From NCBI GenBank assembly GCA_033648345.1, contig GCA_033648345.1_4121.1: 64,000 nt of DNA; one strand, written 5' to 3'. This document shows positions 1-64,000 of this stretch, in pieces. Position 1 is the first letter of the stretch; each line of letters begins with the position of its first letter. The DNA comes from a phage. A program made the position numbers and the translations under genes. The notes under the pieces were generated by a model. That model saw only the letters and a program-made list of their open reading frames with translations. It was not told the DNA's origin and made no database searches.

Positions 1-18
1 CAAAACAGGCAACATTCG

Positions 19-240
19 GTGGCTTGTGTAAATATGAGGACTAAACATATGTTGATTTACCAATGTGATAACATTCGTGTTATGCAGCATCCCTACTTAC
101 AAATCTTTGATGTGCAGCAGTATATGGAAGGTGATGACCCAAGAACCTATGGTCGTAAGTATGATTACTTCACTGTAAAGCAGTGTCATAACATCAAAGA
201 AGTACGACAATTAGTTCAAGAACTTCAAAATAAAGGTTGA
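19..240 (+). CDS. hypothetical protein (73 aa)
   Basis: Intact ORF; its stop codon lies inside the terminator/promoter hairpin at 235-266. Confidence 0.5.
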   Translation: MACVNMRTKHMLIYQCDNIRVMQHPYLQIFDVQQYMEGDDPRTYGRKYDYFTVKQCHNIKEVRQLVQELQNKG

Positions 241-266
241 CTTCGGTCAACCTTTTTTGTTATAAT
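235..266 (+). promoter_or_regulatory. terminator-hairpin/promoter composite (PeSL-like)
   Basis: GGTTGAC-TTCG-GTCAACC hairpin + T-tract; TTGACT in stem serves as -35, TATAAT at 261-266. Confidence 0.6.
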
Positions 267-295
267 TATTTCATCAACTACTGGGGATTTTAATT

Positions 296-736
296 ATGTA
301 CGTATATCGTTTTGAACTTAAATTCAGTTATATTGAACCTAACTTAGATCCAGCAAAAACAGTAGGGCCGTTCGCACGGTACTCTTCACGATACAGTACT
401 AAAAATGGATTTGACCGTTTGTGCATGACCACGCCTTCGCAATTCCAACCAGAACCAACTGAAGATGGAATCTATTCAATCAAACGTGGCTGGGCATTTG
501 GCTGTCAGAGTTTGAATGATTTGTTTAAGTTCTTTACTATGGACTTGGGTAAATTACATCGTGCAGGGTTTGCTGTATCAGTATATGAAGTTCCTGATAA
601 TCATGTTGACATTGGTCGTAGTCAGGTTCAGTACTATTGTGGTAGTGCCAATCTGGTTCGTATTATGTCAGTGAGAGAAGCAAAGGATGAGTACCGCCAA
701 AGTAAAAGAGTAATACATGAGGCTGTATATGGATAA
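296..736 (+). CDS. hypothetical protein (146 aa)
   Basis: ORF immediately downstream of composite promoter; GGGGA SD-like upstream. Confidence 0.6.
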   Translation: MYVYRFELKFSYIEPNLDPAKTVGPFARYSSRYSTKNGFDRLCMTTPSQFQPEPTEDGIYSIKRGWAFGCQSLNDLFKFFTMDLGKLHRAGFAVSVYEVPDNHVDIGRSQVQYYCGSANLVRIMSVREAKDEYRQSKRVIHEAVYG

Positions 737-1073
737 GACTCAAATAGAATTAAAAAAATTTGTATCGTTTTATCTACCCAATGACCCACGTTGTACACAA
801 TATGATGTTGCATATTACAATGCATTGACTACACAGTTAATGAAGAAATTCAAACAGTGTTTGACTGTATTCAATGATGATGGTAGACGTAGATATAGAA
901 TCATTCCAATGAATGATGAAAACGATAACTACTTTGACTTTGATGTTGTTTTTCGAGCATACAATGATGATAGAATAAAATTAAATTATGAGCAAATAAT
1001 GCTTGACCTGAGTGTTATCTGTGTTATAATTACTCACATAGCCGAACTTGATGGTTTAAAAGAATGGTATTGA
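729..1073 (+). CDS. hypothetical protein (114 aa)
   Basis: ORF; start moved to ATG 729 with GAGG 6 nt upstream; overlaps end of previous gene. Confidence 0.5.
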   Translation: MDKTQIELKKFVSFYLPNDPRCTQYDVAYYNALTTQLMKKFKQCLTVFNDDGRRRYRIIPMNDENDNYFDFDVVFRAYNDDRIKLNYEQIMLDLSVICVIITHIAELDGLKEWY

Positions 1074-1087
1074 CTTAGAGGATAATC

Positions 1088-1354
1088 ATGAAGCTTAAAT
1101 TACAATACAATGGTTTTACTTTGCGTAACGACACTGAGTTTGTCAATCGTTCACCAGGTGCTGAGTTGTTTTTGCGAGAGATGAACATTCCTTTCGTCAT
1201 CACTACTGTTGGTGACCGTGAAGTTCTACAATACGCAGAGCATCCAGTTATTGATGTTCCGTGGTATTCTGAGCATATGTATATGGATATGGCCCGTCGC
1301 TACGACTGTAAGTTCGTAGTTGAAGGTGATAAAATTACAGTCCAATTCAAATAA
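1088..1354 (+). CDS. hypothetical protein (88 aa)
   Basis: ORF with GAGGA SD. Confidence 0.6.
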   Translation: MKLKLQYNGFTLRNDTEFVNRSPGAELFLREMNIPFVITTVGDREVLQYAEHPVIDVPWYSEHMYMDMARRYDCKFVVEGDKITVQFK

Positions 1355-1365
1355 GGTAACTTAAA

Positions 1366-1659
1366 ATGATCAGTACTTCAGTAAATGCAAGCATCGTGGC
1401 AGACGTAGAAATGGTTAAAGAATGTACAGACGAAACCCTTCGCAACATGTACATCAACGATTTGATTTCAGAGTACGGAAGTCGTGGTGTTCATGAGTTT
1501 GTTCGCCTGAGCGGTGAATTGATGAAGAATCGCATTCGTATGAAGCTTAATGTGCATCCAAAAGCATGGGCGTTTACAATGAAGTACGCTGAAGATATTG
1601 TTGAGTTGCGTCGCAATGATGTGTATAATCGTTTACACAATGGTACATTAAAGGACTAA
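1366..1659 (+). CDS. hypothetical protein (97 aa)
   Basis: ORF with AAGGT SD; followed by hairpin terminator. Confidence 0.6.
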   Translation: MISTSVNASIVADVEMVKECTDETLRNMYINDLISEYGSRGVHEFVRLSGELMKNRIRMKLNVHPKAWAFTMKYAEDIVELRRNDVYNRLHNGTLKD

Positions 1660-1664
1660 ATTAT

Positions 1665-1692
1665 AGGAATCCGTAAAAGGATTCCTGTTCTT
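1665..1692 (+). terminator. putative rho-independent terminator
   Basis: AGGAATCC-GTAAA-AGGATTCCT hairpin followed by U-rich tract. Confidence 0.45.
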
Positions 1693-1709
1693 GTTTATAA
1701 GGTAATAAA

Positions 1710-1934
1710 ATGAAATATCTAGTACTAGTACTGCTATTCTTGAGTACTGTTGTATGTGCTAAACCAAAGTATCATGTAGTGTGTGTCAACGAGATGGAAG
1801 GATATACTGAAACATATAAGAACCATATTGTTGAAGTTGTAGCCCAAGGTTCCTATGGGACCATCATCTTCCTTAAGAACAATGTGATTGTTCAGTACAA
1901 AAAAGATTCAAATTGTAAAGTGACTAAAAAATGA
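1710..1934 (+). CDS. small secreted protein (74 aa), signal peptide
   Basis: N-terminus MKYLVLVLLFLSTVVCA is signal-peptide-like; AAGGT SD. Confidence 0.6.
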   Translation: MKYLVLVLLFLSTVVCAKPKYHVVCVNEMEGYTETYKNHIVEVVAQGSYGTIIFLKNNVIVQYKKDSNCKVTKK

Positions 1935-2004
1935 TCTAGATCAATTTTTCAGATATTCTCTGTAAATAATAGCAGTACAGAACATTATTTTACGGAGGTG
2001 TAAT

Positions 2005-2241
2005 ATGGAAACTATAATCATCATATGTGCGTTGTTTGCATTTTTGGTAATGTGGTCACCAACATTCATTGCATATAAAATGAAAAATAAAAATGCAGAA
2101 GCAATTATGTACGTAAACTTATGTTGCATACTAACTTATGGAATACTTTTATTCTTTACTGAATTTACATTAATCCCAGTAGTAGTTTGTTCATCAATGT
2201 TTATTTGGTTGTTTCTGCTTTATGAATCTATTAAAAAATAA
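2005..2241 (+). CDS. small membrane protein (78 aa)
   Basis: Two hydrophobic segments; GGAGG SD. Confidence 0.6.
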   Translation: METIIIICALFAFLVMWSPTFIAYKMKNKNAEAIMYVNLCCILTYGILLFFTEFTLIPVVVCSSMFIWLFLLYESIKK

Positions 2242-2249
2242 AAGATATA

Positions 2250-2276
2250 GGGTTGGTATTATACCAACCCTTTTAC
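2250..2276 (+). terminator. putative rho-independent terminator
   Basis: GGGTTGGTAT/ATACCAACCC hairpin followed by TTTTAC. Confidence 0.55.
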
Positions 2277-2295
2277 TTTATGTGGGGTTTAATTA

Positions 2296-2868
2296 ATGAA
2301 TAGAAAAGGTAAGTTTAAAGTATCAAAGAAGAACAAAAGTTCTAGATTTAGACCTATAACTTTAACTTTTAAGGCTAAAGAAGAATTAACTGCACTTAGT
2401 AAAAAGATAATTTCATCTAAGATTAAAGTATCATACGTAAATTCGGTAAAATTTCAAAAGGTTAAACCACAAGACAAACTCATTTCACTTATATTTAAAC
2501 GTAATGATTTTGAGATATTAGTAGATGATTATAGAGCCTATAATGCTGGATTCATTCATGTCACTTGTAATACCGAACTAACTGAGTTGGAACATTTGAC
2601 ATGTATCATAAGTGTAGATAACGGTGTGGTGAAGTACAATTTTTTACATTTTACCAATATCAATAATGGAATGGGTGTACAATCCAGACCTATAGTACCT
2701 ACATGTGATGTGACTAATTTAGCAAAGCTCAATGAAGAAGAATATTTTCAAGAAAGCATTGTAACTGAGCATTTAGATGCTATAATAGCAACTTACAAAG
2801 AATGCATATGGGTTTTGAATGCGATAAAGCCCAAATTGTGTTTAATGAATGTCGTTCGTGATTTATAA
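2296..2868 (+). CDS. hypothetical protein (190 aa)
   Basis: ORF; no recognisable motif. Confidence 0.6.
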   Translation: MNRKGKFKVSKKNKSSRFRPITLTFKAKEELTALSKKIISSKIKVSYVNSVKFQKVKPQDKLISLIFKRNDFEILVDDYRAYNAGFIHVTCNTELTELEHLTCIISVDNGVVKYNFLHFTNINNGMGVQSRPIVPTCDVTNLAKLNEEEYFQESIVTEHLDAIIATYKECIWVLNAIKPKLCLMNVVRDL

Positions 2869-2881
2869 CTGGAGATGTAGT

Positions 2882-3325
2882 ATGGGTTGGATTAACGTTA
2901 ATAGCATTGAACTAAATGAGCAAGACATATTTGCCTTTGTTAATTTGGTAGAGAACATTGCTATTAAAGGTCGTCTGTTTAGTTCATCGGACGGTAAAAA
3001 ATGGATCTCTCTTATGAACGACAATGGCGAGATTTATGACGTTATGCAACTACCTCATTGGGCTTATAAGAATACATCTGATGATGTGATGGCTGCTGTT
3101 ATGCGTGAGTTTGAAAAGCTACCTGGTGGTGATATTAAGAACATCGTATTCAATGCAGAACGCATGAACTACACACCGGAGCAGCTTCAACAGTTGGCAA
3201 TTGCTGCCTATCAAGCTGCCATTAAGAAACCTGAATGTGTGATATTAAAGTACACACCGGACTTGAAGTTAACACTAGAAGATATGGATTCCTTTATCTT
3301 CAGTTCAGAACTTAAACAGTACTGA
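2882..3325 (+). CDS. hypothetical protein (147 aa)
   Basis: ORF; start set to ATG 2882 with GGAG SD just after previous stop. Confidence 0.55.
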   Translation: MGWINVNSIELNEQDIFAFVNLVENIAIKGRLFSSSDGKKWISLMNDNGEIYDVMQLPHWAYKNTSDDVMAAVMREFEKLPGGDIKNIVFNAERMNYTPEQLQQLAIAAYQAAIKKPECVILKYTPDLKLTLEDMDSFIFSSELKQY

Positions 3326-3436
3326 TTTGACTTTGGGACAACCATTTCATACGTGATATAATCTTAAGTGTCTGTAGAAATAAACAGCACATGAAGTATA
3401 AATATTAAAGTAATTTATCTCTTTAAGGAGTATGAA

Positions 3437-3820
3437 ATGGTTGATAAATGGAATAAGAAAGAACCATCGCATGATGTGGATATTTCTGGAATTGATAATG
3501 CACATAAGCATAAGTATCTTGATTCACTAGGTCTACTAAAGCCTGACCAAAGTCTTGCACATGAACGCCCATCCCGCGAAAAAGCTTTCAGTCTAGAATC
3601 TCTAGGTCATGAATTGAATCGTGTGTTTGAAGATCATCCAATTTATGTACGTGATATCATTGAGAAACTTAAAGTAACTCCTAAAGAGCACTTCAAGGCA
3701 ACAGTTCACGCAGCATTCCGTGCACTACATGAAGCACTAAAGAAAACTCATAACCTTCGTAAGATTCATGATGATATCGTGAACTCCATTGAAGGCGAAA
3801 AACATAAGTTTAAAAAATAA
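3437..3820 (+). CDS. hypothetical protein (127 aa)
   Basis: ORF with AAGGAG SD. Confidence 0.65.
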   Translation: MVDKWNKKEPSHDVDISGIDNAHKHKYLDSLGLLKPDQSLAHERPSREKAFSLESLGHELNRVFEDHPIYVRDIIEKLKVTPKEHFKATVHAAFRALHEALKKTHNLRKIHDDIVNSIEGEKHKFKK

Positions 3821-3826
3821 TTAAAA

Positions 3827-3860
3827 GGGGTTGACTTCGGTCAGCCCTTTGTCGTATAAT
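3827..3860 (+). promoter_or_regulatory. terminator-hairpin/promoter composite (PeSL-like)
   Basis: GGGGTTGAC-TTCG-GTCAGCCC hairpin, T-rich, TATAAT 3855-3860. Confidence 0.6.
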
Positions 3861-3906
3861 ATTTTCATTGCTAGAACATAAACCAACTGAGGTAATCATA
3901 TCAAAC

Positions 3907-4164
3907 ATGGCAGAAACATTATCACTATATGCATTAGTACTGTTATTTGTCGGATTTCTTCCCGCACTTATTACAGCCATTCGTGTTGTTAAACATGAAG
4001 CTGCGTTGATTGTATGTAGTATTGGGGCGAACATTCTATTGTATTTCTTTTTAACAAATACTATTGTACTGTTTGCTTTCTTTATCATGATTCTGTGGGT
4101 ACTTGTAATTCTCGGATTCTTCATTTGGTCATTGGTTGATCCTAAGAAAAAACAGGAGAAGTGA
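3907..4164 (+). CDS. small membrane protein (85 aa)
   Basis: Hydrophobic ORF; track start 3868 (TTG) lies at the predicted transcript start so ATG 3907 chosen. Confidence 0.5.
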   Translation: MAETLSLYALVLLFVGFLPALITAIRVVKHEAALIVCSIGANILLYFFLTNTIVLFAFFIMILWVLVILGFFIWSLVDPKKKQEK

Positions 4165-4165
4165 A

Positions 4166-4462
4166 ATGAAATTAATTATTGTAATGATGATGTGTTTGGT
4201 TTTCCCAGTACTGGCTACTCCTAATCTGGACTGCACACTGATGCGTTCAGATGGTGACACACTTGAAATCAACACATATGAACTCTTTGGTCCAAGTGTA
4301 GTGGAGAATGAAACCACCTACAATTTCAAAGCTATTGACTTTGAAGGTAATGTTCCAGTACTAACTACAATGACTATTGACAAAACTACTTTACTCGGAC
4401 GAATCACCACACAACGCGGAGAAAGTAAAACATTCACAGCGAAAGCTGACTGTAACTACTAA
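4166..4462 (+). CDS. secreted protein (98 aa), signal peptide
   Basis: AGGAGA SD then ATG 4166; N-terminus MKLIIVMMMCLVFPVLA. Confidence 0.6.
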   Translation: MKLIIVMMMCLVFPVLATPNLDCTLMRSDGDTLEINTYELFGPSVVENETTYNFKAIDFEGNVPVLTTMTIDKTTLLGRITTQRGESKTFTAKADCNY

Positions 4463-4483
4463 TGGTATAGTACAGTGAAAATA

Positions 4484-4514
4484 GGGTTGACTTCGGTCAA
4501 CCTTTATATATAAT
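4484..4514 (+). promoter_or_regulatory. terminator-hairpin/promoter composite (PeSL-like)
   Basis: GGGTTGAC-TTCG-GTCAACC hairpin; TATAAT 4509-4514. Confidence 0.6.
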
Positions 4515-4527
4515 GGAAGAAATAAAC

Positions 4528-5055
4528 ATGGAACGTTGGAAATTAATTCCTGATTATGACTATTCAATTTCTGATCATGGAAGAGTAAGAAACGAACAAA
4601 CTGGATATATAAGTTGTGGATTTAAAAATAAAGATGGGTATGTGAAGGTCGATTTGTATCGCAATTCTGTGAAAAATAGAAAGGCGATTCATCGACTAGT
4701 AGCTGAAGCATTTTTACCACCACCCACACAGAAACAGTTACAGTGGGCGAGTAGAACAAAGAAAAAAGTTGTTCACATAAACCATAAAGATTGTAATAGA
4801 AGTAACAATCACTATTTGAATTTGGAATGGAGCACAGCATCTGAAAACGTACTATATTCTTATTCACATGGTAACGCAACAACTAATCGTGGTGCTGCTG
4901 TGTTGACATGGGAAATTGTAAGAGAAATAAGAAAAGATTATAATGATAATTATAATGATGTGATAGAATATGCACGAGAAAATTGTAATAAATACCGTGT
5001 ATGTAAAAAAACAATACGTCGTATTTTATACAATCAAACATGGATAGAGGATTAA
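4528..5055 (+). CDS. HNH homing endonuclease (NUMOD4-like N-terminus + HNH)
   Basis: WKLIPDYDYSISDHGRVRN motif, then AIHRLVAEAF...HINHKDCNRSNNHYLNLEW HNH motif; ATG 4513 is inside the -10 box so 4528 used. Confidence 0.8.
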   Translation: MERWKLIPDYDYSISDHGRVRNEQTGYISCGFKNKDGYVKVDLYRNSVKNRKAIHRLVAEAFLPPPTQKQLQWASRTKKKVVHINHKDCNRSNNHYLNLEWSTASENVLYSYSHGNATTNRGAAVLTWEIVREIRKDYNDNYNDVIEYARENCNKYRVCKKTIRRILYNQTWIED

Positions 5056-5059
5056 AAAT

Positions 5060-6553
5060 ATGCCACAAGATAATGGGGATATGAAACATCGTAATGGTGG
5101 ACTAGTACAACACTCGGATAAATGGGCCGACCGAAATCGTCGCAAAAATAGTTATCAAGCAGGACAAGGTTCACGTGGTTCCAGAAACCAAGGAACGGGA
5201 CTTGCTGGTAAGGCAAACGCAGAAGCAGGTGAAGTTAAGAGTACTGAGAACATGACTGAGCTAGAAAAGCTACGTTATGTTAACTCATTAGGTCTTCTTA
5301 ACGCAACACAGAAACAACGCCTTGCTGATATGGAACGTGCTGAGAAAGAACAAGCAGTTCCTAAAGAAGAACCAAAACCAGAAGCTCCTAAAGCAGCTAA
5401 CCCTGTTAAAGAGTTATCTGATAACTTAGGTAAGATCTTTGCTAACAAACCACAGTTGATTCAGGGTATTGTCAAAGCACTACAGGCAGTTCCTAAAGAA
5501 GAACTCAAAGGTAAAGCACAAGCTGTACTTGATGCAATGAAAGGTAATAAGAGCACTGAACCCACTGAAGTATTCAGTACTATCATGCGTGCACTTGAAG
5601 GTACACACAAAGAAGATTCCAAAGAACCTGAACAGGGTGAAGCAAGTCTTGATGGTATTCTTAAAACTTTTGATAGTATTGGTAAAGCAGACCGTGCTAA
5701 TGCCCAGCAAGTCAAGAATGTACTGGCTAAACTTGAAAACCGTTTAGAAGGTAAAGATGATAAGGTTAAGCTCGTATCAGATGCAGTTAACAGTGCACTT
5801 AAATCTTATGTACAAGGTGAGAAAAGTCGCTTCGTAACAGCTATGGATGCTGCATTCAACACTATGAAAAAGTATGAAGCAGAACATGGTGAGAAAGTGA
5901 CACCTGATGGATATCTACTACGTAAAGATGAAGAAGGTGCAGTTGAACAGAAAGATGTTGAGCCTGAGCAAGAAGATCTACCTGATACCGTTGATATGGA
6001 TGGATACATTCATCGTCCTGAGATGGAAGAGTTTGGGTCAGATAAAGAAGGTTTTGAACATGCAATGGCAGTATATAAAGCATTAGTTAAAAATCCAGAT
6101 TATGCTAACCGTTTTGTTGACGAGTTTGATAGTGCATGGAATAACTACAAAGAGAAAGGTTATGATTTCCCTGCTGAAGCTGCATTCTTTGAACTTGGTA
6201 AACTATTAGCTAAACATGGAATTGACGTTGGTTCATCTGATTCCGAAGGTATGGAAGAAGAACATCTTGAAATGACCGATAAATCAATTCATGAACTTCA
6301 AAAGCTAATGATGTGGATATCCGAGATTGGTAAAAAAGCAGGTGCTGATAGTAAAAGTATCAACAAAAACATTAGTTGGATTAAAGATAATGTTGGTAAC
6401 AATGCTCGTAAACTACAAAAGGCGTGGGCTGATTTAGTAAATGGTGCAGATGATGTTGACATTGAATCACCAGAAGCATATGAGTATGCACTAACTACGC
6501 TCGATAACTCATTCAAAGAGTACGACCGTGGTGTTGGAAAAGATAAAAAATAA
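5060..6553 (+). CDS. acidic Lys/Glu/Ala-rich protein (497 aa), probable coiled coil
   Basis: Long ORF with GAGGA SD; low-complexity charged composition. Confidence 0.7.
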   Translation: MPQDNGDMKHRNGGLVQHSDKWADRNRRKNSYQAGQGSRGSRNQGTGLAGKANAEAGEVKSTENMTELEKLRYVNSLGLLNATQKQRLADMERAEKEQAVPKEEPKPEAPKAANPVKELSDNLGKIFANKPQLIQGIVKALQAVPKEELKGKAQAVLDAMKGNKSTEPTEVFSTIMRALEGTHKEDSKEPEQGEASLDGILKTFDSIGKADRANAQQVKNVLAKLENRLEGKDDKVKLVSDAVNSALKSYVQGEKSRFVTAMDAAFNTMKKYEAEHGEKVTPDGYLLRKDEEGAVEQKDVEPEQEDLPDTVDMDGYIHRPEMEEFGSDKEGFEHAMAVYKALVKNPDYANRFVDEFDSAWNNYKEKGYDFPAEAAFFELGKLLAKHGIDVGSSDSEGMEEEHLEMTDKSIHELQKLMMWISEIGKKAGADSKSINKNISWIKDNVGNNARKLQKAWADLVNGADDVDIESPEAYEYALTTLDNSFKEYDRGVGKDKK

Positions 6554-6563
6554 ACATTTAAAA

Positions 6564-6600
6564 GGTTGACTTCGGTCAACCTTTTTTTGTAAATATTGTA
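6564..6600 (+). promoter_or_regulatory. terminator-hairpin/promoter composite (PeSL-like)
   Basis: GGTTGAC-TTCG-GTCAACC hairpin + TTTTTTT, weak -10 TAAATA. Confidence 0.55.
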
Positions 6601-6624
6601 GAGGGTTTTATAAGAGGTAATGCA

Positions 6625-6876
6625 ATGTTTAAATATGTTTTATTTTCACTTGTATTGTTTACTGATATAGTTTATAGTACTGAATACCAGTGCTCCATTG
6701 CTAGACAGGAGTTTAGAAACGGTGAGTTCTATACCAAGTCTTACACTAGAGGATTGGTACATGACAATAATAAAACTATAGGGTTCAATGCATTTGATAA
6801 CAAAGATCGATATACGTCTGGAATACTATCTGAACGTAAGTCGGATATACTAGGTATCGAGCGTGAATTCCGGTGA
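6625..6876 (+). CDS. hypothetical protein (83 aa) with signal-peptide-like N-terminus
   Basis: ORF; MFKYVLFSLVLFTDIVYS; may be the 5' part of a frameshifted longer gene. Confidence 0.5.
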   Translation: MFKYVLFSLVLFTDIVYSTEYQCSIARQEFRNGEFYTKSYTRGLVHDNNKTIGFNAFDNKDRYTSGILSERKSDILGIEREFR

Positions 6877-6886
6877 CACGGTTGCA

Positions 6887-7237
6887 ATGTGTAATGATAT
6901 TGAGAGTACTAAGAAAGTATATACTAATGGTGAAAATACTTTTAGATTCCACAATCTTACTACCAATGAAAGTTTATACTTCTACAACTGTAAAGAGTTC
7001 ATTAAACCTGTGGATAACTCATGTGATATGCCGGAGCCAAAAGCTGCTGTATGTGAGGAACCACAATCCAAAGCTGACAAAGATTCAAAAGATAAGAAAG
7101 ACAAAGCTGACAAATCGGATAAAAAAGAAAACAAAAAGAAAGCTAAAGATGATAAAGATAAAAAGTCCCCTAAGCCAAATCCATTTGAAAAGCCAAAGAA
7201 TGAAAAGCCAAAACCAGACATGACATGTAAAATATAA
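6887..7237 (+). CDS. Lys/Asp-rich low-complexity protein (116 aa)
   Basis: ORF in a different frame overlapping the previous stop; KDKKDKADKSDKKENKKK tail. Confidence 0.4.
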   Translation: MCNDIESTKKVYTNGENTFRFHNLTTNESLYFYNCKEFIKPVDNSCDMPEPKAAVCEEPQSKADKDSKDKKDKADKSDKKENKKKAKDDKDKKSPKPNPFEKPKNEKPKPDMTCKI

Positions 7238-7244
7238 AAGAAAA

Positions 7245-7277
7245 GGGTTGACTTCGGTCGGCCCTTTTTGCTATAAT
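7245..7277 (+). promoter_or_regulatory. terminator-hairpin/promoter composite (PeSL-like)
   Basis: GGGTTGAC-TTCG-GTCGGCCC hairpin + T-tract; TATAAT 7272-7277. Confidence 0.6.
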
Positions 7278-7303
7278 CATTTCATCAACTACTGGAGGTA
7301 AAC

Positions 7304-7717
7304 ATGTTAAAAGTTATTTTCCGTTCTATCAGTTCATTACTTCTTATGATTAGTTCAGTTTGTTATGCAAATGAAGTATCTGATTTATTTGAGAAGAATT
7401 ACCCAACCGCACAAGAGATGGGTGTTTTAAAATGCAAGCTAACTTCGTACAACATCATCGGCAGTAAACTTGTACTGGAACATGAACGTAGTACACCAAT
7501 CCCTCTAGTAGAAGAAGGCAGTACCTTTAGCTTCAAGTACGGGGTGAATGTAACATCTGGTGTAATGAACAATGTTGATGCAGAGACTGGTTCAACATGG
7601 AGTACTAGCGGTAAAGATGTGTTTCATCGTATGCGTGAAAATGGTAAACTGAAGTACGTATATGAAAGTTCATTCATGAAACGTGTATTCATTATAAAAA
7701 ATTGTGTACCAGCATAA
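7304..7717 (+). CDS. secreted protein (137 aa), signal peptide
   Basis: GGAGG SD; N-terminal hydrophobic leader ending ...SSVCYA. Confidence 0.65.
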   Translation: MLKVIFRSISSLLLMISSVCYANEVSDLFEKNYPTAQEMGVLKCKLTSYNIIGSKLVLEHERSTPIPLVEEGSTFSFKYGVNVTSGVMNNVDAETGSTWSTSGKDVFHRMRENGKLKYVYESSFMKRVFIIKNCVPA

Positions 7718-7728
7718 GGAACAACATC

Positions 7729-8004
7729 ATGCGTTCATTTGAAAACTTAATCGGTAAACTTCGCTTACAAGAAATTGAAGATGATGTGAAGGAATTATCT
7801 GAAACTAAGAGTTACATTCATTTAGATGAACTGTTTATTAAGTACGGTGAGATTGGTTTTAAGTCATTATTTGTTTTTGTCATGAAGGTGCATAGTTTAA
7901 AGTACTTTGATTTGAGTTCAAAAGACGGACAACCAAATCTGTATTACATGTATTATCTTAAGAACATAGACGAAGCTAATACATTATTCTTAGAATATAT
8001 GTAG
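7729..8004 (+). CDS. hypothetical protein (91 aa)
   Basis: AAGGAA SD then ATG 7729. Confidence 0.6.
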   Translation: MRSFENLIGKLRLQEIEDDVKELSETKSYIHLDELFIKYGEIGFKSLFVFVMKVHSLKYFDLSSKDGQPNLYYMYYLKNIDEANTLFLEYM

Positions 8005-8014
8005 GGGTAAAAAA

Positions 8015-8353
8015 ATGGAACAACATTTTGAATTAATTAATAAGGTATCATTTTATGTAGTATCGTTAATTTGGGTGTATTACATGTTTTGTTACATTAT
8101 TGCATTCTTCCGATACACAACCTTGTATCAACGCATATACTACGATGCACCCATTTCATTTATGATGTTCTGTGCATGTACGTGGGGGATAATTGAAGCA
8201 CTGGTATGTGGATATAGTACTGACGAATTAAATCTCGTATCGGTGTTGACATTACTAACAATTGCTACTATGATAGCTACTGTTCCGATATTTTTGCTCT
8301 TTAAACTGCTTCATCGCATCGATGAGTGGCGTAATAAAATCCCTGAAAAGTAA
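8015..8353 (+). CDS. small membrane protein, family M member 1 (112 aa)
   Basis: 3-4 hydrophobic helices, basic C-terminal tail (…WRNKIPEK); paralogous to 8363, 8706 and 13394-15833. Confidence 0.65.
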   Translation: MEQHFELINKVSFYVVSLIWVYYMFCYIIAFFRYTTLYQRIYYDAPISFMMFCACTWGIIEALVCGYSTDELNLVSVLTLLTIATMIATVPIFLLFKLLHRIDEWRNKIPEK

Positions 8354-8362
8354 GGATTGATA

Positions 8363-8704
8363 ATGATTTTTTACACTAATGCGTTTGCTTATGCCGTTGC
8401 ATCAATCTACATTGTGTACTTCTTATTTGGTGGAGTACTGTACTTCTTTAAGTACAAAACATTGTTTAACCGAATGTATCCAAATCATCCAATTGTAGTA
8501 GTACTTTTGATTATTTCTGTTGCTCACATCATTGTAGAAACAATAATGGGTATCAGTGCAGTACATTACAGTCTAGGTACTATTGTAATTATTACTATGA
8601 TCATCGCATACATTTTAGTAATGGGTTTTGGTTTATTTGGAAATGTAGCAATGAAATTGTATAATCGAATCAAAACATTACGTGATAATCTACCGGAGCG
8701 TTGA
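8363..8704 (+). CDS. small membrane protein, family M member 2 (113 aa)
   Basis: AAGGA SD then ATG 8363; C-terminus …LRDNLPER. Confidence 0.65.
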   Translation: MIFYTNAFAYAVASIYIVYFLFGGVLYFFKYKTLFNRMYPNHPIVVVLLIISVAHIIVETIMGISAVHYSLGTIVIITMIIAYILVMGFGLFGNVAMKLYNRIKTLRDNLPER

Positions 8705-8705
8705 G

Positions 8706-9050
8706 ATGTATAATTTAAATTTAATATCATATATCATAACAACACTGTTTACTTTCTATGCCTTTGTTGGTATACTCCTACTGTACTTTAAATTTTATAA
8801 ACTTTTTGATCGTTTTTATCCGTCATTAGAACATGAATTCTTATTAGTGATGTACATATGTCTAACGTTTATGTCTACATTTTTCACTGCATCTGATGGT
8901 ATCATTGGTATTAAAGCTGAAGAACCAAATGGGAGTACGCTTGTTGCCTTTATTCTGGTAGGATTTTTCAGTACTTATATTACCTTTATTTCAGGATGTA
9001 CCGTGATTGATTATCTTGTGAAATTACGAGATAAAATGCCAAATCGATAG
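8706..9050 (+). CDS. small membrane protein, family M member 3 (114 aa)
   Basis: Start overlaps previous stop (TGAGATG); C-terminus …LRDKMPNR. Confidence 0.6.
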   Translation: MYNLNLISYIITTLFTFYAFVGILLLYFKFYKLFDRFYPSLEHEFLLVMYICLTFMSTFFTASDGIIGIKAEEPNGSTLVAFILVGFFSTYITFISGCTVIDYLVKLRDKMPNR

Positions 9051-9059
9051 GGGATTGCT

Positions 9060-9317
9060 ATGTTTGCATTGCGTAATAAAAATACAAAAGAGATTCTGTG
9101 TATCTCAACAGTATGGGATTGTGCAGGAAGTGAAATGATTCTCGAAGAAGGTTCAGGTGATTGTGTTTATGTTGTTCAGGATCGTCGCGAACTGGAATCA
9201 TTACTTGACGAATTTAATGCTGGTGGAAATCCTAAAAGTACTCAATTCCCTGAGATCAGGAATCCAGCACCACCAGGCTCTTATGAAATTCTACAACTGT
9301 GGGAGATGGATAAGTAA
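9060..9317 (+). CDS. hypothetical protein (85 aa)
   Basis: ORF; contains a Chi octamer at 9219-9226. Confidence 0.55.
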   Translation: MFALRNKNTKEILCISTVWDCAGSEMILEEGSGDCVYVVQDRRELESLLDEFNAGGNPKSTQFPEIRNPAPPGSYEILQLWEMDK

Positions 9318-9697
9318 TGCGTCAAATGCACAAAGTAACCGAGCTAAACAAGCGTCTGATTAAACAATCAATGTTTGAGGATAAAGAGTCTTACTATAAC
9401 TTCAAACGTGCTGTAGAGGCTGCTATCCACATTCAGAAGCTTAAAGATAGTGGATGTATTATTCTCGAAAATGGTTCTGACGTTGTTACTGATGACTTCA
9501 GTGTAGCGTTTGATGTTTCACCTGATGGTTCGCTATCAATGCCACGCTTAGGGACTGGTGACATGACTGTGTGGGTAGGTTTCACTATGGGGAATGTACC
9601 AGGCACGGTGTATGTAGATGATGCTGAGTTGAAAGAAAGCTTCAAAAACTTATCGCATCTTGAACCACAATACGCACATGAAATGAATTTATTTTGA
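9317..9697 (+). CDS. hypothetical protein (126 aa)
   Basis: ORF; start overlaps previous stop. Confidence 0.55.
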   Translation: MRQMHKVTELNKRLIKQSMFEDKESYYNFKRAVEAAIHIQKLKDSGCIILENGSDVVTDDFSVAFDVSPDGSLSMPRLGTGDMTVWVGFTMGNVPGTVYVDDAELKESFKNLSHLEPQYAHEMNLF

Positions 9698-9698
9698 G

Positions 9699-9758
9699 TT
9701 GACAAACTCATTCAGTACTGTATAATGTTTATCAAGGGGATGAACTTCTCATCCCCAC
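9699..9758 (+). promoter_or_regulatory. sigma70-type promoter with 5' stem-loop
   Basis: TTGACA 9699-9704, 16-nt spacer with AGTACTG, TATAAT 9721-9726, then GGGGATGA…TCATCCCC hairpin before SD. Confidence 0.6.
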
Positions 9759-9773
9759 AATCGAGGAATTGTC

Positions 9774-10328
9774 ATGATTACTTTTAAGAAAACTGCTAAC
9801 CACATCCATGAGATCTACATTAACGGTCACAAAGCTGGCCTTCTTCGTTTACTCGCCCATCATCCGAATATTACCGTATCTGATAATGAACCTAAAGATT
9901 GGCGTGTATTTTTCTTTGGAAAGTACAGTGATTTTCAAGTATCAAACCTGAAGAACATTCGTTCAGTATGCACGTTAACTGAAATTAAAGAAAAGTTAAC
10001 CAAAGCATTGAAAACTAATCCAGATAGTGTTCTTCCACCTGATAACTTTGTAGAGAAAGGATATGCCTTAGCTCATTTCAAAGATGGTACTATTCAATCT
10101 ATCAGTACTGAATATGAATATCAATGGACTGAGTACTTCACTTATGGATCGCGTAATACATTGATGGCTTCACGTAGTAAATTGGAAGAAGTACTGACTC
10201 GTATGAATGAACGCGAGCGTCAATTTTATGACAAACCAGAAATGTGGAGTTCAACTTACATTGACCGTATTGACTATGTTATTATGACTCCAATCTTTGA
10301 CACTGCTTACTATGATTCTTTGAAATAA
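9774..10328 (+). CDS. hypothetical protein (184 aa)
   Basis: ORF with GAGGA SD. Confidence 0.65.
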   Translation: MITFKKTANHIHEIYINGHKAGLLRLLAHHPNITVSDNEPKDWRVFFFGKYSDFQVSNLKNIRSVCTLTEIKEKLTKALKTNPDSVLPPDNFVEKGYALAHFKDGTIQSISTEYEYQWTEYFTYGSRNTLMASRSKLEEVLTRMNERERQFYDKPEMWSSTYIDRIDYVIMTPIFDTAYYDSLK

Positions 10329-10339
10329 GGATAACTTAT

Positions 10340-10516
10340 ATGAAACTACGTACTCGTAATCGACTGATGGATGCACTGTACCATGAACAGCTTTCACTGA
10401 ATGAAGTGAAGCGTCAGTTAATGTACACATATCTGTTACCCGCTCGCATTGCAAAACAACGTGCTAAAGAATTGCTGAAAGAAGCAATCGAGTACTGGGA
10501 ATCTGATTCGTACTAA
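10340..10516 (+). CDS. hypothetical small protein (58 aa)
   Basis: ORF below track threshold; AAGGA SD 8 nt upstream. Confidence 0.45.
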   Translation: MKLRTRNRLMDALYHEQLSLNEVKRQLMYTYLLPARIAKQRAKELLKEAIEYWESDSY

Positions 10517-10544
10517 TTGTCACGTTAATTAAGTGAGGCGATAA

Positions 10545-10796
10545 ATGAAAATTTTATTAGTTCTAATACTACTAATTGTTTTACCATTTACGTTAGTATC
10601 CCCTGAACTTGCATGGAATGTGTTTGTGTACTTACTATGTACTATTGTAGTAAATGGTATCTTGTTCTTAGTTCTATTCATAAATGGAATAGGACACGGT
10701 GGAGGATGGACCAGTACTGCTGATATTGTACATAAAACCACTATGTCTTTATTTGTAGTGTGGAATTTATTCTGGACTTGGTTTGTGTTCTTCTAA
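10545..10796 (+). CDS. small membrane protein (83 aa)
   Basis: Hydrophobic ORF with GAGG SD. Confidence 0.55.
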   Translation: MKILLVLILLIVLPFTLVSPELAWNVFVYLLCTIVVNGILFLVLFINGIGHGGGWTSTADIVHKTTMSLFVVWNLFWTWFVFF

Positions 10797-10805
10797 TTAA
10801 AAAAT

Positions 10806-11177
10806 ATGAATATAGATTTGAAAGGTGCAACCCGAACTGTCATACTCATTGGGGAATATGCTATCAAGATTCCAACCTTTAAAAGTTGGAAGCTATTCTT
10901 AACAGGGATGATAGCTAACCTCAATGAACGTTCTTGGATGCAGTACTCCAAGCGTAGTGATAGTGGTATCTGCCCTACGTTGTGGTCATCATGTACTGGA
11001 CTAGTAACTGTACAGAAACGTTGTAAGCCAGTACAACATAGGGGTTTATTTTGGGTGGAGTTGTGTGCTTTAGCATTGGATTCAGAGTTGAGTACTGACT
11101 TCTTCTATTCAGATGCGAAGCCAGAAAACTTTGGGTATCTGGGTGGTAAGTTAGTTAAACTTGATTATGGAGATTAA
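10806..11177 (+). CDS. minimal protein-kinase-like protein (123 aa)
   Basis: Motif order AIK … DAKPENFG … KLDYGD resembles kinase beta3-Lys, catalytic loop and DFG-like; ends just after DYG. Confidence 0.45.
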   Translation: MNIDLKGATRTVILIGEYAIKIPTFKSWKLFLTGMIANLNERSWMQYSKRSDSGICPTLWSSCTGLVTVQKRCKPVQHRGLFWVELCALALDSELSTDFFYSDAKPENFGYLGGKLVKLDYGD

Positions 11178-11178
11178 T

Positions 11179-11601
11179 ATGTACGCACTGTATAATAAAG
11201 AAAAGAAACAATTTGCTAAGGTTGAAAAATCGATTGATACATTTGGCATGTTTAAGTACTGTATTGTGACGGACCCATATGCTAACTTGTATTACGTTCT
11301 TGATGACGTATCAGTACTGCAACGATTGCTTGAACGTTCCAAAAGCCAATGTCAAGGTATCCATGATGGTTCAACTTATGAAACACCTGAGTGTTCCTAT
11401 GGCTATCTGGATGGGTATGAGATTGTGAAGTTGGGTGCATTGTTGATTAATGAGGAATTTATGAAACTATGTACATGTGATGATTGTGGTAAACAAATAC
11501 CAGAAAGTGAAGTATATCGTAATGAAACTGCATTCGGTGATGATGGTGACTACTGTCAGGATTGTTTTTACGAGAACCATTATGATTTTGGCGATGATTA
11601 A
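11179..11601 (+). CDS. hypothetical protein with Cys-rich C-terminus (140 aa)
   Basis: GGAG SD; C-terminal CTCDDCGK…CQDC suggests a zinc ribbon. Confidence 0.55.
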   Translation: MYALYNKEKKQFAKVEKSIDTFGMFKYCIVTDPYANLYYVLDDVSVLQRLLERSKSQCQGIHDGSTYETPECSYGYLDGYEIVKLGALLINEEFMKLCTCDDCGKQIPESEVYRNETAFGDDGDYCQDCFYENHYDFGDD

Positions 11602-11607
11602 AACAAA

Positions 11608-11640
11608 GGGTTGACTTCGGTCAGCCCTTTTTGTTATAAT
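11608..11640 (+). promoter_or_regulatory. terminator-hairpin/promoter composite (PeSL-like)
   Basis: GGGTTGAC-TTCG-GTCAGCCC hairpin + T-tract; TATAAT 11635-11640. Confidence 0.6.
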
Positions 11641-11668
11641 CATTTCATCGAAACGAGAGGATGAATAC

Positions 11669-12145
11669 ATGACACGCATTAACTTAGTACACGTTAAAGA
11701 ACTTGCTGACCAACATCTGATGGCTGAATATCGTGAACTCCCACGTGTATTTGGTGCTGTACAAAAACACGTTCAAGCACGTAAGCGTGTACGTGATTTC
11801 AAAATTAACAGTACTTACCTGTTAGGTTCAGGTCATGTAACATTCTTCTACAACAAGTTATTGTACTTACAGAAGCGTCATATTGAAATTGTTAACGAAT
11901 GTTTGCGTCGTGGTATGAAGATTCAAAACATTGAATTAAACGACATTAGCGGCTTCCCTGCTGAGTTTTGTAATGACTACGTACCATCGGAGTCAGAGAT
12001 TAAAATGTCTCGTGAGCGTTTGATTGAGAAGCTACAGATGAAGCCTACGTGGTATAAGTTTACTGATGTTGAATGTCCACAGTACGTTAAAGATATGTTG
12101 AATGAAATTGAAGAACAAATCAAAGATGAAATGAATAACTATTAA
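11669..12145 (+). CDS. denV: pyrimidine-dimer DNA glycosylase / endonuclease V (T4 DenV family)
   Basis: N-terminus MTRINL…[21 protein letters not shown]…KRVRDFKI…GHVTFFY…RPTWYK recalled as near-identical to T4 endonuclease V over most of the length. Confidence 0.93.
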
Positions 12146-12151
12146 AGGAAA

Positions 12152-12186
12152 AGGTTGACTTCGGTCAGCCATTTTTGTTATTATAG
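12152..12186 (+). promoter_or_regulatory. terminator-hairpin/promoter composite (PeSL-like)
   Basis: GGTTGAC-TTCG-GTCAGCC hairpin + T-tract, then -10-like TTATTATA. Confidence 0.55.
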
Positions 12187-12214
12187 CTCTATCGAAACGA
12201 ATGAGGATTAAGTA

Positions 12215-12472
12215 ATGATTAAATTAAAATTTGAAGGTATGCGTGATGGGAATGGTAACCTAATCATTACACGAGGTACTAAAGCAGTACGATGCTTAGA
12301 AGAACATGGTATTGAATTTACTATTCCATACGATGATATCAGGATTAAAGAGGATACGGTACTGGAATTGCCACTCACTACATTTGAAGAATTGAATGCA
12401 TTTTGTCAAACATATAATGCACTAATCACTTTCGATGAACGTAATTGTGTTATTGAATTTTTACAACACTGA
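12215..12472 (+). CDS. hypothetical protein (85 aa)
   Basis: ORF with GAGGA SD. Confidence 0.6.
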   Translation: MIKLKFEGMRDGNGNLIITRGTKAVRCLEEHGIEFTIPYDDIRIKEDTVLELPLTTFEELNAFCQTYNALITFDERNCVIEFLQH

Positions 12473-12491
12473 TGATTAAGTAATAAAGAAA

Positions 12492-12524
12492 GGGTTGACA
12501 CTAGTCAGCCCTTTTTGCTATAAT
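12492..12524 (+). promoter_or_regulatory. terminator-hairpin/promoter composite (PeSL-like, loop variant)
   Basis: GGGTTGACA-CTA-GTCAGCCC hairpin + T-tract; TATAAT 12519-12524. Confidence 0.55.
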
Positions 12525-12552
12525 CATTTCATCAACTCAAGAGGATAAAGAC

Positions 12553-13326
12553 ATGACCCGTACAGAGAAAGCAATCCAAATCGAAAAGAACTTCAACAGC
12601 ATGATGGCAGCTTTGGAATGTTTACTTGATACCCAAGCTAATTCAATCAATTCCCTGATTGTATCTGGTAAAGGTGGTGTTGGTAAAACTTACAACGTTG
12701 ACCAGCGTTTACAGAAAGCTGATGATAACTTTGAAATCGACTACAAAAAGATCAGCGGTAAAGTAACCACTATGGGTTTGTACGAAGCACTGTATCGTTC
12801 ACGTCATGCCGCTTCAGTACTGTTACTTGATGACGTTGATATCTTCTCTGACGAGACTAATATTGATTTGCTTAAAGCTGTGTTGGATACGTCAGAGAAG
12901 CGTGTAGTTTCTTACGCGACTTCTGCTAAGTACCTGGAACAGCAGGGTATCCCTAAGCAGTTTGAATTCCGTGGTAAAGTAATCTTTCTGACTAACAAAA
13001 ACCTGTCACAGATTGCTAAAGGTAAAAGCAGCTTAGCACCACACATCGATGCACTGATCACTCGTAGTATCTTTGTTGACCTGCAACTGTTCACCAACGA
13101 AGAAGTGATGATTCACATTGAGAACATCATGAACAAAACTAACATCCTTGAAAACAATGGTGTTAACAAAAATGGTTGTAAAGCAATCCTGAATTGGATG
13201 CTGAACAACGAAGAACGTTTGCGTAGTCCATCACTGCGTATGCCAGTACTGATCGCTGGTCTGTATAATAAATTCCCATACGATTGGGAATCAATGGCAG
13301 AGAATATGTTCCTTGAGAAAATTTAA
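12553..13326 (+). CDS. P-loop NTPase with deviant Walker A (257 aa)
   Basis: Walker A SGKGGVGKT and Walker B-like VLLLDDVD. Confidence 0.75.
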   Translation: MTRTEKAIQIEKNFNSMMAALECLLDTQANSINSLIVSGKGGVGKTYNVDQRLQKADDNFEIDYKKISGKVTTMGLYEALYRSRHAASVLLLDDVDIFSDETNIDLLKAVLDTSEKRVVSYATSAKYLEQQGIPKQFEFRGKVIFLTNKNLSQIAKGKSSLAPHIDALITRSIFVDLQLFTNEEVMIHIENIMNKTNILENNGVNKNGCKAILNWMLNNEERLRSPSLRMPVLIAGLYNKFPYDWESMAENMFLEKI

Positions 13327-13393
13327 TTACATGTATTGACAGCACTACACTATGGTAGTACTATAACTTAATATTCACCACCGGAGATACGAT

Positions 13394-13732
13394 ATGCTTG
13401 AGTTTTTTAATTCAGATACAATGCTTAGTATTACTTTGATTTATCTGTTTGGTTTTTTCTTTTATCATGCACTAGTTGTAGTACTATGGTATTTTAAAAA
13501 GAAAATCGTTTTCAAACTGTATCCTGATGGAAACATTTCACTACTTCTTTTCACTATTATCCAAGGTATGTTTGCAATTGTTGGTCTTATCGCACACTTA
13601 ATTTATTGTGCTAATCCACAGTTGAACTCAATATCACAATATATTGTATTCCTTGGATTACTAATTTGGGTGCTGATATACTTGTTTAATATCATCATTA
13701 ATGGTCGAGCAAAAATTCGTGGGGACTTCTAA
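13394..13732 (+). CDS. small membrane protein, family M member 4 (112 aa)
   Basis: GGAGA SD; 3-4 TM segments. Confidence 0.65.
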   Translation: MLEFFNSDTMLSITLIYLFGFFFYHALVVVLWYFKKKIVFKLYPDGNISLLLFTIIQGMFAIVGLIAHLIYCANPQLNSISQYIVFLGLLIWVLIYLFNIIINGRAKIRGDF

Positions 13733-14079
13733 TGTTTGAATCTTATCTTGAGTTTTTAAAGAGTAGTTCTGTTGCACATTCAATTGCAGGGATTATTCTA
13801 ACAGGTTATGTAACATTTTGGGTAGTTATGTTTCTAGGATGGTATTTTAAACGACAATTCTATAAGCGTAATGGTGAAGATTTTATGAATTCTGTTATTA
13901 ATCAATCGTTGTTTGCATCAACATTGATAGCATGTATTGTAGCAACACTCACAGGAAAGGTACTGCCAGCATTCTCCGCAGTTTACGGTACATTGGGTAT
14001 GATATGTGTAGTTTTTTACTTGATCATTAAACTTTGTTGTGTTATGATTGACCTTCGAAACAAGATACCGGAGGAATGA
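13732..14079 (+). CDS. small membrane protein, family M member 5 (115 aa)
   Basis: Start overlaps previous stop; C-terminus …LRNKIPEE. Confidence 0.65.
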   Translation: MFESYLEFLKSSSVAHSIAGIILTGYVTFWVVMFLGWYFKRQFYKRNGEDFMNSVINQSLFASTLIACIVATLTGKVLPAFSAVYGTLGMICVVFYLIIKLCCVMIDLRNKIPEE

Positions 14080-14414
14080 TGGAATATTTTTTACACTTAC
14101 TGCCGTGGTATATGAAAGTTAGTACTATGTACTATATTCTTAGTGCTGGATTCTACTTTCTGATGTGGTTCTTCAAACGACCAATTTCAGTATTCATCTC
14201 TGATAACATGCTGCAATTAAAATTACACGCATGGTTTTTTATGGCGATGTTTATGCCTATTATTCACTACTCAATGATTAGTAGAGGTTTACGTTCTAAT
14301 GGTGAACCAATTATATTAGTATTCTATTGGGGTTCAACTATTGCATATGTAAGTTTGTTGTTGATCCCAGCCGTTCATAAATTACGTGCTAAAGTTCCTG
14401 ATGCGAGGTACTAA
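14076..14414 (+). CDS. small membrane protein, family M member 6 (112 aa)
   Basis: ATGA overlap; GGAGG SD; C-terminus …LRAKVPDARY. Confidence 0.65.
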   Translation: MMEYFLHLLPWYMKVSTMYYILSAGFYFLMWFFKRPISVFISDNMLQLKLHAWFFMAMFMPIIHYSMISRGLRSNGEPIILVFYWGSTIAYVSLLLIPAVHKLRAKVPDARY

Positions 14415-14728
14415 TGGATATCGTAACATTGATTTACACGCTTTATTCATTCTATTTTATTATGTGTTGGGTTGGATTTTTATTTGTATTGAAGATGTTT
14501 GATTATGTTGAAAAACAGATAAAAGAATTTTGTATTCCTTTTATTGGGTCAACCATAATTAGTATTACTTGTTTGTATTATTTGGTATGTGATCCACCTG
14601 TTAATACAGCAATGATTGACTTCATGTTATTACCAACAACTGTTATTTTTTTATGTAGTCTGATGCCACCGATTAGTCGTGGGCTAACCGAATTTAGACG
14701 CAATCAAAAGCGTAAACGAGGGATGTGA
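14414..14728 (+). CDS. small membrane protein, family M member 7 (104 aa)
   Basis: Overlapping start; basic C-terminal tail. Confidence 0.6.
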   Translation: MDIVTLIYTLYSFYFIMCWVGFLFVLKMFDYVEKQIKEFCIPFIGSTIISITCLYYLVCDPPVNTAMIDFMLLPTTVIFLCSLMPPISRGLTEFRRNQKRKRGM

Positions 14729-15096
14729 TGGAAATTGCACTTATTATATTAACTGCTATGTTGTTTATTAGTACAATTGTTATTATTGGCAAGTTCTTCT
14801 GTGTATCCTTCTTGGAAACCGTATACGATGAAATTGCTGATGATTATGAATTACATGCGGGATTTTTTACTACGTATTGGATTAGTTTATTACTACTTAT
14901 CACTGTATGGATTTTACATATATTCAAATGGGGTATGGTAGATGGTGATCCAGTACTGGCAATTATCTGTGTAGTGTTTGGTCTACTCGGTGGTGCTGTC
15001 CATAATCTGATGGTAATTTGGCAAACCGTACAATATGTATTAGTTCCACATTTTCAGAGAATGCATCAAAGCATCAAATACCGCAAACGAGGATAA
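14728..15096 (+). CDS. small membrane protein, family M member 8 (122 aa)
   Basis: ATG 14728 directly after previous stop (track start 14725 is GTG). Confidence 0.6.
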   Translation: MEIALIILTAMLFISTIVIIGKFFCVSFLETVYDEIADDYELHAGFFTTYWISLLLLITVWILHIFKWGMVDGDPVLAIICVVFGLLGGAVHNLMVIWQTVQYVLVPHFQRMHQSIKYRKRG

Positions 15097-15097
15097 C

Positions 15098-15460
15098 ATG
15101 AATAATATTGAATTATCTTTTATTGGTCAATTAATGGTAATGGCGTATACATTTATCTTCTCACTGAATGCATTCGTGTGCATTGGGAAGTACTTCCATA
15201 AGCGACCATTATCAAATATATATGATGTAATACAAAGGAGATATAGTCCAGCATATACTGTGTTGAGTACAGCATTCAATTTTGGTTTTATTCTAATGCT
15301 GGTTGCATTATTAACATCGAGTTTAAATTTTATAACATTTGGTATTATGGTATGTTCACTAACACTGAGTGTGGTTATTCTCTGTGCATCCGTTGAGTTG
15401 ATGGCGTGGATGTATTATAAGATTTCCGAAATCCATGACCGTTTAGGTAAGAGGAACTAA
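15098..15460 (+). CDS. small membrane protein, family M member 9 (120 aa)
   Basis: Hydrophobic ORF; C-terminus …RLGKRN. Confidence 0.6.
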   Translation: MNNIELSFIGQLMVMAYTFIFSLNAFVCIGKYFHKRPLSNIYDVIQRRYSPAYTVLSTAFNFGFILMLVALLTSSLNFITFGIMVCSLTLSVVILCASVELMAWMYYKISEIHDRLGKRN

Positions 15461-15461
15461 A

Positions 15462-15833
15462 ATGAGTTATCGTGAAATATTTTCGATCATTACTATTATT
15501 GTTTTTAGTTTAGGTTCTTTGGTGTGGTTATTGTATTACTTCTGTGTAACCCCAGTATATAATATGCTAAATTCAGTACGCTCTGATGTTGGTATTGTTT
15601 CTTTTATTATCTTCATGGCATATTATATGCTAAGTATCACAGGTTTGGTTTTGGTTGTTATCTTTGACCTTGGACCGAATCAAGATGGTATGGAGGTGTG
15701 GGAATTGATAACGATGTTTGCATGTATGATACCTGCATTTGGTGTATGTGCTGGTGTATTTTATGGGTTATGTAAAGGTGTGAACTACTTAAAAAATATC
15801 CACAATACTATTCGTAAAAAACGTATGTTATAA
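15462..15833 (+). CDS. small membrane protein, family M member 10 (123 aa)
   Basis: GAGGAA SD; C-terminus …IRKKRML. Confidence 0.6.
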   Translation: MSYREIFSIITIIVFSLGSLVWLLYYFCVTPVYNMLNSVRSDVGIVSFIIFMAYYMLSITGLVLVVIFDLGPNQDGMEVWELITMFACMIPAFGVCAGVFYGLCKGVNYLKNIHNTIRKKRML

Positions 15834-15839
15834 TAAAAA

Positions 15840-15866
15840 TCCAGTACTATTATAGTACTGGATTAA
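15840..15866. terminator. bidirectional hairpin terminator between convergent genes
   Basis: TCCAGTACT-ATTAT-AGTACTGGA hairpin flanked by A/T tracts. Confidence 0.55.
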
Positions 15867-15868
15867 TT

Positions 15869-16993
15869 TTAATTATCTAAGCCACCAATTACACTGAACT
15901 GTGTGGTAACGTCTGAATTATTATCTATGTAAGTTCTTCTACCAACATAATATAGTTGTCCTTTAGCTTGAATAAAAGTTACGGTCCCTGTATTGAATGT
16001 TATAATATCATTGTATGTAATGTCAGGTGGTAGTGCTGCTGATAACGCAGTAACTTTACTTAATGCAGCACTAGCACTACCATTTATACCAGCAGCAATA
16101 CTACCAGTACCATAGAACTTATTATCTTTACCAATGAATACGTTGGCTGATGCTTGTGTAGCTGATGTTATTGCCTTACCAATTTGGAATGCGGTTCCTA
16201 TGGTGTATGGTGTGCTCCTGGCAGCGTCTATGCTTTGTGTATATCCATCCCCTAGCTGACCATTAACTTTGTCACCACATGAGTATAGAGTACCATTGTG
16301 GCTGTATATGATCCCACGGTTAGAGAAGCTAACAGCTTCTGCATTAGTCCATACTGGTGCGGTGTATGAGTTTACACGACTAGCGGTAGTTCCTAGACCT
16401 AGTATACCATATGTGTTATCACCACATCCAAACCATTGTCCAGAACTGTTTTGATAGAACACTGAACGTTCTGTTGATTCCATGCGTACAGCATCCACAG
16501 CACCACTTTTAACGAACGAAGTTGATGAGGATGTAGTACCAGTACCCAATGCACCATAAGTGTTTGTACCAATCGCATATATTGATCCTAGTGGTGTCAT
16601 AACACGTATGCAGTTATATCCCAATTGAACTTTACATTCAAATAGGTTGTCCCATATTTCAGGAACAGCAGAAAATAAATTTGTAATTTCGAACCATGAT
16701 GTTGTCGAACCAGTTAATCCTATACTGCTTTTGTTTCCTAAAATGAAAACAGTTTTGTCCTTCTTAATTATCCATGATGATAGGAAACCTATCTCACAGC
16801 TATGAACATTTGATTCTATTTGGGTAATATAATACTTAACTGTGTTATCACCCATGAATGCCGCAGCACCGGATGCAAAAAGGTTTCCAGTTTGTTTATT
16901 TAAAATGTAGTTATTGTTTCCATATACACTAACATCATAAGAACTTTCTTGTTTTTCGTTCCCATAATCAAATAACAATACGAAAGGTAACAT
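15869..16993 (-). CDS. RCC1-like beta-propeller repeat protein, array member 15 (374 aa)
   Basis: Starts MLPFVLLFDYGN; repeated […YxxGxNxxGxLGxG] blade-type motifs. Confidence 0.75.
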   Translation of the reverse strand: MLPFVLLFDYGNEKQESSYDVSVYGNNNYILNKQTGNLFASGAAAFMGDNTVKYYITQIESNVHSCEIGFLSSWIIKKDKTVFILGNKSSIGLTGSTTSWFEITNLFSAVPEIWDNLFECKVQLGYNCIRVMTPLGSIYAIGTNTYGALGTGTTSSSTSFVKSGAVDAVRMESTERSVFYQNSSGQWFGCGDNTYGILGLGTTASRVNSYTAPVWTNAEAVSFSNRGIIYSHNGTLYSCGDKVNGQLGDGYTQSIDAARSTPYTIGTAFQIGKAITSATQASANVFIGKDNKFYGTGSIAAGINGSASAALSKVTALSAALPPDITYNDIITFNTGTVTFIQAKGQLYYVGRRTYIDNNSDVTTQFSVIGGLDN

Positions 16994-17070
16994 GATAAAA
17001 TCTCCTTGTGTTATACTTTATTTAATCATTTTATAATGTACAATTTTACAGCGATTTAATTGAGGTACTC

Positions 17071-17721
17071 ATGAATAAAAGAAGTAAGTTCTATCAAGAA
17101 TATTTCACTAAACAGAAACGATTCACAAAAAAATACTTTACATCATCCCACCGACCAGTTGCAAGTTACAAACGTCCTAATACTAACTATCTTACTGGTG
17201 GCAAGTTTAGTGCAAAGTTCGAATTACTTATGCGTGAAAAGAATATCAAGATGCATTACGCAGAGACGAGAAAAAACTCATCAATTATTTGTTCTGATTT
17301 TCTTGAGTACGGTTGCTTAACTTATAAATTCAATGATGTATATTTGTATATTGATGTTGATTGTAACAGTACTCTTATGTTTGAGATTTCAATTCACCCA
17401 AATCACAACCGTTATATAAACATTAACTTGATTGATAAAGTACTGATTGGTATATCTAGTACTGATGGTGGTGGATTTGAATTTATTGCTTCAAAATATG
17501 ATGAAGATTTCGTACTTTACCCAGTACTTGATGATGTGAAAGATATACTCAATTCATTAAAAGGAAGTCAATACAAATTATCTGAAGAACAGCTATTTCA
17601 GTACTCACTTATTCATGATGATATCGAGATATACTTAGAGTGTGCGAGAATATTGGAGTATCTTTATAATGAACTAACAACAACTGGTAAAGTGACAGCA
17701 TTCACATTATATAATATGTAA
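17071..17721 (+). CDS. hypothetical protein (216 aa), opposite strand inside the array
   Basis: ORF with GAGGT SD; flanked by the array's hairpin terminator. Confidence 0.6.
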   Translation: MNKRSKFYQEYFTKQKRFTKKYFTSSHRPVASYKRPNTNYLTGGKFSAKFELLMREKNIKMHYAETRKNSSIICSDFLEYGCLTYKFNDVYLYIDVDCNSTLMFEISIHPNHNRYININLIDKVLIGISSTDGGGFEFIASKYDEDFVLYPVLDDVKDILNSLKGSQYKLSEEQLFQYSLIHDDIEIYLECARILEYLYNELTTTGKVTAFTLYNM

Positions 17722-17728
17722 AAGAAAA

Positions 17729-17752
17729 GCCAGTACATAGTACTGGCATTAT
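17729..17752. terminator. hairpin terminator (array type)
   Basis: GCCAGTAC-ATAG-TACTGGC hairpin with flanking A/T tracts. Confidence 0.5.
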
Positions 17753-17753
17753 A

Positions 17754-18890
17754 TTAAACTGGTGGAGAATTATATGGCTCAAATTTATAAGTTGTCGTAG
17801 CAGTACCAGCAATGGCGTTGTTAGCTAGTATGTACATAGTCCTGTAGTCGATTACCACTACAGTAATACTACCACCAAAAGCATAGTCTGTTATGTTATT
17901 AGTGTTGAATGGTAAATTAGATGAACTGGTCCATGTATTAGCTGTTGTGCTATTTGTACCATTGGAATAACCTACACTAGATGCACCAGTTGTCCATAAG
18001 TTTCCATCATTGAACAAGGAGACATGGTTAGTTGTATATGATTTATTAGGTATAGAACTATCAATTGGTGTATTCCAAACTTTAGTAACCCATGTTGTAA
18101 CTGCTGTATTATTAGTAACGCCATTACCTAATGAACCATTTATTGGTATACCTCTTATATAAGAAGTGTTAGTACTAGGGTCAACATATCCAAATGTATA
18201 TGTATCAAATGCAAATTGAAAACAATCAGAACTCGGTAATGTGTACAGTAATGTATATGAAGACGTGTTTATTGATGAATTTGTACCGTTCACGCCTTGG
18301 TATAAAATACCACTAGCCAATATTTGATTATTATTTTTTGTTATAGTGTTCATTGATGGATATGTTTTCACATCACGCACATCATTAGTCACATATGTTT
18401 GTGTTGATAATGCAACGTTACTACCATTACCTATAACCCCTGTATTTGCACCACTCCCATAAAGTGAACCATCATTCAAAAGAACCATTGTAACATTACC
18501 ATTTCCCGTAATTGTTTTAATATTACTAACATCCACCGCAGCAAATACAGTTGATGTTAAATCAGTGAAACGTGTATAATGTGATGTTGTGCCATTGATT
18601 GGTGTCGCAAAACCAGAATACAATATTCTATTTTCTTTGGTAATAAGGAATGTTCCAGTAACACCATTTGAATGGATATCAACAATATTATCTCCCATTA
18701 ATACCCAATCACTTACGAATGTTGTTGTACCAGTACCTAACCCATGTGTAGTGTTGTAACCACGTCCATACACTCTACCATCACTGAGTAATGTTACCAC
18801 ACATTGACCACCACCACCAAGGATAACTTTTTGGATAGTACTCTTTACTTTTATATTCCCGTACTTAACCATTCTTGCAAAAGGTAACAT
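17754..18890 (-). CDS. RCC1-like beta-propeller repeat protein, array member 14 (378 aa)
   Basis: Starts MLPFARMVKYGN; RCC1-type motifs e.g. YGRGYNTTHGLGTG. Confidence 0.75.
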   Translation of the reverse strand: MLPFARMVKYGNIKVKSTIQKVILGGGGQCVVTLLSDGRVYGRGYNTTHGLGTGTTTFVSDWVLMGDNIVDIHSNGVTGTFLITKENRILYSGFATPINGTTSHYTRFTDLTSTVFAAVDVSNIKTITGNGNVTMVLLNDGSLYGSGANTGVIGNGSNVALSTQTYVTNDVRDVKTYPSMNTITKNNNQILASGILYQGVNGTNSSINTSSYTLLYTLPSSDCFQFAFDTYTFGYVDPSTNTSYIRGIPINGSLGNGVTNNTAVTTWVTKVWNTPIDSSIPNKSYTTNHVSLFNDGNLWTTGASSVGYSNGTNSTTANTWTSSSNLPFNTNNITDYAFGGSITVVVIDYRTMYILANNAIAGTATTTYKFEPYNSPPV

Positions 18891-39370: not shown

Positions 39371-39550
39371 ATGAACGAACACAAAGACTTCTATATAAGA
39401 AAACTAACATTCGTCCCCGTAAAAATATATAAAGAATGCGACCCAAGATTATACCTATGGCACTTCAATGAGTGCATAAAAGATTCTATATACCCTAAGA
39501 ACTATAAAGAACAATTGTGCTCAGTACTAACACTAGTACTATCATATTAA
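39371..39550 (+). CDS. small protein, family S member 20 (59 aa)
   Basis: Below track threshold; MNEHKDFYIRKL…. Confidence 0.5.
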   Translation: MNEHKDFYIRKLTFVPVKIYKECDPRLYLWHFNECIKDSIYPKNYKEQLCSVLTLVLSY

Positions 39551-39563
39551 TAGAGATAATACT

Positions 39564-39755
39564 ATGCATAAAGACTATAAAGAGTACTATATAAGTAAAC
39601 TCAAAGAGAATGAACAAGCATGGGTTAACAATTTAATCCCCCTGGCAATGACTCAATACGAATTTAATATGTGTACAAAGATTGTTTTAACTAGTAATGA
39701 TATCTCTAATACGTACTACTTCCTATTAAGAGTACTATATGGTACTTTGAAATAA
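39564..39755 (+). CDS. small protein, family S member 21 (63 aa)
   Basis: MHKDYKEYYISKLKENEQAW…FNMCTKIV…. Confidence 0.6.
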   Translation: MHKDYKEYYISKLKENEQAWVNNLIPLAMTQYEFNMCTKIVLTSNDISNTYYFLLRVLYGTLK

Positions 39756-39766
39756 TAAGGTATACT

Positions 39767-39973
39767 ATGCAGAACATAAAAAACTATAAAGAGTACTATA
39801 TAAGTAAACTACCACCGACTGACCAAGCATGGATTAGATCTATAATAGTACTGGCATTTAATAGATATGCATTTAACAGATGTACCGAGATTGCTATAGA
39901 CCCTTATAATATTAAAGAGAATGTACAGCATAATCAGTACTACTATATGTTAATGCTTATATATAGGAAGTAA
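39767..39973 (+). CDS. small protein, family S member 22 (68 aa)
   Basis: MQNIKNYKEYYISKLPPTDQAW…FNRCTEIA…MLMLIYRK. Confidence 0.6.
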   Translation: MQNIKNYKEYYISKLPPTDQAWIRSIIVLAFNRYAFNRCTEIAIDPYNIKENVQHNQYYYMLMLIYRK

Positions 39974-40022
39974 TTCAACATATAGACAGGGGAAGCTCCG
40001 CAGGGAAAGCATTGGACAGGCT

Positions 40023-40045
40023 TTAACATATGTTATATATGTTAA
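40023..40045 (+). other. perfect 9-bp inverted repeat hairpin TTAACATAT-GTTAT-ATATGTTAA at the end of the small-protein array
   Basis: Palindrome read directly; possible terminator or binding site. Confidence 0.4.
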
Positions 40046-40127
40046 AATTCAGCCTGCTCGACGTCTGAATTGTTAAAATTCAGCCTGGACAAATGCGATC
40101 ACTAGGATTCTCCCCAGGCTAAACCCC

Positions 40128-40420
40128 GTAATCATATGTAGTCATAAGTAATCATATATAAACATTTATGTAATCATTTATAATCATTGTAGTGATTAGT
40201 ATTGAGTACTAGAGTGTAATAGAGTGTAATAGAGTACAGGAATGTGCACGTTTAATCAAGAACGTAGCAGTACTGCCCCAAAAGTATTCAGTACTGAAGG
40301 TGTCGATATCCCACTAAGTAGGCAGAGGAAGTCTGCCGTACTTTTTAGTTTCCAAGCTCCTTTTCCATTTTGCAAATTACATCAAATGTAATCAAAAGTA
40401 ATCACGCAATGATTAGTACT
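40128..40420. repeat. iteron-like cluster: GTAATCA x5 direct plus inverted TGATTAC-like copies; AGTGTAATAGAGT x2
   Basis: GTAATCA at 40128, 40148, 40170, 40388, 40399; GTGTAATAGAGT tandem at 40213-40235. Confidence 0.55.
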
Positions 40421-40892
40421 GAATTATTACTTTCACCTTAATTTCAATTACCCCTTTACCCTTCGGGGTAAAATTCCATTACCCCTTGAGGCTCCAGCAA
40501 AAAGTTGGTTAGTACTCCATCCTAAATCTCGATCCTAAAAATTTTGGAGTACCTATGAAATAAAAGTTGGATCTTCGAAAGTTGAAATTTACGTTGGGAC
40601 GTTTGTGATTTGTGGGATATAATGATGTTTGTAGTCGGGTAGTTCTCAAGAATATCAGTACTGAATGGTGAAAGAAAGTTATTGACATTATGATTCAGTA
40701 CTGTATAATGTTTTACATAGAGAGATGAGTTGCCGCAAACAATTCATTCACTCTACTTCCTGTCGTGAGACAGTACAGAAAGATAGTTCCTCCTATGGGT
40801 GGTACATCTTTTAGAACCTCTTTTTTCGTAATATGAACAGTACTGATATTAACAGAATGGTGTCAATACTGATTTTAATCTAAAGCATTATG

Positions 40893-40912
40893 CCACCAGC
40901 TTGTGCTGGTGG
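40893..40912. repeat. inverted Chi pair forming a hairpin (CCACCAGC-TTGT-GCTGGTGG)
   Basis: GCTGGTGG at 40905-40912 and its reverse complement at 40893-40900. Confidence 0.6.
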
Positions 40913-41097
40913 ATTCCCTCTAACAGTATTCAGTACTACATGATAGTCTTCATCCTCCTAGGGTAACATAGTGAGGGCTATGATGGCAGTACTGAATACT
41001 CCTTTCACAAGATAGATCTATGGTATAGTACTGACGTATTTTGGGCGTAGTTACCCTGGATGGATTTTGGACGTAGATATGTCTAGCCCTCCAGAAG

Positions 41098-41239
41098 TCT
41101 GGAAGTAAATATGGCTATCCATCTAGACGGCTAAACGGCTAGATTTCTGGATGGCTGGGTGGCTGGGTGGCTGGGTGGCTAGACGTTTGGACGGCTAAAC
41201 GGCTAGATGGTTACACGTCTGGAAGTATAGACGGCTAAA
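41098..41239. repeat. nested direct repeats: GGCTGGGT x3 tandem (41153-41176), GACGGCTAAACGGCTAGA x2, TCTGGAAGTA x2
   Basis: Repeats read directly; no ORF with SD covers them. Confidence 0.6.
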
Positions 41240-41402
41240 TCAAAATTTTATTTTGTTTTTTCCAATAGTTCCCCTACCGCGTGGGGATAGTTTCCCCGCA
41301 GTATCTGGAGTTAGATTTTTCTGAATCTGGAATCATTATCTTATAAACTGGGGGCAATGTCAACAGCCTGGACGGATATTTTTAAAAATTTTTTCAGTAC
41401 TG

Positions 41403-41460
41403 AATTTTGGGCGTAACTATGCACCCGGTGGGCTTGAGTCTTTCTCGACTTGATGGAACT
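41403..41460 (-). ncRNA. candidate small RNA/leader with conserved CCCACCGGGTGCAT core (element family E)
   Basis: Minus-strand TATAAT-like box at 41461-41466 followed by …CATCAAGTCGAGAAAG…AGCCCACCGGGTGCATAG…. Confidence 0.3.
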
Positions 41461-41621
41461 ATTATACAGTACTGGAAAAATAAAGCAATACCCTGGAAGC
41501 AAAAAAGTTTTAATTAATTTGCTTGCTATCCTGGGCCGGACTATGGTACTATATTTCAGTACTGAGAAAGTGCGTTTACCTGCTAGGGTGCGGGAGTGTA
41601 TCCTTTTTTTATATCTTGAAT

Positions 41622-41675
41622 TTTGGGCGTAATTCCGCACCCTCTGGGGTTTCCGCTTTCTCGCGTCTATGTAGT
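41622..41675 (-). ncRNA. candidate small RNA/leader, divergent element E copy
   Basis: Minus strand: TATAAT then CTACATAGACGCGAGAAAGCGGAAACCCCAGAGGGTGCGGAATTACGCCCAAAAT. Confidence 0.25.
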
Positions 41676-41998
41676 AATTATACGCTTTTTCAGGATCAAG
41701 TCAATACCTAAAAACAAAATAATTGAAAATAATTTAACGCGTTTAAACGGCCAGTAAAGCCCTGGAATGATTGGAATGGTGCAAATGTATAGCTTAGGTG
41801 TATTAATGCGTTAGAATGCGTCTGAGGCCGTTTTATGGGGTATAGGGATGATTTGGTGGATTGATTCAGTACTGAATAATAGTACTACTATATAGAAAGA
41901 TAGTTCCCCTGGATGGTTGCAGTACTGAATGATAGTACTGAATAATAGTTCCCCTATATAGAAAGAAAACTATTTTAAAAAGTATTTGTAGAAAGTAC

Positions 41999-42058
41999 TT
42001 GCAAACTAAGTTTAACGGCGTATAATGTTTTACATCGAGAGCGGGAACACTTCCCGCT
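41999..42058 (+). promoter_or_regulatory. early-type promoter (TTGCAA…TATAAT) with 5' stem-loop
   Basis: AGTACTTGCAAACTAAGTTTAACGGCGTATAATGTTTTACATC then GCGGGAACACTTCCCGC hairpin before SD. Confidence 0.6.
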
Positions 42059-42081
42059 ACATATTACGAGAGATTAAAACG

Positions 42082-42444
42082 ATGGCGACTCAAATCACTA
42101 AAATTATTGCTAACCTGGTTAACTTCCGCGACGAGATGAAAGGTCTTCCGGCTGAAACGGTAAAAATTCACATCGCAGCTTATCGGGAACTTATTGCAAT
42201 GTTGCCGCTTAAGCGTGAACAATACGCCGCGACCGTGATGCTTGATGCGATGATCCATAAGATGATCGCCAGTGATTTGACGATGGCGTATCAGTATATG
42301 GGTGAATTGTTCGCGGTGTATAGTAAACCAGTACCAGGAATGGAAAGTACAGAAGTATTACACGGTTTAAATTTAAAACAAGATGCATGGGATAATATGC
42401 CTCGTTTCCTGGTATGGGCTGACAGTGGCAAGATTTACGAATAA
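42082..42444 (+). CDS. hypothetical protein (120 aa)
   Basis: ATG after promoter hairpin and GAGAG SD; track start 42025 lies inside the promoter. Confidence 0.6.
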   Translation: MATQITKIIANLVNFRDEMKGLPAETVKIHIAAYRELIAMLPLKREQYAATVMLDAMIHKMIASDLTMAYQYMGELFAVYSKPVPGMESTEVLHGLNLKQDAWDNMPRFLVWADSGKIYE

Positions 42445-42458
42445 GTTTTAGAAAGTAC

Positions 42459-42516
42459 TTGCAAACTAAGTTTAAAAGCGTATAATGTTTTACATCAGGT
42501 GGGGAATAGTTCCCCA
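42459..42516 (+). promoter_or_regulatory. early-type promoter with 5' stem-loop
   Basis: Same consensus; hairpin GGGGAATAGTTCCCC. Confidence 0.6.
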
Positions 42517-42536
42517 CTATATAAGAGGATTAAAAA

Positions 42537-42776
42537 ATGGCTAAATCAAAAATGTTCTTAGGTCACAAAAACAAAACTCATTGGAATGTAAGCCTTTGGA
42601 TTAATAACGATGAGTCATTGTACCGGTTGGCCCTGGACTTTATTGCCGCCAATACTAATCGCAATGATGCGGCCCGTCATATGATGTTATTTTTAGAACA
42701 GACTGGACAAGATAAAACACCGGACGGATTCAAATATAGCACTACTGCGATCCGTGCGGCGATGGTTGGAATGTAA
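42537..42776 (+). CDS. hypothetical protein (79 aa), paralogue of 44576-44815
   Basis: AGAGGA SD; shares …GHKNKT[HQ]WNVSLWINN…TPDGFKYSTTAIRAAMVGM with 44576. Confidence 0.65.
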   Translation: MAKSKMFLGHKNKTHWNVSLWINNDESLYRLALDFIAANTNRNDAARHMMLFLEQTGQDKTPDGFKYSTTAIRAAMVGM

Positions 42777-42861
42777 TAGAATTTATTTAAAGTACTATCG
42801 CAAAAAATGATAGTACTTTATAATAGTGTTTTATTCATACACCAACGATAAGGGCAACAGC

Positions 42862-43128
42862 ATGAATATTAAGTATTTTGCGACGCGTGAACAAGCTCGG
42901 ATCGCCGCACGCCAGGACGGGGCAACGTTTAAAGATATGGGCGTACAATCGGAACGTGGTAAACGTTGGGCCATTATAAAGCGTAGTACCGCCAGATCAT
43001 TACAGTACTGGTTAGCGGCGTTAAAAAGTCCCGATAGTGTATCGCGTCGAGTGGTAGAAATAAAGCTCGACCGAAAGGGCAACCGCGTGACCGTGTACCG
43101 TACTAAAAAGATTGCAGTACTTGAATAA
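42862..43128 (+). CDS. hypothetical protein (88 aa), paralogue of 55885-56280
   Basis: AAGGG SD; shares FATREQARI…FKDMG…KRWA…DRKGNRVTVY with 55885. Confidence 0.6.
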   Translation: MNIKYFATREQARIAARQDGATFKDMGVQSERGKRWAIIKRSTARSLQYWLAALKSPDSVSRRVVEIKLDRKGNRVTVYRTKKIAVLE

Positions 43129-43135
43129 AAAGTAC

Positions 43136-43195
43136 TTGCAAACTATGTTTAATGGCGTATAATGTTTTACATCGAGAGCGGGAACACTTCCCGCC
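43136..43195 (+). promoter_or_regulatory. early-type promoter with 5' stem-loop
   Basis: TTGCAA 43136-43141, TATAAT, GCGGGAACACTTCCCGCC hairpin. Confidence 0.6.
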
Positions 43196-43215
43196 TATAA
43201 CCTGGAGTAATAAAA

Positions 43216-43446
43216 ATGACTAATATGTATATGACTGAAGTTAAAACCGTAAAAGATACTACCACGAATAAAACTACTTACTTACAGCGGATCTGCGGTG
43301 TATGGCAACGTATCAGCAAATCAAAGTACTTTAAATTAACATCATATGCAAACCGTTCGGATTCATTCAGTACTGAAATAAAAGGTAATAAAGTACACCA
43401 ATACGGCACTTATTATTATTATAGCCTGGACGCGATTGCAGTATAA
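43216..43446 (+). CDS. hypothetical protein (76 aa)
   Basis: GGAG SD. Confidence 0.6.
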   Translation: MTNMYMTEVKTVKDTTTNKTTYLQRICGVWQRISKSKYFKLTSYANRSDSFSTEIKGNKVHQYGTYYYYSLDAIAV

Positions 43447-43476
43447 GCAGTTTACAAATCTTTACAATTGCCGGTA

Positions 43477-43505
43477 TTGACTTATTTTGTCAGTACTGGC
43501 ATAAT
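43477..43505 (+). promoter_or_regulatory. sigma70-type promoter driving element E copy
   Basis: TTGACT 43477-43482, spacer with AGTACTG, CATAAT 43500-43505. Confidence 0.5.
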
Positions 43506-43509
43506 GTAT

Positions 43510-43557
43510 TCATTGGCAGATAAGCCGTAGCCCATAGGGTGCGGGAGTGTATCTATA
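43510..43557 (+). ncRNA. candidate small RNA/leader (element E)
   Basis: …AGCCCATAGGGTGCGGGAGTGTATCTATAG immediately downstream of a promoter; no ORF. Confidence 0.3.
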
Positions 43558-43577
43558 GAAAAAGTAGTTTATTACAG

Positions 43578-43620
43578 TTACAATTGTGCACCCGGTGGGT
43601 TAGCTGTTGTCATGGGGTAT
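43578..43620 (-). ncRNA. candidate small RNA/leader (element E, opposite strand)
   Basis: Minus strand: CATAAT (43621-43626) then …CATGACAACAGCTAACCCACCGGGTGCACAATTG; convergent with 43510 copy. Confidence 0.3.
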
Positions 43621-43649
43621 ATTATGCCAGTACTTGATAATGCTGTCAA
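43621..43649 (-). promoter_or_regulatory. minus-strand sigma70-type promoter
   Basis: Reverse complement reads TTGACA-17-CATAAT. Confidence 0.5.
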
Positions 43650-43695
43650 TACTTTTTTTTACTATTCAGTACTGAAAACTATTTTTAAAAAGTAC

Positions 43696-43723
43696 TTGCA
43701 AACTATGTTTAAAGGCGTATAAT
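43696..43723 (+). promoter_or_regulatory. early-type promoter (upstream member of a tandem pair)
   Basis: TTGCAA 43696-43701, TATAAT 43718-43723. Confidence 0.55.
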
Positions 43724-43730
43724 GTTTTAC

Positions 43731-43810
43731 ATCAGGACGGGGAACGAAATAAGTAACTCCCCGTTAAGTAGCCCAGGAGTAAGGCACACGAAAAACTCCC
43801 CTGATAAAAT
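43731..43810 (+). ncRNA. conserved non-coding leader between tandem promoters (element L)
   Basis: ATCAGGACGGGGAACGAAATAAGTAACTCCCCGTTAAGTAGCCCAGGAGTAAGG…ACGAAAAACTCCCC; no start codon; repeated at 54691 and 46677. Confidence 0.35.
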
Positions 43811-43813
43811 AGT

Positions 43814-43841
43814 TTGACAAATGTTTTTAAAAGCGTATAAT
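43814..43841 (+). promoter_or_regulatory. sigma70-type promoter (downstream member of tandem pair)
   Basis: TTGACA 43814-43819, TATAAT 43836-43841. Confidence 0.55.
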
Positions 43842-43873
43842 ACTTACATCAACTACTGAATGAGGGTTACAAA

Positions 43874-44485
43874 ATGAAAACTATCACTACTACTACTTTC
43901 GTTATGGATTTTTCTGAATTGAACGCAGAACAAAAAACGTCAGCTATCGAACTGGTTCGGGAACGTGAAAAAAACTCAAACGACAATTATTTTTCTGAAA
44001 GTGAAATTGAATACTATAAAGAAACAGTACTACCGGAATATGGCATTAATGACGCTGAAATACAATTCAGTGGTTTTTGGTCCCAGGGTGACGGTGCATC
44101 AATCAGTACTGACCACGTTGACGGTGTGAAGTTTTTACGCAAGGTAAGAGCATTAACTAAGTATCGCTCAATCCGTCACTTGCTGAATGAAGATGATTTG
44201 GCGATGAGTGTAAAGCGTTCTCATTCTTTGTACTTGCATGAGAATACTGTAAGCGGGTACATTGAATCGGCTTACACTGATTTAACCGCAAAACAAGAAA
44301 CGTTAGTTAATGAGCTTGAGGAACTACTCACTGAAACTATTCGTGAATTATCCCGCAAGTTGTACCGTGATTTAGAGAATGCATATGAGGATCAATTCAC
44401 TACTGAAAACATCGTATCACTGATTGAGGGTAACGAATATCAATTCAATGTTATTGATGGCGTAGTAGAATCAATCGAATATTAA
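43874..44485 (+). CDS. hypothetical protein (203 aa)
   Basis: GAGGG SD. Confidence 0.65.
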   Translation: MKTITTTTFVMDFSELNAEQKTSAIELVREREKNSNDNYFSESEIEYYKETVLPEYGINDAEIQFSGFWSQGDGASISTDHVDGVKFLRKVRALTKYRSIRHLLNEDDLAMSVKRSHSLYLHENTVSGYIESAYTDLTAKQETLVNELEELLTETIRELSRKLYRDLENAYEDQFTTENIVSLIEGNEYQFNVIDGVVESIEY

Positions 44486-44575
44486 TTCAAAAAGTACTTG
44501 CAAACTAAGTTTAAAAGCGTATAATACTTTATATCGAGGCGGGGAGTGGTTCCCCGCTCAAACGAGGATTTAAAA

Positions 44576-44815
44576 ATGGCTAGTACTAAAACTTATAACG
44601 GACACAAAAACAAAACTCAATGGAATGTAAGCCTTTGGATTAATAACGGTGAGTCATTGTATCGGCTTGCACAAAGTTGTATCGCACAAAGTAGAACTAA
44701 AGATATTGCAGCGGAATGCATGTACCGCAGATTAAAAGCCAACGGTACTACTACAACGCCGGACGGCTTTAAGTATAGCACTACTGCGATCCGTGCTGCA
44801 ATGGTTGGAATGTAA
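44576..44815 (+). CDS. hypothetical protein (79 aa), paralogue of 42537-42776
   Basis: Promoter + GGCGGGGAGTGGTTCCCCGC hairpin + GAGGA SD then ATG 44576. Confidence 0.65.
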   Translation: MASTKTYNGHKNKTQWNVSLWINNGESLYRLAQSCIAQSRTKDIAAECMYRRLKANGTTTTPDGFKYSTTAIRAAMVGM

Positions 44816-44873
44816 TATTCAGTACTGTAACAATGGCGGGGAATGGTTCCCGCCTTTATTGAGGGTTTATCTA

Positions 44874-45134
44874 ATGAGTAAAGTAATTAACTATACAGTA
44901 CTAAGCAAGTCATTGTCTATCAGTGAATGCACCGATGGTTTTTGGCTTTATGATGAAACGCGTGGAATGAATTTAGCTATGCGTGTAAAAACTGCTGAGG
45001 CGGCGTATCTTGAGGCACTGGAATACTACCAGGAACGTTTAACGGAAGTAGAAGAAGATTATAAAAGCCTCAAAGCGAAAGTAGATCATTTCGTCGGTCA
45101 ATTCATCGAGGAAGACGACGATAAACAATACTGA
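44874..45134 (+). CDS. hypothetical protein (86 aa)
   Basis: Intercistronic hairpin GGCGGGGAATGGTTCCCGCC, GAGGG SD, ATG 44874. Confidence 0.55.
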   Translation: MSKVINYTVLSKSLSISECTDGFWLYDETRGMNLAMRVKTAEAAYLEALEYYQERLTEVEEDYKSLKAKVDHFVGQFIEEDDDKQY

Positions 45135-45222
45135 AAAAAAGTACTTGCAATTAGTTTTCAGTACTGTATAATAGTTTACATCAAGTGGAGAAATGGTTCT
45201 CCCTGGTAATGAGGAAAATAAA

Positions 45223-45444
45223 ATGGCTAATATCACTACTCTTTCCCAACTGGAAGCACTGGTTAAATCTATGCGGGAACATGCCGACAAAATCGGCGTA
45301 CAAGATCCAGCCGTTTGCTTCTGCGACGAATTGAATGATGATACCCTTGTAATAGCAGAAGTCCAGGACGTTTCTAACTATTCCTCGCGTTACACTGGCG
45401 GCGTAGCAAATAAAGGCGACTTCTGTTTATACCTTACAAAATAA
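45223..45444 (+). CDS. hypothetical protein (73 aa)
   Basis: Promoter TTGCAA 45145/TATAAT 45167, hairpin, GAGGA SD. Confidence 0.6.
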   Translation: MANITTLSQLEALVKSMREHADKIGVQDPAVCFCDELNDDTLVIAEVQDVSNYSSRYTGGVANKGDFCLYLTK

Positions 45445-45449
45445 CAACG

Positions 45450-45479
45450 CGGGGAGATAATAACTCCCCGTTACTTTTT
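45450..45479. terminator. rho-independent terminator
   Basis: CGGGGAGATAATAACTCCCCG hairpin + TTACTTTTTC. Confidence 0.6.
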
Positions 45480-45502
45480 CAGTACTGAATCATTTAATAG
45501 AC

Positions 45503-45550
45503 GGATCTATGCACCCGGTGGGTTAGTGACTGTTTCGTCTTGATGTAGTA
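45503..45550 (-). ncRNA. candidate small RNA/leader (element E, opposite strand)
   Basis: Minus strand: CATAAT (45551-45556) then TACTACATCAAGACGAAACAGTCACTAACCCACCGGGTGCATAGATCC. Confidence 0.3.
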
Positions 45551-45579
45551 ATTATGCCAGTACTGGATGCAGTTGTCAA
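45551..45579 (-). promoter_or_regulatory. minus-strand sigma70-type promoter
   Basis: Reverse complement reads TTGACA-17-CATAAT. Confidence 0.5.
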
Positions 45580-45687
45580 CAACTATTTTTCAAATACTTT
45601 TTATTAAAATACTTGCAATTAGTTTTTAAACGCGTATAATGTTTTGCATAGGGGGAGCGGTTCCCCTGGTAACTAAGGAATAATAAA

Positions 45688-45924
45688 ATGCTTGAACAAA
45701 TCAAATCAACGTCTGCGAATGTAACGGGAACGGTAGCACACTTTACTAGTGATGAATCGCGGGGCGTTCCCTATTGTGCTGTACATGTAAACACTGATGG
45801 CAACTACTGGTTTACGGTTTACGGATCATATTCATTTGGACGGCCTGGGCATCAAAAAATTCTGGATAAAGTACAACCAACGGGTAAAAATATCACTGCC
45901 GAAATGTTTTATAAAAAATCATAA
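45688..45924 (+). CDS. hypothetical protein (78 aa)
   Basis: Promoter TTGCAA 45613/TATAAT 45635, hairpin GGGGGAGCGGTTCCCC, AAGGAA SD. Confidence 0.6.
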   Translation: MLEQIKSTSANVTGTVAHFTSDESRGVPYCAVHVNTDGNYWFTVYGSYSFGRPGHQKILDKVQPTGKNITAEMFYKKS

Positions 45925-46008
45925 AGTACTTGATAATAGTTTTTAGTACTGTATAATATTTTACATCGCAAGGGGGAGCGGTTCCCCCTAGTAACTAAGG
46001 ATAATCAA

Positions 46009-46308
46009 ATGAAAATTGCAATCATCGCCCTGGCTTTATCTGTTTCCTCTTTCGCTGTTAATGCGTCATTAGATGTAAGTAGTGAAAAATTCATTCAGTG
46101 CACTGTTGCAATGACCGATGAAAGAACTGGCGAGATTGTATTAAAGGATTTAGAGATCCAGCCGGAAGCATTTAAAAACGGCCCGTTCCATGAAGAAGAC
46201 GAAAACGGTAGCACAACAATTTATTATGATGCCAGTACTAAACGCGGTTCGGTCACTGTAATGGATACTGAGAAAGTAACTCATACTGGCGTTATTAATT
46301 GCCGTTGA
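46009..46308 (+). CDS. secreted protein (99 aa), signal peptide
   Basis: MKIAIIALALSVSSFAVNA leader; own promoter and hairpin. Confidence 0.65.
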   Translation: MKIAIIALALSVSSFAVNASLDVSSEKFIQCTVAMTDERTGEIVLKDLEIQPEAFKNGPFHEEDENGSTTIYYDASTKRGSVTVMDTEKVTHTGVINCR

Positions 46309-46329
46309 TAGATACTACGGGGTAACATC

Positions 46330-46560
46330 ATGACTAAGCGAATTGTTTTACTTAACGAAAGCAGTACTACACAACTACTTAACGCCGTGCATTATGATAT
46401 TGAAACGAGCGTTAATCTTATCAGTACTGTAGTACTGTTGGACACTGGAAAGGTCGCCAATGATAAAGCGATTGCAGGTATATTAACGGATCTTGAGCCT
46501 GGTAGCAGTGCACCAATAACGTTAAATGGTAAAGTGTTTAATATTTTACTCACTGATTAA
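46330..46560 (+). CDS. hypothetical protein (76 aa)
   Basis: ORF followed by strong terminator. Confidence 0.55.
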   Translation: MTKRIVLLNESSTTQLLNAVHYDIETSVNLISTVVLLDTGKVANDKAIAGILTDLEPGSSAPITLNGKVFNILLTD

Positions 46561-46566
46561 GTACAT

Positions 46567-46592
46567 AGCCCACCTGGTGGGCTTTTTTGTTT
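46567..46592 (+). terminator. rho-independent terminator
   Basis: AGCCCACC-T-GGTGGGCT hairpin + TTTTTTGTTTTT. Confidence 0.7.
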
Positions 46593-46676
46593 TTGTAGTA
46601 TCGTAGTACTGAGATACTTTGAAAATAGTTTTAAAAAAGTAGTTGACATTACCGCAGAAAAGCGTAGAATGTATTA

Positions 46677-46750
46677 CATCAAGACGGGGAGCACTAAGTA
46701 GACCGCCAGTAAGTCGAACGAAAAACTGGACACGTCGAGAAAACTTTGAT
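46677..46750 (+). ncRNA. conserved non-coding leader (element L, divergent copy)
   Basis: TTGACA 46643/TAGAAT 46665 then ATCAAGACGGGGAGCACTAAGTAGACCGCCAGTAAG…ACGAAAAACTGG. Confidence 0.3.
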
Positions 46751-46793
46751 ACACTAATAAACGTAAACTAAACTTTAATTGAGGATTTATAAA

Positions 46794-47276
46794 ATGGCTA
46801 ATGTAAAATCATTCATCAAAGCACTGGTAGCAAATGAAACTAACGTCGCGGCAGAGATCCTGGCTGAACTGGATAACGATACCATGAAAGCGGTACGCAA
46901 TAATTTTAACATCGCGTACAGTACTGCGAAAGAACTACAAGCAAATAAAGCAGCAGAGATCGAGGCAGCAAAGGCGGCCCGTGAAGCAGAACTACAAGCA
47001 ACAATTGAAAGTATTCAGGCGGCAGTAGTTGGATTGGATCTGGAAGTAGTTACAGAGATGGCACAAAAAGCCCTGGCGAAAAAGTACGGGGAAGACAAGC
47101 CAGAAGTAAAAGCCAAAAAATGGATTCAAGAACGTGTAGCGGTAGTACTTGATAATGGGGAAGAATATCTGATTCCGGTGCGTGGTAACTGCATTGCTGT
47201 AGTACTGGATGCGATTAACTCCAGCGGTATGACTCGCGAGGAATGGATCGAAGCTCATCGCAAAGTGGAAGCATAA
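46794..47276 (+). CDS. hypothetical protein (160 aa)
   Basis: GAGGA SD then ATG 46794. Confidence 0.65.
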   Translation: MANVKSFIKALVANETNVAAEILAELDNDTMKAVRNNFNIAYSTAKELQANKAAEIEAAKAAREAELQATIESIQAAVVGLDLEVVTEMAQKALAKKYGEDKPEVKAKKWIQERVAVVLDNGEEYLIPVRGNCIAVVLDAINSSGMTREEWIEAHRKVEA

Positions 47277-47297
47277 CAATTAAAGTACTGAATCACT

Positions 47298-47326
47298 AGC
47301 CCACTGTATAAGTGGGCTTTTTTGTG
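47298..47326 (+). terminator. rho-independent terminator
   Basis: AGCCCACT-GTATA-AGTGGGCT hairpin + TTTTTTG. Confidence 0.7.
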
Positions 47327-47342
47327 TTTATCGTTTACCAGG

Positions 47343-47412
47343 CCACCAGCACCGCCTAGAATCGATTCTAACGCATTAAACTGATTATCTGATGCATCGC
47401 CCTAGCTGGTGG
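47343..47412. repeat. inverted Chi pair (CCACCAGC … GCTGGTGG) flanking a TAGAATCGATTCTA palindrome
   Basis: Reverse-complement Chi at 47343-47350, Chi at 47405-47412; 14-bp perfect palindrome between them. Confidence 0.55.
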
Positions 47413-47550
47413 AGTTAAGGCCGTTAGAATGCGATTTAGAGCGTTTAAAGTATTTTGCAAAAAGTAATAAAAAGTACTTGCACGATTCAGAGATTAGCGT
47501 ATAATGTTTTACATCAAGGCGAAACACCTTAACTAACTGAGGATATAAAG

Positions 47551-47703
47551 ATGAATACTTATGAACTGGATTGTTTCACTATGCAAGTAATGTTAGTATG
47601 CAGTAAAAAAGAATGGTCATCAAAGGAATTTAAAGCAGTTATTGCGTGTGCAAAACACGGCAAGACTATCAATGAAACGGCATCAATCATTGATAAACTT
47701 TAA
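47551..47703 (+). CDS. hypothetical small protein (50 aa)
   Basis: Below track threshold; promoter (TATAAT 47500) + GAGGA SD then ATG. Confidence 0.5.
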   Translation: MNTYELDCFTMQVMLVCSKKEWSSKEFKAVIACAKHGKTINETASIIDKL

Positions 47704-47773
47704 AAAATAGTTTGACAATAGTTTTAAGTACTGACATAATACATACATCAACTACTGAATAGGAATCAAAACA

Positions 47774-48001
47774 ATGGCTATCGTAATCACTCGCGTATCT
47801 GGTACTACTGGCAATTCTTCTACTGTTGCTGTAATTACTAATAAGAAAGGTGCGGAATTACATTTTGCAATGAATACCTGGGCGGTGAATGAGTTCGGTC
47901 AGTGGGCTAGTGTAGAATACATTGAAACCTATCAAGTGCCAACCATTAGCTTAACGGATCTCGGCGTAGATCGTATCTTATGCCTGGATGAATTAAATTA
48001 A
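47774..48001 (+). CDS. hypothetical protein (75 aa)
   Basis: Promoter TTGACA 47712/CATAAT 47735; AGGAA SD. Confidence 0.6.
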   Translation: MAIVITRVSGTTGNSSTVAVITNKKGAELHFAMNTWAVNEFGQWASVEYIETYQVPTISLTDLGVDRILCLDELN

Positions 48002-48086
48002 AAAAGTACTTGCAAAGTAAATCAAATAAAGTATAATACATTACATCAAGGGGAGAAATGGTTCTCCCCACTACAAGGAAACTAAA

Positions 48087-48236
48087 ATGAAAACTTGTCA
48101 ATGTGGTCAGAAATCTATTACGGGTTTAAAGCGGGGCGTTGCTCTTTGCCAGTACCATTATAATTTACAAGTATGGGGTAAAGAATGGGCCGACCAGGTG
48201 GAAGCAGCAAAGAAAGCAAAAAGTAAGTAAAAATAT
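48087..48236 (+). CDS. small Cys-containing protein (49 aa), possible zinc ribbon
   Basis: Below track threshold; promoter + hairpin + AAGGAA SD; CQCG…CQYH. Confidence 0.5.
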
Positions 48237-48248
48237 TATCACAGTACT

Positions 48249-48277
48249 ATTGACATAGTTTGATAGTACTGGCATAA
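48249..48277 (+). promoter_or_regulatory. sigma70-type promoter (duplicated module, copy 1)
   Basis: TTGACA 48249-48254, spacer GTTTGATAGTACTGG, CATAAT 48272-48277; about 80 bp repeated at 48525-48605. Confidence 0.6.
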
Positions 48278-48311
48278 TAGATTTTATCAAGACAACTAAG
48301 AGGAAACAATA

Positions 48312-48524
48312 ATGGCTATCATCACAAAAATCAAAGTAAACAAATCACTGGTTAAGCTGGAAGAAGTGAAAGAAGGTTATAAAGTATCGTGGTGCGGCAT
48401 GTATCGGATTTTTACAGATGTTGACGATGCAATCAATTACTACACTGACACGGTAAAAAACTTTGTTCGTGCTGATGTGGTTATGGCAGTGGCAACACAC
48501 AAAGCATCGAAAGAAAGTAAGTAA
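48312..48524 (+). CDS. hypothetical protein (70 aa)
   Basis: AGAGGA SD. Confidence 0.6.
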   Translation: MAIITKIKVNKSLVKLEEVKEGYKVSWCGMYRIFTDVDDAINYYTDTVKNFVRADVVMAVATHKASKESK

Positions 48525-48543
48525 AAATATTATCACAGTACTA

Positions 48544-48572
48544 TTGACATAGTTTGATAGTACTGGCATAAT
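48544..48572 (+). promoter_or_regulatory. sigma70-type promoter (duplicated module, copy 2)
   Basis: Identical to copy at 48249. Confidence 0.6.
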
Positions 48573-48605
48573 AGATTTTATCAAGACAACTAAGAGGAAA
48601 TTAAA

Positions 48606-48950
48606 ATGGCTAACATCAACACTATCGCAGCACAAAATATCAACCTGTCTTCTGTTGAAGTTGTACATATTGCCGCTCGGCGTTGGTTCCAGGCTTCATA
48701 TGGTAACACTTATTTCTCTTTAAGTGTAGACGTAGAAATTGATGGTAATTTTATTGAAGTAGTAAACGTGCCGTTCCAATATGGATACGGGGATCATTTT
48801 GACACTGTAGCAATGGAAGAATTTAGCAAGGTTATTAATATGGAAGGTAAAGAGTTTTTACGCGGTTCTTATCTTTCACGTTTTTGCCGTGATAATAATA
48901 TCACTGTTTACAGTTCGGTAACTGATGTTAAACGCAAAAAAGATCTTTAA
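48606..48950 (+). CDS. hypothetical protein (114 aa), paralogue of 55466-55789
   Basis: Shared GNTY…YGYG…VKRKKD with 55466. Confidence 0.65.
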   Translation: MANINTIAAQNINLSSVEVVHIAARRWFQASYGNTYFSLSVDVEIDGNFIEVVNVPFQYGYGDHFDTVAMEEFSKVINMEGKEFLRGSYLSRFCRDNNITVYSSVTDVKRKKDL

Positions 48951-49030
48951 TTAGCTTTACTTTATGCAGATACTTTGATATAGTGTCTGCATAGGGGAAA
49001 GAAATTAAATTAACTTAAGAGGATAGTATA

Positions 49031-49300
49031 ATGAAAAATATCAGTACTTTAATTGATGCAGGTACACATGTTCGGCGGTCTATGGTTGCAACCAGTACTA
49101 CAAAACAAGTAGCAAGCGGTTATCTTGTATTTGTGCACGATGGAAAACTCCTGGAACGTTCAATCAATTTTGATGTTAAAAACAATTGCCGTTTTATTAT
49201 TTTTAAGCGTGAACAATATAAAATTGATTTACCAGCGAAGCCCATTAGCGGGGCGTATAACGTCTATTCATTGTTTGAGCGTCAACCATACACCTATTAA
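49031..49300 (+). CDS. hypothetical protein (89 aa)
   Basis: AGAGGA SD. Confidence 0.6.
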   Translation: MKNISTLIDAGTHVRRSMVATSTTKQVASGYLVFVHDGKLLERSINFDVKNNCRFIIFKREQYKIDLPAKPISGAYNVYSLFERQPYTY

Positions 49301-49351
49301 TCAAAACATCGTTAGCGGTCGATTTAGGCCGCTTATATTGGGGATTATACC

Positions 49352-49624
49352 ATGAACGTTAATCAAGTACTGAATGAGATCGAAAGCATCATTAAACCAA
49401 TGAAACGCATTGATGCTATGTTAACACCGGAAGAATGCCGCCTTTATGAGCGTTACAGCGTCGAACAAGTCCAGGCAATGGCTATGGCTACCCCAGCCGT
49501 TAAACAGCCTGAGAACGCGTTACAGGACGTTACAGGGGATTATATCATCAATCCAGTACTAGGGAAGATGGCGGCAATCACCGAAGATCAACAAGACTAC
49601 TTAAGCCAGTACTTAAAAGGTTAA
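49352..49624 (+). CDS. hypothetical protein (90 aa)
   Basis: ORF, weak SD. Confidence 0.55.
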   Translation: MNVNQVLNEIESIIKPMKRIDAMLTPEECRLYERYSVEQVQAMAMATPAVKQPENALQDVTGDYIINPVLGKMAAITEDQQDYLSQYLKG

Positions 49625-49629
49625 TTAAT

Positions 49630-49839
49630 ATGCTTACTGTACAGGATAAGATCGACATCTTAAAGGTTAATATGTATGTGATTGATGCCGTACCTGGTAA
49701 AGTATTTGCATACGATGACACTACTGTAAGCGATTTCTACTATAGCCAGGCCGTGGGGGATCTTTCTGTACAGTCGGTTATTGAAAACGTAGTTAATGCA
49801 GCGTATGAGCATTTACTTTCAAATAGTACTTGCAATTAG
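49630..49839 (+). CDS. hypothetical protein (69 aa)
   Basis: ORF closely following previous stop. Confidence 0.55.
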   Translation: MLTVQDKIDILKVNMYVIDAVPGKVFAYDDTTVSDFYYSQAVGDLSVQSVIENVVNAAYEHLLSNSTCN

Positions 49840-49908
49840 TTTTTAAACGCGTATAATGTTTTACATGAAGGGGAGAAATGATTCTCCCCACTAATTAAGG
49901 AATATGAA

Positions 49909-50055
49909 ATGAAAGCATCAAAAAAGAGTAATACTAAGAAAGCACGTTCACCTTTCGCTGGGGTATTCCCTTTACGTTTCGTTGATGAAGTGGTTTCCTA
50001 CCCGCCGGGCCTTACTCCTGAGATGGTAGAAAGTTTGCGTAAATCTAAAAAATAG
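49909..50055 (+). CDS. hypothetical basic small protein (48 aa)
   Basis: Below track threshold; promoter + GGGGAGAAATGATTCTCCCC hairpin + AAGGA SD. Confidence 0.45.
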   Translation: MKASKKSNTKKARSPFAGVFPLRFVDEVVSYPPGLTPEMVESLRKSKK

Positions 50056-50136
50056 TACTTGCAATTAGTTTTTAAACGCGTATAATGTTTTACATAGAGG
50101 GGAGAAATGGTTCTCCCCAATAACAGGAGAATCAAA

Positions 50137-50289
50137 ATGAAACAATACAATGCTCGGTTTGATGTTACTATCGGCAACGGCAAAGGTCAATTTTCTTTCA
50201 GTACTCGCCGCAGTTATACAGAAAACTTCCTGCGTAATTGTGCACTGACCGCCGCACAAATTAAACATTACTTCCAGGCTAAAAAATGA
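50137..50289 (+). CDS. hypothetical small protein (50 aa)
   Basis: Promoter + hairpin + AGGAGA SD; track start 50107 is inside the hairpin. Confidence 0.55.
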   Translation: MKQYNARFDVTIGNGKGQFSFSTRRSYTENFLRNCALTAAQIKHYFQAKK

Positions 50290-50375
50290 AATCATTAGCT
50301 TATTACAGTTCAGCGGTGATCGGTGCATTGATCGCGGCATTGTTAGTAACCTATCTATTCTTTATGGTGATTTAA
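50286..50375 (+). CDS. tiny hydrophobic peptide (29 aa)
   Basis: ATGA overlap with previous stop; MKSLAYYSSAVIGALIAALLVTYLFFMVI. Confidence 0.35.
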   Translation: MKSLAYYSSAVIGALIAALLVTYLFFMVI

Positions 50376-50510
50376 ATGAATCCTAACGGTTTAATTTACA
50401 GTACTCCTAAAACGAAAGCAGATAAAGCGAAAGCACGTAAAGCGAAAGTAAAGGAGTACATTAAGCAAGGCATGACGCGAAAGGCGGCAGTACTGAAAGC
50501 TAAAAAATAA
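50376..50510 (+). CDS. Lys-rich small protein (44 aa)
   Basis: ATG immediately after previous stop (TAAATG). Confidence 0.35.
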   Translation: MNPNGLIYSTPKTKADKAKARKAKVKEYIKQGMTRKAAVLKAKK

Positions 50511-50520
50511 ATGAAAAAAG

Positions 50521-50554
50521 TGGTTGACTTCGGTCAGCCATTTTGCTATTATAT
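50521..50554 (+). promoter_or_regulatory. terminator-hairpin/promoter composite (PeSL-like)
   Basis: GGTTGAC-TTCG-GTCAGCC hairpin + TTTTGCTATTATAT. Confidence 0.6.
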
Positions 50555-50555
50555 A

Positions 50556-50606
50556 TTCATTGAGAGATAGCTCACTAGCCCACCGGGTGCATAAGTGTAT
50601 CTATTA
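50556..50606 (+). ncRNA. candidate small RNA/leader (element E) downstream of PeSL
   Basis: TTCATTGAGAGATAGCTCACTAGCCCACCGGGTGCATAAGTGTATCTATTATAT. Confidence 0.3.
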
Positions 50607-50724
50607 TATAAGTATTGAGTACTGAAAACTATTTTTAAAAAGTACTTGCAAACTATCTCAATAAGCGTATAATGTTTTACATCGAAAGGGGAAACGGTTT
50701 CCCCTGGTAATAAGGAAACAAATC

Positions 50725-51066
50725 ATGACTATTGCAATTGCTCAATCTAACTTTGAAAATGAAATCATCGCCCAGGCACTGCGTTTAAATGATGGTCGGG
50801 CCGAAATTAATTACGGTTTCAATTCAGGCGGTTGTGAAAAATATCAGTACTTTGTAACTGCTGATGGCGGTGTCCTGGGCATCAATACCGTTATTGTAAA
50901 CATTCAGAAAATTAATTTCAATGATCCAGACGATAGCCAGTTTTACATTGTAGGCGTAGACGTGAACTATGAGGATGACTCACTAACTGATGATCACACT
51001 GGCGAGCGGTTAGAAAGTGCATACGGTGAAGATGATTATCAGTCCGGTCCAGAAGATTTCGAATAA
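50725..51066 (+). CDS. hypothetical acidic protein (113 aa)
   Basis: Promoter + GGGGAAACGGTTTCCCC hairpin + AAGGAAA SD. Confidence 0.65.
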   Translation: MTIAIAQSNFENEIIAQALRLNDGRAEINYGFNSGGCEKYQYFVTADGGVLGINTVIVNIQKINFNDPDDSQFYIVGVDVNYEDDSLTDDHTGERLESAYGEDDYQSGPEDFE

Positions 51067-51157
51067 TATAAAAAATAGTTTGACAATAGATTATAGTACT
51101 GTATAATTAATTACATCAAGGGGAGAATAGTTCTCCCCAACTAAGAGGAAAAAGAAA

Positions 51158-51340
51158 ATGGCTGAATTAATCGCTCGGAATACAATTGCAGGCGTTGAAG
51201 ATGTAACATTATCATATGATTCAGATAAACAAGTTTACGTCGTTCGTTATGGTCTGATTGGTGTTAACGTTGATTATATTGATGAAGCCTTTGAAAAATA
51301 CTTTGAATTTATTAATATGGCTTATAATGATTATCGTTAA
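51158..51340 (+). CDS. hypothetical protein (60 aa)
   Basis: Promoter TTGACA…TATAAT + hairpin + AGAGGA SD. Confidence 0.6.
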   Translation: MAELIARNTIAGVEDVTLSYDSDKQVYVVRYGLIGVNVDYIDEAFEKYFEFINMAYNDYR

Positions 51341-51430
51341 AAAATAGTTTGACAATAGATTATAGTACTGTATAATAGTTTACATCAAGGGGAGAAAAAC
51401 TTCTCCCCACTAACAGAGAGAGAAAACAAA

Positions 51431-51643
51431 ATGGCTAATATCTGCACTGTACTGAAAAATGCAAAACAAGTTTTATTTTCTGATCACGATCATTTAAACA
51501 AGGATATTACGGGCGTTCGGAATATCAAAGATGTAAAAAGTGTTATGGGTATCTATTGCAATATGAAACGTGTCGGCACGTTCGGCGATAAAGTACTATA
51601 CCAGGCAGGGGATTATAACTTCACATTAACCATCATCAATTAA
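51431..51643 (+). CDS. hypothetical protein (70 aa)
   Basis: Near-duplicate of the promoter upstream of 51158. Confidence 0.6.
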   Translation: MANICTVLKNAKQVLFSDHDHLNKDITGVRNIKDVKSVMGIYCNMKRVGTFGDKVLYQAGDYNFTLTIIN

Positions 51644-51733
51644 AATATATTACCAGTACTATTGACAACGTTTGATAGTACTGTATAATAAGTTTTATAA
51701 ACAGTAGTTAACTTAACCTAAGAGAGAAACAAA

Positions 51734-51877
51734 ATGATCGCACTGGATTCATTCATCGACGCAGTACTGGCAAAAACTGGCGAGGATCTGACCGCAGAAC
51801 AATACGCGATGATCGAGCAATGTCAGCAAAACGGTAAATCGGTGAAAGATACTGTTAAGATTATCCGCAAGATGTAA
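51734..51877 (+). CDS. hypothetical small protein (47 aa)
   Basis: Below track threshold; promoter TTGACA…TATAAT + AGAGAGA SD. Confidence 0.45.
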   Translation: MIALDSFIDAVLAKTGEDLTAEQYAMIEQCQQNGKSVKDTVKIIRKM

Positions 51878-51886
51878 TATTATAGC

Positions 51887-51912
51887 CCACTGGTTAACGC
51901 TGGTGGGCTTTA
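51887..51912 (+). terminator. hairpin terminator containing a Chi octamer
   Basis: AGCCCACTGG-TTAAC-GCTGGTGGGCT hairpin; weak U-tract. Confidence 0.45.
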
Positions 51913-51982
51913 ATCATTTACCCTATACAATGCCAGTACTCAACCGTTTATCTCGTTAGAATGCGTTACAGGACGTTTGACA

Positions 51983-52180
51983 ATGATTAGCATGAAATCA
52001 GTACAAAAACAAATAGAAACATTATCAAAAATTAAACGTAAACAATACTCCTTAGAATATACAATCAATGGTAACTATCATCTAATGAAAGAAAATAATT
52101 TTATAGTCATTGATGAATCATTGCAAATTATTAGTATAGTACTGAAAGCATTAATCAATGACAGAAAAAAATTAAAATAA
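51983..52180 (+). CDS. hypothetical protein (65 aa)
   Basis: ORF; start uncertain (ATG 51983 or 51992). Confidence 0.45.
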   Translation: MISMKSVQKQIETLSKIKRKQYSLEYTINGNYHLMKENNFIVIDESLQIISIVLKALINDRKKLK

Positions 52181-52183
52181 TTG

Positions 52184-52212
52184 TTGACATACAATGCCAG
52201 TACTGGCATAAT
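52184..52212 (+). promoter_or_regulatory. sigma70-type promoter driving element E copy
   Basis: TTGACA 52184-52189, 17-nt spacer with AGTACTG, CATAAT 52207-52212. Confidence 0.55.
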
Positions 52213-52217
52213 ACTTA

Positions 52218-52266
52218 CATCAAGACGAGAACGTCACTAACCCATAGGGTGCACAAATGTAACTAT
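52218..52266 (+). ncRNA. candidate small RNA/leader (element E)
   Basis: CATCAAGACGAGAACGTCACTAACCCATAGGGTGCACAAATGTAACTAT; no ORF. Confidence 0.3.
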
Positions 52267-52508
52267 ATAATATCGATCAATAAATGATCAAAAAAGTACT
52301 GGATCAATTTAGCATAAGGAGTATAATTCTGATCAATTCTTGATCAAAGGCAATATACGCAGTTGAATTTATATAGACAGTACAAAGGCGTTACTATCCG
52401 TGGTAATGCTGGTGGATATGTAGTATCATATGGTTTGAATAAGATTAGCACTAGTAGTATTATTGTAGCATTACAGTACTATAGTATTTTTATAATGAGG
52501 TTAAAATA

Positions 52509-52766
52509 ATGGCTGTTGGATTCGCGAAGGACGGGGCCGAGCAAGACGAGATTAACGCAGTGATTCAGGCCGCTGTAAACCACGCTAGAAAGCAAATTAA
52601 CGCACAAAGAGAATCACTGGTACATTGCCTCGACTGCGGCGATAAAATCCCTGAGAATCGACGCCAGGCCGTTATAGGGTGCATGTATTGTATTACTTGC
52701 CAGGAGGATCATGATAGTACTTTTAAAAGAGATCCGCGTAATTGTTGGCATAGATCTATGAGATAA
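52509..52766 (+). CDS. TraR/DksA-type C4 zinc-finger protein (85 aa)
   Basis: CLDCGDKIPENRRQA…CMYCITC four-cysteine motif. Confidence 0.7.
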   Translation: MAVGFAKDGAEQDEINAVIQAAVNHARKQINAQRESLVHCLDCGDKIPENRRQAVIGCMYCITCQEDHDSTFKRDPRNCWHRSMR

Positions 52767-52830
52767 AAAGTAATTGACAGTACTGAAAGATAGTGTATAA
52801 TGTTTTATATCTTAACTGAGGATTGAAATC

Positions 52831-53187
52831 ATGGGTATTCAACACATCACGCGTACTACTGACAATGGCGAGATCACTGGTTATCAGGTACAGGGCAAAG
52901 TAGCACAATTGCAGTACTGGTTTGTTAAACGTGGAATCATTGCACCGGATCTTGATTATGACCGTGTAGCGTTTATTGATTCTCTTTATGTTGATCCTGA
53001 TAGTCGGGGCAATGGTGAAGGTAACGAATTAATGAATGCCTTTATTGATGCCGCCGATGATTCAGATTGTATCATCTTAGAATGCGATACGGGAGAAGAT
53101 AACGCCTTTAATCTTAAAGAATGGTACGAAGGCTTCGGATTCGAGGTATTGATAGATAGTGAATATCCTATCATGATTTTATCATAG
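52831..53187 (+). CDS. possible GNAT-family acetyltransferase (118 aa)
   Basis: IDSLYVDPDSRGNGEGNELMNAFID resembles acetyl-CoA binding motif A; assignment tentative. Confidence 0.45.
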   Translation: MGIQHITRTTDNGEITGYQVQGKVAQLQYWFVKRGIIAPDLDYDRVAFIDSLYVDPDSRGNGEGNELMNAFIDAADDSDCIILECDTGEDNAFNLKEWYEGFGFEVLIDSEYPIMILS

Positions 53188-53266
53188 TACTTGCATTTAG
53201 TTTTCAGTACTGTTATAGTACTTGCATCAAGGGGAAACATCTTCCCCTACTAAGAGGAAATAAAAA

Positions 53267-53455
53267 ATGGAAAACTTATCAAGTATTTTAGTACAAGATG
53301 ATTTCGGTAATCCTGGAAGTGCTATCATTGTTCGGGGCAATAAAGCAACGTTTGTTATTGCTGGTGGACCCGTACAGCGTAGCATTAAAAATAATGCTGT
53401 TACCATTAATAATGTACGCTATCGCTTAGATAAAGAATTAATTCATAAACTGTAA
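53267..53455 (+). CDS. hypothetical protein (62 aa)
   Basis: Promoter + hairpin + AGAGGA SD. Confidence 0.6.
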   Translation: MENLSSILVQDDFGNPGSAIIVRGNKATFVIAGGPVQRSIKNNAVTINNVRYRLDKELIHKL

Positions 53456-53482
53456 TATTAATTTAATAGAGGATAACAATAA

Positions 53483-53806
53483 ATGTACATTCATACTACT
53501 ATCACAAAGGAAGTCCGTTGCCAGTTCGAAAGTATTCCGGGCGTATGTTTCATCACTGGTACGTTTTCCCCTGGTGATCGTGATAATCCAGTACTGTTAC
53601 AATTACGCCATCCATCATGGGATAAAGCATTTGATCTACCGTTGAATGAATTCGCAACTACTGCTGAAAAGTACATTAAAAATATTCGCGAGAATGATCG
53701 ACTATTCATTAATGCTTTTAGTGATTCCGCGTTAAGCGAGATCCACGGCGTATTGGTTGCAATCATGGAATCAATGCAGAAAACTAAATTCAAACAAGGT
53801 GAATAA
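53483..53806 (+). CDS. hypothetical protein (107 aa)
   Basis: AGAGGA SD. Confidence 0.6.
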   Translation: MYIHTTITKEVRCQFESIPGVCFITGTFSPGDRDNPVLLQLRHPSWDKAFDLPLNEFATTAEKYIKNIRENDRLFINAFSDSALSEIHGVLVAIMESMQKTKFKQGE

Positions 53807-53889
53807 AAACTATTGACAATGCAATCCAGTACTGTATAATAGTTTACATGAAGGGGAGAAATGATTCTCCCCACTAAGAGGAAAGAAAA

Positions 53890-54102
53890 ATGCAAGGTCA
53901 ACTAATCGTTCGTAAATGGTCTGATACTAACGAAAAACCGTGGGATGTACAATACATCGCCCCAAATGGTGAATCCAGATATCAACCAGGTGTAACGCAT
54001 AGTACTGAGCAATTCGCCGCCGCTCATCGCGAACGTCTGTTACAATCAATGCAGCAAGGTTCCGGTGAAAAATTCATTCAGGATCATTGGCTGAAAGATT
54101 AA
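53890..54102 (+). CDS. hypothetical protein (70 aa)
   Basis: Promoter + GGGGAGAAATGATTCTCCCC hairpin + AGAGGA SD. Confidence 0.6.
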   Translation: MQGQLIVRKWSDTNEKPWDVQYIAPNGESRYQPGVTHSTEQFAAAHRERLLQSMQQGSGEKFIQDHWLKD

Positions 54103-54188
54103 AAAGTACTTGCACTGTACTGAATAAAGTGTATAATGTTTTATATCGGAAGGGGAATAGTTCCCCTCCGAACAAAGAGGAAAGTATA

Positions 54189-54362
54189 ATGGTCCAGGTA
54201 GAATTAACAGTACTGAAAGATCTGTTTTATCGGATTGGTACTACTGGCGAATATCCGAAGGGTGATAATGCAAAACTTTACGTATCACTCGACTTATGGC
54301 AACGCGAACAATTAGCAACGGCCTGGCGTAAAGGCAAAGCAGATCGAGAGGTGAAAGCATGA
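54189..54362 (+). CDS. hypothetical small protein (57 aa)
   Basis: Promoter + GGAAGGGGAATAGTTCCCCTCC hairpin + AGAGGA SD; track start 54087 is in the promoter. Confidence 0.55.
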   Translation: MVQVELTVLKDLFYRIGTTGEYPKGDNAKLYVSLDLWQREQLATAWRKGKADREVKA

Positions 54363-54508
54363 AAGAATTCTTATTTGAAGTAGTGTTTCAAGGTGTCGGC
54401 AATAACCAACTGATTCGATCAAGTGGTTATAATGTTAACCAGGCATGGAATAACATTAAACAAATGTACCCGAACGCTATCACATATCGCAACCCGAAAG
54501 AAGTTTAA
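54359..54508 (+). CDS. hypothetical small protein (49 aa)
   Basis: ATGA overlap with previous stop. Confidence 0.4.
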   Translation: MKEFLFEVVFQGVGNNQLIRSSGYNVNQAWNNIKQMYPNAITYRNPKEV

Positions 54509-54522
54509 AAATAATTGAAAAA

Positions 54523-54558
54523 GGGATTGACTCCGGTCAGTCCCTTTGCTATTATATA
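54523..54558 (+). promoter_or_regulatory. terminator-hairpin/promoter composite (PeSL-like)
   Basis: GGGATTGAC-TCCG-GTCAGTCCC hairpin + TTTGCTATTATATA. Confidence 0.6.
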
Positions 54559-54603
54559 CGCATAGAAACAAATTAGCCCACCGGGTGCATAAATGTATCT
54601 ATT
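54559..54603 (+). ncRNA. candidate small RNA/leader (element E) downstream of PeSL
   Basis: …AATTAGCCCACCGGGTGCATAAATGTATCTATTG followed by a Chi octamer at 54608. Confidence 0.3.
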
Positions 54604-54690
54604 GTTTGCTGGTGGCTAGTACTATCAAGTACTGAAAACTATTTTTAAAAAGTACTTGCAAAGTATCACGATAAGCGTATAATGTTTTAC

Positions 54691-54770
54691 ATCAGGACGG
54701 GGAACGAAACAAGTAACCCCGTTAAGTAGTCCAGGAGTAAGACATACGAAAAACTCCCCTGATAAAATAG
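54691..54770 (+). ncRNA. conserved non-coding leader between tandem promoters (element L)
   Basis: Near-identical to 43731-43810. Confidence 0.35.
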
Positions 54771-54832
54771 TTTGACAATAGAAAGTAAACGAGTATAATA
54801 CTTACATCAACCACTGATAAGGAAACATTAAA

Positions 54833-55108
54833 ATGCGGATTCTACTGACAGCTAACGAAATCGAACAAGTACTGACTACTAACCTGGAAGACTGGAAACG
54901 TGAAGCAGATATCCAGGCGGTTCAATGGCTTAACGATAAGTTAACGCCGGATGACTTAAGCAAGATTGTAGATCCTCAATTCTACGAAGATATTCACGAC
55001 ACCGCGTTAAGCGTCGAGGATGTACTTGATAAGCACTACATTGATACTGATTTACATGTTTACGGTCGTAAAAACTTTATCACTATTCACGACATTTACA
55101 ATACTTAA
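54833..55108 (+). CDS. hypothetical protein (91 aa)
   Basis: AAGGAAA SD. Confidence 0.6.
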   Translation: MRILLTANEIEQVLTTNLEDWKREADIQAVQWLNDKLTPDDLSKIVDPQFYEDIHDTALSVEDVLDKHYIDTDLHVYGRKNFITIHDIYNT

Positions 55109-55196
55109 GTATTGACAAAGTATCTTAGTACTGTATAATAGTTTACATCAAGTGAGGGGAAACGGTTCCCCTCCTAACAAAGAGAGAGAAATAAAA

Positions 55197-55379
55197 ATGG
55201 CTAAGTGCACTATCTGCAAGAAAGAAATAGTATTAGTTCCAAGTGCCCGTGAACGTGCCGCTCGGTTTGGTGGCAAAGCGTCAGACTATACAAAAATGTT
55301 TACTGCCCATACAGCTTGCCAGGTAGCAAAACGTTCACAAGAAAGCGTAGAATTAATGCGTAAACTTTCCAAAAAATAA
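55197..55379 (+). CDS. small Cys-containing protein (60 aa)
   Basis: Promoter TTGACA…TATAAT + GAGGGGAAACGGTTCCCCTC hairpin; MAKCTICKK…HTAC. Confidence 0.55.
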   Translation: MAKCTICKKEIVLVPSARERAARFGGKASDYTKMFTAHTACQVAKRSQESVELMRKLSKK

Positions 55380-55465
55380 GTATTGACAAAGTATCTTAGT
55401 ACTGTATAATAGTTTACATCAAGTGAGGGGAAACGGTTCCCCTCCTAACAGAGAGAGAAATAAAA

Positions 55466-55789
55466 ATGGCTATGATCCTTACCCAGAAAGTGGAATTGAA
55501 AATTGTAACCTCCTTTGACATTAAAGTTAATCGGTGGACTGATTCACACGGCAATACTTACCACTCTTGCTACGTGTCTGCGTTAATTGGCGACCGCTGG
55601 GAAGACCTGGGACACGAAACCTTTACATACGGTTACGGTACGCAAGGCGAATACACTGGTTTGGAGATCATTAAAGAAACCGTTATAGGTTTCAACCCGA
55701 AAGAAAAAGTTATTCACCGCATCGAAAAAGAGATTAACAAAGAAATAACAGTTCGCTACTACGATGTAAAACGTAAGAAAGACATGTAA
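55466..55789 (+). CDS. hypothetical protein (107 aa), paralogue of 48606-48950
   Basis: Exact duplicate of the promoter module upstream of 55197. Confidence 0.65.
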   Translation: MAMILTQKVELKIVTSFDIKVNRWTDSHGNTYHSCYVSALIGDRWEDLGHETFTYGYGTQGEYTGLEIIKETVIGFNPKEKVIHRIEKEINKEITVRYYDVKRKKDM

Positions 55790-55884
55790 TAGAATCCATT
55801 TAAAGTACTATTTGACATTGCCCAGATAGTACTTTATAATAGACTCTAACTTGTAGTACTAACTCAACTAATAGGATGTATACC

Positions 55885-56280
55885 ATGATTACTAAATTCT
55901 ACGCTACCCGTGAAGCTGCCCGTATTGTTGCACGCGAGGAAGGAGCAGCATTTAAAGACATGGGAACGACAGCACCGAAAGGTCAACGCTGGGCCGTACA
56001 GTTCAAAGAAATCTCTGATATTGTGAATTCACCTGAGCCAGTACTGACAGCAGCAGAACTAAAACGAGCGGATATGCTGGCGGCAATACTTGACGCACAA
56101 GATGAGTTTATCGCTGATTCTGATATCAAAGTACAGGTAAACCACACCGCATGGACTCACGCGGATCACCTGGCAAACCTTAAGCGTCCAAGTGAACTGA
56201 TTCGCAACCAGAAAGAGATCCGACATGATCGTAAGGGTAATCGTGTAACAGTATACAGTAAACGCCGCCAGGTTATCTAA
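55885..56280 (+). CDS. hypothetical protein (131 aa), paralogue of 42862-43128
   Basis: Promoter TTGACA…TATAAT; AGGATG SD then ATG 55885. Confidence 0.6.
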   Translation: MITKFYATREAARIVAREEGAAFKDMGTTAPKGQRWAVQFKEISDIVNSPEPVLTAAELKRADMLAAILDAQDEFIADSDIKVQVNHTAWTHADHLANLKRPSELIRNQKEIRHDRKGNRVTVYSKRRQVI

Positions 56281-56302
56281 TAACTTGCAGTACTAACAAC
56301 AC

Positions 56303-56328
56303 GGCGGGATCAGTTCCCGCCTTTTTTA
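56303..56328 (+). terminator. rho-independent terminator
   Basis: GGCGGGATCAGTTCCCGCC hairpin + TTTTTT. Confidence 0.7.
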
Positions 56329-56341
56329 TAGGACAAACAAA

Positions 56342-56596
56342 ATGATTAAGGTTCAACTATATAAAGATAACATCTTACGGGTACACTATAAAGCACCGAA
56401 GAGAATCATCACAAAGGCCGTACAGCTTGCTAATGAGTTTATTAATGGTAACCTATTACCGAGGAAGTTAAGCAACGGGAAACTGCGTGTAATCGACGTG
56501 GACACTAACAACAGGATAGTAATCGAGAACACAGGAAAGATAAACCTTTATGAGCATCAACAATACAATAAGAAAATAAAACTAATATCACGTTGA
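56342..56596 (+). CDS. hypothetical protein (84 aa)
   Basis: ORF, weak SD. Confidence 0.5.
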   Translation: MIKVQLYKDNILRVHYKAPKRIITKAVQLANEFINGNLLPRKLSNGKLRVIDVDTNNRIVIENTGKINLYEHQQYNKKIKLISR

Positions 56597-56649
56597 CAGT
56601 ACTCAATTGTTTTAGTATTATGTACACATACCAACACGGGAGAAACAAA

Positions 56650-56868
56650 ATGAAATTATCTAAAATCGAAAAGAAAACTATTGATGAAGCAGTTAAGCAC
56701 GGTTATACCTTTCGTAATGATTCACATTTTACCAATTATCAACAAGGGTATCGTACTATTAAAAAACTTATTGACAAAGGTTTATTAGTTGAAGTCAATA
56801 ACGGCAATGGCATTGAGTATCAACCAACACAGGACGCATTTTATTTTAAGAAATATAATATTATCTAA
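56650..56868 (+). CDS. hypothetical protein (72 aa)
   Basis: Promoter TTGACAGTACTCAA…; GGGAGA SD then ATG 56650. Confidence 0.55.
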   Translation: MKLSKIEKKTIDEAVKHGYTFRNDSHFTNYQQGYRTIKKLIDKGLLVEVNNGNGIEYQPTQDAFYFKKYNII

Positions 56869-56926
56869 TTGACAGTACTCAAATGTTTTAGTACTATATG
56901 TACATACCAACACGGGGGAAAACAAA

Positions 56927-57169
56927 ATGATTACTTTAGAAAAACGTATCAAAGAAACTACATCGCTGGTGGAATTGTTAACAGTACTCAAATGTAAAAC
57001 AACACCATTCAGCACGCCGGACTTTATTAATATGGTTGATGTTAACGGTCGTTATCGCATTGCAGTAGAACATGGAACAGCGAAAGTATTCAGTACTAAA
57101 AACACTAAGGAAGTGATTCACGCGGTTAGTGTGAAAAAAGTGGTTGCCATTGATAGTAAAGTACTGTAA
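56927..57169 (+). CDS. hypothetical protein (80 aa)
   Basis: Near-duplicate of the promoter upstream of 56650. Confidence 0.6.
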   Translation: MITLEKRIKETTSLVELLTVLKCKTTPFSTPDFINMVDVNGRYRIAVEHGTAKVFSTKNTKEVIHAVSVKKVVAIDSKVL

Positions 57170-57200
57170 TATAGTTTCATTAACTCAAGGAGTAAATGCA

Positions 57201-57785
57201 ATGCGTAATTATACTAAATTCATCCGTACACTGTCAGAAATGGAAACCAACAAAGAGATCCTTTCAGCTTGTCGGTTAGCTGGCCTGGAGATCATCGGTG
57301 CTGGTTCTTCCCGTATAGTATTCGCTTTAAATGATCGGTTAGTGATTAAGGTCGCGAATTGTGATGCGGGTGTAGAACAAAATGAAACTGAATGTAAGGT
57401 ATGGAATTTTTTAGACTATGACCGCCCTCAGTTGAAACAGTACTTTGCAAAGGTGCATATGCATTTATGCGATCCTGATAATATGTTTATCGTTATGGAT
57501 CGGTTGAGTACTGCAAGCAAAGGCAGTGTGAAGCACGTTAACGCGTGCAATGAATTAAAGTACAATATTAAACGTAATGCAATCGAACGCCAGCACCGCT
57601 TTGCTGATGCACTACAACACGTTGATGATACATTATCAACACTAACGATAAGAGATATCAGAAAACAGAATATCGGCCAGGATCGTAATGGCCTTATTAA
57701 AGTACTTGATTACGGTTTAACCAGCAATATCTGGAATCAGTACTATAAAAAGCGTGATGTGGCAGCAAGTAAAGTAACACGATAA
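57201..57785 (+). CDS. protein-kinase-like protein (194 aa)
   Basis: AAGGAG SD; GAGSSRIVF (Gly-rich loop), VIKV, IRDIRKQNIG (catalytic-loop-like), KVLDYG (DFG-like) in kinase order. Confidence 0.55.
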   Translation: MRNYTKFIRTLSEMETNKEILSACRLAGLEIIGAGSSRIVFALNDRLVIKVANCDAGVEQNETECKVWNFLDYDRPQLKQYFAKVHMHLCDPDNMFIVMDRLSTASKGSVKHVNACNELKYNIKRNAIERQHRFADALQHVDDTLSTLTIRDIRKQNIGQDRNGLIKVLDYGLTSNIWNQYYKKRDVAASKVTR

Positions 57786-57800
57786 AAAAAGATTAAAAAA

Positions 57801-57836
57801 GGGATTGACTCCGGTCAGTCCCTTTGCTATTATATA
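57801..57836 (+). promoter_or_regulatory. terminator-hairpin/promoter composite (PeSL-like)
   Basis: GGGATTGAC-TCCG-GTCAGTCCC hairpin + TTTGCTATTATATA. Confidence 0.6.
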
Positions 57837-57892
57837 TTCATTGAGAGATAACTCACTGACCCATAGGGTGCGGAAGTGTATCTATTATATAA
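57837..57892 (+). ncRNA. candidate small RNA/leader (element E) downstream of PeSL
   Basis: TTCATTGAGAGATAACTCACTGACCCATAGGGTGCGGAAGTGTATCTATTATAT. Confidence 0.3.
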
Positions 57893-58008
57893 GCATTCAG
57901 TACTGAAAACTATTTTAAAAAAGTACTTGCATTGTACTTAGAATCAAGTATAATGTTTTATATCGAGAGGGGGAAATGGTTCTCCCTGGTACATTAAGGA
58001 ATAAAATC

Positions 58009-58416
58009 ATGACTACTACTAATCAAGCTCGGTCCATCGCCAACGATAAAAATCATGCTGCAATGGTCGCTGGTTACATTGAAGCTATGCAATTCAGTAC
58101 TGTACACAATGAGAACGGCGAATACCTGGAAGATTATGAATTATCAGAGCAAGCCCATCAAGCGGCAGTGATTGCATGTTCACGTTTCCTTGCTGTACAT
58201 GGTGAAGATATGGAAACAGTACAAAAACACCATAATCCTGATTATACTTATAGTCATGCAGGTCATGATCTCTTTCTTACTCGCGAAGGTCACGGCACTG
58301 GTTTTTGGGATCGTGATATCGGTCACTATGATGATATATTCACTAAGTACTGCGAAGAAATCAACGTTTGCGATCCCTATGTAGGCGATGATAATCTAAT
58401 CTATATGGGCGAATAA
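58009..58416 (+). CDS. hypothetical protein (135 aa)
   Basis: Promoter + GGGGGAAATGGTTCTCCC hairpin + AAGGAA SD; track start 57976 is in the hairpin. Confidence 0.6.
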   Translation: MTTTNQARSIANDKNHAAMVAGYIEAMQFSTVHNENGEYLEDYELSEQAHQAAVIACSRFLAVHGEDMETVQKHHNPDYTYSHAGHDLFLTREGHGTGFWDRDIGHYDDIFTKYCEEINVCDPYVGDDNLIYMGE

Positions 58417-58504
58417 AAGTATTTGACAAAGTATATCAGTACTGTATAATAGTTTACATCAAGGGGAGAATAGTTCTCCCCCACCAATAAAAGGAAACAA
58501 AATT

Positions 58505-58777
58505 ATGTCCAGCTACTCCGCTACTATGATCATTAAAGATATGAACGGTAATCCTACTTCTGCTGGTGGATCATTTGGAAACATTAATTTAGATGGTCGG
58601 TTATCCATGCAATCAGCCATCGATGCAGCGAAAGAAGTTTTTAAGAATGAATGTACTGTAAGTAAGCTGGATTATATGGGATTCGCTATCGAAAAAACTA
58701 ATCGTTTTGTGAACTACAAAAATCCACTGATGATCGATACTAACCTGAAAGCAAACGAAGTGGGGTACTTATTATGA
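58505..58777 (+). CDS. hypothetical protein (90 aa)
   Basis: Promoter TTGACA…TATAAT + hairpin + AAGGAA SD. Confidence 0.6.
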   Translation: MSSYSATMIIKDMNGNPTSAGGSFGNINLDGRLSMQSAIDAAKEVFKNECTVSKLDYMGFAIEKTNRFVNYKNPLMIDTNLKANEVGYLL

Positions 58778-58965
58778 CAGTTGAAGAAGTTAAAAAAGTA
58801 CTGGCAGTACTACGCTATCATAATCATTGCAAGGTGAAGAATGATCCTGATTATCTCGATTCATCCCTGGAAGAGGATACACTACAAGCAATAAGCCATA
58901 TGCAAAAAATGCTTAAGCGTATGACCGAAAAGAATAGGCCGGACTATATCGGAAATAAAATTTAA
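58774..58965 (+). CDS. hypothetical protein (63 aa)
   Basis: ATGA overlap with previous stop. Confidence 0.55.
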   Translation: MTVEEVKKVLAVLRYHNHCKVKNDPDYLDSSLEEDTLQAISHMQKMLKRMTEKNRPDYIGNKI

Positions 58966-59052
58966 AAAGTACTTGCATTGTAGTTAGATTAACGTATAAT
59001 GTTTTATATCGAGAGGGGGAAATGGTTTCCCCTCAAGTCCAGGAGATACACC

Positions 59053-59316
59053 ATGAACACTATCGAAATCACTATCAATGCACACGTATACGACAACGTA
59101 GTACTGCAAACTACTATGACCGCTAATGATACCAGTACTTTGCGGAATACTGTTATTAGTGCCGTATGTGCTGCAATCGGTGATGTATCCCTGGAAAATG
59201 CAGAACATATCAACAACGGTTTCACTATGTGCAAGCGTGATAACGCAAAACATATCATCGTGGAAGGTTACGGCGGTGTAGAATTTAATGTTTATATGAA
59301 AAAAGTACTTGCATAA
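59053..59316 (+). CDS. hypothetical protein (87 aa)
   Basis: Promoter + hairpin + AGGAGA SD then ATG 59053. Confidence 0.6.
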   Translation: MNTIEITINAHVYDNVVLQTTMTANDTSTLRNTVISAVCAAIGDVSLENAEHINNGFTMCKRDNAKHIIVEGYGGVEFNVYMKKVLA

Positions 59317-59383
59317 TAACTAAAACAAAGTATAATGTTTTGCATAGGGGGAGATATCCTCCCCCACTAAAAGGAGTAATAAA

Positions 59384-59608
59384 ATGGCTAACTTTGATGA
59401 ACTGATGCGGGAAGTAGCTAACCTGGCAGAAGAGAAGAAATCATTCGATTCTATCTATAACACCGCTCACCGTGATTCAGTACTGGCATGTAACCAGGAT
59501 CAAAAAGATGAACTAATCGCCACCTATCATGAAGCATGGAAGTACTACCGACAATGGGAGAAAGAAGAAAGTGAGTCTACCATTGACGGCCTCAATAATC
59601 TAATCTAA
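59384..59608 (+). CDS. hypothetical protein (74 aa)
   Basis: Promoter + GGGGGAGATATCCTCCCCC hairpin + AAGGAG SD. Confidence 0.6.
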   Translation: MANFDELMREVANLAEEKKSFDSIYNTAHRDSVLACNQDQKDELIATYHEAWKYYRQWEKEESESTIDGLNNLI

Positions 59609-59684
59609 AAGTTTTATTTCAGTACTATTGACATAGCTTGATAGTACTGATGTAATAACTTTACTAACTACAAGGGGAAACATA

Positions 59685-59942
59685 ATGGAACAGTTCACAC
59701 AATATCGGGTAAATCCACAAGCTATGGCCTACGTAGAAGACCATAAAACGTTACCAGTACTGCAACCAGTTAAAGGCCGTATCTATCGTGGCCTTGCCTG
59801 GGATACGGCCCAGGATGGATATAAAACCGTCGCCGTGGGGATGTATTGCGGGAATGGTGAATGGTTTGATCCTAGCAATCCGATTGCACTTGACAGTACT
59901 GAAAAAATGAAATGGGCCGACTACATCGAAGATATTTCATAA
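59685..59942 (+). CDS. hypothetical protein (85 aa)
   Basis: Promoter TTGACA…; AAGGGGA SD. Confidence 0.6.
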   Translation: MEQFTQYRVNPQAMAYVEDHKTLPVLQPVKGRIYRGLAWDTAQDGYKTVAVGMYCGNGEWFDPSNPIALDSTEKMKWADYIEDIS

Positions 59943-60032
59943 AAACTATTTGACAGTACTAACCAGTAATGTATAATGTTTTACATAGAGCGGGGGAATA
60001 GTTCTCCCGCCAATAGTTTGGAGTTAAACATT

Positions 60033-60233
60033 ATGTCTATCGCTATCGCCCTGGTTGAAGTACTGAAAGAAGCTAAAGCCAACCAGATCGACGTAAAGAT
60101 CCAGGAACTACAAAACGGCTTAATCGGCTGTACTTGTACCGCTGGTGGAGCGGCAGACTATCGAGAACACGAATCACTCGAATCACTGGTTCGGTATCTT
60201 ACCATGATCGTTGATGATTGGAGAATCATCTAA
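60033..60233 (+). CDS. hypothetical protein (66 aa)
   Basis: Promoter + GCGGGGGAATAGTTCTCCCGC hairpin + GGAG SD; contains Chi at 60141. Confidence 0.55.
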   Translation: MSIAIALVEVLKEAKANQIDVKIQELQNGLIGCTCTAGGAADYREHESLESLVRYLTMIVDDWRII

Positions 60234-60251
60234 CAAAAAAAGAATAAAAAA

Positions 60252-60288
60252 GGGATTGACTCCGGTCAGTCCCTTTGCTATTATATAC
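60252..60288 (+). promoter_or_regulatory. terminator-hairpin/promoter composite (PeSL-like)
   Basis: GGGATTGAC-TCCG-GTCAGTCCC hairpin + TTTGCTATTATATA. Confidence 0.6.
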
Positions 60289-60332
60289 GCATAGACAAAA
60301 ACTAGCCCACAGGGTGCATAGGTGTATCTAAA
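60289..60332 (+). ncRNA. candidate small RNA/leader (element E) downstream of PeSL
   Basis: CGCATAGACAAAAACTAGCCCACAGGGTGCATAGGTGTATCTAAAAT; Chi at 60364 follows. Confidence 0.3.
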
Positions 60333-60480
60333 ATATATAGTTAATAACGGTGAGTAACTATCTGCTGGTGGAGTGAAAACTATTAATAAAAAAAACTATT
60401 GACAAAGTATATCAGTACTGCAATAATGTATCTCGTAGGGCGGCAATGGTGCGACGGCCCACAAAGTTAGGAGATTCAAA

Positions 60481-60813
60481 ATGAGTACTTCAATCGCTAT
60501 CGTTAAAGCTTTCATCCGTACCAATGTTTCATCTGTATTCATCGACGGTCTGGATCGGGAAGTAGAATACTCAATCATTATCGCACAGACTGCAAACGGT
60601 GCTCGGTATATCCTTAATAATAGTGAAGCAAATCACTACTACTTCACTAAAGCTACTGGCTTTAAACGCATCGATGCTGACGTAGTATACACTAAGATGA
60701 ATAAGCTGGTAGACAAGATTAACGCGAAAGGTACTATCGATTTACAGTACTGGACCGAAACCGATCCAGAATATGGATCTCACCGCTACCTGAATCCAGG
60801 TATTAAAATGTAA
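60481..60813 (+). CDS. hypothetical protein (110 aa)
   Basis: Promoter TTGACA…; AGGAGA SD. Confidence 0.6.
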   Translation: MSTSIAIVKAFIRTNVSSVFIDGLDREVEYSIIIAQTANGARYILNNSEANHYYFTKATGFKRIDADVVYTKMNKLVDKINAKGTIDLQYWTETDPEYGSHRYLNPGIKM

Positions 60814-60902
60814 AAAGTACTTGCATAGTACTTAGATTCATGTATAATGTTTTACATAGAGAGGGGGAAATGGTTCTCCCTCCTAAATTAAGGAGTTTTA
60901 TC

Positions 60903-61304
60903 ATGACCTTCTCAATCACTTCCTTCGCTGACGTTTTAGTACTGGCTCGGACTTTTGGTAAAGCTGGCCTTGAGCACGCTGTAAGTAATGGTCATATGCA
61001 CCCTGAATATTGCCGCATCATTGGAAGCTGTAAACGTTGGGCTGTGTCCCGTAACATTGAGATTGAAAACTTCAATGACGGTAACAACGAATATACAGTT
61101 GATGCAGTATTCGAAGTCGTTGATCTCGGCGGTATCTATAACACTAACCTGAATGATGTGCGTATCGTTCGCACGGGGTTCGGTGCTTATGATGTATCTA
61201 TCCGTGAAGCTATGGACAAGGGATACATTAGCAAGGACCAGTTAGCTTACATCATGCAGCAAACTAAGGAACGTAACGAAGCACGCACTATCTTAGGACT
61301 GTAA
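60903..61304 (+). CDS. hypothetical protein (133 aa)
   Basis: Promoter + GAGGGGGAAATGGTTCTCCCTC hairpin + AAGGAG SD; track start 60840 is inside the -10 box. Confidence 0.6.
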   Translation: MTFSITSFADVLVLARTFGKAGLEHAVSNGHMHPEYCRIIGSCKRWAVSRNIEIENFNDGNNEYTVDAVFEVVDLGGIYNTNLNDVRIVRTGFGAYDVSIREAMDKGYISKDQLAYIMQQTKERNEARTILGL

Positions 61305-61372
61305 GCGTTACACATCACCAAACATCATAGGCCGCCTTGTAGCGGCCTTAACTATATCAGGAGGGCATACAT

Positions 61373-61582
61373 ATGTTCTATACAGTATACAGCGTTCTAG
61401 GTACTATTGCAGGCGTACATGATAACGTCAATGATGCTATGCGTACAGTACTGCAACAGGTTCCACTAAAGCCTAAGACCATTAAGCAGATGACAGCACG
61501 ACTAACCAGGGCGACGGCTGGCGTGGAAGTATGGCAGGACTATGGGGATACACAGATAATCGTAAGCGTAACGAAGGATTAA
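61373..61582 (+). CDS. hypothetical protein (69 aa)
   Basis: CAGGAGG SD. Confidence 0.6.
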   Translation: MFYTVYSVLGTIAGVHDNVNDAMRTVLQQVPLKPKTIKQMTARLTRATAGVEVWQDYGDTQIIVSVTKD

Positions 61583-61865
61583 TGCGTAAAAGGATTTAGT
61601 ACTGAATCATAAAAAAGTCAAGGCATTTTTAAACTTCAGCGTTAAAAAAATGCATAGGTAATCCCTTGACTTTTATGAATAAAAAGGGATTGGACTATGG
61701 CAAAATGCGTAGGGGGCTTAACTGCGGGTAACCTTAGCGACTTCGAAAAAAGGAGTGATAGGGGCTTGACTTTTTATATAATTCTGATAATATATAGTCT
61801 ATATTATATTTCATTCATATTTTATATGTTAGTTACATTAACTCAACATTAGAGGTCACAGAACT

Positions 61866-62231
61866 ATGAATCCATCATCTAATAAATGTGGTACTTCCTT
61901 TAATGTAGAATGGTTATTTTTTAAACCCACATCTACTATAAAATCATTCATTGCTGATATCACTGAAGCACCTGACACCCTTGTATCAGTTGTTAACAAC
62001 AATAACGAAATGGTATTTTCTATTGATGAAAATCAATATGCAGATATCTATTCATTGAGTCGTATAAAAAACTTAGTTGTACTGTCCGAGAAAGCGTTCG
62101 CAAAAGAAGCGAAGAAATGGGATTTTAAACTTCCTATTGAATTGGTACGTGAAATACAAAAATTGGGATGTACTACTATTGAGAATTGTAAAGACTCACG
62201 TGCTACTGGGAATATTTCATTTGAAGTATAA
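61866..62231 (+). CDS. hypothetical protein (121 aa)
   Basis: AGAGG SD; upstream region has a different promoter style (CTTGACT…TATAAT-like). Confidence 0.6.
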   Translation: MNPSSNKCGTSFNVEWLFFKPTSTIKSFIADITEAPDTLVSVVNNNNEMVFSIDENQYADIYSLSRIKNLVVLSEKAFAKEAKKWDFKLPIELVREIQKLGCTTIENCKDSRATGNISFEV

Positions 62232-62254
62232 TGCATTTATATGAACAAAACATC

Positions 62255-62283
62255 TTGACATCATGCCTCACATGGGGTATGAT
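62255..62283 (+). promoter_or_regulatory. sigma70-type promoter for the GTNYQ array
   Basis: TTGACA 62255-62260, 17-nt spacer, TATGAT 62278-62283. Confidence 0.5.
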
Positions 62284-62317
62284 GTTTTTTCACATATGAA
62301 CCTATGGATTTTATCCT

Positions 62318-62515
62318 ATGCGTATTTTAACTAAAGAACAGCACCACGAAAGACTTATCAATAACATGGCTATGATAATGTATAAGTCCCATGACCGTGG
62401 TATTGCATATAAGCGTGAATTGGTTATGGCACTATTCATTGGAACTAACTTTCAGGAAAGGTATGTCAAGGATTGGATTTGGTATTTAATTGAAGATATA
62501 ACGAGTAAACTATGA
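62318..62515 (+). CDS. small protein, family G member 1 (65 aa)
   Basis: MRILTKEQ…IGTNFQERYV…L; head of overlapping-start array. Confidence 0.6.
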   Translation: MRILTKEQHHERLINNMAMIMYKSHDRGIAYKRELVMALFIGTNFQERYVKDWIWYLIEDITSKL

Positions 62516-62712
62516 AAATGCGTATTTTAAATAAAGAAGAATATCAATCACTGTTACGTAAAAACTACGTAAAGATTTACAACACAGACACACACGTAGA
62601 ACGAATGGAGTTATACCTTTTGATTACATTGGGAACAAACTATCAGGGTAGATGGGTGTGGCAATATATGGATACATTGAAAAATAAAATATTGTCCACG
62701 AGGAAACAATGA
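62512..62712 (+). CDS. small protein, family G member 2 (66 aa)
   Basis: ATGA overlap; …LGTNYQGRWV…. Confidence 0.6.
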   Translation: MKMRILNKEEYQSLLRKNYVKIYNTDTHVERMELYLLITLGTNYQGRWVWQYMDTLKNKILSTRKQ

Positions 62713-62918
62713 AAACTATAACACGAACCCAATCATTAGGTCTTATCTTGAAATACATGGACTTAATGTTGGATATCAGCAAAGACCTTCCTAAAACTGA
62801 AATCCAAGTTGCAAGAGCAGAGATCCGCATGTTAGCTGTACTGAACACAAACCATCAGGAAGAGTATGTTGACGATTGGATTCGATTTTTAATAGAAGAT
62901 ATTAAGAGTAAACTATGA
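62709..62918 (+). CDS. small protein, family G member 3 (69 aa)
   Basis: ATGA overlap; GAGGA SD; …LNTNHQEEYVDDWIRFLIEDIKSKL. Confidence 0.6.
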   Translation: MKTITRTQSLGLILKYMDLMLDISKDLPKTEIQVARAEIRMLAVLNTNHQEEYVDDWIRFLIEDIKSKL

Positions 62919-63130
62919 ATATCATTACAAACTCAAATCAATATACCGAACGCGTCGCTGCCAGACAACTTGAAATTCTCATAGTATATGAAGAGACTGA
63001 TGATTTGAACTTAGCATTAGTATTGGAAAATGATATACTATTGGGTGCATTCCTCGGCACAGATTATCAGGAGCACTTCTTGAATGAGTATATAATTGCA
63101 CTCCAGAAATACATTAAGAGCAAACTATGA
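62915..63130 (+). CDS. small protein, family G member 4 (71 aa)
   Basis: ATGA overlap; …LGTDYQEHFL…. Confidence 0.6.
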   Translation: MNIITNSNQYTERVAARQLEILIVYEETDDLNLALVLENDILLGAFLGTDYQEHFLNEYIIALQKYIKSKL

Positions 63131-63345
63131 AACATTTAAGTAACTCCGAGAAGAATAAAATTATCATTGCTGCAATAAACAAATATTTTACACTTCCTCA
63201 CACAGAAGGTTTATGTGTAAGGGAACACAGGATAAACACCACCGATATACGCATGATGGCTGTACTGGGGACGAACTTTCAGGAAGAGTATGTTGTTGCA
63301 CACATAGTTGCCCTCACTGATCTAATAAGGGACAAATGCAAATGA
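63127..63345 (+). CDS. small protein, family G member 5 (72 aa)
   Basis: ATGA overlap; …LGTNFQEEYV…. Confidence 0.6.
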   Translation: MKHLSNSEKNKIIIAAINKYFTLPHTEGLCVREHRINTTDIRMMAVLGTNFQEEYVVAHIVALTDLIRDKCK

Positions 63346-63560
63346 AAGACATAAACACTCAAGAATATCTTAAACGATTAGAACAAGGGAAGAACTTTAG
63401 ACTTCAAGTTTACGATGATGAATCACTAACATCCAATGAAAAGTATGTTATACTAACAGACTCAACATTAATACCATTTGTAGGAACAAACTATCAGGAG
63501 GTTATGGTAGACAACCACATCACGGCCTTAAAATGTCATGTCAGGGATTTAGGTAAATGA
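63336..63560 (+). CDS. small protein, family G member 6 (74 aa)
   Basis: Overlapping start; …VGTNYQEVMV…. Confidence 0.6.
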   Translation: MQMKDINTQEYLKRLEQGKNFRLQVYDDESLTSNEKYVILTDSTLIPFVGTNYQEVMVDNHITALKCHVRDLGK

Positions 63561-63814
63561 GACGCTTAACACAAGATGAATATGAAACTATAGTTCGTAA
63601 ACTAACCCCCGTCGCCAGTATAGTCTACGATGACCCCAGCCTTACATGGAACCAAATGCGAGCTAAAGTTAATGAGCTATGGTTGCTGTACTTTATGGGG
63701 ACTCAATATCAAGATAAGTTTTGCACAGAATATGTCGAACAATTAATGAATGTTATACAGGATAAACTAGATGATTATTGGCTCACAAAACATGAAGACT
63801 TTATCAGGAGTTGA
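63557..63814 (+). CDS. small protein, family G member 7 (85 aa) with C-terminal read-through extension
   Basis: …MGTQYQDKF…VIQDKL then 14 extra residues; the usual CTATGA stop/start junction reads CTAGATGA here. Confidence 0.55.
   Translation: MRRLTQDEYETIVRKLTPVASIVYDDPSLTWNQMRAKVNELWLLYFMGTQYQDKFCTEYVEQLMNVIQDKLDDYWLTKHEDFIRS

Positions 63815-64000: not shown

Follow-up and report, generated by a model that had tools for sequence, protein, structure and literature searches.

The window analyzed here, a stretch of 64,000 nt, contains the direct terminal repeat (DTR) of a phage that, from its sequence, is an Asteriusvirus jumbo coliphage of the 121Q/PBECO4 group. This repeat probably consists of an array in which about 50 genes each form a self-contained expression cassette and in which the cassette modules serve as homology for recombination. 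Window positions 40317–61734 align over their full extent with the feature annotated as 'Direct Terminal Repeats' at 1–21525 in vB_Ec-M-J (OQ718158), and the right-end repeat copy in that record terminates at window 61734; the DTR is about 21.4–21.5 kb long. It contains about 53 small genes, of which about 41 have their own 80–100-nt module, and the longest encoded protein has 203 amino acids. All modules, cassettes, and paralogs under study (Table 1) fall within the DTR. Beyond 61.8 kb, genes overlap and modules are absent.

Table 1. Features of the terminal repeat region, in window coordinates.
Feature	Coordinates	Strand	Basis
Direct terminal repeat, early-gene region	40317..61734	+	End-to-end alignment with annotated repeat of vB_Ec-M-J
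Pair 1 left module, without hairpin, TTGACA-17-CATAAT; ahead of gene 48312-48524	48220..48311	+	
Pair 1 right module; ahead of gene 48606-48950	48514..48605	+	
Pair 2 left module, TTGACA-16-TATAAT with hairpin; ahead of gene 51158-51340	51066..51157	+	
Pair 2 right module; ahead of gene 51431-51643	51335..51430	+	
Pair 3 left module; ahead of gene 55197-55379	55095..55196	+	
Pair 3 right module; ahead of gene 55466-55789	55366..55465	+	
Pair 4 left module, TTGACA-17-TATTAT, without hairpin; ahead of gene 56650-56868	56583..56649	+	
Pair 4 right module; ahead of gene 56927-57169	56859..56926	+	
Pair 5 left module; ahead of gene 49909-50055	49816..49908	+	
Pair 5 right module; ahead of gene 50137-50289	50045..50136	+	
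Cassette common to unrelated ~147-kb Stephanstirmvirinae phages	55132..55420	+	86–91% nucleotide identity
Single-gene cassette (gene 47551-47703), absent in vB_Ec-M-J, CRJP21, and JP4	47518..47761	+	Both boundaries within modules
Acetyltransferase cassette (gene 52831-53187), absent in G17	52784..53205	+	Alignment; hybrid promoter in G17
Example leader RNA hairpin, GGGGAGAA-atgg-TTCTCCCC	48049..48068	+	
Paralog of 44576-44815, DUF7249, phrog_871	42537..42776	+	blastp, PHROG, Pfam
Paralog of 42537-42776, DUF7249, phrog_871	44576..44815	+	blastp, PHROG, Pfam
Paralog of 55885-56280, phrog_8127	42862..43128	+	blastp, PHROG
Paralog of 42862-43128, phrog_8127	55885..56280	+	blastp, PHROG
Paralog of 55466-55789, phrog_6246	48606..48950	+	blastp, PHROG
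Paralog of 48606-48950, phrog_6246	55466..55789	+	blastp, PHROG
Composite terminator-promoter: hairpin AAAGTGGTTGACTTCGGTCAGCCATTTT contains -35 box, then TATTAT	50517..50552	+	Repeat search, promoter scan
Composite terminator-promoter, further copy	54520-54555		
Composite terminator-promoter, further copy	57798-57833		
Composite terminator-promoter, further copy	60249-60284		

The Module Family

A module begins with an A-rich, UP-element-like tract, followed by sigma70-type boxes (-35 of TTGACA or TTGCAA, with the -10 box, TATAAT, 16–17 nt downstream), a conserved initial transcribed sequence (GTTTTACATC), a hairpin in 24 cases, a strong Shine-Dalgarno sequence, and the start codon, often as ATGGCT. 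The activity of the promoters, their start sites, and the function of the hairpin are predicted. At the sequence level, the modules form a single family of about 50 members across the DTR, 60–96% identical to one another over about 90 nt, with a mean pairwise identity of 0.59 (37 modules, 666 pairs). The family counts include at least 22 copies by repeat search, about 41 gene-proximal modules, and about 10 promoters without a gene directly behind. Twelve promoters match the sigma70 consensus perfectly (12/12), all on the + strand and within 20 kb, and a loose scan (at least 9/12 consensus matches) returned 117 promoter-like sites versus 67.4 ± 8.2 in shuffles. Host RNA polymerase would use the module promoters straight after injection. 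Sites equivalent to the composite terminator-promoters carry a terminator annotation in G17.

The palindrome AGTACT is 12-fold over-represented over the whole window. Within modules, it has two fixed positions, immediately 5' of the -35 box (15 promoters) and immediately 5' of the -10 box (14 promoters). Its enrichment is genome-wide and includes long genes (66 observed versus 19.8 in synonymous shuffles). No AGTACT was found in 27 kb of Justusliebigvirus PHB05.

Near-Identical Neighboring Modules

A sequence-only reading of this DNA had described four pairs of promoter modules, each repeated almost exactly in front of a different gene. All four are present where that reading had placed them. 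The description 'almost exactly' suits the first and third pairs, whereas the second and fourth are 82–87% identical. Pair 1 (48228/48522) is identical over 68 nt (48522–48589 in the right copy) and 90% identical over 124 nt, a span that takes in the last two sense codons and stop of the upstream gene (AGT AAG TAA) as well as the initial codons of the gene downstream. Pair 3 is 92% identical over 101 nt (match 55366–55466) and 94% over the module, pair 2 (51066/51335) is 86% identical over the whole module, and pair 4 is 82% identical over 68 nt with one 1-nt indel. A fifth pair (49816/50045; 86–88% identity) was absent from the earlier description. In the best pairs, the repeats exceed short consensus boxes, with identity also in the spacer, the sequence preceding the -35 box, and the adjoining codons. 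The four pairs are real and, with the fifth, have the highest similarity within a family of about 50 modules that extends over the whole repeat; the proposed substrate of recombination is this entire family rather than four pairs.

Both copies of every pair are adjacent and enclose one short gene unlike its neighbors. Among the genes enclosed or flanked by paired modules, no similarity was detected (pairwise E ≥ 0.2; none at 1e-3 in blastp), and those behind paired modules fall into different PHROG families. The top four of the 666 module pairs by identity, well above the background mean of 0.59, are all immediate neighbors, and neighboring modules are more alike than in random orderings (permutation p = 0.006, 37 modules). 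Because recombination needs close identity, it either targets near-identical modules or homogenizes them. For pair 1, the left copy matches its orthologs in vB_Ec-M-J and 121Q at 99% identity, whereas the right copy matches the left at 96% but the orthologous module of relatives at only 85–87%, indicating that the right copy was overwritten in the lineage of the window. Three of the five pairs (49816/50045, 55095/55366, and 56583/56859) are equally similar in relatives and are therefore old rather than fresh footprints; the last of these, and the gene that it encloses, are present in all five relatives.

Gain, Loss, and Relocation of Cassettes

Alignment of related phages shows that they differ by whole cassettes added, lost, replaced, or moved. 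Of the 53 DTR genes, 14 have no counterpart in one or more of the five relatives compared, and the four-gamete test fails for 18 of 66 variable-gene pairs. Comparison with relatives uncovered module-bounded gains and losses, two hybrid promoters, and relocated cassettes. In an aligned relative without the 47551 gene, the lone module combines the promoter of module 47471 with the Shine-Dalgarno/ATG part of module 47701, and the junction falls in the leader after ACATC. The hybrid promoter of G17 takes its -35 box from module 52774 and its -10 box, hairpin, and Shine-Dalgarno sequence from module 53191, with the join in the spacer directly after a common GTACT. A further junction (48089/48295) falls in the Shine-Dalgarno/ATG part. 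Cassette 49909 is carried by 22 of 36 phage records; CRJP21 lacks gene 49909-50055, with an alignment overlap of 74 nt. Where the window has two modules and a gene (the 51158 slot), JP4 and 121Q have one module (overlap 98 nt), and the window arrangement at this slot occurs in none of 65 matching records. The 51158 gene family precedes 51431 in the window but follows it in each of the five relatives; in 121Q, gene 45688 occupies a different slot. Among Asteriusvirus records, 29 carry cassette 55197, and seven (six phages) lack it and retain a lone module. Some gains and losses affect genes without their own module (46330-46560 and 53483-53806).

Exchange also reaches an unrelated phage family, as the homology of 55132–55420 with Stephanstirmvirinae phages runs from the -10 box of the left module to just past the -10 box of the right module. 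Justusliebigvirus PHB05 has the same promoter-hairpin-Shine-Dalgarno design and eight homologous genes in a different order.

Where one gene has been gained or lost, aligned segments overlap in register by 20–108 nt, or by 56–108 nt where whole modules are in common, although such overlap is partly expected because every gene has a similar module. The sequence-only reading had proposed that the modules could drive illegitimate recombination and thereby generate new gene-promoter combinations. Comparison with relatives supports the new combinations, but the exchange is homologous rather than illegitimate, since it is in register within 56–108 nt of common module sequence.

Comparison with the five relatives gave 51 distinct homology breakpoints. 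Modules, at 24.5% of the sequence, contain 33 of them (binomial 1.5e-9), and a further nine lie at most 16 nt from a module edge. By itself, this enrichment fits both recombination at modules and filtering that follows random breaks, because selection against gene disruption would push surviving breaks into non-coding sequence, which is mostly modules. Functional convergence only, with random illegitimate breaks followed by selection and no role for modules in recombination, is an unlikely explanation. It would place surviving breaks in modules, as non-coding sequence makes up just 29% of the region and modules occupy 75% of it; the most conserved module columns are the functional boxes (-35, -10, GTTTTACAT, and Shine-Dalgarno), and two gains or losses concern genes without modules. 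However, the identity of the best pairs extends to non-functional positions, namely the spacer, the sequence before the -35 box, the upstream stop codon, and the opening codons of the following gene. Moreover, function alone does not predict that the four best module pairs are all neighbors. The in-register junctions also give modules of normal length, including hybrids joined in the spacer, and homology with the unrelated phage family stops at equivalent points of both flanking modules.

It is quite improbable that a phage enzyme mobilizes the cassettes site-specifically at AGTACT or the hairpin, as in integrons, with module homology as a by-product. The two fixed module positions of AGTACT (15 and 14 promoters), its 12-fold over-representation, and the hybrid-promoter join that adjoins this motif would fit such an enzyme. 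Yet other junctions are located in the leader after ACATC, in the Shine-Dalgarno/ATG part, or across the whole module; the genome-wide enrichment of AGTACT, long genes included, argues against a cassette-specific site; and PHB05 has the same design and common cassettes with no AGTACT in 27 kb. Among the genes of the DTR, the largest product (203 aa) is too small for a typical tyrosine recombinase. Homologous recombination between modules remains the preferred explanation.

Paralogous Genes

The three paralog pairs noted in the sequence-only reading are real according to blastp and common PHROG families: 42537/44576 (65% identity, E 2e-33), 42862/55885 (35%, 2e-17), and 48606/55466 (31%, 1e-8). 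That reading had treated them as separate from the modules, which does not hold for the first two pairs, as the similarity reaches the upstream modules (83% and 66% identical, respectively). The nucleotide match of 42537/44576 covers the module and gene start (185 nt at 79%), and the upstream modules of 42862/55885 have TAGAAT..ATTTAAAGTACT and GATAGTACTTTATAATAG in common. The duplicated unit in these two pairs is therefore the whole cassette. The 48606-48950 allele differs from the same-slot gene of five relatives, which is 38–39% identical to 55466; its closest match found is PHB05 gp221 (69% amino acid and 76% nucleotide identity). Tandem duplication with divergence, by which the module pairs would be remnants of promoter-gene duplicates with coding parts diverged past recognition and the paralogs older products, is very improbable even with the whole-cassette duplication of 42537/44576 and the module sequence common to 42862/55885, because genes behind modules 82–96% identical are dissimilar and differ in PHROG family, coding sequence duplicated along with its leader and under selection is expected to be no less conserved than that leader, and the true paralogs are non-adjacent, 2–13 kb apart.

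The Leader Hairpin

The 24 leader hairpins, spread over 42.0–60.9 kb, have an 8-bp G-rich/C-rich stem and begin 9–15 nt downstream of the -10 box. The covariance model R1 detects them; across the window and four relatives it returns 93 hits, 57 of them distinct. Pairing in these hits is 90.6% versus 80.9% in shuffles, and cells with both sides changed number 60 versus 18, with none of 500 shuffles reaching 60. On the sense strand, G.U/U.G pairs outnumber A.C pairs (30 versus 7). In these alignments, the hairpin is thus kept by compensatory changes and tolerates sense-strand G.U, which indicates that it acts at the mRNA level. A terminator scan of the window scored none of the leader hairpins as terminators because no T-run follows them.

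A start 6–8 nt after the -10 box would leave 4–8 unpaired nt ahead of the hairpin. Stem-loops of the ompA 5' UTR type stabilize E. coli mRNAs from the 5' terminus. The predicted leaders resemble them in having a stable hairpin near the mRNA 5' end, upstream of an unpaired ribosome-binding site, and in being conserved in structure rather than sequence; they differ in that 4–8 unpaired nt is borderline for the 5'-end protection reported in such work. A role as mRNA stabilizer is tentatively suggested: located a few nucleotides from the 5' end, the hairpin may shield short mRNAs from 5'-end-dependent decay. Alternatively, it may insulate each cistron against read-through.

Comparison with Known Systems

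Large virulent phages can carry blocks of host-takeover or pre-early genes in their terminal repeats, as in the terminal redundancy of SPO1 and the first-step-transfer region of T5. The DTR resembles these and the repeat of the related Rak2-like phage CBB in being a terminal repeat of about 20 kb with many small genes of unknown function, many with their own strong host-type promoter. Accounts of these phages concern expression timing and host shut-off, whereas modules as recombination substrates are not their subject. For CBB, 18 RpoD-like promoters with UP-like elements were predicted; most of them fall in the presumed early region, with three on the 22-kb repeat (PMC5259590). In comparison, about 50 are predicted in the repeat of the window. 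Integron cassettes likewise form single-gene arrays that are gained, lost, and reordered, with a cassette pool common to unrelated genomes. However, integron cassettes are promoterless and are moved by an integrase acting on attC/attI, whereas every cassette here has a promoter, the array lacks an integrase-sized gene, and junctions are spread along the module.

By analogy, the pattern is of the promoter-early stem-loop (PeSL) type, for which modular shuffling has been published in T4-like phages (RB49/phi1, T4/PST, and KVP40/nt-1), with terminator activity and mini-circles shown experimentally (Arbiol et al., 2010, PMC2839356; Comeau et al., 2014, PMC4122927). Both systems have a repeated motif of about 100 bp that extends from the upstream stop codon to the start codon and contains a tract rich in A and T, an early promoter matching the sigma70 consensus, a polyG/polyC stem-loop, and a Shine-Dalgarno sequence. 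Both also have about 50 copies, concentrated in variable regions ahead of small genes of unknown function, and in both, gain or loss between close relatives leaves one chimeric module versus module-gene-module. The four composite terminator-promoters, with the -35 box in the hairpin, correspond to the commonest PeSL type. In contrast, the phage here is a Rak2-like jumbo phage of ~350 kb whose array fills the direct terminal repeat, whereas PeSLs occupy internal hyperplastic regions, and the modules here bear a lineage-specific AGTACT palindrome. In most modules here, the hairpin lies 9–15 nt past the -10 box, inside the transcript and without a U-tract, and so is unlikely to be a terminator as PeSL stem-loops are.

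With 60–96% identity over about 90 nt, the modules provide portable homology. Recombination between them would be homologous, either through unequal exchange or through gene-plus-module circles that are excised and then re-inserted, as proposed for the T4-like PeSL cassettes. Junctions fall in register inside modules, some leaving hybrid promoters, and the near-identical neighboring pairs would be modules flanking mobile single genes.

Predicted Position of the Module Array in the Terminal Repeat

Megablast searches with window regions 48-57 kb and 40-64 kb against a database of 50,697 phage records matched Escherichia jumbo phages of the genus Asteriusvirus (121Q, PBECO4, G17, phAPEC6, vB_Ec-M-J, and others) at 90-96% identity. 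Any single record covered at most 74% of the 9-kb query and at most 69% of the 24-kb query, with the alignments broken into 4-16 pieces. The vB_Ec-M-J record has "Direct Terminal Repeats" annotated at 1-21525. Because window 40317-61814 is colinear with this annotated repeat, the array of promoter modules (80-100-nt promoter and leader segments, each forming a cassette with the small gene behind it) is placed by the vB_Ec-M-J annotation inside the direct terminal repeat (DTR) of an Asteriusvirus-type phage, predicted to be about 21.4 kb long; the right-end copy in that record ends at window 61734. Intergenic gaps inside the DTR are 50-95 nt, and the largest gene encodes 203 aa. Past 61.8 kb, neighbouring genes share 4 nt and lack individual promoters. 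Annotated DTR products include a DksA-like zinc-finger protein and an acetyltransferase, as well as a protein kinase in some relatives, and a scan of ten DTR proteins revealed no known function. The one indication of timing, the promoter type, suggests that the DTR genes are expressed early.

Several other features were observed at the margins of the array. The left 1.76 kb of the DTR (40317-42080) is non-coding and rich in short repeats, including many CAGTACTGAAT copies, and contains a perfect promoter at 40682 that is not followed by a gene. This region may hold end-recognition or injection signals. About 80 nt beyond the right end of the DTR, a segment of approximately 500 nt (61811-62315, including gene 61866-62231) is missing in G17 and 121Q and replaced in vB_Ec-M-J. 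Elsewhere in the window, about 17 successive minus-strand genes of 260-450 aa (15869-34882) are mutual paralogues, mostly 24-38% identical, with one pair (29998-28805 and 26397-25195) reaching 72%. Two plus-strand regions (35191-39973 and 62318-63814) consist of tightly packed tandem genes of approximately 60-85 aa without their own promoters, which are paralogous within each array (27-58% identity).

Composition of the Module Family

The sequence-only reading had described four pairs of almost exactly repeated modules, each copy in front of a different gene, and three pairs of paralogous genes. All four module pairs are real, namely 48228/48522 (68 nt at 100%, 124 nt at 90%), 51066/51335 (86%), 55095/55366 (101 nt at 92%), and 56583/56859 (68 nt at 82%), here named by their start positions. 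A fifth adjacent pair, 49816/50045 (86%), had been overlooked. These pairs rank highest in a family that is much more extensive. In a repeat search, a 68-nt unit was present at least 22 times, and a catalogue with hand-curated gene starts (the automatic gene caller had missed several short genes) contains about 41 gene-proximal modules for approximately 53 genes, in addition to some ten promoters with no gene directly behind. Twelve promoters, all on the plus strand and within 20 kb, are perfect TTGACA-16/17-TATAAT. Mean pairwise identity among 37 modules is 0.59. The top four of the 666 module pairs are all immediate neighbours, and neighbouring modules are more alike than in random orderings (p = 0.006).

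In its 5' part, a module carries the stop codon of the upstream gene within an A-rich tract. The -35 box (TTGCAA or TTGACA), often abutted by AGTACT, is followed by a 16-17-nt spacer that frequently ends in CAGTACTG, then by TATAAT and GTTTTACATC. A ribosome site (GAGGA/AAGGA) lies 5-10 nt past a leader hairpin, before an ATG that is often ATGGCT. In a second, composite type, the -35 box is inside a terminator hairpin and the T-run after it forms the spacer (AAAGGGATTGACTCCGGTCAGTCCCTTTGCTATTAT). Four copies of this type are in the DTR, all detected by a terminator scan, and seven are in window 0-13 kb; G17 counterparts are annotated as terminators. A lone hairpin-type module outside the DTR was observed at 9699-9762. 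Three loci (43696-43873, 54656-54832, and 46643-46793) have a strong promoter and, after it, a non-coding leader of approximately 90-120 nt, with a predicted fold only in the 46643 copy. The first two of these, which are 88-89% identical over 101-200 nt, have a second perfect promoter after the leader, directly before the gene.

Coordinates of genes, modules, and repeated elements (window positions unless a locus is named)
Feature	Position	Strand	Remark
Variable gene	49909-50055		missing in CRJP21
Variable gene	51158-51340		missing in JP4 and 121Q
Variable gene	55197-55379		missing in JP4 and 121Q
Variable gene	59053-59316		missing in 121Q
Modules at sites of extra genes in relatives	42454-42533, 51641-51702, 54759-54835, 57948-58016, 60383-60452
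Cassette-design loci	L008 (Justusliebigvirus PHB05, NC_052652) 12349-19800; L007 2040-3120		unrelated 147-kb coliphage
Composite terminator-promoters outside the DTR	237, 3831, 4487, 7248, 11611, 12155, 12495	+	GGGTTGACTTCGGTCAGCCCTTTTTG-TATAAT, -35 box inside hairpin
GGCTGGGT, four copies	~41156-41187		non-coding left end of DTR
TAGACGGCTAAACGGCTAGAT-like units	41120-41240		non-coding left end of DTR
CCCAnnGGGTGC units	41421, 41637, 43588, 45511	-
CCCAnnGGGTGC units	43531, 50579, 52241, 54577, 57860, 60306	+

The Leader Hairpin

Twenty-four modules have a hairpin of the type GGGGAGAA-loop-TTCTCCCC, with a stem of 6-9 bp (usually 8), a predicted energy of -9 to -16 kcal/mol, and a start 9-15 nt past the -10 box. 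Among the 25 hairpin modules of the window, 24 are within the DTR. As loop lengths differ and plain MAFFT alignment of the leaders misaligned the 3' arms, a covariance model was built from 11 hairpins with 4-nt loops. Using a stricter threshold that excluded minus-strand readings of the same hairpins, the model found 93 copies, of which 57 are distinct, in the window plus four relatives. In the model-guided alignment, where the fit to the model somewhat favours pairing, 90.6% of the cells are paired, compared to 80.9% in shuffles, and pairing falls to 67% when the partner is slid by one column. Cells in which both sides changed number 60, compared to 18 in shuffles, a value reached by none of 500 shuffles. 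Moreover, the eight real stem pairs contain 30 G.U/U.G and seven A.C combinations. These counts would swap on the other strand, so selection acts on the sense transcript and not on a DNA cruciform. The leader hairpin is thus a selected RNA structure of the sense transcript.

No T-run follows the leader hairpins, and the terminator scan does not detect them; the absence of the T-run argues against termination as their main function. An Rfam search of 39-64 kb gave no match other than a Trp-leader, far below threshold and attributable to chance. Known 5'-terminal mRNA stabilisers are sense-strand structures at the extreme 5' end of the transcript, and the leader hairpin is a sense-strand structure that would lie close to a predicted 5' end. 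The hairpin would most likely act as a 5'-proximal stabiliser or insulator of short mRNAs.

Gene Gain and Loss among Relatives

Colinear chaining of the DTR against five relatives (vB_Ec-M-J, CRJP21, JP4, G17, and 121Q) identified about 22 events, most of which involve a single gene that is present in one phage and missing in the other. At gain/loss events, the alignments overlap in register by 20-108 nt; where complete modules are common to both phages, the overlap is 56-108 nt. Among the 51 distinct breakpoints, 33 are inside modules, which make up 24.5% of the sequence (binomial 1.5e-9), and nine more are at most 16 nt from a module edge. A 67-nt alignment overlap at 43857-43923 is a sign of a length difference in gene 43874-44485 (203 aa), which differs from its vB_Ec-M-J orthologue (225 aa) by 63 nt in frame at the 5' end.

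The sequence-only reading had proposed that recombination at repeated modules could generate new gene-promoter combinations. Such combinations are indeed present as hybrid modules that can be read base by base. In G17, a hybrid promoter has the -35 box of module 52774 and the -10 box, hairpin, and ribosome site of module 53191, with the join in the spacer, directly after a shared GTACT. In vB_Ec-M-J, a single module combines the promoter of 47471 with the ribosome site of 47701. Gene order also differs between the window and its relatives. A gene of the 51158 family precedes gene 51431 in the window and comes after it in all five relatives (39% identical), and gene 45688 is located three slots earlier in 121Q. 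Among the 53 genes, 14 are absent from at least one relative, and the four-gamete test fails for 18 of the 66 pairings of variable genes. These missing genes and failures indicate a reticulate history. Across a wider set of records, 29 Asteriusvirus records contain the cassette with gene 55197-55379, and seven (six phages) lack it and have a single module left; the cassette with 49909-50055 is present in 22 of 36 records, and the arrangement around 51158-51340 is found in none of 65 matching records.

The three pairs of paralogues named in the sequence-only reading were also confirmed (blastp E of 2e-33, 2e-17, and 1e-8, with shared PHROG families), and genes 42537 and 44576 both match Pfam DUF7249. 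Duplication of whole cassettes explains two of the three, because the similarity extends into the upstream module. The genes preceded by the paired modules are dissimilar (pairwise E of at least 0.2) and belong to separate PHROG families, so tandem co-duplication of gene and promoter is rejected as the source of these modules. Four of the five near-identical pairs, with 56583/56859 as the exception, enclose a gene whose presence varies among relatives. The right copy 48522 is 96% identical to its neighbour 48228 but only 85-87% identical to its own orthologues, so it was overwritten in the lineage of the window. Three other pairs are equally similar in the relatives and are therefore old.

Cassettes in Common with Stephanstirmvirinae

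Segment 55132-55420 has 86-91% identity to Stephanstirmvirinae phages of approximately 147 kb (PHB05, ALITA, VEcB, and others). Its left boundary is the -10 box of the left module and its right boundary falls shortly after the -10 box of the right module, with the gene in between. Neighbouring genes in PHB05 have a like design, with TTGACA-16-TAtAAT, approximately 10 nt, a G/C hairpin of different stem sequence, and a ribosome site. Moreover, PHB05 has homologues of eight window genes (58505, 42082, 48606, 55197, 42537, 47774, 51431, and 58009) in a different order, one of them at 93% amino acid identity. The unusual window allele 48606-48950 is closest to PHB05 gp221 (69% amino acid identity). 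In phAPEC8-like phages, homology to gene 51431 starts directly past the hairpin of its module.

AGTACT and CCCAnnGGGTGC Units

No hexamer is more frequent in the window than the palindrome AGTACT (often CAGTACTG), which has 275 copies compared to 22 +/- 4.7 expected. It is spread over positions 1-64000 and densest at 32-60 kb. Open reading frames of at least 150 aa contain 66 copies, compared to 19.8 +/- 4.1 after shuffling of synonymous codons. The Asteriusvirus loci all have 4.4-6.7 copies per kb, and 27 kb of Justusliebigvirus PHB05 contain none. Within modules, 15 promoters have the palindrome directly 5' of the -35 box and 14 have it directly 5' of the -10 box. A literature search on AGTACT found nothing relevant. 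The junction alignments, the enrichment inside long genes, and the absence from PHB05 make it unlikely that AGTACT is the recombination site of the cassettes.

Ten units on both strands, all in the DTR, have a sigma70-like promoter followed 25-30 nt later by an invariant CCCAnnGGGTGC, for which 0.5 copies are expected by chance. None has an open reading frame behind it or a match in Rfam. A conserved small-RNA fold is unsupported, as RNAalifold gave only a 4-bp hairpin. Two of the units converge at 43.47-43.66 kb to form a 95-nt hairpin (-38.5 kcal/mol, z of -3.2). The unit may encode a small RNA or bind a protein.

Probable Recombination at Modules and Known Systems

The in-register hybrid promoters, the identity of paired modules outside their functional boxes, and the module-bounded segment in another phage family argue that the exchanges at modules were probably guided by homology. 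Alternatively, selection alone would concentrate surviving breaks in non-coding DNA, of which modules make up 75%. Some alignment overlap is inevitable as every gene has a similar module, and two gains/losses involve genes without modules. Homology-guided exchange is still the reading that we favour. A further possibility, which we consider improbable, is that the cassettes (promoter, 5' RNA hairpin, ribosome site, and one small gene) are autonomous mobile units from a pool common to Asteriusvirus and Stephanstirmvirinae such as Justusliebigvirus, excised and re-inserted at modules, possibly via a phage function acting there. If so, this pool would be the phage equivalent of the cassette pool of integrons, here for genes of host takeover or anti-defence. 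An integron-like system would have an integrase, attC sites, and promoterless cassettes, whereas the cassettes here carry their own promoters, junction positions vary within the module, and even the largest DTR gene has only 203 aa.

The closest known counterparts are the promoter-early stem-loops (PeSLs) of T4-like phages, which are approximately 100-bp elements that combine an AT-rich tract, a polyG/polyC stem-loop, and a sigma70 early promoter. About 50 copies precede orphan genes in variable regions, and where one phage has a gene between two PeSLs, its relative has one chimeric PeSL (PMC2839356, PMC4122927). The modules likewise form a repeated intergenic motif of approximately 100 bp, with a consensus sigma70-type promoter, an upstream AT-rich tract, and a stable G/C-tract stem-loop, concentrated in variable regions before small genes of unknown function. 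A single gene between two modules also corresponds to one chimeric module in a relative. However, the main-type hairpin is past the -10 box, unlike in most PeSLs, while the four composite units have it around the -35 box. Most hairpins here are within the transcript and have no U-tract, and the carrier is a Rak2-like jumbo phage in which the array fills the terminal repeat. PeSLs are also characterised by a stem-loop that terminates or attenuates transcription and by encapsidated mini-circles of one gene and one chimeric module. Judged by its sequence, the pattern matches known PeSL cassettes and reveals no new principle.

The related phage CBB was described as having a 22-kb terminal repeat and RpoD-like promoters with UP elements (PMC5259590). 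These promoter predictions were all that a literature search on promoters or cassette shuffling in Asteriusvirus/Rak2-like phages found. In a full-text search, the word "promoter" was absent from the Sharanji, JP4, UE-S1, fEgEco12, and phAPEC6 genome papers and occurred once in the EJP2 paper.

The DTR is presumably the earliest-expressed DNA of these therapy-candidate jumbo phages, and its genes are presumed to be tools for host takeover and counter-defence. The modules provide a rule for locating cassette boundaries and, for engineering, ready-made strong promoter-leader parts and natural insertion points. Taken together, the findings point to a DTR that is a cassette array reshuffled at promoter modules, with cassettes common to unrelated coliphages, such that the early gene set is never identical in two of the approximately 40 sequenced relatives. 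The PeSL mechanism would thereby extend beyond the classical T4-like phages.
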